The position numbers and the translations under genes are program-made. 64,000 nucleotides of DNA from Haliotis cracherodii (taxonomy: Eukaryota): NCBI RefSeq assembly GCF_022045235.1, contig NW_027266269.1, forward strand, positions 35,774,001 through 35,838,000. Reading direction: 5' to 3'. This document shows, piece by piece, positions 1-64,000 of this stretch (its first letter is position 1; the number at the start of each line of letters is the position of its first letter). The notes under the pieces were generated by a model. That model was not told the DNA's origin and did not search any database. It saw only the letters and a list, made by a program, of their open reading frames with translations.

Positions 1-155
1 TAGCCCAGTGGTTAAAGCGTTCGCTCGTCACGCCGAAGGCCCGGGTTCGATTCCCCACATGGGTACAATGTGTGAAGCCTTTTTCTGGTGTCCCCCGCCG
101 TGATATAGCTGCAATATTGCTAAACGCGGCGTAAAACCATACTCACTCACTCACT
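1..155 (+). mobile_element. tRNA-derived SINE family A (other copies about 4349-4505 -, 4643-4760, 8722-8909 -, 10376-10551, 16928-17094, 56145-56302, 56798-56978, 63308-63474)
   Basis: A box TAGCCTAGTGG, B box GGTTCGATTCC, tail GCTGGAATATTGCTAAAAGCGGCGTAAAAC plus (ACTC)n; TSDs e.g. tactgaatatga at 8712/8911. Confidence 0.88.
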
Positions 156-2228
156 CTACCAAAAACCTTATGTGAGGAATTGGATGCTGTCATTTTGATT
201 AATCCTGACAGTACTTATATCGATCGCCATGGTGATAAGTTTATAAAACTTGCTGATTTGTGAGGTTTGGCAAAAACATGTTTAGGTATCACGCTATATG
301 TTTTGGTTTGGTTTGGTTTGTTGTTTAACGCCGCACTCAGCAATATTCCAGCATTATGACGGCGGTCAGTAAATAATCGAGTCTGGACCAGACAATCCAG
401 TGATTAATATCATGAGCATCGATCCACGCAGTTTGGATCGATGACATGCATCAACCAAGTCAGCGAGCCTGACCACCTGATCCGGTTAGTCGCCTTTTAC
501 GACAAGCATAGTCACCTTTTACGGCAAGCATGGGTTGCTGAAGACCTATTCTACCCCGGAATCTTCACGGGTCCACACTATATGTATACTGACAGTATTC
601 GTGCCGAGTACATATACACATCCAAATCACCGCGACTAACCACCCGATCCATCAGCTCTCACCACAAGCTCCGCAACCACTAAATGATACGTCCTGCGGT
701 TAACGCCGCGCCGAGCAATATTCCAGCTACATGACCGCTGTTGGTAAATAATCGAGTCTGGACCAGACAATCTAGTGACAAACCATGACCATCCATCCAC
801 GTAATTGGGATACGATGAAACTTAGTCCCCAAGCCTGGCCTCCCAGGTAACACGGAAATGTTATAAAAACTAGCCCAAAAACATTTGACGAACTGCCTCG
901 GAAATGATTTTAAAAAATGTTTTATTCATGTAATTTTGTATGGGTTGCTGAGAATCAGTTCTAACCCGGATATTCAGCAATTGGGTTCCGGGGACACATT
1001 CTACCCAATGGGGTACAGCGAGGCAGTGATATTGCCAGATTTCACTGTACACAACATCCATCGCTATTTTCGCATCTAGTTCGTTCCACATGACGACCTT
1101 ACGAGGATTGTACATATATTTGACAATGAGCACAATTATTAGCTTAATATTCATATTCGCGTCCAACTTCGAATTCAGAATGGCTCTCTCCATGCATTCT
1201 GATATAAACCGGTTAGACATGCACATGTTTGGTATATTAACACTATTAAATAATCACATTCCCGTTGTCAGATGTTATTGGTTCTAAGCAGAATAGCTGC
1301 CGATGGAATATTGGGCTGTTAAAACAGTGCGCGTGTGTGCTTCTTGTGTAACGCCGCACTCCGGCGGTCTTGTAAATTATTAAGAATTTACCTTCACTTT
1401 GTGTGGCCCTCACTCTATGAAGGTTCATACTCCAATGAACTCACACAAAGTGAAAGTTAATTCTTATATTCTTTATCACAATTTCTTACCTCAAAGGATA
1501 TAGGCCAAGATCTATACACAATTTTATTTAGTACGTGTGACTTCATGTTTACACTGACAGCCATACAACAACCAGCTATATCGCGGAGTAAAATAGTTCC
1601 TCAAAAAGAGAGGTGACATTGGCGTATGGATGCACAACTTGCTCTTCAGAAACATCTTACGCAGCACCTGTGTTCAAATCATATCCTCTTTAGAAGAGAA
1701 AGGTCTGTAAAGATTAACCTCATCAAGGCAGTCACAATGACAGCGCGTCGTAATACATTACATCAAGTACAAGATGTCAAAATGGCCGGCACGATAAACG
1801 TGACGGGAGAGATTTCCGAAGTTGTTAATGAACCTGTGGCGGTTACATGTGTTAGTCATCATTGATCAACTGGCCGATCATTGAAAGGTGAATAAAGATG
1901 CGTCAAACAGACACTAAGGTAAATTCAAAGATTGCTGGAGATGGTCAATGTCAGCCTAGGCACGGATCGAGTCGATACTACGATAGTTTAGATGTGCATT
2001 TCTTCGTTCGTTCATTAGGATATGCCGTAGCGAGGATATTCGAGAACAATCATGCAGTCACGCTCTCTGCAGTCAACTCAACAATCCAGTGATCGATATT
2101 ACGAGCAACGGCCCACGCCGTCGGGTCACCTTGACACGCAATCAACCAATGAACTCCATTTGAACGCCTATCACAACCAGCATATGTTGCCGAGGGCCAA
2201 AGACAAACCACGAGCCTTGGTAATGGAG

Positions 2229-3069
2229 GGGTGCGTTGCAAAGCGCCAATCGCTTGTAAGCGATGTACAGCGATTCGCCTCACAACAGTGCGCTAACTTT
2301 CAGCCGCTTGCAAGCGAAACAATCGCTGACTGAGGTCGCTTCGTTCTCAAACCAAAATGGCGGCTTACTTTGACAGCGGAACAAGGAATTATTGATTGGA
2401 TCAACGAGAAAATGAGCAAAGGCAGCGAAGACCCCATCATCCTCAGCCTGCTCTACTTCTTCAAAGTAGTCATAAATTCCATCAGCACGTCATCAAGCCT
2501 CTTCTATTACGTTCTTCATTACGTCAAGGCAACCAAGCGCTATAGTTGCGCCGCCATTTTGGAAGAGTGGGCAAGCGCTTCGAACTGTAGCAGACACCAG
2601 GGGTGCGTTGCAAAGCGCCAATCGCTTGCAAGCGATGTACAGCGATTCGCCTTACAACAGTGGGCTAACTTTCAGCCGCTTGCAAGCGAAACAATCGCTG
2701 GCTGAGATCGCTTCGTTCTCAAACCAAAATGGCGGCTTACTTTGACAGCGGAACAAGAAATTCATGACTGGATCAACGAGGAAATGAGCAAAGGTAGCCA
2801 ACACCCCATCATCCTCAGCCTGCTCTACATCTTCGAAGTAATTATAAATTCCATCAGCTCGTCATCGAGCCTCTTCTATTACGTTCTTCGTTACGTCAAG
2901 GCAACCAAGCGCTCGTTGCGCCGCCATTTTGGAAGAGCGCTTCGAACTGTTGCAGACACCGGGATGAGCGATTAATTTGCTTTCTCTTAGCGGTTCGTGG
3001 CTTGCAACGCGCCCCAGGATGAGCAATTAATTTGCTTTCTCTGAGCGATTCGTGGCTTGCAACGCGCCC
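2229..3069. mobile_element. Harbinger/PIF-like MITE with a second copy nested inside (inner copy 2601-3014)
   Basis: TIRs GGGTGCGTTGCAA / TTGCAACGCGCCC occur twice; the inner copy is flanked by CAG on both sides. Confidence 0.7.
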
Positions 3070-6000
3070 CTAATCTCTGGGGTCACAGCGTTATCCAATA
3101 TATGACGTCATATTCGAATCTCCAGAAACGACGTCATGATTGAACAATGTTTTATCCTGAAATAGATAGAGGATATCATATGAGTGATGCTCTATTTATT
3201 ACGGAAGAAGATGTTGGTTGGTTTGTTGTTTAAAGTGGCACTCTGCAATATTCCAGCTATGTGACAGGATCGGGTGGTCAGGCCCGCTGACTTGGTTGAT
3301 GTATGTCATCGATCCCCATTGCGTGGATCGATGGTCATGATGTCAATCACTGGATTATCTGGTCCAGACTTGATTCCTTACAGACCGCCGTCATATAGCT
3401 GGAATATTGCTGAGCTGGGCGTTAAACAACAAACAAACATTACATATACAAAACCCAACGATGTTTACATAAAAAAAGTTTCATAGCTTAATATCCATAT
3501 TAATGGTCAATTTCGAATTCAGAATGGTTAACAAGAGCCCTCCCTGTGCATTCTGATTATGCACTACTGGTTATGCACACAATACAAAATAAACCATTAT
3601 GTGAACGTCTAGACAGAATTAGTGTTTCTCGTTTAACTCGGCTATATGCCAGCTAAATGACGCCTGGTGCATGTAAACGGTCACTTGTGTTGGTTGTGTT
3701 GCACCTCGTCACAGACCACGTGCCTGTCCGTCCCTGATTTATGATGACAAGCGCCACTGCATTTAACACGGTAAAAATGTAACACTGTGAAACCTAATTT
3801 TCTCAACATATCACTACCCCTTTAGGACCAAGCTCTTGGGGTTTCAGTTGTGAGAATAGGTTCTGACAACACATACATGTCGTACATGGTATCCTCATCC
3901 ACAAGGGAAGTCTGATAGAGGGGGGATCAAGGCACACACCCCACCCCTGCTTCCCAACACGTGAAAATTCCAGGGTAGAATAGGTCTTCAGCAACCCATG
4001 CTTGCTATAAAAGGCGACTATGCATGTCATAAGAGGCGACTAACGGGTCGGGTGGTCAGGCTCCATGACTTGGTTGAAGCATGTCATCGATCCCAATTGC
4101 ATGGATCGATGCTCATGATGTCAGTCACTGGATTGTCTGGTCCAGACTCGATTATTTACAGACCGCCGTCCTATAGCTGGAATATTGCTGAGTGCGGCGT
4201 AAAACAGCAAACCAACCAATCAACCGGATACAGGGGATGTTCCGTGATGGTCTTGGGAATTATGTTTTTTTCTATAAATAACTCGGATTTTCATTGGTCG
4301 TCGGTACTACTTTTCATTCTGCCTACCACCCACGTGTTGACATGGAATGAGTGAGTGAGTGAGATGGTTTTACGCCACTTTTGGCAATATTCCAGCAATA
4401 TCACGGCGGGGGACACCAGAAATGGGCTTCACACATAGTACCCATGTCGGGAATCGAACCCCTGTTTTCGGCATGACGAGTGAACTAGGCTACCCGACCG
4501 CCCCGATATGGAATGACTCCGAATAAATATTTGCAACTTGATAAATATTCAACATCCATCCTTCCATCATCTAGTGGGGGTAGCATATTTGGCACTTGTT
4601 CCTGTTAAGATCCAGGGTTGAATAGGTCTTCGTATCAAAATTGGGGCGGTCGGGTAGCCTAGTGGTCAAAGCGTTCGCTCGTCACGTCAAAGACGGGTTC
4701 GATTCCCGACATGGAATATTTCTAAAAGCGGCGTCAAACCATACTCCCCCCCTCACTCACATCCAAATTGCGTAGATCGATGATGTCAACCACTGGATTG
4801 TCTGGTCCAGACTCGATTATTTACAGACTGCCGCCGTACAGCTGGATTATTGATGAGTGCGGCGTTAAACAACAAACAAACAAAAACTAGTTCTTGTTCT
4901 GAAACTTAATTATATGCTTACAGTAACACGTGTGACCCACTTCAACTGACATTCTCAGGCAGACAGACGTAATGAAATGCAAGGTGATACTAATATAATA
5001 ATTTGGATGGTATAAGCGAGCTATTTTACACAATCTGATGTGTCGTGAAAAGGTCGCATGTTTACTGTTACGCGAGGTTACATTTGTTAGGGGGTACAGC
5101 CGTCAGAAATTCGAAGGTGGTTAGGGATAGGATCCAGAGACGTTTGCAGTTAATTTGATTATTAGTGGAGCCGTTTCGTGAGAGATAAACGGTCAGTTGT
5201 GAACTTTGTGATACAATCACATAAACTTGGCACAGTTGTAGGTAATGAATTATGCAAATACTTTGCGATATGGCAACACCAAAACAAATCCAATATGACC
5301 GCCAAATCCAATATGGCCATCCATGGATGAATGGAATTCTAGTATATCGCATGTGGTCATGACCCACAACCTAAATATATAATAAAAATTAAACATGTTT
5401 CCATGTATTTACCTAACACCACATCTGTAAAGTAAATAATGTTATCATAATAGACTACTTATGTTAATTTAGGTAATCTAAAGTGTGACAAATATATATA
5501 AATGTGCATTTCTTTCTTTTTCATCATATCCTTAAGACATACATCGTTAAAGCCAATGAAGTATACCAATGTTGTATACTCATATGGTAGATAATATTTA
5601 AAGAATAAAACTTGTTTTTATTAAAAATACTTAATGGCTATTGTTTTGGTTGGCTAGTGACAATCAAATGTGATCACATTTTCAAAGTGGTGAACTAATC
5701 ATGTGGTACACAGCACAGTCACACCTGGCTCTGCACCCATTCTCAGACTTACAATTACATCTCAGAAGTCAGGGAATATATGGATGTCAACTTCTTAACT
5801 ATGAGGAACACAACGTTTCGGAGTACATGCGGGGGCACGGGTGGCCCAGTCGTCTAAGGCGCCGCGATTCGCTGTGCAGAGTCGCGTCCCTTGGGCACGC
5901 CAGAAACCTATGATTCGAATCCCGGTTCGCCCCAATTATGTTTCTAGGTTTGTGAGCACCATACCCGTGCTCGTGGGTTTCACCGAAGTGGTAAACGTCT

Positions 6001-6694
6001 GAGTCCTGCATCACTTCGGGCTTTCCTCCCACATTAAGCTGACACGCCGTAATAAAAATGGAATACTGTTAAAAGCGGCGTTAAACCCGACTCACTCAAT
6101 CGGAGTACATGCTTACTCCTTCATCAGGTGATTGAATGCCATGAGGCAGAGAGCATGTATATGTACATGTAAGGACAACAAAGTTAATAAGATAACAAAA
6201 GGTGGAAAATAACAAAGGGTAGAAACTAACACGGGAAGTCAACAGGCTCTCTTGCCCCATTCATTCACCTCATAAAGGAGTAAGCATATATTCCAAAACG
6301 TGTTTCTCATAATATAGAAGTTGACATCCATATAGTCCCTTCCATATGTGTATCACTTCTAAATGCCTTTTAAAGACCTGATACATCTCAGAAGTGTCGT
6401 CTACAAAGACCCATAGCCATGTGCTGCTGGTATTTCCCATCCTCTCCCAGTTGGTGTGGTAAGGTCTGTTTCGGCCTCCAGACTTCGTCCCCAACAGTGG
6501 CCGGCATGAAATGCAGCTCTTTTGACATGCTGGTACAAAACAGCTGATGTGGGAGGAATGAAGTCATTTAGTTAAAAGTCCTTGTATGACTCATCAACTC
6601 TTGTACAGATGCTACCCAGTCATACATCATGGCTTAAACATACACATTCCATGTTTTCCCGCGAAGAACGATGACCAGCATGAAGTGCAGCTTC

Positions 6695-6885
6695 CTATTT
6701 CTAACCCTCTGGGTAATAATTGGAGTATGAACCTTCATAGAGTGAAGGCAAAACTCACAAGCTACGAGATTCATACAATGGTTGGCCCTCATTTTACCTC
6801 ACTGTATCAATCTCGTAGCTTGCGAGTTTGGCCCTCGCCCCATGAAGGTTCATACCCCAATTATTACCCAGAGGGTTAGAAATAG
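6695..6885. mobile_element. Foldback MITE (about 85-bp arms)
   Basis: CTATTTCTAACCCTCTGGGTAATAATTGG... versus ...CCAATTATTACCCAGAGGGTTAGAAATAG. Confidence 0.75.
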
Positions 6886-7469
6886 CCGAGTTAATGAAAG
6901 TCGTATGTGCCGTAGGGCAAACATCACTTCACACACACCAGTGTATTGTTTACCTCAACCGGACGGCATTGTTGACGTCATTCGAATCTACTTGTGACGT
7001 AAGGTCGGGATGATGTTACACTAGAAACGACGTCCTATCTGAAGATTGTTTACGTCATTCTATAATTGTGCTTTAGGATTTATGAAATGATGTGTAATAA
7101 AAAAGTGTGTGTTATACGGATTTACGAAACTCGGCCCTAGTTTCATAACTCTTGCACCAGAACACATCAATATTAATGTTGGCATCCTACATCTACTTTT
7201 CACGATATGCACGTTATGACCAAGAGCTTCTGTGGACAGGCCAGCGTATTAATCAGATGGAAATGTTTCACTGCATATGTTCCAGCCGTCTGTTGACGAT
7301 ATCTCTATTACTGAAAATAACACCGCTTTTAACAGTATTCCAGTTATATCGCGGCTTGTCAGCTTAATGTGGGAGGAAAGCCCGAAGTGATGCAGGTCTC
7401 GGTCGGTGAAACCCTCGAGCACGGGTATGGTGCTGACAAACCTAGAAACATAATCAGGGCGAACCGGCC

Positions 7470-8510
7470 AATCTACTTTAAGTGAAAGTGACATAAATGT
7501 AGAATTCGAAAATCTTTTAAATCTCTATTACTGAAAATACCTTTTCCCAATCTACTTTAAGTGAAAGTGACATAAATGTAGATTCCGAAGAACTTTTAAA
7601 TCTCTATTCCTGAAAATACCCTTTCCCAATATACTTTAAGTGAAAGTGACATAAATATAGATTCCGAAGAACTTTGAAATCTCTTTTACTGAAAATACCC
7701 TTTCCCAATCTACTTTAAGTGAAAGTGACATAAATATAGATTCCGAAGAACTTTGAAATCTCAATTACTGAAAATACCCTTTCCCAATCTACTTTAAGTG
7801 AAAGTGACATAGATATAGGATTCGAAGAACTTTTAAATCTCTTTTACTGAAAATACCCTTTCCCAATCTACTTTAAGTGAAAGTGACATAACTATAGATT
7901 CTGAAGAACATTTAAATCTCTATTACTGAAAATACCCTTTCCCTATCTACTTTAAGTGAAAGTGACATAAATGTAGAATTCGAAAATCTTTTAAATCTCT
8001 ATTACTGAAAATACCTTTTCCCAATCTACTTTAAGTGAAAGTGACATCCATGTAGATTCCGAAGAACTTTTAAATCTCTATTACTGAAAATACCCTTTCC
8101 CAATATACTTTAAGTGAAAGTGACATAAATATAGATTCCGAAGAACTTTGAAATCTCTTTTACTGAAAATACCCTTTCCCAATCTACTTTAAGTGAAAGC
8201 GACATAAATATAGATTCCGAAGAACTTTGAAATCTCAATTACTGAAAATACCCTTTCCCAATCTACTTTAAGTGAAAGTGACATAGATATAGGATTCGAA
8301 GAACTTTTAAATCTCTTTTACTGAAAATACCCTTTCCCAATCTACTTTAAGTGAAAGAGACATAAATATAGGATTCGAAGAACATTGAAATCTCTATTAC
8401 TGAAAATACCCTTTCCCAATCTACTTTAAGTGAAAGTGACATCCATGTAGATTCCGAAGAACTTTTAAATCTCTATTACTGAAAATACCCTTTCCCAATA
8501 TACTTTAAGT
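7470..8510. repeat. 79-bp minisatellite, about 13 units, with 474-bp higher-order period
   Basis: Unit aatctactttaagtgaaagtgacataaat...aaatacccttttccc. Confidence 0.95.
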
Positions 8511-11244
8511 ATTATTAGTTTTAGGGTGTCACAAATAATGTAAATACAGTGGGAATTGCTTCAAGGAATTGTTGTATGAGTCGCAATAACTAGGAAAAGG
8601 AAATTGACCAAATAATTAGTTCCGCAGAGGATAAACTGATTCTTGCTTCTCAGGAGATAGAAAGAGAAATCGATCCAACAGCTACTAAACGTTTGGCATA
8701 CCTTTCCCAGATACTGAATATGAGTGAGTGAGTGAGTGAGTGAGTGAGTGAGTAAGTATGGTTTTACGCCGCTTTTAGCAATATTCCAGCAATATCACGG
8801 CGAGGGACACCAGAAATGGGCTTCACACATTGTACCCGTGTCGGGAATCGAACCCGGGTCTTCAGCGTGACGAGCAAACGCTTTAACCACTAGGCTACCC
8901 GACCGCCCCTTACTGAATATGAAATCTTGACAAACAAACACAGAAAAGAAAAGCTAGGAGGCGATGAGGATGCTGGATTCATAGGAAGGAGAAAGGGTTT
9001 GGTTTGAATCTGAGTTAGACAGCAAACTATTAAGGTTTTCTGATGGAGATTTGAATAGAAAGCTCAGCAAATACAACGGCAACCTAATTCATCTCCATTC
9101 TAATCCCGTTGCAGTGACTCGTGTGCCAAACTGGTGGGGTTGTTAACCATACCACCGATTTTGCTTTTAGGGGTTAGATAAACATTTTAAACGTGAATAA
9201 TGAAATCCTTGGCCCAGGCTGACATAGGCATGCGTAGAGTACGAGCTGACATCATAGCAGGAGGAGGATGCATTGTGGGAGAGTGATGTTGCTCGTGTGA
9301 TGACACCTGGGAGAAATTGCTTGAAATAGTGATGTTTGTAATTCGATATACTTTTGCTTACGAGGTGGGAAAGTACTTCGGGTTCTTAAAAAAGGAGAAT
9401 TTTCAACTTTAATTTTGCAATTAGTATACATAAAAGGTATTTGAACAACACATTCAGGCAGGTTGGAACATAAAAGGTTGCCTGTAAGGTAATTAACGGT
9501 AATTTCTATGGTTGTCGTCATCGTATCCCAGTTGGTTATAATAAAACATTGATCAGACGAATGAGCTAATATTATGCTGCACAGTTACTCTTTTTCCGTT
9601 GGTATACTTTGTTTGCTTGTTTATTTATTGTTTAACGCCCAGCTCGGCAATATTCCAGCTACATGTATATGGTGGCGATCTGTAAATAATCGAGTCTGGA
9701 CCAGACAATCAAGTGACTGACATCATGACCATCGACCCACGCAATTGGGATACGATGACATGCATCAACCAAGCCAGCCAGCCTGACCACCCGATCCCGT
9801 TAGTCGCCTCTTACGACAAGCATAGTCGCCTTGTTCGACAAGCATGGGTTGCTGAAGACCAATTCTATCCCGGATCTTCTTATTATCTGATGGTATGCAT
9901 TTAACACATTCTACAACGTTAATCTATTTGTATAATAGCCCGGTAACACACATTTGATGTCCATAGATTATCGTTTACCATGTTACATATCTGTCCTTGG
10001 TTGTGAGACCCGTGAAGATCTGGTATAGAATGGGTCTTCAGCAACCCATGCTTGCCGTAAAAGGTCACTATGCTTGTCGTAAGAGGCGACTAACAGGATC
10101 GGGTGGTCAGGCTCGATGACATGGTTGATGCCCAATTGCATGGATCGATTCTCATGATGTCAGTCACTGGATTGTCTGGTCCAGACTCGATTATTTACAG
10201 ACAGCCGTCATATAGCTGGAATATTGCTGAGTGCGGCGTTCAGCAAGAAACAAACAAACAAACCATTGGTTGTGACTCCTTGCACTGCAGCAACAGTCTC
10301 AGTTACGACTTCTGTCACCAAAATGATGTTCAATTCGATTCCCTGTTTTGACTCGTGTTTGTTTAGGTGAACACAGGGGCGGTCGGGTAGCCTAGTGGTT
10401 AAAGCGTTCGCTCGTCACACCGAAGACCCGGGTTCGAATCCCGACATGGGTGCAATGTGTGAAGCCCATTTCTGGTGCCCCCCGCCGTGATATTGCTGGA
10501 ATATTGCTAAAAGCGGCGTAAAACCAAACTCACTCACTCACTCACTCACTCAGGTCAACACTTGACCTGACTTTGCATGTGTTTGTGACGATATTACCGA
10601 TGGGGCAGGATACGCTCACCTGGCATTACAGTACATTCCTCAATGGAATTGTAGCCTTATCTAACAGCTCATTTGGAAAACTTAACGTTCCTGCACACGT
10701 TTGTCTGTGGTAATATTCTTTATGTGTGACGCAACGACAGAAGATTGCTATTGGGATACGATGACATACAATCAACCAAGTCACAAATCCCAACCACCCA
10801 ATCCATTTTGGACCAGCATAGCTTGCTGCATGTGTGTAAATAAGATAGTTATGCGATAAATCCAACAGAACAATGTAGGACGAGGTGTAGTTTATTTTAC
10901 AATAGAACCTTATTCTATCATGACGTCATTTCTGGAGATTCGATCATACGCTCGGAACTTGATGACGTCGTAAATTGAATGATGCTATTTTTGAGGGGGT
11001 AGTGAGTTGTCCTCCTTAATGTACCTAGGCAACGCAGATATACGCGTTGCGCCCATTTGGCACATTTTCTCTTTATAGTGTTAAATGTAACCCACCTGTT
11101 CATAAAAAAGGTCTTGTCCGACATTGCCGCGATCGGATTGTATTGAAGGAGACATCATTTATTTAAACATGAATATTTTTAAAACTTGTAAATCTTATGA
11201 ACATCCTTAAAGAGTATGTACATAATGTTGATATCTCATATGAC

Positions 11245-11525
11245 TGCCTCTGCGGAGAGCGGAAGGCCCGGAGTTCGATCCCCGGCCTCGTCATACCAAA
11301 AGACGTTACCCTGTCTGGCGCTCGGCATTAAGTGGTTAAAACAAGGACTGGTCGGCTCGGGGTCAGTATACTGTGTCTGAGTGGGGTATTCATGTTAAAC
11401 TACGGCATGGTATCTCAGTGAGCTAGCACTATTAATCGGCATCAGTCTGTACTAGTACAAGCAGCCACACACACGTGCATGCACGTCGCTATATAAGTGC
11501 AATAATCTTGGACGCGACCTCACCT
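11245..11525 (+). mobile_element. V-SINE-like family D (also 34410-34660, 47676-48845 - split, 57675-57838)
   Basis: B box GTTCGATCCCCGG followed by GTCATACCAAAAGAC..CCCTGTCTGGCGCTCGGCATT resembling the V domain; CACCT-repeat tail. Confidence 0.65.
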
Positions 11526-11811
11526 GATATCTCATATAAAAAACGACTCGTGGTCGTTTATAGCACACTTCAGGGACAATAAACCACTCGAAGCGTGTTA
11601 TTGCACGATAAACAACTACCACGAGTCGTTTATTGTTTATATGTAGCATATACGCTATTCCAATAGGTAAAACTAATTTAAATCTCGCGGATTTCTTGTT
11701 TCCTCATCTATAGTGTGAACACATGACGGTATTGCTCACTGTGAATAATTCTAAACAGTAAATTACAATTTCACGTGATAAAACTAGATATGTGGCGGAA
11801 CACGCAGTGTT

Positions 11812-11879
11812 TATAAAGAGCCTTGACACGCAGCCGGGCTCATTAGCTGGGCTTCAGATGGTGTTGCTGACTGGTAAGT
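11812..11879 (+). promoter_or_regulatory. Putative SLC6 core promoter and short first exon (about 11842-11873)
   Basis: TATAAAG at 11812, Inr-like TCATT with its A at 11842 (30 nt downstream), perfect donor G|GTAAGT at 11874; E-box CACGTG near 11772. Confidence 0.5.
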
Positions 11880-13074
11880 ATGAATTAAACTGATCGGTCG
11901 ATAAACGCCTGATTTCATCACTTCCTAATCTGTCAAATCAATGCAGCCAGCCACGCTTGGGGTCTACCATCTATTTTGTTTGGGGTGCAAAACAATCGAG
12001 AATGGGTGATGATTTGCGACCCATCTTTGTACATATTTACTAATTAAGGTAAGGATAAGAATTTGTGGATGAACAACTTCTCTATTACAATTAAGAGCTC
12101 TTAACTTCTAAAGTACTCCAACTTCTAAATGTCTATCTCGCCAAAGCTCGCAAAATACAATGTTTATTCCTAATGCAGGATATTTACCATTCCCAAACAC
12201 ACAAGCGTGATAACCTCTTTATGATATAATGTCATTCTTTAATTCTGTGCTTCAAAATCGCTTTCCCTCTCTCAAAAACATTACCGAAACATTGCGAGTT
12301 TTCCTGGAATGCGCGCATTTATATTTATTACGTCACAGGGTAAGTGATGTGTCAGTCGGACAGTGACAGTAGCCAATATAGTTCCAACTGAAATCTCTTT
12401 CTTATACAGTGGCGAAGCAAAATATACGCAAAACAACAATCCTTCTTTTTAATTGCCTTTCGTGGCAATCGATCGGTCTGTCTGCTAGAATAACTGCCCT
12501 TTGTCAAAGGAAAGCTACTCTAACCCTAGTCTATGAGACGTCACGGCAACGGTCAGACGTTGTTGACAGTCGATCTGTCCTGTCATAACGTTAAGAAGTG
12601 TAGTCAGATGTACACACAGCGACAAAACGAAACAAGGTAACAATTCAAACATAGTTCGGCCAAATCTAACTATTCTAATTTGTGGAGAAAGGTTCAAGCC
12701 GCAGAGGTCTACAAGCACAGATATGGCTACTGATCCCGCTTGGCTAGGCCTCGCAAAATTGTGTCGGAATTTATATCTCCAAAGTTGCCAAAACTTATAA
12801 AATGCCTTAGCTACGTCACAGTTAGACACTGATTTTCAGTATGTTAGACTGTTCTTTGGATAATGAAAGCAATTATCTCTGTAGTTTATCCAGATTCCCA
12901 ATGGTTAATTCTGACTCGATCGCCGAATGACGAGGGCGACGCCATGTTTGTTTATAAACAGTGAAAGTTGTCCCTACTTGACCTTTGATATTTGCATCTC
13001 TATCCGCATATGACCCCAACGGATATCGTTTTTATCCGTTGGCTTTATCCTGCCGAGAAACCTACCCATTATAT

Positions 13075-13390
13075 GATAAAAGAAGTTATTAGTCGTTTTA
13101 ATGGAGACGTGGCAATCTCAACCATCAACCGACTCAACAACCTTGAGAACAAGTACATCCATTCTTCCAACCACCTTACGTTCTTGATGCGATGCAGAGA
13201 CAACAAACTCGTGCCTAAAGGCCTACAGCTAAGAAGCCCTGTCGACACACCAGCAGCACGCGCCATCCTCCAGAAAGCCTCGCAACACCTAGTCATAGAA
13301 CGGATACGCCACCATCGCAAGACCAAGTCCTTCACCCTGGATGCTATCACTAAACATCAAAACTACCTCCAATCAGTCCTTACAGACCAA
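13075..13390 (+). mobile_element. Penelope-like retroelement N-terminal ORF fragment (duplicate at 59444-59760)
   Basis: NHLTFLMRCRDNKLVPKGLQLRSPV..ARAILQKAS..LVIERI, typical of Penelope-like ORF N-termini; truncated. Confidence 0.7.
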
Positions 13391-14495
13391 GCTCTTAATT
13401 GTAATAAAGAAGTTGTTCATCCATAAATTCTTATCCTTACTTAGTACTCCAACTTCTAAATGCCTATCAAAGAAGATATTTACTAATGTTTGTGAAACAA
13501 TATATGTCTTCTAGAATAAAATATTTAATAAATATACTTCTTACACCAAATGTATTATTTAACAATTATAAGAAATATTTTAACACATATCACGACATCA
13601 TGAGCTTCGATCCACGCAATTGGGATATGATGACATGCATCAACCAAATCAGCGAGTCTGACCACCCGATTCCGTTAGTCGCCTCTTACGACAAGCATGG
13701 GTTGCTGAAGACCACTTCTACCCCGGATCCTCACGGATCGCGTGCCACCGGTGGGGCGGGATATGCGCACCTTATCATGAACACCTAGAATCATTACAAT
13801 TTGTTTTATATAGAATAAAAAAAAGTGCTTCAGATAGAATCGTACACTCGCCACTTCTTTTGGTTTAGATTTCCTATGACAATGGGAAGAGTTTTGCAGC
13901 TTTATTAATTTAGATATGGGCTTCGTGAGGATTCCGGGTTAGAAGACGTCCACAATAAACAATGCGTGCCGTAAGAGGAGATTAGTGAGTGAGTGAGTGA
14001 GTTGGGTTTAACGCCACTTTTAACAGTATTCCAGTTATACCACGGCGTGTCAGCTTAATGTGGGAGGAAAGCCCGAAGTGATGCAGGTCTCAGACGTTTA
14101 CCACTTCGTTGCAACCCACGGGTATGGTGCTGACAAAACCTAGGAACATAATCGGGGCGAACCGGGATTCGAACACACAATCATAGGTTTCTGGCGTGCC
14201 CAAGGGACGCAACACTGCACAGCGAATCGCGGTGCCTTAGACGACTGGGCCACCCGTGCCCCCAAGAGGGAATTAAATTATCGGGAACGTTGCTCAAAAT
14301 ATCAAACATTGACTTGTCTTGTCTAGAACCGATTATTTTCCGGCCGCAGTCATATAGCTTGATCAGTGCTCACTCCGACGTGAAACTATAGATGTATCTG
14401 GAAAATAGTGTCCTTCTTCATATGACCAGGAATACAATTGTTCGATAATACATCTTGACAAATTATTCTACAGGCAAAACCCACAAGATTCCAAC

Positions 14496-14535
14496 ATGTC
14501 CAACAGAGACCAAGAAAAGGTGACTGTTGTCAAAG
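14496..14535 (+). CDS. SLC6 copy 1 coding exon 1 (MSNRDQEKVTVVK)
   Basis: Acceptor ttctacag ending 14473, ATG in caacATG context, donor AAG|gtatgt; phase 1 matches the next exon. Confidence 0.7.
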
Positions 14536-17500
14536 GTATGTGAACTAGAACTGAAGTCAATACCTTGTATCTGACCTCTGTCAAACTTGTTATATCGACA
14601 TCGACGGATGTCTACTGAAAGCAAAAGACAACTCATCCGAAGAGTACATTAAAGAGTAAAAAGAATTCAGTTCATTACTTTTATTCTTCTAAAATAATGA
14701 TCACATTTATTTTGCAAAACATGACCAAGCTCCTAAACATTTAGAAAACAAAAGCTGATCACGTACCCAAATCCTTTCCTGAAACTGAAATGGTTGCTCC
14801 CTCACAGTCTTGTGAATAATTAGTCACTCTGAATCTGTATGCATATCACTAAATTTTAATCATGGAACTGATGAGGCGGTTCCAATGGCCTCTTTAATTT
14901 CACGTTCAGTTGCCTAAGTCAGTGGAGTTAGTGAGTGAGTTGGGTTTAACGCCGCTTTTAACAGTATTCCAGTTATATCGCGGCGTGTCAGCTAAATGTG
15001 GGAGGAAAGCCCAAAGTGATGCAGGTCTAAGACGTTTACCACTTCGATGAAACCCACGAGCACGGGTATGGTGCTGACAAACCTAGAAACATAATCGGGG
15101 CGAACCGGGATTCGAACCCACAATCATAGGTTTCTGGCGTGCCCAAGGGACGCAACTCTGCACAGCAGATCGCGCCACCTTAGACGACTGGGCCACCCGT
15201 GCCCCCCTAAGTCAGTGGAAGGAAACGTGCTACTTGATAATTTTTGAAAGATATCAGTCATTCATATACCTGAAGCATGAATTGAACTTCGCATGTTTCC
15301 ATTTTGCCACTCCGATCAGACATTCCGATTCATATGCATAAAGAAACAGATTTAAACGAAACTCGCTGACACCACACGAGACAAAGAAGCAGGTGCTCTC
15401 TAAAGATGTGATGCATATAATGCTTGCAGACAAAAGAGAGACGTGGGGCCATCGAGTGGATGGCATCATCACCTTGTTGGGATACAGTGTAGGGGAGGGA
15501 ACTCTGCTCAAGTTCCCTTATCTCTGTGCAAGGAATGGCGGAGGTATGTATACAGGATCAACACGCATGCATGTGTCACAGGATGAATGACAACACCAAC
15601 AGGATATACACCTTAAATTTTGAAGTTGCAACCATGCATCCACAGAAAAGAAAGCAAGGCGTTCAATGCTTATTGGAGTCTTGTGACAGCTGTATTGTGT
15701 GACGAATATTTGTCATAAATATCTCAGCATTAAGCTGAAAGTAACATCCATTTTCATAATTTCCGAGATGAATATAAACAAGAAATATACAATCATGCTT
15801 TTGAAAGACGACATCTGTCCTATATCCTTATTCAAATTAATTTTCAAATCTCTTGTGGGTAAAATTGCAAGATGGAAAATTTTGAAATGAAACTTACCCG
15901 AATGAAACCTGCATATATACAGTAAACTACGTTTAAAACGAACTGACGGATGTAACGAACTAAAACCAGTGGTCCCTTTTAGTTCGTAATAACCGTCATT
16001 AACTGTATTCTGAATATTCTTGTTATCAAATGAGACATTTGGTGGCTTATAAGATAAAGCCTTCGCTCATCACTCCCAAGTTGGAGGTTCAATTCCCCAC
16101 TCACAGTAATCCTTAAAAGCGTGGGAAAGTCCTACTCACACACAGATGAATGTGGTCCTTTCCTCAGGAGCCTTCCTGATTCCCTACCTGGTGTTTGTGG
16201 GTCTCTGTTCTCTCCCGCTATACTTCCTGGAGGTCGTCATCGGGCAGTACTACCAGAGGGGTCCTGTTGAGGTGTGGAAATTTTGTCCAGCAATGAAAGG
16301 TATTTACATTTTGATGATTTTATATAAATATATTTCGAGTAAATTAAGATGCACTCAGTTTTATTTACCGGTAGTTTTCACTTTTTTTATGTTACTAATT
16401 TTTTTGTCTGCGAGAAGGAAGTAATAGGTGAACATCGTGAAGCGTTTTAGGTGGAAAAATGAGCATTTTGTGTTTGTGTATGTTGTTGTCGGAAGGGACT
16501 TGAGGTAGATGGCCTTAAGTAATAATTATATTACTTTTCTGTTTCGAAGTTTTGCATAACATATCCTCTAAACGTGTTACATTTTTTTACTTTTAAACGT
16601 AATGGGTGTGCACAGATCTTTGTGCAGCGTTAGGTACACTGAGATTTGAATGTAATGGGATTTGATTGACATGACATTTTGTGTTGGTGTTGTAGTCCAA
16701 TAAGGGTTTCATGTGTGTTCCAGGTATCAAAAATAAGCCATATGTAATTTTAATTCCAAAACAAATTGACAAATTTGGTCTCGCCTCTTGGGATCAACAA
16801 CTACACTTCACTGCACGGAAATGTAAAGCTTTTCAGTCAGTCTCACAATTGGTGTCACATCATATGCTGAATAAAGGTGATAAAAGTAAAACATGTACAG
16901 TCGGTACAAAAGTATTCTAATTTAATAGGGGCGGTCGGGTAGCCTAGTGGTTAAAGCGTTCGCTCGCCACGCCGAAGACCCGGGTTCGATTCCCGAAATG
17001 GGTACAAAGTGTGGAGCCAATTTCTGTGTTTTTCGCCGTGATATTGCTGGAATATTGCTAAAAGCAGTGTAAAACCTTACTCACTCTCTCACTCTAATTT
17101 AATAACGTATATTTTGTAAATACCATATACCAATTTTTGTATCTAAATTTCTGCCTTAATGATGATCACACTCTATGAAACACCGTGAAGATCAGGGGTA
17201 GCAAAGGACTTCAGCAACCCATTCTTGTCGTAAAAGGCGACTATGCTTGTAAGAGGCGACTGACGGGAACGGGTGGTCAGGCTTGCTGAATTTGTTGATG
17301 CATGTCATCGTATCTCAGTTGTGTAGATCGATGTTTAATCGATCAATACGTATTGCAAACCTATTCTGTCTCAACATCCCAGATGAAAATATATAGTCGA
17401 TCCGTCATCGATAATCTGTGTCATTCGATCAGGTCTGGGTTTTGGGTCGGCGTTGGTGTCGTGGGTGTACGCCATGTACACGTCCATGTACTTCTCCTGG

Positions 17501-19959
17501 TATCTCTACTACTTCTTCAACTCCTTCTTCAACCCCCTGCCCTGGTCCACCTGTGGCAACCCCTGGAACACGCCCAGCTGCGTGGAGTCGACGCTGTATG
17601 GGCACCAAGGGATGAACACCACAGTGAATGGCACGGTTCCACTGCAAGCTGCCATTAACACGACACGGTCGGGTCACCTGAATGGATCCACTGATGGCGT
17701 CAGTGTTGCGAGTGCCACTGAAGAATTCTGGAGGCAGGTTAACACAATAGTTAAGCCTTGGTGACATCCCGCACTGCACCAAACGCACTCTCTGATTTTA
17801 CAAACAATTTGCATATCTTTCGGCAAAAATACTCAACCAGTTATTTTTGAACTGGTTTTATGCAATATCGACTTAACCTTTAAGAAAACAAAACTGTTTC
17901 TAAGATACTATGATAGATTGCGTGGGTAAGGAAGAAATCAATTTTGGTCACATAGCAAATCTGGTTTATATATTATATTTTGCTATGTTTGGTTAAAAAT
18001 GATCCACTTATTCGCCTAGGTTGCTAATGTTGTATTCCAACTCTGAATCCCTACTGGCCTGTAACAACTGCAGTTAGCTGTTTTCCCCTGATCAAATACG
18101 TTTTGTTAATAATTATTGAACATATCTGTTACAGGTTTAATGCACTGAACATGTTGATATTGAACATATCTGTTACAGGTTTAATGCACTGGACATGTTG
18201 ATATTGAACATATCCGTTACAGGTTTAAGGCTCTGGACATGTTGATATTGAACATATCTTTTACAGATTTAATGCACTGAACATGTCGATATTGAACATA
18301 TCTGTTACAGATTTAATGCACTGGACATGTCGATATTGAACATATCTGTTACAGATTTAATGCACTGGACATGTCGATATTGAACATATCTGTTACAGAT
18401 TTAATGCACTGGACATGTCGATATTGAACATATCTGTTACAGATTTAATGCACTGGAAATCTCGAATGGTCTCGACGATGCAGGTTCCATACGGTGGCCA
18501 CTGTTTGGATGTCTGGCCTTGACCTATGTAGCCATGTATTTCATGCTGCTCAGAGGAATTCGAGTGACGGGGAAGGTACTTTTAAACAATTGATCGGAAA
18601 TACACCGTATTCATTTTCCATTTATTCTTAACCTTCATTGGCGTTTTTAAGGAAGTATATTTTTTCAATAAATAATTTACGTTAATTTGAATTCAGTTTA
18701 TTTGTTAATTGATCACTTTCCTTGAAATGGTTTGTCAGAAAACTAATGTTTCCAGGATTATGCTAATGACACCTGATGTAGTAAAAGGCTTTTCGCATGA
18801 TGAGTTAGAAAGTTGGGACATATCGAATCTAATAGTGATCAAGGGAACTACATGCAGAAATGTAGAAAGGAAAATTATGAAAGTCATTTGCCAAAACATA
18901 TGGCGATTGGTCATTTCAACATGCTGGCCCATTGCTATGCAACAATCTGCCACAAAATATCAGAGACACAGAAAATCTGACAATTTCAAAAAGACACTCG
19001 ACATATGTCTCTTCAAGAGAGCCTGTGACAAGATCAGTCATGGTCCAAAGGCATTTTAGCAGTATTTAATTGGAAAATGCGATATACAAATTCTTAATTG
19101 AATTTGATTAAAAAAAGCTATATTTCACTTTCAGATTGTGTACGTGACATTTATGTTACCCCTTATCCTGTGTACCGTCATACTCATCCGTGGGTCCCTG
19201 TTGCCAGGGGCACTAGACGGACTTCTGTACATGATCAAGCCGGACTTTGGAAAGCTGAAAAGCCCCACAGTAGGTTTAGAACTTTATTTTCAACAACGAT
19301 GTAATAAGTTACTAGTTTCAACTTTTTTTATATATGTGAGACGTTTTCAGTGTTCTTTGTTGTTGTTAGTGTTTTGTTTATCCACAAACTTAGCAATATT
19401 ACAGATATATCAGGACGTATGCATTGTGCTTCATCTTCTCCACAGATGTGGATCGAGGCCTGTGGTTACGCTCTTCATTCCATGGGGACCAGTAAGGGGA
19501 TTGCGAATACAGTGTCCAGTCACAACCAGCCGAACAGCAACTGCTACAGGTGAGTATTTAAATAGACCTGTGTGATTTTTGTTATATTTGACCAGCACTC
19601 GCAAGTAGTTGTCGACATCAGTGGAGAACCGCCTCAGGATTATGGAACTGCCTCAGGATTATGGAACCAAGATGGCGGCACATCCGTTTCCGGTCACGTT
19701 ACCTGCGCAGTGCATGATGGGTACCTGCGCGTGCCTCCAAGATAGCGTCACTTCCGTTTCCGGTGGCATGCGCCTCCAAGATGGCGGCGCTTCCGTTTCC
19801 GGTGGCGTGCGTATCCAAGAGGGCGGCACTTCAGTTTCCGGTGGCACACGCCTCCAAGAGGGGGTTGCCTCCGTTTCCGGGAGAAGGAGGGGGAAACCCG
19901 GAGAAGCGCCCGTAAAAGGTGAACGGGATCGACATTGAAAGAAGCGCGTCAAAAATCGT

Positions 19960-20001
<42 letters not shown>

Positions 20002-23000
20002 TAAACATAGACGGGGTGGCGGTGGTTAAGGGAGGGAGGGAGGGTGGTGGTGGTGGTGGTGGTGGTGAAGGGAGGGAGGGAGGGAGGGAGGGAGGGAGGG
20101 AGGGAGGAAAGGAGGAGGAGACGGGTTCATGGTTTGGTTTGGAGAGTTGTCAAAGCAAAGGAGGAAAGTTGTCTTTCAGGAGAGATGGGTGGCCCTGAAA
20201 AGGGCCGTTGGAAAACAAACTGGAAACAAGCTGGACAAGGGTTGTCTCCTTGATTACATTACTTTCCTTGATCTCGATACTAGATAATAATACGGACCAC
20301 CCCAACAGTCGGGTATGTCAATTCTGCGTTGAATAGTTTGTTGTAATGCTGACATAGCCTCAGACTTGTTCTTAAACCAGTGTGGGCTCTGCGATAGGAT
20401 CGTCTCCGATTCACCCCGTGGGTAACCCACTATTGTCCACGAATAGACTTTCATCCTCCGCTGGCATTGTTGACTGTTGGTCTGGCACGTCAGACAGTTG
20501 CATCGAGACGACATGGTTGATCTCTCCTTCAGTGCTCGACTGTGACGGTGTGCGTGGCTTCGCTCTTTTTATAGGAGAGGCACTGACACCCTGCTTCCTG
20601 ATTGGTCGAAAACGCATCGTGCTGATGGGTTCTTTCCGACAGTTGGTCTGAGCCCCTGGTTTTCTAAATCGGACCGACCGTTGTGTTTCTTTTTTTCATA
20701 AGAAATTGTATGGGTCATGGGAGAGATAGGAAGAAAAAAATAACAGATAAAAGAGAAAGGTCATGCTTGAAAGGATCAGTTGCCTGGTGTCAGTCAGCCA
20801 GAACACAGGATGGCATCACATGATGATGAAGAGGTCATGACCAGCCCTTTGACCCTACGGCATCCTTTTACGATGTTCATTGCGGGACCCACGGGATCAG
20901 GAAAAAGTTCCTTTGTGAAATCATGTATGGAGCAGATGCATCACCCCGAGGTGTTGGATACATCACCCCATCGCATCGTGTGGGTGTACAGCGAATGGCA
21001 ACCGCTTCATCATGAACTGGAAGAGATTGCAGACCACTTAGGGGTCGCTCTTGAGTTTGTCCACAGCATGAAACAAGCGGATCGTGCCTTGCCCGAAAAA
21101 GGGGTGGCCCCACGTTGGCTGGTCATCGATGATTTGCTGGGGGACAATACAAAAGAAGAAGAAACCGAAGTACTGCGATGGTTCACCAAGAAAAGTCATC
21201 ACCGAAACACATCTGTGCTATATCTCACTCAGAACTTGTTTGCTCAATCGCCGCAACATCGCACCATCAATCTGAATGCTCACTACATGGTCCTCTTTAA
21301 AAATCCGAGAGATGCATCGCAGATCGACAGTCTGGCTCGCCAGGTGTTTCCAGGCAAAGTTCCTTTTCTGCGTGAAGCCTATGAAGACGCTACCCGAGAG
21401 CCTTACACTTACCTGTTCTTGGACTTGAAGCCCACCACGTTGCAAGACCATCGCGTACGCGCCCGCCTGTTTTCGAGATCCGAATTACCCCTCGTGTATG
21501 TGCTGATCCTATGAGATGAAGAGACTTTCATAAAAGGAGGTGAACCCTCAGACCTTCCTTCAGTTGACCTACTTCCATCATGGGGCAGAGACGGAAACAG
21601 GTTCATCCTACAAAGGGAAAGAACAAAGACAAAGAGATGGTGAATGATGTCTATGACAGTATGGTCTCCCCCTCATCGCTACAGGGACTTGTGACCTCTG
21701 TATTTCACAAATATGTGCGGCAGCAGGACACCCCACAAAGGAAGAAAAAAGACAAGAGACAGTCTATTTTTCCGACAAGGGATGCGACAACCCTTGCCGT
21801 CAAAGGAAGAAATCGTCTTTTGCAGTGGTTTGCGATTGTCGTGCGGAACCTGAGAGCAGGACACATCCCATTGAAAGCTCAACATAAGACGTGGTTGCAG
21901 AGACATAATGATACCCTGACTAAAATTGTCAATCCACGTCTGCCTATGGATGAACGTCTTGACTACCTGATGCAACGCAGTGGTAGTGGAACACTTGCAG
22001 GGGTCTTGACACGCATTCTGTTGCAATGGCAAAATTATCTTCAAGCACCACTCCTCAAACAGGGTAACACCAGACGCCACCGACCTACAACAAAAACAAC
22101 GATGACTACTAAGCCAAAAGTAAAGGCTCATGAAAATGTCATGAAAGCATATCAAGCTGATGCTCTCAGACGATTGGTGCACATGCGGACCCAAAGAAAG
22201 TCCAAGAAGTCAGATCAACAGTTGCAACTCCCTCCTGCCACTGCCTGATAAAAGAGAGAAGCTGCAGATAGGTGACTCATTCAGGCTAACACCTCCATGC
22301 AAGAAAGATGTCTCAGTGCCTCAGGAAACAGAAACACGCTCTGTGTCATTTGTGTGCTGCCGCTCCAGCGATGCGCAAAGCCATTCTCAAACATGCTCCT
22401 ACTGATCTCATCCGTGCCCTTTGTGAATGTGTGGTGAACTTGTATGCAGGCAATATTCCCATGACCACGACGCAACGTCAAAACTTGCAACGACACGGTA
22501 AAGTCTTGAATACGCTCATGAAAAAACAAGTACCTCTAAGCAAGAAACGTAAACTTCTTCAACATGGAGGAGGATTATTAGGAGGACTCATACCTCTTAT
22601 TGGTTCTGCCCTAGCCTCTTTGTTTGGAGGAAAGTAATAAATGGTCTGACACCAGGAAGGTTGGGATCAGTGTGTGGTGTGCCACCATGAAGTACGCACG
22701 CAAGATGGTGTTGGTGTCTGAAGACACATGGCAAAGTCTACAAGCCACCAAACAACGTCATCGTCAGACACTTCATACCCCTCTCTTGGAAAAGAAACGT
22801 CTCCAAAATTTGGAAGAGATGGACGCGTTGATGCAGAGGTCACAGCAGCCTTTTCACATGCGGGAACAAGAATACAACCAACTGTTGCAACACATGCTAG
22901 AGTTGCAGCGCCAACAGCACAACAACAACCACAACCACAACAGCAACACCATCAAACCACTACAACCCAAAGTGACACCACCACTACCACCGTCATCACC

Positions 23001-26000
23001 ATCAACAATGGACACCACAGGTAGACCTGCCCCTCCTCAACAAGTGATAGACGAAGTGGTCATGAGTGTTCCTAAAGCCATGTCCAGTAAAGCCATGAAT
23101 TTGATGACAAGGATTCAAAACAATCCCGACTTGAGTTGGGCTCCAGAGGGAACCCTGACCGTGGAAGGGAAACCTGTCCCTGGCACACACATGGTGGACT
23201 TGATCAACGATTTAGTGCGTCACCGGAAAACCAAAGAGGGACCTGCAGGTTGGACCATTTTGAGTCACCATTTGGCCAACAGTCATGTCCCTCATGAAAT
23301 AATTGGAAATCCTCAACGATGGCAATGGATGCAGAAGCAGCAGCAGCAGCAACACCATCCTCATGCCACACCAGAAACACCCATAACCCAGTTCTCCCTC
23401 CCCACGTTCTCCCCGCAAAGTCACAAAGAGAGAAGAAGAAGAAGAAGGAGGCGGCAGCTGGATCCACAAGCGGAAGAAGAAGAAGAAGAAGAAGAAGAAG
23501 AAGAAGAAGAAGAAGAAGATGAGATGCCACCCCCACCTCCTTCGTGGCAAGTGGATCCAACAGTGGAGGAAGAAAAAGATGTGATGTCAATCCCATGGTT
23601 GATGACTCCACCTCCATCTGATACCAAACAGGACAGAGTCATCAACAGGCGAGGTTCATGGATACCCTTTAGCACCACCTAAGAAAAAAAAAAAAATCTC
23701 TCCCCTTCTCTATAAAAAGGCCATTCATGTAGGAAGTGGCATCAGTCTGAGAGAAATGAAGCGACAGACCAAGACGCGACAGAGCATTCTTCCCTCTGCT
23801 GCTGCTGCAGGGAAACAAAACAAAGGATTTCCTACTTCCCTTTGGACGGCCTGGTTGGAAAAAACCTACTTTCATCCTGAACATCCTGCAAGTTTTGGAG
23901 GCTGGCGACCTTTGTGGAAAGCAGCACGCATCCACGCTCAAGATGCAAGAACCAGTAAAAGCAAGAAGAAAACCAAGCCATCGCAAAGTCAAATCAAGCG
24001 TTGGTTGCAAACCAAAAGTACCTACACCTTGCACAAACCAGCCAGACGCTCCTTTCCCAGAGACCACTATCGTGTGGGAGGGGTCGATGAACTGTGGCAA
24101 GCAGACTTGAGTGACATGATTGCCTTTCAAGACGACAACGAAGGATTCAAATATCTGCTGTGCGTGATCGATGTGTTTTCAAAGATGGCATGGGTGCAAC
24201 CCCTGAAGGCCAAGAGCAGTTCTGCTTTGACAGAGGGTTTTCAAACCTTGCTGATGCAACAAGCCAAAGATCGACTCCCTCCTCAATTGCAAACAGACAA
24301 AGGCAGAGAATTTGTCAACCGTCCTTTCCAGGCTCTCATGACGAAACATGGCATTCATTTCTACACCAGTCAAAATCCTGAAACGAAAGCAGCCGTGGTG
24401 GAACGGTTTCAAAGGACTCTGAAAAATAAAATGTGGCGATACTTTACACAGCATGGGACCAGACACTATTTGAAAGTCTTACCCCAGTTGATCAAGTCGT
24501 ACAACCGTCGTGTGCATCGGACCATTGGCCAGCGACCTGTGGACGTCCTCCCAGGAGATCCCCTGTCAGAAATTTGGGTGTTAGACTACATGGAGGAAAA
24601 ACAACAACAACGGCTTCAGCGCAAAAAGAAAATAACAGCTCAAAGACTGTCGTCCCCCAAGACAAGATCCCCCTCTCTTTTACTGCCGGGCACCCGTGTA
24701 CGTCTGAACAAAACCAAAGGCACCTTTGAGAAAGGTTATCTCCCCAATTGGACCACCGAACTGTTTACGGTGGACCGGTTGGTGACAGGGAGAATACCAC
24801 CTGTGTATCGGATCAAAGATGATCATGGTGAAGTCCTCCAAGGAACTTTTTACCCTGAAGAATTACAACCCATCTTGAAAACAGACGATGTGTATGCCGT
24901 GGATCGCATGCTAAAAAGACGTCCAGGACCAAAACAGGGTCAAGAAGAGGTCTTGGTGAAATGGACTGGTTACCCTGCCAGTTTTAATTCGTGGATCCCT
25001 GCAGATCATTTACAGATAAAATAAGGAGCATGCTGTCTCTCAGACTCATTCAGAGGGTGGACACACGCGATGACAGAACCGCCACCACCACCACCACCGT
25101 CATCACCTCTGCAGAGAAGCCTCTCAGCATCCGTGGGTACCGATGAACCACCCCTTGCTGCTGCACCTCGTCATCAACAGCGCCGACACTCACCTTGGTG
25201 TTGTTTGGGCATGACGTTACCCCGTAGTGAAGTCGTGTTTTTTGCTCAGATCATTGTGATATATGGCGTGATCATCATGAGCATGGTACAGTTGGCCTTG
25301 GATCACGGAGAGAAACAGTTGTGGACAGCCCTGCTTTCCAGTTGTTTGGGATACATACTTGCACCACCCACCTTGGCCGCCTCACCAGGCATACCCACGA
25401 CGACCCCGTCCACCAGAAGACTTCAACTTGATACCTCATCCACCCAGAGTTTTCTACCCTAACTCACGTCATCATGGCTGTCACCTTTTTTTCGAAACAA
25501 GACTTTTACATGACCCTGCCCAGTGATGCCTCCATGGACATCTATCCAAACAACACCGTCAATGCGTATGAAATAAAGTTGCCTTATCCTCTGCATCTGG
25601 ACCGTCAACAGTGGGAGGTGGGCGTCAGCGAAGTTCACTTTCCGATGACATGGTACAACGTCGCCCCACCCTTTGACTGGTTTGCGCTGAACCTCAAACT
25701 GAAAAAAGACACCCTTGTGTATGAAAGCGCGGGGAGCGCTATACCACAGCCACAGTATGGTGTCGTCCATTATGAAAGCAAGAAGATTCCTATCGAGAAA
25801 GGCGTCTATTCATCTGAAGATTTGGTGAAAACCCTCAACCGTTTGATTCAGGAACATATTACGGATGTCTTGAAAGAACAGCCCTCAGACAGCGTCCAAA
25901 GTGATGGAAGACGGTTTGTCATTGATGTCAAGTATCCCGCAGATAGTCTTCGATTTGACATGCTTGAAGATGGAAAGGTGTGATTGCAAGCCCCTCAAGA

Positions 26001-29000
26001 AGTAGCAATCAATCATCCTCTCATGGGAAATACTCGTGGACCACTCTATTCCACGGAAGTGATCATGCCAAGTCCACTCTCGAGAATGCTCGGATTTGTT
26101 CAACTACCGCTCCTCGGTGAGGAGGACTATAAAACCTACACAGAGACGGCCGTTCCCTTGACTGCCTCGGCCCATTGGCAAGTGGGGGCTACTCCCATCC
26201 CGGTGGCTATGTGGAAATCACAGGTGACACAAAAGCACATCGTCTGTCAGGATTTGATACTGTGTACATTTACACCAACCTGGTCGAAGATCAAATTGTG
26301 GGCAATACGATGGCTCCCTTGCTGATCTACGTGCCTGTGTCAAAGAAGATGATGCAAGAGAGTGTGGTGATTAAAAGCCCTCAGCACATTCACTACCTTG
26401 GGTTGCGTCATGGTTCCTTTGACGGTATTAAACTCTATATCATGGACGACACAGGGCGACCCGTGACATTTCAAATGGGGAAAGCCATCGTGACACTTCA
26501 CTTCAGACGCCGCTACTAACGCAGAAAACAACATGTTGGGACACGCAATGGCACACCAGATGAATCGAGGACAGTTTGGCCAGCGTGGGAGTGGTATCAA
26601 AGTATACAAAGGACGTTATCATCAACGTGGCAGTGGTCTTGGAGGTATCTTGAAGATGGCGTTGCCTTTCCTTAAATCTGCCGGAACATCGGTGCTCAAG
26701 ATGGGTAAAAAGATCCTGCCTGGGTTGGTGAGTGATGTGGTTGGAGGCAAACGCAAATGGTCAGAGAGTTTGAAACATCGCGGCACAGCAGCCCTGATGG
26801 ATGTCTTGGAGGAACGTGAGGAGCCGAGACCCCCTAAAAGCCGTAAAGTCGTCCCAACCACCACCACCACCACCACCACCCACCACCAGCGTAAAAGAAA
26901 AAGAAAAACGGTTTAAAGGTCAGTCCTCATCAGACTTTCAACCTGACCAGACGTCCTTCAAGGCAGAGAAAAGGGTGAAACATCCATCATCATGATGCGC
27001 CGAGATGCTTGCGAATGTTCAAAGGCCCAGTTGGATCTCTTTACTATACCCCCTGTGTCCACCTCTGTGCAAGAGGGTCAGTGGATTCGCTATTGTCCCT
27101 TTGCACCACCCTCTGTAGCAGGACCACTCCAGTTTAACATTTCCAATCCTGTGAACGCTTACATTGATTTGAAACAGTGCTACCTGAGAGTATGTCTACG
27201 AGTGACGAAAGATGATGGCACGGATACCGTTCTAGCGGATAACCCCGTATCGACAGTCAACAATGTGATGCATTCCCTGTTTCGCGAAGTGCGGCTGCAA
27301 GTAGGACACAATCAGTTGGAGATCACACCCTCCATGGGCACTTACCCTTACAGAGCCTACTTGGAAACCCTTCTGAGTTATGGTACAGGAGCCAAAACAT
27401 CTCACCTTCTATGTCCTTGATGGTTCACCGACGATGCTGGTAAAATGGACGTCTTCAATCCTGATGCAGATGCGAACACAAGAAACACAGGTGTCAGAAC
27501 GCGACGCGATCTTATCGTACCCACCAAAGAAGTGGAACTTACAGGCCGTCTACACTGTGACCTGTTTCTTCAAGACCGTTATCTGCTGGATGGTGTCCCT
27601 ATGAAACTGGAATTGCTACGAAGTCCCGATGAGTTCTTCTTCATGTGTGCTGCTGATGGTGCCTACAAACTAGCGCTGACCAAAGCCGAATTCTATGTCC
27701 GTCAGCTCAACATCGATCCTGCTGTCCGAGAAACACATGTGTCCAGTCTGAATGCTGGGGTGACTGCCAAGTATCCCCTTTCACGTGTGCATGTGACTGC
27801 CCATGACATCCCGAGAGGCGGTAGGGACTTTCACAAGGATCACCTCATCGGTGGCCAATTACCAAAACGCGTGGTCCTGGGACTGGTGAACAATAGTGCC
27901 TACGTAGGAATCAAAGAGAAGAATCCGTACAACTTCAAACACAATCATGTCACCATGATGAAGCTCAAAGTCAACGGCCAGGAAGTCCATGGCACGGAAA
28001 TGAAAAGCGACTTCAGCAACAACAGCGCCAATTTGAAACAAGTCTACATGAATCTGTTCCGAAATACGGGGCAGCTATGGCGACCTGAGACCTGCGAACT
28101 GACTCCCAAGGCCTTTACTCAAGGTTACACCTTGTGGGTGGTGGATCTCACCCCAGACCTTGGCGCTGATGAAAGCATCAACTACCCTCGACACACTGGC
28201 AAGCTGGCTTTGGAAATCCAGTTTGGCCAAGCTCTCGAGGACCCAGCCACCCTCATCTGCTATGAGGAATACGAAAATGTTCTGGAAATAGATCGTTTCC
28301 GGAATGCGATGATGGTATAAAAAGAGCAGCGACAGACGGTCATGCCACACTTTTTCTCCTCCTACAAGGAACCATGGATGAACCACTCGGGTTGAGCACC
28401 TTGGATTTAGAAGCCCTCGTGGCTGATGACGAACCACTTCATGCCATCTACCGGGGCACCCTGGCCAGAGATGACTTTGCCAGACTGGGATGGCAACAGG
28501 ATGACCCCTTTTACCCCAAAGCCTACGTGATCAACACGGATTTAAGCGATCAACCTGGCACACACTGGGTGAGCATCTATCGTCCAGCTCCTGGATCCGT
28601 GGAAATGATGGATAGCTATGGACTGTATTCATTACCCCTGTTTAAAGAGACTTTGAATCGCATGGGTCAGATTCAACAACGATGGAATACACGCCCCTAA
28701 CAACATGGATACAGCACGTTGTGTGGGGTGTACTGTCTCTACATGCTGACCTATCCCGTGCGTGGGTGGACTTTTAATCAAGTGTTAGATACGTTGGACT
28801 GGAAGGACACCAGCAAGAATGATGCCACGGTATTAGCATGGTTTCATACCAAAGTGTCTACCTCCGTTCCTGTGGATGAGATGCCTGCCTTTCGACTGAG
28901 TGCCCAGACGCGTACCCTACATCAAAAGAATCAACCTTTCTGCCCTTATTGAACTGACACTTGTTCACTGAACCTACGATCACCTGACTGTCAACATTCC

Positions 29001-29907
29001 TGATTGAGGAGTGTACATACGTTCACTGCGTTTTAGGAATGTACATACGTTCACTATCAAAGTGGCAAAAGTTCTTTTTTTTCAAACTGTACATACGTTC
29101 ACATACGTTCACATACGTGTACATACGTTCATGTTCACAAAAGTCACAGGGACGCCCCTAATCCTGTGACTTTTGTTTTGTTGTGTTGGTTCATATGAGC
29201 GGGGGATTAAAAAAAGTTGAACCCATAGTCGTGTTGTGTGGTCTGTAGGATGAAGAAAAACAAAACAGGATCGCCATCTCACCCAAAAGACAACTATCCT
29301 CCTTTGCTTTGACGACCCTCCAACCCACACCATGAACCCGTCTCCTCCCTCCCTCCCTCCCTCCCTCCCTTCACCACCACCACCCTCCCTCCCTCCCTTC
29401 ACCACCGCCACCCCGTCTATGTGTAGAACAACAACAACAACAACTACAAACGATTTTTGACGCGCTTCTTTCAATGTCGATCACGTTCACCTTTTACGGG
29501 CGCTTCTCCGGGTTTCCCCCTCCTTCTCTCGGAAACGGAGGCAACGCCCTCTTGGAGGCGTGCGCCACCGGAAACGGAAGTGCCGCCCTCTTGGATGCGC
29601 ACGCCACCGGAAACGGAAGCACCGCCATCTTGGAGGCGCACGCCACCGGAAACGGAAGTGACGCTATCTTGGAGGCACGCGCAGGTACCCATCATGCACT
29701 GCGCAGGTCACGTGACCGGAAACGGATGTGCCGCCATCTTGGTTCCATGATCCTGAGGCGGTTCCATAATCCTGAGGCGGTTCTCCACTGATGTAGACAA
29801 CTACTCTCGCAATATGTATATAAATATGTATATCGACGGTTTATCTGTACCAGTCTGCACCCCTACCCACACCTACCCCCCACCCCCACCCACAGACAAA
29901 GACACCC

Positions 29908-29959
<52 letters not shown>

Positions 29960-32900
29960 GGTCCTATTCTTAACCGGAGTCGACACGTGGTTGAGTTGGG
30001 GTGAGGGGTGTGTATTGGCAAAGCGGGGTAAAACAACAAAGAAACACATTCCATTATAGTGTTAGTTTATTTATGTATTCATATATTTATATATAATATT
30101 TTTAAAATGTCTTTATTTGATATTTTAAGCTGTTGACTACATATCCAGGTGAGCTACAGTGCCGTTACTACCGTGGGAAAAGAAGCAGTATGACAAAAGA
30201 GCAGATTCATGTCACAGTATACCGACATCTTTTTACCAGAGTGGCTCTGATCGCTTGCATCGTGGACCCACTGATCACCATCTTCTGTGGACTGTCTATC
30301 TTCACGGTGTTGGGGCACATGGCTTACGTGACCGGGGTCGACATGGACGACTTCCAGTCATCAGGTTTGTTTCTGTTAATTATGTAGCATTTTGTTTTTT
30401 TGTTTTTTTGTTTATCGCCGCACTCTGTAATATTCCATCCATGTGACGTCGGTCGGTAAATAATGAAATCTGGACAAGACAATCCAGTGATTGATATTGA
30501 TGAACATCGATCAGTGCAATTCGATTACGATGACATGCATGAATCATGTCAGCGAGTCTGACCACCCGATTCCGTTATTCGCCTCTTACAACAAGCATAG
30601 TCACCTTTAACGGCAAGCTGGGTTGCTGAAGACCTATTCTATCCCCGGAATGTTCACGCGTCTCTACGCATAAGGCATTACGGACACATGGAAACATTTT
30701 TTCAAATTAAGTAAAAGGTATTCTGTACGCATCACGGACTACGGTTGTTGAAGATCAATACTAACCCAGATGTTCACGAGACAGCACTTAAACCTGTTTA
30801 CATTGTGTGTTGAATTTCAGTGTAGGAGGATTGTAATATGATAATACAACCAACTCATTCTCTCTCAACTCGTTTTTAGGTCTTAATCTGGCATTCTCAG
30901 TGTTACCGGAAGCAGTGACTTATCTCCCTTTGCCCCAGTTGTGGTCGGTGCTGGTCTTTGTGATGATGATGACGTTGGGCCTTGATACAACGGTAAAAAG
31001 AACTATTATAGAATATATTGTCTTGGCCCTGATCCATACGGATATACCTTGATACAGAAATATATAAATATAAGATCGTTTTCAAGAAAACAGATTACAA
31101 ACAAAACAATTCAATTTACTGAGTGAGTGAGTTAAAATGTAACGTCACATCGGGAATATTTCGGCCATTTTGTGACGAGGCAAAGTTATACAGTAATAAC
31201 ATATAGAGTTAGATTTACTAAATCCTGTCATCGAAGGACAGTAAAAATAACTAGATTATCGAAGATGTTATTTGGAACTAGTTTGAGACCATGTAAAAGT
31301 ATAAGATATCATTTAACAGCACAATACAGAAATGGGCTATAGATCGCCAGTAACCAAACTGCGCAACCATACTCTGGACGGTGGGACTTCTGCTTCCTGC
31401 ACCGTGCCTTAGCATGATTTATACCATCACTCCAGCTGTTGGCGATTGCACGCAATGTTAGTCATCAATCTAAAATGCGACTTAAAACGGTGGTAAACAT
31501 AAATATTCTTTGAATGACTTGGGCTTAGGAGAAATGAATCTAAAATGGAAGTAAATGATTAATGATAAATTATTTATCTGCTGGCAGGGAACAGGGAACA
31601 GGGAACAATCTATATAGCTATATATTTGTTGCGTATTTACAGTTATGAAATGGTCAATTGTCGAGGTTCTTGTTGTTTCACAGATGCCGAGTTTGGAGAT
31701 ACTGTCGGAGACACTTTCTGACCAGTTCCCTAAGCTGACCAGACACCGGTGGCTGCTTCTTCTTCTCGTCTTTATTCCCTCTTTCCTTCTGACTCTCCCG
31801 TACACTACACAGGTATTCCTTTTCACTAGTCCCTTATAATAAGGCTATGATCATGCGCATAATGTGTATGAGCTATTTTTAGCTCAACCCATTAAGGGAG
31901 ATCACCCACATGACTTGATATCTTCAGCAGCAAACTTGTAAAGCCAATTTGATCATACTTACAGCGATGATTTCGATACTTATGAAATTTATTGCCACAA
32001 TGGTTCGGATAATCTATGCATTTTTAAAGTTCTTTAAGAAGTCGGTCTTTTTCATAAACCGTGAATATTGTTTACATAACATGCGACTAGCGTAGTTGAC
32101 ATTTCTTTAAAAAATATGTTATATATTTATCTATCCAATGTGTTTATATTCCTATTTACCTTACTGTTGTCGCTTTGTGGCTGATAAAACGGAGCATCAA
32201 ATTTGGACTCGCTCGCCCACTTATAAACCAGTCCCTGTTAAATACATATGTGTATGAATGGTGTATACTCTCATCACCACGAATCTTGAAGGGTTACCCA
32301 CATTACATAGTATCTTGTGCAACAAAGTCGTACGGGAAACTTGTATAATCTTTTACCAACGTTGGTTTTCGTTGGTGCATTGTTACATAATAACCAATTA
32401 CGTTTAATTAATTAAATAAAAGTGACAAAACCTCTCTACAATGCTAAGAAGACGAGTCTGTTGTACAATTCCGACATATAATAAGCTATTCTTAATCCCT
32501 ATCAAATAGTGATGACACCAGGTGAGCGTATTCTGTCCAACTGGTGGCGCCCGCCGCACACGCATGCAAAGTCACTTCAAGTCTTCACACGGGAACTGCA
32601 TCGGACATTTTGGTCACAGATGCGTCAGATTTCGAAACGTTCTCCAAATGTCTGAATGAAACCTTTTAAAAGCTTTACCAAGGCTTTGACTTGTAACCCC
32701 GATCAAACGTTTGTAACTGAATCTCTTATTCAGCTGAAATATATCTTGCATGTACACATGCATACCTTTATCTTCATCGTTCTCCATTGGTATCGTGTAT
32801 ACGTTCTCCTCGCAGGGTGGTATCTACCTCTTGACCCTCGTAGACTGGTACTCTGCTGTCCCTCCCGTGATGTTGTTTGGGGTGGTGGAGTGTCTGGTAC

Positions 32901-35900
32901 TGGCCTGGGTGGTTGGTAAGACCTTCTTGAAACCAATCACTACTTTTTCCAGAAATGATAGATGAAACGAGTTTCGTAAAATTCATATTTCAAAACATAT
33001 TTCAAAACTTCAAGAATGTCATTAAAGGAAGCAATGGTGCAATACCGATAGGCTGGCAGACCTAAAGTAACACGTGACCAAAATATGTTACAGAGGACAT
33101 CAGCGGCATAACTACTGTATGTTTATTAAAACAACGTCTGCCAAAAGAAACAAAAATCTAATGACAACACCTGTCACCCGGCGCACTCGTTTAATCCATG
33201 TGCCTATTGTCTTGTCTATAACATTGTCTAGATCTTCGTTACAGGTGTGATCAGACTTGACATGTGCACAGTGGAGATGTATGGTAAAACTATTCCCAGA
33301 TGGTTGACGTTCCTTATAAAGTACATCACTCCTGGCCTGCTGATGGTGAGGCGTTACAACTATTTCCTTCTTGACCGACTGTCATGACTTTCCTATAATA
33401 ACCCACATTAGAGATTCCTGATTGTGAATGGTCAGTTGAAGCTATATGACGTCACGTTCCCCCATTACGATCAGTGTCTATGATGTCACAAAGTAAAACA
33501 CATTACATCATCAGATTACTTGCCTGACAACAATGGCGTTCCACGTTCAAGTATCCACTCCCATCTTGGTGCTTCTTAGTGCTGACTGGTCAGTAGAAAT
33601 ATGACGTCGCCTGGACCCATTACGATTTTGTTACACAATTACTGTTCTTGACGTCACAAGTGAAAACATTATGCCATCAGAACAGTAGGTTGACAACAAT
33701 ATGGGAGTGCAAATGTAACGTCGCGACAGCTATATCTCAGCCATATCGCGACTATATGTCTTCATTGAATTGACATTGTAGAGTTAACATATGTACGCTT
33801 TTTTCTTTCTTATTCCATATAGAGATTTCAAGCCTGTTGTAAGTTCTTACATCAGAGATCTAAAGCAAACAAAAAGGACACCCAAAAAGATATTACAATT
33901 CCTAAAATTAGTGAGTGAGTGAGTATGAATTTACGCCGCTTTTAGCAATATTTCAGCAATATCACGGCGGGGGACACCAGAAATGGGCTTCACACATCGA
34001 CCCCAAATCGACCCTCAAATTAAACCAACTATTGGTTTCACCTACTTAGGTTTTACGTCCAAATTTGAGAAGCCCATTCTACGATTGGCCATTCTCGTAA
34101 TCCACATGACTAATTGCTGAAAGGTGAGGATCATCCCTGTATATCCCTTGTGATGACACAAGACATGCATTATATACTCGACTGTGTTGTGTTTTACAAG
34201 ACAGGAGCTAAATATGTCAACGCAACCTCACTTACGGATCTTTTAACCGCTGCAAACATTCATGCAAATACATGATATTTCAAAGCAATTTGAATGAGAG
34301 TGTAAATTGCTGTCCCCTCGTAGGGTATTGTCCACTGAGAGATCATGCATATTCCACGTGTTTTCAGTTATGTTTGTACTTACCTAGTAAGCCTAGTGTA
34401 TTGGTCTGTCGTTACCCTGTCTGGCGCTCTGCATTAAGGGGCTAAAACAAGGACTGGTCGGCTCGGAGACAGTATACTGTGTCTGATTGGGGTATTCATG
34501 TTAAACTGCGGCATGGTATCTCAGTTGGCTAGCACTATAAATCGGCATCAGTACGGACAAGTACAAGCAGCCACACAAACACACATACGTACATGCACGT
34601 CGTTATAAAAGTGCAATAATCTTGGACGCGACGTTAAACCCCATTTCACCTCACCTCACCTGGTGCATTTGTCCGTTTTAATCTATGGTCATTCACGCCG
34701 CTTTTAGCAATATTTCAGCAATATCACGGCGGGGGACACCAGAAATGGGCTTCACACATCGAACCCATGTCGGTCCTAAAATTAAACCAACTATTGGTTT
34801 CACCTACTTAGGTTTTCAGTCCAGATTTGAGAAGCCCATTCTACGATTGGCCATTCTCGTAATCCACGTGACTAATTGTTGAAAGGAGGTGAGGATCATC
34901 AATGTCTATCCCTTGTAATGACACAAGACATGCATTTTGTACTTTACTGTGTTGTGTTTTACAAGACAGGGGCTAAATATGTCAACGCAACATCACTTAT
35001 AGATCTTTTAACCGCTGCAAACATTCATTTATTGTATCATCATGTAATAGATGTATATATATTGCTCGTCTACAAGTTAATGTAGAGAATAACTTTTGCG
35101 AGGAACTACAACCTTCACGAACGACAATCTCTGAATCATTTAGCTCGTTCGCGAAATATCCCATCTTGTTCGGCATTTATTGAAGTTTATGTGATGGGCT
35201 GTGCTTGTGAGAATAGTATAAAGGACTTATTAAAAAATCGTTTCCAGACTATACTAGTATACGCCTTCTACGTGTACCGTCCTCCAAAATATGGTGACTA
35301 CTTCTATCCTGAATGGGCAACTGTGATTGGCTGGCTTATATCTGTAGCCTTAGTTCTACCGACCCCAGGTTGGATGGTCTACTCTGTTTGGAAGTCAGAT
35401 GGGACATCAGTCAAGCAGGTAACATTTTCAAGTTATCGGAGAAAAAACCCATTTCATTTGCGATAAAACAACAACCCAAAGTTGGCCAAAAGAGAAAGAG
35501 GGGCAACAAACTTACTCTTTTATGTTTTCCATGACATAAAGTGCTGAAAGGATCTGTTCTATATTTCGACTATTTCGACTATATGTCCGGCTGTATACTA
35601 TAAAAAAAGAATACCTCGGGTTAGATTTGGTCTTCAGCAACCCATGTTTGTAGAAAGAGGCGACTAAGGGGATCGGGTGGTCAGGCTCGCTGACTTGGTT
35701 GATTCATGTCATCGTATCCCGATTGCGTGGATCGATGCTCATGTTGTCAATCACTGGATTGTCTGGTCCAGACTTGATTATTTACAGACCGCCGTCATAT
35801 AACTAGAATATTTTTGAGTGCGGCGTTAAACAACAAACTCACTGTGTTTTGTGTTTTGTATTTGGTATTTTGTGGCTGAATGCTGATTTTGCGATGTTCA

Positions 35901-36134
35901 ATGTCTTCTAATGTTCAATGTTACACCCTCCAAAACAACGAATACCTTATATGTGAGAAAGTTCAATACTTGAACTATACTTGAAATAAAATCATGCATG
36001 CACATATTGAATTACGAACTTTTTGTTTACCAACTTTTATCCAGAGATTGGCCAGAGCATTCATTCCACAAGACATCAAAGATGATCTAGCAATGGACGA
36101 CAGAGAGCAAGAAACCCTGACTCAGGCGTTATAG
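14496..36134 (+). CDS. SLC6/NSS-family Na+-dependent solute transporter, copy 1, 14 coding exons, 595 aa, atypical binding site
   Basis: Exons 14496-14535, 15430-15543, 16168-16299, 17433-17733, 18443-18575, 19135-19269, 19446-19549, 30240-30364, 30880-30992, 31684-31812, 32816-32915, 33245-33345, 35248-35418, 36045-36134 join in phase (1788 nt incl. stop). SLC6 motifs: RETW, FPYLCxxNGGGAFLIPY, LPWxxCxNxWNTxxC, EEFW, RGxxLPGA, LGLD, GGIYxxxLxDxY, YPxWAxxIGW. Confidence 0.93.
14929..15207 (-). mobile_element. tRNA-derived SINE family C (other copies about 5831-6098 +, 7315-7465 -, 13985-14263 -, 37971-38245 -, 60353-60632 -, 61298-61576 -)
   Basis: Head GTGGCCCAGTCGTCTAAGG, B box GGTTCGAATCC, GGCTTTCCTCCCAC core, (ACTC)n tail; TSD-like cctaagtcagtgga on both flanks. 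Confidence 0.85.
15430..15543 (+). CDS. SLC6 copy 1 exon 2 (TM1)
   Basis: ttgcag| DKRETWGHRVDGIITLLGYSVGEGTLLKFPYLCARNGG |gtatgt. Confidence 0.93.
16168..16299 (+). CDS. SLC6 copy 1 exon 3 (TM2)
   Basis: cctcag| GAFLIPYLVFVGLCSLPLYFLEVVIGQY...CPAMK |gtattt. Confidence 0.93.
17433..17733 (+). CDS. SLC6 copy 1 exon 4 (TM3, EL2), predicted GC donor
   Basis: GLGFGSALVSWVYAMYTSMYFSWYLYYFFNSF..LPWSTCGNPWNTPSC..EEFWR; the phase requires AG|gcaggt. Confidence 0.88.
18113..18457 (+). repeat. 44-bp tandem repeat (8 units) spanning an SLC6 splice acceptor
   Basis: atattgaacatatctgttacagatttaatgcactggacatgtcg; AG ends at 18134+44n up to 18442. Confidence 0.95.
18443..18575 (+). CDS. SLC6 copy 1 exon 5 (TM4)
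   Basis: FNALEISNGLDDAGSIRWPLFGCLALTYVAMYFMLLRGIRVTGK |gtactt. Confidence 0.9.
19135..19269 (+). CDS. SLC6 copy 1 exon 6 (TM5)
   Basis: tttcag| IVYVTFMLPLIL...[27 protein letters not shown] |gtaggt. Confidence 0.92.
19446..19549 (+). CDS. SLC6 copy 1 exon 7 (TM6)
   Basis: ccacag| MWIEACGYALHSMGTSKGIANTVSSHNQPNSNCYR |gtgagt. Confidence 0.9.
19604..20188 (+). repeat. Left terminal inverted repeat of Maverick
   Basis: Reverse complement of 29274-29805; contains 39-bp tandem units and (GTT)n, (GGT)n, (GGGA)n tracts. Confidence 0.95.
20254..20514 (-). CDS. Maverick 86-aa orphan protein
   Basis: ATG in aaccATG context; preceded on minus by TATAAAAAG (20573-20565) and CAGT 31 nt later, matching the other viral promoters. 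Confidence 0.55.
   Translation of the reverse strand: MSSRCNCLTCQTNSQQCQRRMKVYSWTIVGYPRGESETILSQSPHWFKNKSEAMSALQQTIQRRIDIPDCWGGPYYYLVSRSRKVM
20810..21514 (+). CDS. FtsK-HerA/A32-like genome-packaging ATPase
   Basis: Walker A GPTGSGKS, Walker B LVIDDL, SHHRN, YLTQNLF, FKNPRD, PYTYLFLDL. Confidence 0.95.
   Translation: MASHDDEEVMTSPLTLRHPFTMFIAGPTGSGKSSFVKSCMEQMHHPEVLDTSPHRIVWVYSEWQPLHHELEEIADHLGVALEFVHSMKQADRALPEKGVAPRWLVIDDLLGDNTKEEETEVLRWFTKKSHHRNTSVLYLTQNLFAQSPQHRTINLNAHYMVLFKNPRDASQIDSLARQVFPGKVPFLREAYEDATREPYTYLFLDLKPTTLQDHRVRARLFSRSELPLVYVLIL
21580..22248 (+). CDS. Basic protein containing a PW-like domain (paralog of the next gene)
   Basis: VRNLRAGHIPL..LQRH..L..LMQRSGSGTLAGVL aligns with the adjacent 109-aa protein; has its own TATA/Inr. 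Confidence 0.72.
   Translation: MGQRRKQVHPTKGKNKDKEMVNDVYDSMVSPSSLQGLVTSVFHKYVRQQDTPQRKKKDKRQSIFPTRDATTLAVKGRNRLLQWFAIVVRNLRAGHIPLKAQHKTWLQRHNDTLTKIVNPRLPMDERLDYLMQRSGSGTLAGVLTRILLQWQNYLQAPLLKQGNTRRHRPTTKTTMTTKPKVKAHENVMKAYQADALRRLVHMRTQRKSKKSDQQLQLPPATA
22308..22637 (+). CDS. Polinton PW-type small basic virion protein with C-terminal amphipathic peptide
   Basis: RKAILKHA..DLIRALCECVVNLYAGNIP..KKRKLLQHGGGLLGGLIPLIGSAL; adenain-type QxGG site. Confidence 0.85.
   Translation: MSQCLRKQKHALCHLCAAAPAMRKAILKHAPTDLIRALCECVVNLYAGNIPMTTTQRQNLQRHGKVLNTLMKKQVPLSKKRKLLQHGGGLLGGLIPLIGSALASLFGGK
22687..23682 (+). CDS. Polinton PZ-type protein with low-complexity C-terminus
   Basis: GCCACCATG Kozak; MKYARKMVLV, YNQLLQ, LSWxxEGxLxVEGxxVPGTHMVDLI, PAGW, VPxEIIGN; poly-Q/R/E/P tracts. 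Confidence 0.85.
   Translation: MKYARKMVLVSEDTWQSLQATKQRHRQTLHTPLLEKKRLQNLEEMDALMQRSQQPFHMREQEYNQLLQHMLELQRQQHNNNHNHNSNTIKPLQPKVTPPLPPSSPSTMDTTGRPAPPQQVIDEVVMSVPKAMSSKAMNLMTRIQNNPDLSWAPEGTLTVEGKPVPGTHMVDLINDLVRHRKTKEGPAGWTILSHHLANSHVPHEIIGNPQRWQWMQKQQQQQHHPHATPETPITQFSLPTFSPQSHKERRRRRRRRQLDPQAEEEEEEEEEEEEEEEDEMPPPPPSWQVDPTVEEEKDVMSIPWLMTPPPSDTKQDRVINRRGSWIPFSTT
23756..25024 (+). CDS. Retroviral-type (RVE) integrase with C-terminal chromodomain
   Basis: YTLHKP, WQADL, IDVFSK, QTDKGREF, VVERFQRTLK (D-D-E intact), FEKGYLPNWTTELF, VKWTGYPASFNSW. Confidence 0.96.
   Translation: MKRQTKTRQSILPSAAAAGKQNKGFPTSLWTAWLEKTYFHPEHPASFGGWRPLWKAARIHAQDARTSKSKKKTKPSQSQIKRWLQTKSTYTLHKPARRSFPRDHYRVGGVDELWQADLSDMIAFQDDNEGFKYLLCVIDVFSKMAWVQPLKAKSSSALTEGFQTLLMQQAKDRLPPQLQTDKGREFVNRPFQALMTKHGIHFYTSQNPETKAAVVERFQRTLKNKMWRYFTQHGTRHYLKVLPQLIKSYNRRVHRTIGQRPVDVLPGDPLSEIWVLDYMEEKQQQRLQRKKKITAQRLSSPKTRSPSLLLPGTRVRLNKTKGTFEKGYLPNWTTELFTVDRLVTGRIPPVYRIKDDHGEVLQGTFYPEELQPILKTDDVYAVDRMLKRRPGPKQGQEEVLVKWTGYPASFNSWIPADHLQIK
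25070..25462 (+). CDS. Small two-TM membrane protein of Maverick
   Basis: RSEVVFFAQIIVIYGVIIMSMVQL and LWTALLSSCLGYILAPP hydrophobic helices; has its own TATA/Inr. Confidence 0.75.
   Translation: MTEPPPPPPPSSPLQRSLSASVGTDEPPLAAAPRHQQRRHSPWCCLGMTLPRSEVVFFAQIIVIYGVIIMSMVQLALDHGEKQLWTALLSSCLGYILAPPTLAASPGIPTTTPSTRRLQLDTSSTQSFLP
25474..26519 (+). pseudogene. Minor capsid protein (penton, PX), disrupted
   Basis: FYMTLPSDASxxxYPNNT..WEVGVSE at the N-terminus; YIYTNLVEDQIVGN..PLL..VTLHFRR at the C-terminus; in-frame TGA at 25981 and a frameshift near 26130-26175. Confidence 0.9.
26533..26916 (+). CDS. Basic core protein (adenovirus pVII/pX-like) with protease sites
   Basis: Two QRGSG motifs followed by amphipathic LGGILKMALPFLKS; K/R-rich tail. 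Confidence 0.8.
   Translation: MLGHAMAHQMNRGQFGQRGSGIKVYKGRYHQRGSGLGGILKMALPFLKSAGTSVLKMGKKILPGLVSDVVGGKRKWSESLKHRGTAALMDVLEEREEPRPPKSRKVVPTTTTTTTTHHQRKRKRKTV
26992..28320 (+). pseudogene. Major capsid protein (double jelly-roll hexon, PY), one in-frame stop
   Basis: ECSKAQLDLFTIPP, YIDL, YPYRAYLETLLSY, GRLHCDLFLQDRYL, GQLPKRVVLGLV, NPYNFKH, DLTPD; TGA at 27418-27420 with the same frame continuing. Confidence 0.93.
28374..28952 (+). pseudogene. Adenain-like cysteine maturation protease, one in-frame stop
   Basis: INTDxxxxPGTHW (His), DSYG (Asp), Q..STLCGVYC (Cys); TAA at 28698-28700 immediately before the conserved Gln. Confidence 0.92.
29274..29805 (-). repeat. Right terminal inverted repeat of Maverick
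   Basis: Reverse complement of 19604-20188 with shorter microsatellite tracts. Confidence 0.95.
29910..29957. repeat. (CT)n microsatellite
   Basis: Directly visible. Confidence 0.95.
30240..30364 (+). CDS. SLC6 copy 1 exon 8 (TM7)
   Basis: ttaccag| VALIACIVDPLITIFCGLSIFTVLGHMAYVTG..QSS |gtttgt. Confidence 0.92.
30880..30992 (+). CDS. SLC6 copy 1 exon 9 (EL4, TM8)
   Basis: tttttag| GLNLAFSVLPEAVTYLPLPQLWSVLVFVMMMTLGLDTT |gtaaaa. Confidence 0.92.
31684..31812 (+). CDS. SLC6 copy 1 exon 10 (TM9)
   Basis: tcacag| MPSLEILSETLSDQFPKL..LTLPYTTQ |gtattc. Confidence 0.9.
32816..32915 (+). CDS. SLC6 copy 1 exon 11 (TM10)
   Basis: tcgcag| GGIYLLTLVDWYSAVPPVMLFGVVECLVLAWVV |gtaaga. Confidence 0.92.
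33245..33345 (+). CDS. SLC6 copy 1 exon 12 (TM11)
   Basis: ttacag| GVIRLDMCTVEMYGKTIPRWLTFLIKYITPGLLM |gtgagg. Confidence 0.88.
35248..35418 (+). CDS. SLC6 copy 1 exon 13 (TM12)
   Basis: ttccag| TILVYAFYVYRPPKYGDYFYPEWATVIGW..SVKQ |gtaaca. Confidence 0.92.
36045..36134 (+). CDS. SLC6 copy 1 terminal exon
   Basis: tatccag| RLARAFIPQDIKDDLAMDDREQETLTQAL-TAG. Confidence 0.82.
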   Translation, partial: RLARAFIPQDIKDDLAMDDREQETLTQAL

Positions 36135-36419
36135 ACAATATTAACTGTAGTAAAAGAGTGTCATGCCTCTCTCGCTCAAAGAGCAGAGTTACAAGACTCA
36201 AGGCCTTAGTAACGCTTTCAAAAAGCTGTGTATGATATAGTCGGAATCGTACAATGGACTATTCTTTCTTCTATTTGCTTTTTGGGTGGTTTTGGGAACG
36301 AAGATACGTTTTGATTTGTAGTATTTTCCTTCTCTCAACATATGGGATCCTTGTTCAGAATATGCAGATTGGTTTCTTAACACAAGGGAAGTTTCTGAGT
36401 ACGAACTGCTCAAATTTGC

Positions 36420-37100
36420 TGAAGCTGTGATTTTGTCACGTGATGAAGCTGTGATTTTGTCCCATGATATAGCTGTGATTTTGTCACGTGATGAAGCTGT
36501 GATTTTGTCACGTGATGAAGCTGTGATTTTGTCACGTGATGAAGCTGTGATTTTGTCCCATAATATAGCTGTGATTTTGTCACGTGATGAAGCTGTGGTT
36601 TTGTCCCATAATATAGCTGTGATTTTGTCACGTGATGAAGCTGTGATTTTGTCACGTGATGAAGCTGTGATTTTGTCCCATAATATAGCTGTGATTTAGT
36701 CACGTGATGAAGCTGTGATTTTGTCCCATAATGTAGCTGTGATTTTGTCACGTGATGAAGCTGTGATTATTTTCACGTGATGAAGGTGTGATTTGGTCAA
36801 TTGTTGAATGTGTGATTTTATCACATGATAATGCTGTAGTGTTTGAAGGAGCTGTAATATTGTAAATATGATAAACCTGTAATTTTGCTGACATGACGAA
36901 GCTGTAATATTGCTGATTCAATGAATCTGTAATATTGTAATTATGATAATGCTGTAATTTTGTCACATGATTTAGCTGTGATTTTGTCACATGATTAAGC
37001 TGTGATTTTTGTCACATGATTAAGCTGTGATTTTGTCACATGATTAAGCTGTGATTTTTGTCACATGATGTAACTTTAATTTTGTCACGATGAAGATGTA
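36420..37100. repeat. 24-bp minisatellite downstream of the SLC6 stop
   Basis: gctgtgattttgtcacgtgatgaa and variants. Confidence 0.92.
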
Positions 37101-37219
37101 ATATTGTAAATTTGATAACGCTCTAATTTTTACGACACGACGAAGCTTTAATATTGCTGATACAATGAAGCCGTAATATTGTAATTATGATAATGCTGTA
37201 ATTTTATACTAATTCAACC

Positions 37220-40200
37220 CCCTTCGAGGGCACAGCTACAAACAATCTAGGTTAATAATTATACTACCATTTCGTAAAAAAATATCTATGTACATCAACA
37301 TTTATCAATTAATTCTATTTCTTTAAAAAACCTATGATTAAAAGAGAACTTAGATCAATAAAAAGATCCTTTATGGATGAAACTTTGAAATATTGATCCC
37401 TTGTAATGTCAAAATCAATTTAGTGAAGCAGTATGTGCTTGACTGATTCTCTCATCAAAAGGGATACAAAATGGAGGATCTTCACCTTTTAATAGATATG
37501 TGTGTATATATCTTGAATGTCAATACGACATCGTCGTAAAATGACCTCTTCAGATCTGGACTGACAATCCAAGTAGGTGTAACCGACAGTTGGCTTAATT
37601 TGATGTAATTTATTGATACCTACTTGGGTGTCCCACTTCTTGTGCATAAGATCTCGGATGTAACATCTGATCACAGGTTTATAATCAGTGTATAGAAATA
37701 GAAGTGGTGTCTCAGATTTGTTGAGTGCAGAAGCATCAGCCATCATGTTGCCTTTTATGTCAACATGACTGGGCAACCAACAAAAAAATGTCGTATTGGC
37801 CAGTTGAAAGATCATTTTAAAGTTTTAAAATACCTAAAATAATTGGATGATTAGAACAGACATTTTTGTGATTTATAAACAAGATAAAGAATCAGAAAAG
37901 ATGAAAAAAAGTTTTTTTAATTTTAATACTGAGGCTGTGAGGATTTCATTGGCATCCGCTGTAAAAATAGAGTGAGTGAGTTGGGTTTAACGCCGCTTTT
38001 AACAGTATTCAAGTTATACCATGGCGTGTCAGCTTAATGTGGGAGGAAAGCCCGAAGTGATGCAAGTCTCAGACGTTTACCACTTCGGTGAAACCTACGA
38101 GCACGGGTATGGTGATGACAAACGTAGAAACATAATCGGGGCGAACCGGGATTCAATCACAATCATAGGTTTCTGGCGTGCCCAAGGGAGGCAACTCCGC
38201 ACAGCGAATCGCAGCGCCTTAGACGACTGGGCCACCCGTGCACCCTGTGAAAATAGAGCATCCTTGGATCCATCAGTAATGATTGAACGGTGAGGGTCGT
38301 ATTTATTTCTTAATTGCAAATATTCCTGTTGATACACCAGTTGATTAGTTTCAAATTTTATATAACGTGTGAGGGATATGTCTACTTCTGGCCTCACCAA
38401 CTGCCAGGGAGAAGACAAAAGTCGGCAAGGAGAGATAATATCTAAATCTATATCAGCATTAATAACATAAAATTCCAAGTGAGGGAGTCAGCTTTGGTTT
38501 TCTCTGAAACCGTTCTTCATATAGGGGATGAAAAACGGGGATGAGTTATAGGCAGGATATGAAGGGTTTGAGTGTAATTTAGAGATATATTGAAGAGATA
38601 ACTTAATACCGCGTTGTTTCAAAGAGGGTTCATCAACCTTGACATAGAGGCCGTCAACAGGAAAAGCACCAAGGCAGAGTCTAAGTCCTTGATGGTGGAT
38701 TACATCTAGCTTTTTTAAATTACTCTTGCAAGCTCCAGCATACACAATGGAGCCATCGTCCAACTTAGAGCGGATTAATGATCTATATAAGTGAAGGAGA
38801 GTTGTCTGATCCCCTCCCCACTTAGAATTCGAGACGACTTTTAACAAATATAGGGCCTTCAGGCATTTTGTCTTTAAATATTTAATATGTGGCAAAAAAT
38901 GTCAAATGGTGGTCGAAGATCAAATTTTGGCTTATTTTACAACCTTAATTGGAGTGCCATCAGAAAAGAGCTCTGGGTCTGTATGGGGTTTATATTTCCG
39001 ACAGAAATGTATACTATTTGTCTTTGTCTGTGAAAAGTTATATCCATTCTCAAGACACCATTTATGAATTTTATGAAGACACAACTGGAATTGTCTTTCA
39101 ATGGTACGCATATTTTTACAACGACATGAAATATAAACGTCATCCACAAACAATGATCCATCAATTGAGTCATTTAATACTTTAAATAAACTATTTATTT
39201 TTATACTAAACAATGTGAGACAAAATACTGCCCTGTGGAACCTCCTAATCCTGATTTTAGAGATTAGACAGGGTTGATCCAACACGAACTTGAAATTGTC
39301 TGTCTGTTAAAAACTGCGCTACAAATTGAGGCAAGCAGCCTCTTAAACCAAAGTCATGTAAATCTTTTAAAATGCCATGCTTCAAAGTGGTATCATAAGC
39401 TTTTTCAAGATTAAAAAAAGGATAGATACAGCTTGTTGTTTATTTACATAAGCATTTTTAACAAATGATTCAAAACGAACCAAATGGTCAATTGTACTTC
39501 GTTTTTTAGGAAAACCGCCTTGGAAATATTCCATCATGTTATAGGTGGATCACTGGTGGGATTAATAGCTGTAATTACTGTCGGAAAATGGTCACTGCCA
39601 TCATGAAGGTCATCATGAACTGACCATTCAAATTCATTGTATATATTTGAATCTGTGTTTGACAGATATAATGCAGAGTATGTTACGGTTGCAGGATGGA
39701 AATAAGCGTTCGAGCCATAATTGAATATGCCTAAATTACTATTTGAAATGAAGTCTTCAATTAGTTTCCCTTTATTGTTGGTAACAGAACTTCCCCATAG
39801 AGGGTTATTTCCATTAAGATCACCCATGATGATACAGGGCTCAGGAAGTTGGTCAAATAAATCCTGAAGATTTGAAGATGGAGAAATATACAAGGAACAA
39901 AGTGTGAAGGGTTATTTGTAAAGTGAGACGAACAGCAACAGCCCAATGGCTGCAGTTTAGAGAAACGGGGCGGTGCCCAGTGGCTTTATCACCCGGTGGT
40001 GAAAAAGAATGATAAGAAATATTCTGATGCATTTCAAATTTATCATTTTGTTTAAGATATGTTTCTTGTAAACTAAATGCTCACAGTTGAAAATCTTGTG
40101 CTAATAATTGTGCTTCATTAACATTGTTCCAAAGTCCTCTGCAGTTCCACTGAATTAAATTTGGAGAAATTTGGCTCATGGAGGTTCTATAGCGGATCTT

Positions 40201-40710
40201 TCACGTGTACGTGAGGAGGATGGACTCCTATTTCTGAGTTCTGAAGATGACGTCACTTCCATCTCCAGAGGGTCAAAGAAGTTACAAACCTCTACAGTAG
40301 AGGGGATTTGAGATTGTTGTCGCCGATTTTGACGCCTTTTTTGTTTTTTTGACAATTCAACATATGTATCATCATCAACAGCTGGTTGGATAACTTCAGG
40401 GTGTGACTTTGAAGATGATAGATCGCAATTTACGCATTTAGAATCTTTACTGCATTCGGAGCCTTGGTGATCCTCACTACAACGGTGACAATGTGGAGCA
40501 TTATGGCAAGATTTGGAACCATGTCCAAACTTTTGACAGGTATAACACCCCCACTCCAATATTAAAATAAATAAAATAAAATAAATAATATCGATTTTGG
40601 CACAGTACATGAAGCAAAACTAAGCAAGTACCTGTTGCTTTGTTCTATTCTACCATCTTGTTTCTTGAAAGTGAAGCGCTTGACAGAAGTAACATCTTGA
40701 TCTGTAAGTA
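37220..40710 (-). mobile_element. Decayed I-group (Nimb-like) LINE
   Basis: ORF1 CCHC knuckles (CYTCQKFGH..C), APE (GDLNGNNPLWGS, SDHFP), RT (SLFVDD; LYRSLIRSKLD), RNase H (TDGSK; WLPSHVDIKGN); many stops and frameshifts; SINE C inserted at 37971-38245. Confidence 0.88.
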
Positions 40711-41256
40711 CAAGTAAAGCAACTAAATTTCAAAAGAACATTTTATAATAACCCTGATACACAGCTTGTGCACAAATTGCAACATAACAATATTCATGTT
40801 ATGGGTGAAATGCATGAAAGACGCCGCCACTTTGGCAGCATGGGCGTTAATTAACACCAGTTAACCAGAAGATTTTACTGCTGTGACACCAAGTTCCCAG
40901 AGACTCTTGTGTGAAAGATGAAGACCAACATTTATCAAGGAAATTATTTGCTTGTTAAACATCTTTGCTACTACATGTTTGGCTATACACCATTTGAAGG
41001 GTCTAATTGATCCTACTGTTTATGAATATGAAAGTTATGTCATTATTTAAAGAATTTATTTACAACTTAATTAAATTTTAAAAAGATGTAAGCTAACACA
41101 TTCATAACGTTCAGATTAAGGACCAAGTTAGTGAAAATTTAACGATTTTCGGGAAATGTAAGATTTAATAAAATCAACTTTATTGTTTTCGTATTCGGAA
41201 AATTATTTCAAAAAGAATTACAAATAGTATCTGTCATCACCCAATTTGGAGATAAT

Positions 41257-41355
41257 CCTACTGTGTTTTGAAATTTGATGTAGTCCCACTGTAGAGTAGA
41301 TACCTCTTTATTATAATTTGGAGTGGGACTACATCAAATTTCAAAACACAGTAGG
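41257..41355. repeat. Perfect 34-bp inverted repeat with 31-nt spacer
   Basis: cctactgtgttttgaaatttgatgtagtcccact / agtgggactacatcaaatttcaaaacacagtagg. Confidence 0.9.
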
Positions 41356-43458
41356 TTCATATCCATTCTACCATGATGGCAACAACGCTTTGAAAACGGT
41401 GCTCTCTTGCAACGCGTAACAACACAGTTACACAAATCAGCAATCTTAGAACATTCCAAAAAGTGGTCACAGGTAGTTGTTATATTTGAAACAATTATTA
41501 CTAAAATAGTTCAAAATATGTGCTCAAAACACATAGCATTTCAAAAGAAGTTGACAATTAACTCTCCAAACTTAGTCCAAAAACAGATGTTTTAATTTCT
41601 ACCAACCTGTTGTACACTGTTGTACACTGTGGACTGACTGTCAATTCTTGCAATTTTGCGAGAGAGGTAATTATTTGGAAATCGAACATGCCATAAATTC
41701 TATTGTAGGGGTGACAGGTTGTAGGAAAAGGTTTAAACTGCTAAACGAATATATTTCTACAAAAAACTTTTTGAATTAACATTCTGTTTTACATTCAACA
41801 TGTGTAAGTGTTATTAGTTAGTTTGCAATAACCCCCAGTAAACAATAATAACATCAAAATAAATGGCTCTCCACCCCGAACTTGGATGTGGCAGAACTTG
41901 ACCTACATCACGGTTACACACATCTCGCAGCTGTCAATGGCTGACAATCTTGTGTTTACATTCTCCGTTGCTAGTTAAATGAGGCAAGATGACAACCCCG
42001 ATCTATGATGTGGTTCAACATTAACTGTAGATTTACTGCGAATGATCGAGCCTGCTGGTACAATATGATTACCAATGGAACTGAGTATGACTGAACAGCC
42101 ACTTTTTAGGCTGCAGACGAGTCGGACATTTTGACACGAGGTAGGGCCTATCTCAGTATCTGCATGGTGTTTTTGTGGACTTCCGAAGGGGAGTGTTTTC
42201 TGATGGACTTTCAAATCCCCTCCTGCCAAATTCTAACTGTGGTGGTTGACGGAGATTGCAAAGCATATCGATCACAAAAAGGTTTGTAAACAACATGTTG
42301 TCATGAATAAAAAAATTCACACAATTTGTATAATGTTATATTTTACTTTCATTGTCGTTTGTTTCAATGAACAAATAGCTTAAATTGTTCCGATTCTGGC
42401 CACCATAGAACATTTCCCTAACAGTTTCATGAACATTTCATTTGTATGCAAAAGATATGCCTTCGTTAAATCTTTTAATGTCATCATCGAAAGCAGTCAG
42501 GTTTGCAGCCTAGAACGCCCAAAACATCCGATATCAAACTACCATATTTGATGCTATGCCGTCTATTAATTTTTGCGAGAGCCCTTGACTTGACTTCTAT
42601 AGAACGCATTCATCAATATCATGGTAGAATTCCCAATAATAGTGGCTGTCCGCACACTAACATGAGGAAAAACCTCCGTTTTCGAAGCTTCGTTTGAATA
42701 ACAAGCTTATATTGTTTCACCGACATAATGATAATAGTAACATCACCTGGAGGCTTTTCAGCTGTAACAGCCGATTTCATTGGATAAAAATTGGTTTCTA
42801 GTTATGCTTTCTTGCCGAAATCTGCTACAAGGTTCGTGATTGGTCAAATTTAAGCACGTGACCTAATGCAGCCAATCAAATTACAGCATTGGTACCGTCC
42901 TCGTGTATGATGATTAGACAGTCTACAGGCCTGCGGTGTTGAAAGAGTGAAACTGGTCACCACTGCGCTTTGCGTTCATGCGTTTCGACGAAATTAGAGA
43001 AGGATCACAGCAAGAAATATCAGAGTGACTTTCCTTTGCTTTACACTCGCGGAGGAAATGAAATTCATTTTTTGTTTGAACCTTTTTTATGCATTGTTTA
43101 AAGTAAAGATCGACGGTAATAAAAAAATGAGTAATATTTATTTTTATTTTTTTTCAACATTTGGATTTTGAAAGAGCGACGCATCTGTAAACCAAGCAAA
43201 TGAACAAAATGTCGCCTAAATGTTCATGAATAAAAGTTTCTGTGGATCCATGGCTTATACCTGTGTCTTCCTGAAGTTCAGCAATGGTTGTACGTCTATC
43301 TGTCAGTCTTTGGTTTCTGTGTCCTTGATTGAATCTTCATTGATGGAAGTTGAGGGACGTCACCATCAAGGCTTGTTCTCCTAGACTTAAACATATCTCA
43401 CTAAAGATTAACAGTGGAATAGCTAAAAAGGAAAATGACGCACTTCCTCACGTATATA

Positions 43459-43728
43459 GACCCAAAAAGATTCCAGGGTGGAATAGGTCTTCAGCAACCC
43501 ATGCTTGCCGTAAAAGGTGACTATGCTTGTCGTAAGAGGCGACTAACGGGATCGGGTGGTCAGGTTCGCCGACTTGGTCGATGCATGTCATCGATCCCAA
43601 TTGCGTGGATCGATGATCATGATATTAATCACTGGATTGTCTGGTCCAGACTCGATTATTTACAGACCGTCGTCATATAGCTTGAATAATGCTGAGTGCG
43701 GCGTTAAACAACAAACCAACCAACCAAC
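43459..43728 (+). mobile_element. Retroposon family B without Pol III boxes (other copies about 305-573 -, 3960-4222, 9610-9880 -, 10007-10262, 13590-13740 -, 17181-17340, 30390-30662 -, 35615-35840, 48975-49290, 49628-49885, 56445-56683, 59960-60108 -)
   Basis: Consensus head GACCCGTGAAGATCC..GTCGTAAGAGGCGACTAA, 3' tail shared with family A, (AAAC)n end. Confidence 0.85.
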
Positions 43729-45164
43729 CTCACGTATGTATGAATCTCGCAAAAATATATTTTACAAATCACTTACTTATTTAACTCTTTTGGGTGGAAT
43801 GTGCTTTATTGCCTTATCTTTATCTTTGAAACAATCAGAATGTGATGCTACATTGTTGCTCACTAAATATTATAGTTTTGAGACGCCCAACTACAATCGT
43901 GTGTTAATAAGTTAAGAACTGTAACGCTAATGGCGTTTGATGAAAATAAAACAGGTTTTCAATCTCAAGGTATTATTTTATATACAGGTACAGTTGAACA
44001 AAACGAATAAGTTAACATTTAACGTCGCGTCAGCAATATCCCAGCCATGTAGCGATGGAAGCATATTGTATATCATGAAAAGTAGAATACATCTTCAGCC
44101 ACACATGCTTGCCGGTAGAGGCGACTAACGGGATCGGGTGGCCAGGCTTGGTGACTTCGTTTATGCATGTCATCGATATCAATTTCATAGATCGATGCCC
44201 ATGATGTCAACTACTGGATTGTCTGGTACAGACTCAAATATTTACCGACCGCCGTCGTATAGCTGGAATATTGCTGAGTGTGGCGTTAAACAACAAACAA
44301 ACCAACATCAAAACATACAGTGAAGTTGTAGAGTACAATCACAGATGCAACGTATCTAGACAACCACCTAACTTCAATAAATGCATGGTATTTGAACACA
44401 TATTCCTGATATATAGTCGACACAGGTGGTCCAGACTCGATTATTTACAGACCGCCGTTATGTAGCTGGAATATTGCTGAGTGTGGCGTTAAACAACTAT
44501 GGAATTATGACAATGGAATATATATTAAACTACATTGTTCGTGCTGATCTATACATGTATAATCAGTCTTTTACGTGTGCCAGGTTACATTTTCACAATG
44601 ACATCGTTACGATCTGATTGAGAAAAGAAGTATAAGTTTGTGGCAAGATGTTACTGTGGCCAGAGTGTTTTGGCGCAAATGTACGAAAGGCAACGGTCTG
44701 TGGATCGGACACATCCTTCATTGACATCATGAGCAGCGATCTGCGTATTTAGGTTACAATAACATGTATCAACCAAGACAGCGAGTCTGACCACCTGATC
44801 CCATTAGTCGCCTCTTACGACAAGTATGGGTTGCTGTAGACAAAGTCTGACTCAGAATCTTCACGGGACACCTATCACAGCTGATATCAACGCGTGTGAT
44901 TCTCCTGAATATGGAACAAGTGCATCTGTCAATTCAATTTATTCTACCACAGTTCTCATCTTATTAAATTAGTGTTTCATGACAGCTCGAATATTCGTGC
45001 TTACCAGCCAGCATCTCAACCAACATAAAATAGGAACAAAAAAGGGAGCTAATGAAATGAGAGCGAAGGTGCAATGACGAAAATATCAATTTGATCATAA
45101 TTTCAAAGTGAAGTTTTAAATTAAAATTAATTTCGAGCGTGTAGATCAATCAATACCTGGTGGA

Positions 45165-59400: not shown

Positions 59401-62400
59401 TTATCCTTTGGCTTTATCCTGCCGAGAAACCTACCCATTATATGATAAAAGAAGTTATTAGTCGTTTTAATGGAGACGTGGCAATCTCAACCATCAACCG
59501 ACTCAACAACCTTGAGAACAAGTACATCCATTCTTCCAACCACCTTACGTTCTTGATGCGATGCAGAGACAACAAACTCGTGCCTAAAGGCCTACAGCTA
59601 AGAAGCCCTGTCGACACACCAGCAGCACGCGCCATCCTCCAGAAAGCCTCGCAACACCTAGTCATAGAACGGATACGCCACCATCGCAAGACCAAGTCCT
59701 TCACCCTGGATGCTATCACTAAACATCAAAACTACCTCCAATCAGTCCTTACAGACCAAGCTCTTAATTGTAATAAAGAAGTTGTTCATCCATAAATTCT
59801 TATCCTTACTTAGTACTCCAACTTCTAAATGCCTATCAAAGAAGATATTTACTAATGTTTGTGAAACAATATATGTCTTCTAGAATAAAATATTTAATAA
59901 ATATACTTCTTACACCAATTGTATTATTTAACAATTATAAGAAATATTTTAACACATATCACGACATCATGAGCTTCGATCCACGCAATTGGGATATGAT
60001 GACATGCATCAACCAAATCAGCGAGTCTGACCACCCGATTCCGTTAGTCGCCTCTTACGACAAGCATGGGTTGCTGAAGACCTCTTCTACCCCGGATCCT
60101 CACGGGTCGCGTGCCACCGGTGGGGCGGGATATGCGCACCTTATCATGAACACCTAGAATCATTACAATTTGTTTTATATAGAATAAAAAAAAGTGCTTC
60201 AGATAGAATCGTACACTCGCCACTTCTTTTGGTTTAGATTTCCTATGACAATGGGAAGAGTTTTGCAGCTTTATTAATTTAGATATGGGCTTCGTGAGGA
60301 TTCCGGGTTAGAAGACGTCCACAATAAACAATGCGTGCCGTAAGAGGAGATTAGTGAGTGAGTGAGTGAGTTGGGTTTAACGCCACTTTTAACAGTATTC
60401 CAGTTATACCACGGCGTGTCAGCTTAATGTGGGAGGAAAGCCCGAAGTGATGCAGGTCTCAGACGTTTACCACTTCGTTGCAACCCACGGGTATGGTGCT
60501 GACAAAACCTAGGAACATAATCGGGGCGAACCGGGATTCGAACACACAATCATAGGTTTCTGGCGTGCCCAAGGGACGCAACACTGCACAGCGAATCGCG
60601 GTGCCTTAGACGACTGGGCCACCCGTGCCCCCAAGAGGGAATTAAATTATCGGGAACGTTGCTCAAAATATCAAACATTGACTTGTCTTGTCTAGAACCG
60701 ATTATTTTCCGGCCGCAGTCATATAGCTTGATCAGTGCTCACTCCGACGTGAAACTATAGATGTATCTGGAAAATAGTGTCCTTCTTCATATGACCATGA
60801 ATACAATTGTGAGATAATACATCTTGACAAATTATTCTACAGGCAAAACCCACAAGATTCCAACATGTCCAACAGAGACCAAGAAAAGGTGACTATTGTC
60901 AAAGGTATGTGAACTAGAACTGAAGTCAATACCTTGTATCTGACCTCTGTCAAACTTGTTATATCGACATCGACGGATGTCTACTGAAAGCAAAAGACAA
61001 CTCATCCGAAGAGTACATTAAAGAGTAAAAAGAATTCAGTTCATTACTTTTATTCTTCTAAAATAATGATCACATTTATTTTGCAAAACATGACCAAGCT
61101 CCTAAACATTTAGAAAACAAAAGCTGATCACGTACCCAAATCCTTTCCTGAAACTGAAATGGTTGCTCCCTCACAGTCTTGTGAATAATTAGTCACTCTG
61201 AATCTGTATGCATATCACTAAATTTTAATCATGGAACTGATGAGGCGGTTCCAATGGCCTCTTTAATTTCACGTTCAGTTGCCTAAGTCAGTGGAGTTAG
61301 TGAGTGAGTTGGGTTTAACGCCGCTTTTAACAGTATTCCAGTTATATCGCGGCGTGTCAGCTAAATGTGGGAGGAAAGCCCAAAGTGATGCAGGTCTAAG
61401 ACGTTTACCACTTCGATGAAACCCACGAGCACGGGTATGGTGCTGACAAACCTAGAAACATAATCGGGGCGAACCGGGATTCGAACCCACAATCATAGGT
61501 TTCTGGCGTGCCCAAGGGACGCAACTCTGCACAGCAGATCGCGCCGCCTTAAACGACTGGGCCACCCGTGCCCCCCTAAGTCAGTGGAAGGAAACGTGCT
61601 ACTTGATAATTTTTGAAAGATATCAGTCATTCATATACCTGAAGCATGAATTGAACTTCGCATGTTTCCATTTTGCCACTCCGATCAGACATTCCGATTC
61701 ATATGCATAAAGAAACAGATTTAAACGAAACTCGCTGACACCACACGAGACAAAGAAGCAGGTGCTCTCTAAAGATGTGATGCATATAATGCTTGCAGAC
61801 AAAAGAGAGACGTGGGGCCATCGAGTGGATGGCATCATCACCTTGTTGGGATACAGTGTAGGGGAGGGAACTCTGCTCAAGTTCCCTTATCTCTGTGCAA
61901 GGAATGGCGGAGGTATGTATACAGGATCAACACGCATGCATGTGTCACAGGATGAATGACAACACCAACAGGATATACACCTTAAATTTTGAAGTTGCAA
62001 CCATGCATCCACAGAAAAGAAAGCAAGGCGTTCAATGCTTATTGGAGTCTTGTGACAGCTGTATTGTGTGACGAATATTTGTCATAAATATCTCAGCATT
62101 AAGCTGAAAGTAACATCCATTTTCATAATTTCCGAGATGAATATAAACAAGAAATATACAATCATGCTTTTGAAAGACGACATCTGTACTATATCCTTAT
62201 TCAAATTAATTTTCAAATCTCTTGTGGGTAAAATTGCAAGATGGAAAATTTTGAAATGAAACTTGCATGTAGCCTACCCGTTTGAAACCTGCATATATAC
62301 AGTAAACTACGTTTAAAACGAACTGACGGATGTAACGAACTAAAACCAGTGGTCCCTTTTAGTTCGTAATAACCGTCATTAACTGTATTCTGAATATTCT

Positions 62401-64000
62401 TGTTATCAAATGAGACATTTGGTGGCTTATAAGATAAAGCCTTCGCTCATCACTCCCAAGTTGGAGGTTCAATTCCCCACTCACAGTAATCCTTAAAAGC
62501 GTGGGAAAGTCCTACTCACACACAGATGAATGTGGTCCTTTCCTCAGGAGCCTTCCTGATTCCCTACCTGGTGTTTGTGGGTCTCTGTTCTCTCCCGCTA
62601 TACTTCCTGGAGGTCGTCATCGGGCAGTACTACCAGAGGGGTCCTGTTGAGGTGTGGAAATTTTGTCCAGCAATGAAAGGTATTTACATTTTGATGATTT
62701 TATATAAATATATTTCGAGTAAATTAAGATGCACTCAGTTTTATTTACCGGTAGTTTTCACTTTTTTTATGTTACTAATTTTGTGGTCTGCGAGAAGGAA
62801 GTAATAGGTGAACATCGTGAAGCGTTTTAGGTGGAAAAATGAGCATTTTGTGTTTGTGTATGTTGTTGTCGGAAGGGACTTGAGGTAGATGGCCTTAAGT
62901 AATAATTATATTACTTTTCTGTTTCGAAGTTTTGCATAACATATCCTCTAAACGTGTTACATTTTTTTACTTTTAAACGTAATGGGTGTGCACAGATCTT
63001 TGTGCAGCGTTAGGTACACTGAGATTTGAATGTAATGGGATTTGATTGACATGACATTTTGTGTTGGTGTTGTAGTCCAATAAGGGTTTCATGTGTGTTC
63101 CAGGTATCAAAAATAAGCCATATGTAATTTTAATTCCAAAACAAATTGACAAATTTGGTCTCGCCTCTTGGGATCAACAACTACACTTCACTGCACGGAA
63201 ATGTAAAGCTTTTCAGTCAGTCTCACAATTGGTGTCACATCGTATGCTGAATGAAGGTGATAAAAGTAAAACATATACAGTCGGTACAAAAGTATTCTAA
63301 TTTAATAGGGGCGGTCGGGTAGCCTAGTGGTTAAAGCGTTCGCTCGCCACGCCGAAGACCCGGGTTCGATTCCCGAAATGGGTACAAAGTGTGGAGCCAA
63401 TTTCTGTGTTTTTCGCCGTGATATTGCTGGAATATTGCTAAAAGCAGTGTAAAACCTTACTCACTCTCTCACTCTAATTTAATAACGTATATTTTGTAAA
63501 TACCATATACCAATTTTTGCATCTAAATTTCTGCCTTAATGATGATCACACTCTATGAAACACCGTGAAGATCAGGGGTAGAAAAGGACTTCAGCAACCC
63601 ATGCTTGTCGTAAAAGGCGACTATGCTTGTAAGAGGCGACTGACGGGAACGGGTGGTCAGGCTTGCTGAATTTGTTGATGCATGTCATCGTATCTCAGTT
63701 GTGTAGATCGATGTTTAATCGATCAATACGTATTGCAAACCTATTCTGTCTCAACATCCCAGATGAAAATATATAGTCGATCCGTCATCGATAATCTGTG
63801 TCATTCGATCAGGTCTGGGTTTTGGGTCGGCGTTGGTGTCGTGGGTGTACGCCATGTACACGTCCATGTACTTCTCCTGGTATCTCTACTACTTCTTCAA
63901 CTCCTTCTTCAACCCCCTGCCCTGGTCCACCTGTGGCAACCCCTGGAACACGCCCAGCTGCGTGGAGTCGACGCTGTATGGGCACCAAGGGATGAACACC
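56445..64000 (+). repeat. Segmental duplicate of about 10007-17620
   Basis: Colinear SINEs, introns and exons; several indels in the first 2.3 kb, almost identical afterwards. Confidence 0.95.
60865..64000 (+). CDS. SLC6 copy 2 (partial; exons 60865-60904, 61799-61912, 62548-62679, 63813 to window end)
   Basis: Near-identical to copy 1 at offset 46369-46380; one visible V>I change in exon 1; runs off the window. Confidence 0.9.

Follow-up and report, generated by a model that had tools for sequence, protein, structure and literature searches.

GlyT2 (SLC6A5), GlyT1, PROT and ATB0,+ resemble the abalone SLC6 protein described here in fold, in sequence (about 36–38% identity), in the glycine at TM1 position G24, in the Na2 motif and in the gate aspartates. 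They keep L25, N27, R30, Y108, Q250, F253 and an aromatic residue at F259 (LeuT positions), whereas the abalone gene encodes E, T, K, T, Y, H and K at these sites. The F259 position, occupied by Trp in GlyTs, is described in the accessible text of PMC9599917 as a volumetric sensor of substrate binding. DAT, NET and SERT provide the best phmmer score (E = 7e-120) and the best structural match (Z = 52), and share a protein carboxylate in unwound TM1; however, the monoamine-transporter Asp at TM1 position G24 (DAT D79) is G35 in the abalone protein, and the acidic residue follows at the next position (E36). The insect transporters KAAT1 and CAATCH1, presumably of a different lineage (the tree contained neither), also have Asp at the N286 position, a match that says little because D286 occurs in 41 of 142 mollusc relatives outside the clade. 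The excerpt of PMC8310414 links this Asp to channel-like behaviour and proposes it as the reason why KAAT1 and CAATCH1 depend only weakly on Cl−. In the bivalve sister group (P0048-50, P0053 from Ruditapes, P0055 from Dreissena and P0148 from Mya; support 1.0), L25 is V, and N27 and N286 are both D; unlike the abalone clade gene, these proteins retain R30, Y108 and Q250. Functional data for the bivalve group were not found.

According to the available portions of the following papers, LeuT keeps its response to Na+ and substrate when mutated to N27S or N286S but not when Na2 is mutated, and the hydroxyl of LeuT Y108 is required for the substrate-driven conformational change (10.1101/283176). 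LeuT L25 rotates into the empty site and has been proposed to block Na+ leak, and conservative mutants of SERT L99 have only 5–25% of Vmax left (PMC4894957). In GAT1, R30 and Q250 interact; transport is blocked in the R69K mutant, and Q291S/N no longer show uptake (PMC10137170).

The abalone gene has 14 exons at 14496–36134 on the plus strand of the window, the 64-kb stretch of DNA that was analysed, and its 1788 nt encode 595 amino acids with no internal stop codon (Table 1). The frame is therefore intact, as had been claimed from the sequence. The range given in the earlier note, 15430..30364, covers exons 2–8 correctly and falls short of the gene at both ends; the LGLDT motif and the D369 and D404 equivalents that it listed as retained are present, in exons 9–11 outside that range. 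Intron 4 has GC-AG borders, and the other twelve introns are of the GT-AG type. Two donors and eight repeat-borne acceptors give 16 combinations for intron 4, and only the GC donor 17733 with acceptor 18443 keeps the frame open. The canonical GT donor at 17737 was rejected, as it gives stops with all eight acceptors. All eight exon pieces tested matched Pfam SNF, six of them above cutoff, and the ortholog P0016 aligned with essentially the whole profile (1–522 of 524, E = 2.5e-142), identifying a full-length SLC6/NSS member. Copy number and synteny are based on the 64-kb window and on protein clusters.

Table 1. Features of the abalone SLC6 locus in the window
Feature	Position	Strand	Remarks
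Exon 1	14496..14535	+	Start codon, aa 1-13; N-terminus agrees with P0005/P0009
Exon 2	15430..15543	+	TM1: R16, E36 (codon 15495), T38 (15501), K41 (15510)
Exon 3	16168..16299	+	TM2; Cl-site tyrosine Y58 retained
Exon 4	17433..17733	+	TM3 and EL2: Y108 (V104 position), T112 (codon 17480); GC donor next
44-bp x 8 tandem repeat	18114..18465	+	Multiplies intron-4 acceptor; open frame from last copy only
Exon 5	18443..18575	+	TM4
Exon 6	19135..19269	+	TM5
Exon 7	19446..19549	+	TM6: Y293 (19467), H296 (19476), K302 (19494), H311 (19521)
Polinton/Maverick-like insertion, intron 7	19604..29805	+	10,202 bp; passenger, separate from transporter
Exon 8	30240..30364	+	TM7: V321, D329, T333
Exon 9	30880..30992	+	TM8: Na2 motif L394-G-L-D397-T398
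Exon 10	31684..31812	+	S402, E404, D412; TM9
Exon 11	32816..32915	+	TM10; D452
Exon 12	33245..33345	+	TM11
Exon 13	35248..35418	+	TM12
Exon 14	36045..36134	+	Carries stop codon
Second tandem gene copy	60865..64000	+	99% identical; exons 1-3 plus some of exon 4, leaves window; ~46.4 kb downstream

The element in intron 7 has terminal inverted repeats of about 585 bp that are 87% alike, and a 6-bp target duplication, as is typical of Polintons/Mavericks. It encodes an rve integrase (E = 1.5e-11) with a chromo domain and a packaging ATPase (Pox_A32, E = 2.6e-6), together with capsid-, penton- and protease-like genes in pieces; Capsid_N scored below cutoff (E = 0.018), the penton- and protease-like pieces had no Pfam match, and the integrase had no relative in viral_contigs. 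In six frames there was no ORF longer than 472 aa and no motif of a protein-primed DNA polymerase B. The inverted repeats, RVE integrase, packaging ATPase and, tentatively, the capsid-like gene are shared with Polintons/Mavericks as outlined in the part of PMC4405056 available, but those elements measure 15–20 kb, whereas this one is 10.2 kb long and without a detected protein-primed polymerase. We file it only as a putative Polinton-like, non-autonomous element.

Residues were placed in register with MAFFT, a 620-aa DAT (P0123) serving as ruler, and an HMMER alignment of P0016 to human DAT agrees. For LeuT-to-DAT numbers we assume the usual correspondence, cross-checked in part against papers (L25 = SERT L99, V104 = DAT V152). 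All nine substitutions previously read by eye are real in the alignment: E36 (L25), T38 (N27), K41 (R30), T112 (Y108), Y293 (Q250), H296 (F253), K302 (F259), H311 (Y268) and D329 (N286). There are two more, Y108 (protein numbering) at the V104 position and V321 at the position of DAT D345. R16 (R5), D397/T398 (Na2), D412 (D369) and D452 (D404) are retained. The Na2 site is intact, with G31, V34, L394, D397 and T398 at positions G20, V23, A351, T354 and S355. The canonical set of Na1 side chains (N27, T/S254 and N286) is broken, the residues being T38, S297 and D329, and so is the canonical Cl− site, where Y58 and S297 are retained and Y293 (Q250), D329 (N286) and T333 (S290) are altered. The canonical outer gate, lid and gatekeeper are altered likewise (K41–D452 for R30–D404, T112/H296 for Y108/F253 and E36 for L25), and the GlyT signature of Trp at F259 with Y108 and N27 is absent (K302, T112 and T38). 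Na1, chloride and lid residues are lost, and the Na2 site is kept, in an intact and conserved SLC6-fold protein.

Some of these residues are unseen among relatives outside the subgroup to which the gene belongs: E at L25 (0/258), T at Y108 (0/262) and K at F259 (0/260); H at F253 was found once in 260. Others are commoner, namely K30 (33/258), T27 (13/258), Y250 (18/261), H268 (45/261) and D286 (82/261). The N286D change, put forward as noteworthy, is real but usual among relatives, and was rejected as a special feature. The pocket of the abalone protein (type A, with K302) has four charged residues in 16 positions, the most among 245 complete rows, 128 of which have none; its side-chain subsite, with a mean of −2.2 against a median of +1.1, is the most hydrophilic of the 245.

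The tree (FastTree, 177 sequences by 551 columns) was built without sequences spanning fewer than 380 model columns, without those numbered beyond P0200 and without 10 entries that were redundant or fused. In it the gene nests among SLC6 sequences, far from the DATs, within a Haliotis-only radiation of 35 sequences (support 0.999) that retains the Na2 site. The substitutions come in two layers, so that the near-invariant residues described as rewritten in this gene divide in the same way: the loss of L25, N27 and Q250, together with R30K and Y268H, is radiation-wide, and only E25, T108, H253 and K259 are specific to the subgroup. In the other 30 clade members G20, Leu at A351 and Asp at T354 are invariant (30/30) and L25, N27 and Q250 are never retained; position R30 is K in 28 of the 30 and position Q250 is Q in none, both positions changing together. 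Y108 is retained in 23 of the 30 despite the same Na1/Cl loss. The subgroup has a long stem (0.57) and short branches after it. Beyond Haliotis, no subgroup ortholog appeared in word-index protein searches or among the best 150 of a 50%-cluster search, in which related snails are thinly sampled. In agreement with the proposal of an undescribed subfamily, no published description of the clade was found in the literature searched, which mostly excluded subscription journals; in the text accessible, PMC8557453 and PMC11989308 mention abalone SLC6-labelled genes without characterisation. The orthologs carry the automatic name 'dopamine transporter-like', and clade proteins are named dopamine, glycine or creatine transporter-like. 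Many public protein models of the subgroup are fragments.

The site positions are identical (40/40) in P0005, P0013 (H. asinina) and P0016 (H. rubra), including all 19 that are non-canonical; E25, T108, H253 and K259 are thus conserved in orthologs, as the earlier note had asked. Full-length relatives of 594–597 aa in H. asinina and H. rubra have the same residues. Core identity with the two orthologs is 478/543 and 487/543 (88–90%), against which conservation of the sites gives one-sided Fisher p values of 0.005 and 0.011, with a core background that includes loops; against a background of TMs only (320/347) the chance is about 0.04. TMs are conserved above loops (320/347 vs 158/196), and overall divergence (0.88) resembles that of the canonical ortholog pair P0104/P0109 (0.86). 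These comparisons suggest that the new pocket is under purifying selection. A sister paralog, B (P0334), is 78% identical (446/544 over the core) and differs from type A at one of the 40 sites, K to T at the F259 position; it keeps E25, T108 and H253 with T259 in three named species. Part of the resemblance between A and B could stem from gene conversion among tandem paralogs. Position 259 has the look of a specificity switch. The suggested pairing of E25 with K259 is weakened, and an obligatory pair rejected, because E25 stays in paralog B with T259.

Structure prediction was applied to P0016, an 87%-identical ortholog, as a stand-in. The AF2 model (pLDDT 91, pTM 0.89) is predicted to have the LeuT fold with 12 TM helices, although the input included canonical relatives and the family fold would come out regardless. 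Its best Foldseek match was GlyT2 (9hue; TM-score 0.86), and it superposed on occluded NET with an rmsd of 1.5 Å over 527 residues (Z 52).

We consider it an even call that the protein is driven by sodium through Na2, probably needs no chloride and carries a small solute that is polar or charged, not a neutral alpha-amino acid. The outward-open state would be held by Na+ at Na2. D329 would provide a fixed negative charge and Y293 would fill the former Cl− position, making Cl− unneeded; the altered chloride coupling suspected from the loss of Q250 would fit this loss and the Asp at N286. Without LeuT Y108, the bridge from the substrate carboxylate to Na1 and TM3 could not form. E36, at the L25 position, would instead offer a protein carboxylate to the cationic group of the substrate, and may fill the vacant pocket during the return step. 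Position 302 would set specificity, K (type A) favouring a substrate with an anionic group and T (type B) a neutral one; conjectural candidates for type A are acidic amino acids and zwitterions resembling taurine, opines or betaines. The roles of E36, Y293 and K302 are what we infer from sequence comparison.

Alternatively, the ligand may be bound without driving transport, in which case the protein would be an ion conductance, uncoupled or ligand-gated, or a sensor that transports nothing; we regard this as less likely. Coupled transport may be lost because several changes that are singly crippling in characterised transporters co-occur here: the Y108 required for coupling is absent, as is the L25 proposed to prevent Na+ leak, and GAT1 R69K, equivalent to K41, is transport-dead. 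The thin lid (Y108/F253) and Na+ gatekeeper are gone, E36, T38, T112, H296, K302 and D329 would line a polar pathway, and the inner gate network is altered too (H311, V321). Against this, the protein retains the gate pairs R16/D412 and K41/D452, the Na2 site and E404 of the return path, Y108 persists in most other clade members that share the Na1/Cl loss, and pocket residues vary from paralog to paralog, a pattern to be expected if carriers differ in substrate. That the protein is an ordinary carrier of small neutral amino acids, its substitutions compensating each other with the substrate class unchanged, appears improbable. G35 and G37 (the backbone carboxylate site), Y32, S297 and G299 are still of the amino-acid-transporter type, the wider clade includes depositor-named AAT2 proteins (P0112), and GlyT2 is the top Foldseek match; but E25, T108 and K259 occur in none of about 260 relatives, and no other row examined has so hydrophilic a side-chain subsite. 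Decay of a tandem duplicate is highly improbable as the source of the odd residues, for despite the tandem copies, the many fragmentary subgroup models, and the 10.2-kb insertion and intron-4 acceptor repeat of the window copy, the frame is open across 14 exons, full-length relatives share the residues, TMs are conserved above loops, and overall divergence is like that of a canonical ortholog pair; decay is largely refuted at the protein level.

Even with a functional subgroup, the window copy itself could be silent. One contig of run X4, which is RNA only by guess, stops precisely at the predicted donor 17733, leaving 37 letters unplaced, which is a weak hint of expression of the subgroup gene. 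Bin arithmetic is consistent with 28 bases reaching the donor, about 25 within exon 5 and about 40 within exon 7. Introns were uncovered in X4, and runs X1 and X2 had some intron cover. Among the joints listed, a list filled by SINE-like repeats, none showed a splice joint directly, and the run search returned no run on record as RNA. Contig variants comprised four synonymous and three non-synonymous codon rows (one twice), from single contigs of mixed origin and nearly all at depth below 5, and were left unused.

Our overall proposal, which we put forward tentatively and rate slightly short of even, is that the Haliotis SLC6 radiation discarded the whole Na1/Cl−/L25 module, and that the subgroup, which lost the Y108/F253 lid too, has taken one of two roles: a carrier running on Na2 alone for a class of solute that is new among animal SLC6s, or a chemosensor or ligand-gated conductance. 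In this proposal a single K/T switch would divide two ligand specificities. Papers on NSS mechanism treat L25, Y108 and the Na1–carboxylate bridge as family-wide requirements for coupling; here they are removed together, and the new pocket is fixed across abalones. Types A and B, which share the residue at 39 of 40 sites, allow a direct single-residue test of specificity, and the automatic names carried by these proteins mislead abalone transcriptome work. If the subgroup proteins transport, they would offer a convenient way to ask how little machinery coupling needs, and whether Na2 is enough; if they do not, they would be a rare SLC6-derived channel or sensor.

The SLC6 gene comprises 14 exons at 14496-36134 (+); its spliced coding sequence of 1788 nt encodes 595 amino acids and contains no internal stops. 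The reading frame is thus intact, as the earlier note had claimed, and the range given there, 15430..30364, covers exons 2-8 and misses the remainder of the gene. The closest named proteins bear the label Haliotis cracherodii (P0011, 94/94 residues identical; P0283, 246/249). Intron 4 is of the GC-AG type, with a GC donor (17734) and an acceptor present eight times through a 44-bp tandem repeat at 18114-18465. Only 1 of 16 donor/acceptor combinations, the GC donor with 18443, keeps the frame open, and the full-length named orthologs P0013 (H. asinina, 597 amino acids) and P0016 (H. rubra, 597 amino acids) are spliced at the same position. Several public models (P0002, P0006, P0007, P0009 and P0010) end at this intron, a possible reason for the frequent annotation of the gene in pieces.

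Four sequencing runs of guessed RNA status were compared with 14400-19600. Contigs of depth 3-6 were found within exon 4 (X1, 17467-17689; X2, 17436-17600). A 283-nt contig from run X4 fits 17482-17733; its match stops precisely where the donor is predicted, and 37 letters extend beyond it, a hint that at least one copy in an abalone gives spliced RNA. The same runs were very rich in SINE-like repeats matching 14925-15206 and 16928-17333.

Residues were placed in register by alignment with 132 homologs, using DAT as ruler, and by direct HMMER alignments to the GlyT2 and DAT structure sequences. E36, T38, K41, T112, Y293, H296, K302, H311 and D329 correspond to LeuT L25, N27, R30, Y108, Q250, F253, F259, Y268 and N286, so all nine proposed substitutions were recovered, and R16, D397/T398, D412 and D452 are retained, again as proposed. 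The mapping of LeuT numbers onto abalone residues was cross-checked in part against passages in papers. Two more changes, absent from the earlier note, are a Tyr in place of V104 and a Val where DAT has D345. Among rows outside the subgroup formed by the window gene (type A) and its sister paralog (type B), E25 (0/258), T108 (0/262) and K259 (0/260) do not occur and H253 occurs once (1/260); K30 (33/258), Y250 (18/261), H268 (45/261) and D286 (82/261) are found elsewhere.

The subgroup (support 1.0) belongs to a 35-sequence clade (support 0.999) whose named members are all Haliotis, with a bivalve group as sister in the tree. L25, N27 and Q250 are retained by 0/30 of the other clade members and the Na2 residues G20, L351 and D354 by 30/30; the radiation has therefore lost the Na1/Cl-/gatekeeper module while Na2 was maintained. 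K30 (28/30), H268 (27/30) and D286 (25/30) are also widespread, Y108 is kept in 23/30, and pockets differ from paralog to paralog. On top of these clade-wide changes the subgroup gained E25, T108, H253 and K259. In these 30 other members (P0020-P0047, P0052, P0056, P0106 and P0151) the inner-gate R5 is also replaced in 21, in 14 of them by H; twelve H. asinina members have the same longest-contig size, which suggests a cluster. The scallop and razor-clam SLC6s P0190, P0167, P0180 and P0197 diverge in their pockets in other ways (Q250 replaced, N27 to D/E), and a connection between them and the abalone clade lacks support (0.17).

Type B (P0334, 594 amino acids, 462/589 identical to type A) differs from type A at one of the 40 positions that line the pocket, ion sites and gates, K to T at 259, and at 38 fixed positions elsewhere in the core; gene conversion between the two is possible. 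E25 is accompanied by T259 in type B models from three species, H. asinina, H. rubra and H. rufescens. E25 is therefore independent of K259, which weakens the earlier idea that they could pair. Type B of H. asinina has two isoforms, with and without exon 6, and isoforms of such models presumably rest on RNA reads. Two species (P0334/P0335 and P0003) have type B models that lack exon 6 (TM5), possibly a conserved exon-skipping isoform.

An AF2 model of P0016 (141 aligned sequences; pLDDT 91, pTM 0.89) matched eukaryotic SLC6 structures with TM-scores of 0.82-0.86 and Z up to 52, and as a prediction it supports the scaffold and register. The LeuT Na1/Na2 residue lists were taken from section 17 of PMC6590891. 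According to passages of published work, LeuT tolerates N27S and N286S and not Na2 mutations, and requires Y108 for substrate-driven change (10.1101/283176); L25, described as completely conserved, rotates into the empty site (PMC4894957), and F259 is a volumetric sensor (PMC9599917). Passages on other members report that GAT1 R69K and Q291S/N give no transport, R69 and Q291 interacting (PMC10137170), and that in KAAT1/CAATCH1 Asp at N286 is linked to weak Cl- dependence, CAATCH1 being channel-like (PMC8310414). With roughly even confidence we infer a carrier in which Na2 would drive transport without a Cl- requirement, E36 would give a carboxylate, and residue 302 would tune the site for a polar or charged substrate. 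The main rival is an uncoupled channel or sensor, because the residues lost here normally enforce coupling; we consider it possible at a distinctly lower level. An ordinary amino-acid carrier is unlikely. By sequence, 4 of 16 pocket positions in type A are charged and the side-chain subsite is the most hydrophilic of 245 complete rows.

All 40 sites, including E25/T108/H253/K259, whose conservation the earlier note had proposed to check, are the same as in the window gene in P0005 (98%), P0013 and P0016. Core identity is 478/543 for P0013 and 487/543 for P0016, giving Fisher p values of 0.005 and 0.011 for the 40/40 sites; against a TM-only background the chance is ~0.04. TM segments are conserved above loops, and overall divergence is on a par with that of the canonical ortholog pair P0104/P0109 (0.86; 40/40 sites). 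The subgroup stem is 0.57 and the inner branches are short, a tree shape that reflects rapid change at first and stasis afterwards. Slight deviations occur in two fragmentary H. rubra models (P0002, D at 25; P0015, adjoining 259). Decay of the gene as the source of the odd residues is highly improbable.

A second copy, 99.1% identical, begins ~46.4 kb downstream. Its 5' part lies in a segmental duplication (10006-17620 versus 56446-64000, offset ~+46.4 kb, 92-99% identical); V11I is the one coding change between the copies over the visible part. Five H. cracherodii accessions were found across P0011 and P0012, consistent with a tandem array.

Other features of the window
Feature	Position	Strand	Details
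Polinton/Maverick-like insertion, 10,202 bp	19604-29805		intron 7; 6-bp target duplication; ~585-bp inverted repeats, 87% alike
Decayed LINE-like element	37489-40619	-	endonuclease E 8.5e-14, RT E 5.5e-5
Tc1/mariner transposase fragments	52094-52810	-	DDE_3, HTH_Tnp_Tc3_2
Tandem array, 5-bp x 309	46132-47675
Tandem array, 79-bp x 13	7468-8510
Tandem array, 24-bp x 29	36420-37107
Open frame, 145 aa	12989-13426 and 59358-59795	+
Open frame, 88 aa	50782-51048	-

Without the insertion, intron 7 measures 488 bp. The insertion has genes for an A32-type ATPase and a chromodomain-bearing RVE integrase; the capsid match is weak and no polymerase was found within it, yet morphogenesis genes remain. The capsid-like gene is broken near 27420, the penton-like gene is in three pieces (25432-26519) and the protease-like gene is broken near 28700, the latter two assignments being our assumption. 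We read the element as a non-autonomous Polinton in decay (compare passages of PMC4405056); lying 54 bp after exon 7, it may impair this gene copy. Neither the 145-aa nor the 88-aa open frame has a Pfam match. The former, we presume, resembles a mobile-element fragment, and the latter could belong to a different gene as one of its exons.

Divergent orphan SLC6 proteins are known, and no description of the Haliotis radiation was found in the open-access literature searched. The automatic names of the gene are at odds with its residues. It is a real and conserved SLC6 variant, a new one, that belongs to a radiation in abalones, with a function that we infer.

Follow-up and report, generated by a model that had tools for sequence, protein, structure and literature searches.

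The 64,000-nucleotide stretch of Haliotis cracherodii DNA analysed here (the window) holds an element that has the ends and gene order of a Maverick and no pPolB, although polintons, in the definition given in PMC5499653, encode both pPolB and an integrase. The question raised by this locus, and put as two options in the preliminary description, is whether a Maverick lost its polymerase gene after inserting at this site, or whether the element belongs to a mobile lineage whose protein-primed replication is supplied by another element with the same ends.

The element in the window

The element is 10,202 bp long (positions 19604-29805), starts with AGTAGT and ends with ACTACT, carries TIRs of 585 and 532 bp that are 96.3% alike over their first 300 nt, and is flanked on both sides by CTCGCA, a perfect 6-bp TSD. 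These boundaries are as first described, as are ten + strand genes, whose order is that of Mavericks and whose downstream part has the same order in a complete 16.5-kb relative in the same genome. The host gene was recognised as SLC6 from a PF00209 match on an upstream exon and from exon translations. The features are as follows.

19552-30236, + strand: intron of an SLC6 (sodium:neurotransmitter symporter) gene in which the element sits, its 3' boundary placed approximately
19598-19603: left 6-bp target-site duplication, CTCGCA
19604-20188, + strand: left TIR with AGTAGT terminus, of a TIR family common to the polymerase segment and gene-less palindromes
20189-20729, + strand: non-coding region
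20729-20734: junction common to the whole family, at which pPolB and two small genes were lost; its two sides adjoin in all 16 B copies
20810-21514, + strand: A32-like packaging ATPase, open, 234 aa (PF04665, E 2.6e-6, over cut-off)
21580-22248, + strand: ORF2, basic protein, 222 aa (320 aa in sisters), no Pfam match
22308-22637, + strand: ORF3, 109 aa, conserved Maverick accessory gene, presumably PW-like, with a homologue in the complete relative at C4:10.28M
22687-23682, + strand: ORF4, 331 aa, putatively PZ-like, with a homologue in the same relative
23756-25024, + strand: retroviral-type integrase with chromodomain, open, 422 aa (PF00665, E 1.5e-11; PF00385, E 1.2e-7)
25070-25462, + strand: ORF6, 130 aa, hydrophobic stretches seen in the sequence
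25474-26519, + strand: likely penton (minor capsid), broken, 348 aa in sisters (position and weak Atlas lead)
26533-26916, + strand: ORF8, 127 aa, basic, G/S-rich, probably a core protein
26992-28320, + strand: double-jelly-roll major capsid protein, broken, 442 aa in sisters (sister protein model)
28374-28952, + strand: putative adenain-like maturation protease, broken, 192 aa in sisters (weak PF00770 match, sister copy)
29274-29805, - strand: right TIR
29806-29811: right target-site duplication, CTCGCA

The reported lack of pPolB also held: when three natural pPolBs of the same genome were compared by phmmer with all 378 six-frame pieces of the element the best E-value was 1.1, and tblastn found no pPolB remnant in it. 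Among the ORFs scanned, no Pfam match to a substitute replication gene, whether an SF1 or SF3 helicase or a primase, came over the cut-off. The integrase has its DDE motifs at about D117, D181 and E216, and the predicted model of a sister capsid (pLDDT 91.4) has as its top PDB match the Sputnik capsid 3j26 (E 3.2e-17, TM 0.69). The Atlas lead for the penton, Sputnik V18/19 (0.97), is weak, with recognition under the bar, and Atlas returned nothing usable for ORF4; the PF00770 match of the protease, made on a sister copy, has an E-value of 0.037, below the cut-off.

The description of a complete virion and integration kit does not fit this copy. Its penton gene has a premature stop (25981-25983) plus a frameshift, the major capsid and protease genes have stops at 27418-27420 and 28698-28700, and an in-frame deletion leaves ORF2 98 codons shorter than in the sisters. 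A conserved intron or programmed frameshift behind the split capsid, penton and protease frames was considered and rejected because the sister copies carry single open frames; among 10 listed copies, 4 are open in all ten frames. The copy in the window is an older and decayed insertion of a capsid/integrase segment, hereafter B, whose copies are 10.2-10.6 kb long and encode the ATPase, integrase, major capsid protein, likely penton and putative protease, with no pPolB.

A shared junction and a polymerase segment

Comparison of internal junctions across the genome revealed independent insertions that share the PolB-less layout: one junction (window 20729|20734) is present in 16 of the 16 sister copies checked, with 8 different TSDs, and it also lies within a contig from a public run. 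Deletion of pPolB from an ordinary Maverick after insertion at the window site, for which the other post-insertion damage in this copy might speak, is refuted by this recurrence and retains next to no probability. In one B fragment without its left part (C23:51.5M) the junction is unreadable.

The same genome holds dozens of elements with the TIRs of the window element and 6-bp TSDs of their own, mostly 11-12 kb long (segment A). They carry a gene for a pPolB of about 1,420 aa (PF03175), in which the full set of exonuclease and polymerase motifs is present, together with two BIR genes and an ORF of zinc-knuckle type. The 13 A copies read end to end all have TIRs of the shared family, each with a different perfect 6-bp TSD, and integrase, capsid, ATPase and protease are absent from every one of them. 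In one pair of an A and a B copy the first 310 nt are identical, and A and B each insert independently with 6-bp TSDs. The left side of the B junction matches segment A at 2409-2541, before pPolB, and the right side at 9003-9064, after pPolB and two small genes. Window positions 20471-20729 are 70-72% like a repeated element of A that occurs, in one of its copies, directly upstream of pPolB; this element may act as a promoter.

The proposal of a mobile lineage that depends for its replication on another element with the same ends is supported, in that TIR-sharing pPolB elements were found; the likely helper is not a complete Maverick, as none of these elements has an integrase or virion genes. 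Since A is without the integrase and all virion genes, the dependence would be mutual (bipartite), not that of a satellite on a helper.

Among 42 TIR pairs, drawn from 100 of 105 pattern matches in one assembly, 26 were A-type, 9 B-type and 7 gene-less palindromes; the longest was 12.0 kb and none held both modules, so that no autonomous helper with matching termini is present in this set. The palindromes also carry 6-bp TSDs; as a third coding segment they were rejected, being tandem-repeat palindromes with no recognisable genes (ORFs outside the Pfam scan). Own-genome searches score best candidates only, and in these the 11 capsid matches at >=96% all fell in B-type loci, with pPolB in 0 of 10 of the 10-kb regions upstream of further capsid loci. 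Searches for free or metagenomic relatives gave 0 matches of the TIR pattern in metagenome contigs and 0 confirmed integrases in viral contigs.

Decayed unsplit copies and selection after the probable split

Three decayed loci keep pPolB upstream of B genes (C3:34.09M, C4:41.79M and C23:52.51M), and at further loci pPolB and/or BIR adjoins a B-type ATPase (half-way copies). Modern A retains short pieces matching both flanks of the ATPase of B, and each segment bears deletion scars of the genes of the other. In the pPolB tree the unsplit fossils branch below modern A, and in the integrase tree, in which a long unrelated branch was retained, they fall outside the clade of all 10 B copies (96/97); the ATPase tree gave no resolution. 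Along the trees, pPolB change since the oldest fossil is about four times integrase change, and polymerase swaps or A-B recombinants may therefore account for some of the fossils.

In the B genes, variants shared between copies give an ω of 0.24 and private variants one of 0.57 (71/87 vs 592/306, Fisher p 7.7e-7), with 0 shared and 40 private stops; for the capsid alone the values are 0.19 and 0.44. The B genes are under purifying selection after the split. The same test on pPolB was not significant (ω 0.28 vs 0.44, p 0.10).

These values bear on a reading of A and B as a two-component intracellular transposon, in which A would copy, B would insert, particles would no longer be made or needed, and other complete Maverick families might also serve either segment. 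Such families do share the genome, including one of 21.4 kb with open pPolB, integrase and capsid frames, the virion genes of the window copy are broken, and no particles have been seen. However, capsid, penton and protease (shared-variant ω 0.19, 0.21 and 0.28) all have fewer shared than private amino-acid changes, and the TIRs of the other complete families are without detectable likeness to those of A and B, while A and B ends are near-identical; we regard this reading as quite improbable.

Hardly more probable is a reading of A and B as two kinds of defective genome, both sustained by a complete and still active helper that shares their TIRs and that, missing from this assembly, would be carried by other individuals or circulate as a virus. 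Unsplit copies did exist, the ease with which defective DNA is copied and inserted is evident from the gene-less palindromes, Pieris polintons without polB are described beside complete relatives (10.1101/2025.02.07.637071), and an intact unsplit copy could exist, either as a rarity beyond the best candidates scored in this single assembly or in other animals. Set against this are the absence of both modules from any of the 42 TIR pairs, the old and broken state of every unsplit copy found, and the fixation of both deletions, in A and in B, across copies of different ages; moreover, a parasite would not need ten genes kept under purifying selection.

A probable genome in two segments

We therefore consider it highly probable that B, the capsid/integrase segment, and A, a separate polymerase segment with the same TIRs, originated when a single genome split in two, and that they complement each other in trans. 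Together they make up the full Maverick/Polinton gene set, of which B alone is not a canonical member, and essential genes are divided between segments with shared termini, as in a multipartite genome. On balance, and with distinctly less assurance, we favour a bipartite double-jelly-roll dsDNA polintovirus whose segments are packaged and integrated separately, which drove its monopartite parent to extinction in the host lineage, which supports snap-back defective genomes and whose segmentation intermediates are preserved as fossils in one animal genome. Separate particles and trans complementation would be consistent with the TSDs on integrase-less elements, the selection on the capsid genes and the similar segment sizes.

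In the proposed mechanism, the pPolB of A would copy any linear DNA with AGTAGT ends by protein-primed strand displacement, and the integrase of B would insert any DNA with such ends, which could explain the TSDs on integrase-less A and on the gene-less palindromes. The capsid of B would package one segment, up to about 12 kb, per particle. With many germ-line copies of both segments, every cell would hold A and B, the split genome would thus carry no co-infection cost, and the shorter halves could then outcompete the whole form.

Like Mavericks/Polintons (polintoviruses, adintoviruses), B has AGTAGT ends, TIRs, a 6-bp TSD, an rve integrase, an A32 ATPase, a double-jelly-roll capsid and a probable protease; here pPolB resides on A, so that the gene set is divided over two independently inserting elements and neither fits the polinton definition of pPolB and integrase in one element. 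Bidnaviruses, Vesanto virus and the segmented densovirus have parvovirus-type capsids and are not known to encode an integrase, and the yeast linear plasmids pGKL1 and pGKL2 each carry their own pPolB and are likewise not known to encode an integrase. In the sources cited, the segments of bidnaviruses and of Drosophila Vesanto virus match at their termini, replication genes sit on other segments than capsid genes, and both have pPolB (PMC8502044, PMC8363768), and the Acheta domesticus segmented densovirus likewise keeps replication and capsid genes apart on segments with matching termini (PMC10267136); these are described as ssDNA viruses, whereas A and B have a dsDNA-type genome and a double-jelly-roll capsid, and both integrate. 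The killer/helper plasmids pGKL1/pGKL2 are, like A and B, two linear dsDNA elements of which one assists the other, but are described as cytosolic and without particles (PMC13348850). Tlr elements and polinton-like viruses are described with integrase, ATPase and capsids and without pPolB, Tlr having a superfamily 1 helicase instead (PMC4028283); in segment B no replication gene was detected.

The polB-less polintons of Pieris mannii and other insects, as described, are TIR-flanked like B and were amplified after polB loss (10.1101/2025.02.07.637071). That account describes retroelement cargo and more complete relatives that still bear polB, whereas here the polB carrier itself has neither integrase nor capsid, and the only whole copies found are decayed. 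Polintons without a polymerase gene, next to complete relatives, are on record; no case of a reciprocal split into two segments was found in the literature searched (most subscription journals, Repbase Reports and supplements lay outside its scope).

In the tables of a 2017 review the multipartite viruses include no dsDNA family, and polydnaviruses are the sole segmented dsDNA entry (PMC5680193); theory, in the account cited, predicts that a complete parent can be replaced by two complementary defective genomes (PMC10223652). Natural records of the steps of segmentation are scarce, and here a single genome contains the whole form, half-way forms and both finished segments, which trees allow to be placed in order. 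How polintons without polB move is a published question, to which the A/B system gives an answer that can be put to the test. In surveys that look for pPolB and integrase within the same element, A and B would both count as debris, and similar cases may therefore be hidden in other genomes.

The pPolB-less segment and its sister copies

The window element had been described as a polymerase-less Maverick bounded by TIRs with AGTAGT termini and a 6-bp TSD and containing ten + strand genes, and all of these features are found. The element is intronic, lying inside an SLC6 transporter gene.

Features of the window
19604-29805, + strand genes: copy of segment B (the capsid/integrase segment), 10,202 bp, no N; AGTAGT start, ACTACT end, CTCGCA flanks on both sides
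19604-20188: left TIR
29274-29805: right TIR, 96.3% like the left over the first 300 nt
46029-47500: extended tandem array of G-rich sequence (10/15-bp units; strong GC skew)

The genes follow Maverick order, with the ATPase (PF04665) and integrase-chromodomain (PF00665, PF00385) above Pfam cut-offs, while position and weak matches tentatively suggest a penton and a protease. The capsid model of an unbroken sister copy (pLDDT 91.4, alignment of 108 rows) matches the capsids of Sputnik, iridovirus and PBCV-1. The claimed absence of pPolB was borne out, a search of 378 six-frame pieces of the element giving no remnant (best E 1.1). The complete kit that had been proposed does not hold for this copy, in which premature stops interrupt penton, capsid and protease and ORF2 lacks 98 codons; all ten frames are open in four of the ten B copies listed.

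Searching the 1.18-Gb host assembly, in which the window is C6:35774001-35838000, with the integrase gave 14 loci at least 93% identical over most of the query. The B copies read end to end measure 9.9-10.6 kb (one is 8.3 kb) and have eight different TSDs (CTCGCA, GACATG, CACGGC, CACTTA, CATATG, GTCTCC, AGCTCC and ACTGGT, with an additional terminal triplet in the ACTGGT copy), the independent insertions of one pPolB-less layout that the preliminary description had proposed to look for. Its other option, a post-insertion deletion, fails: window 20560-20900 aligned as a single piece in 16/16 B copies tested (89-100% identity), including the window copy and its two duplicates, and this uninterrupted stretch, with eight TSDs, rules out a one-off loss of pPolB here. 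A contig of sequencing run X13 (organism label C; it may not be the host's) also covers 20198-20905. The duplicates, flanked by CTCGCA at C6:35839984-35849927 and C6:40.82-40.83M on the window's own contig, arose when the host twice duplicated the SLC6 region with this insertion, and different genes are broken in each. The closest named proteins come from Haliotis, so the host is probably an abalone: the B capsid is 99% identical in H. cracherodii, 89% in H. rufescens (partial) and 74% in H. asinina; in the last, no pPolB exceeds 50% identity to that of segment A over the region searched (clusters P0003, P0128). Clustered repeated pPolB or integrase pieces, resembling tandem arrays of partial copies, lie at C6:29.62-29.64M, C45:62.28-62.37M and C34:55.2-55.34M.

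A polymerase-bearing partner with the same termini

A PF03175 search of the assembly returned many pPolB loci. A pPolB-positive element with matching TIRs, the likely helper that had been sought, is present at C78:61.505-61.517M (a copy of segment A; 11,575 bp, TSD TCTGAT, TIRs 86-88% like the window's), but it is not a complete Maverick: its products are a pPolB of 1,418 aa, two BIR proteins and that of a zinc-knuckle ORF, with no integrase, ATPase, capsid or protease. The pPolB, 92% identical to an H. rufescens protein, retains three exonuclease and three polymerase motifs. The 13 A copies that were read from end to end all carry these TIRs, each with a different perfect 6-bp TSD, and measure 10.6-11.9 kb, apart from one of 8.1 kb and one of 16.2 kb; nested inside the latter is an unrelated 4.9-kb element that has TIRs and a TSD of its own. 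The presence of 6-bp TSDs on elements lacking integrase points to insertion in trans. The first 310 nt are identical between one A copy and one B copy, terminal 33-mers are common to different element classes, and an A-type copy at C23:51.5M also has the inner TIR variant of the window copy.

Segment A also has a promoter-like element of ~200 bp that is repeated four times; its BIR genes are of the inhibitor-of-apoptosis type, and its zinc-knuckle ORF lies partly within an inverted repeat (up to 1.56 kb). Directly after AGTAGT, at TIR positions 7-30, the A, B and gene-less copies have a short variable segment. It comes in ~20 variants; the two ends of a copy almost always mirror each other here, and a variant is sometimes found in more than one class, which points to homogenisation or exchange of ends during replication. 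The element nested in an A copy at C1:41919256-41924196 (4,941 bp, 903-bp TIRs from TGATGA, 6-bp TSD TGTCTT) has an integrase resembling that of Mavericks (34%) and an ATPase-like gene (32%), with no pPolB or capsid seen; similar integrase frames of 393-396 aa occur at several other loci, and it represents a mini-Maverick-like family.

The shared TIR pattern matched the assembly 105 times (control, 0), and 100 of these matches gave 42 TIR pairs, the longest 12.0 kb: 26 with pPolB, 9 with integrase, 7 with neither and none with both, counts that are lower bounds because the searches score only the best candidates. A outnumbers B ~3:1 among the pairs. The shortest pPolB-integrase distance was 165 kb (60 pPolB loci at ~>=89%, 36 integrase loci at ~>=79%), a comparison that left out older matches, including three unsplit fossils. 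All 11 capsid matches of at least 96% fall at B-type loci, and pPolB lay within 10 kb upstream of 0/10 further capsid loci. Other Maverick families include complete elements (21.4 kb; 16.5 kb), whose TIRs are unrelated to those of A and B. Apart from A and B, at least three Maverick families combine pPolB, integrase and capsid-block genes (C4:10.273-10.290M, C23:74.45-74.47M, C4:1.41-1.43M), and open pPolB frames occur in many copies of the 21.4-kb family.

The seven gene-less pairs (5.5-9.9 kb) are largely palindromic and made of tandem repeats; six include part of the non-coding region on B's left side, and all seven have 6-bp TSDs, six of them distinct. They are likely snap-back defective genomes, and they show that DNA with TIRs but lacking its own genes is still copied and inserted.

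Fossils, trees and selection

Three decayed loci (C3:34.09M, C4:41.79M and C23:52.51M) carry pPolB upstream of B-type genes on the same strand, the first holding pPolB, ATPase, integrase, penton, capsid and protease. Half-way copies also occur: C1:21.70M has pPolB, A's two small genes, a B-type ATPase and BIR, with no capsid block, and C5:40.03M and C67:42.93M are similar but rearranged. In modern A, pieces at A 9004-9064 and A 9235-9307 match the DNA directly before and directly after B's ATPase, respectively, and a further piece matches DNA after B's protease. At the B junction, the element that precedes pPolB (up to window 20729) is joined to the pre-ATPase piece (from 20734).

In trees rooted by two related complete-type elements, with groupings read from the trees as drawn, fossils of the unsplit and the half-way kind branch off one after another below modern A for pPolB, and the three unsplit fossils fall outside the clade of all 10 B copies for integrase (96/97). 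End branches are 0.055-0.09 in fossils and 0.04-0.047 in the oldest B copies. Change along the trunk is ~0.17 per site for pPolB versus ~0.04 for integrase, which implicates recombination or a faster rate and counts against a simple history; some fossils could be recombinants.

We compared variants shared by at least two copies with private ones in 14 independent B copies and 12 A copies. In B, 71 non-synonymous and 87 synonymous variants were shared (ω 0.24) and 592 and 306 were private (ω 0.57; Fisher p 7.7e-7), the contrast outweighing the absolute ω because the site count ignores transition bias and the copies are related. None of the shared variants and 40 of the private ones were stops. 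Shared ω was 0.15 for integrase, 0.19 for capsid, 0.21 for penton, 0.28 for protease and 0.65 for ORF2. For pPolB in the A copies the difference (0.28 shared versus 0.44 private) was not significant (p 0.10).

A Maverick probably divided into two segments

The nearest published case is the amplified polB-less polintons of Pieris mannii, where more complete relatives remain beside them and mobilisation is left open by the authors (10.1101/2025.02.07.637071). Tlr is described with a helicase in place of pPolB (PMC4028283), and bidnaviruses and Vesanto virus as having matching segment ends, like A and B, but ssDNA (PMC8502044, PMC8363768). The tables of a 2017 review list no multipartite dsDNA family (PMC5680193), no split element appears in the keyword-matched passages of 10.1101/2023.08.22.554363, 10.64898/2026.10.13.758929, 10.1101/2022.07.12.499685, PMC8097293, PMC13215967 or PMC11131425, and no reciprocal Maverick split was found in the literature outside subscription journals, Repbase Reports and supplements.

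By analogy with Maverick and adenovirus biology, A's pPolB would copy the linear DNA of both segments, starting at their AGTAGT ends, B's integrase would insert either, and packaging, one segment at a time, would fall to the capsid, ATPase and protease of B. As A and B are both in the germ line, every cell holds both, so that little would be lost by splitting and the shorter molecules would prevail, an advantage modelled in RNA viruses (PMC10223652).

The window element is a genuine Maverick segment that is mobile but has no polymerase, and the partner that complements it lacks integrase and capsid; the two have complementary gene sets, shared ends, independent insertions and unsplit fossils, with selection on B. 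Neither B (no pPolB) nor A (no integrase) alone satisfies the definition of a Maverick, whereas together they do. The pair, known here from the genome sequence, is likely a single Maverick divided into two mutually dependent segments, which may be packaged and integrated separately.
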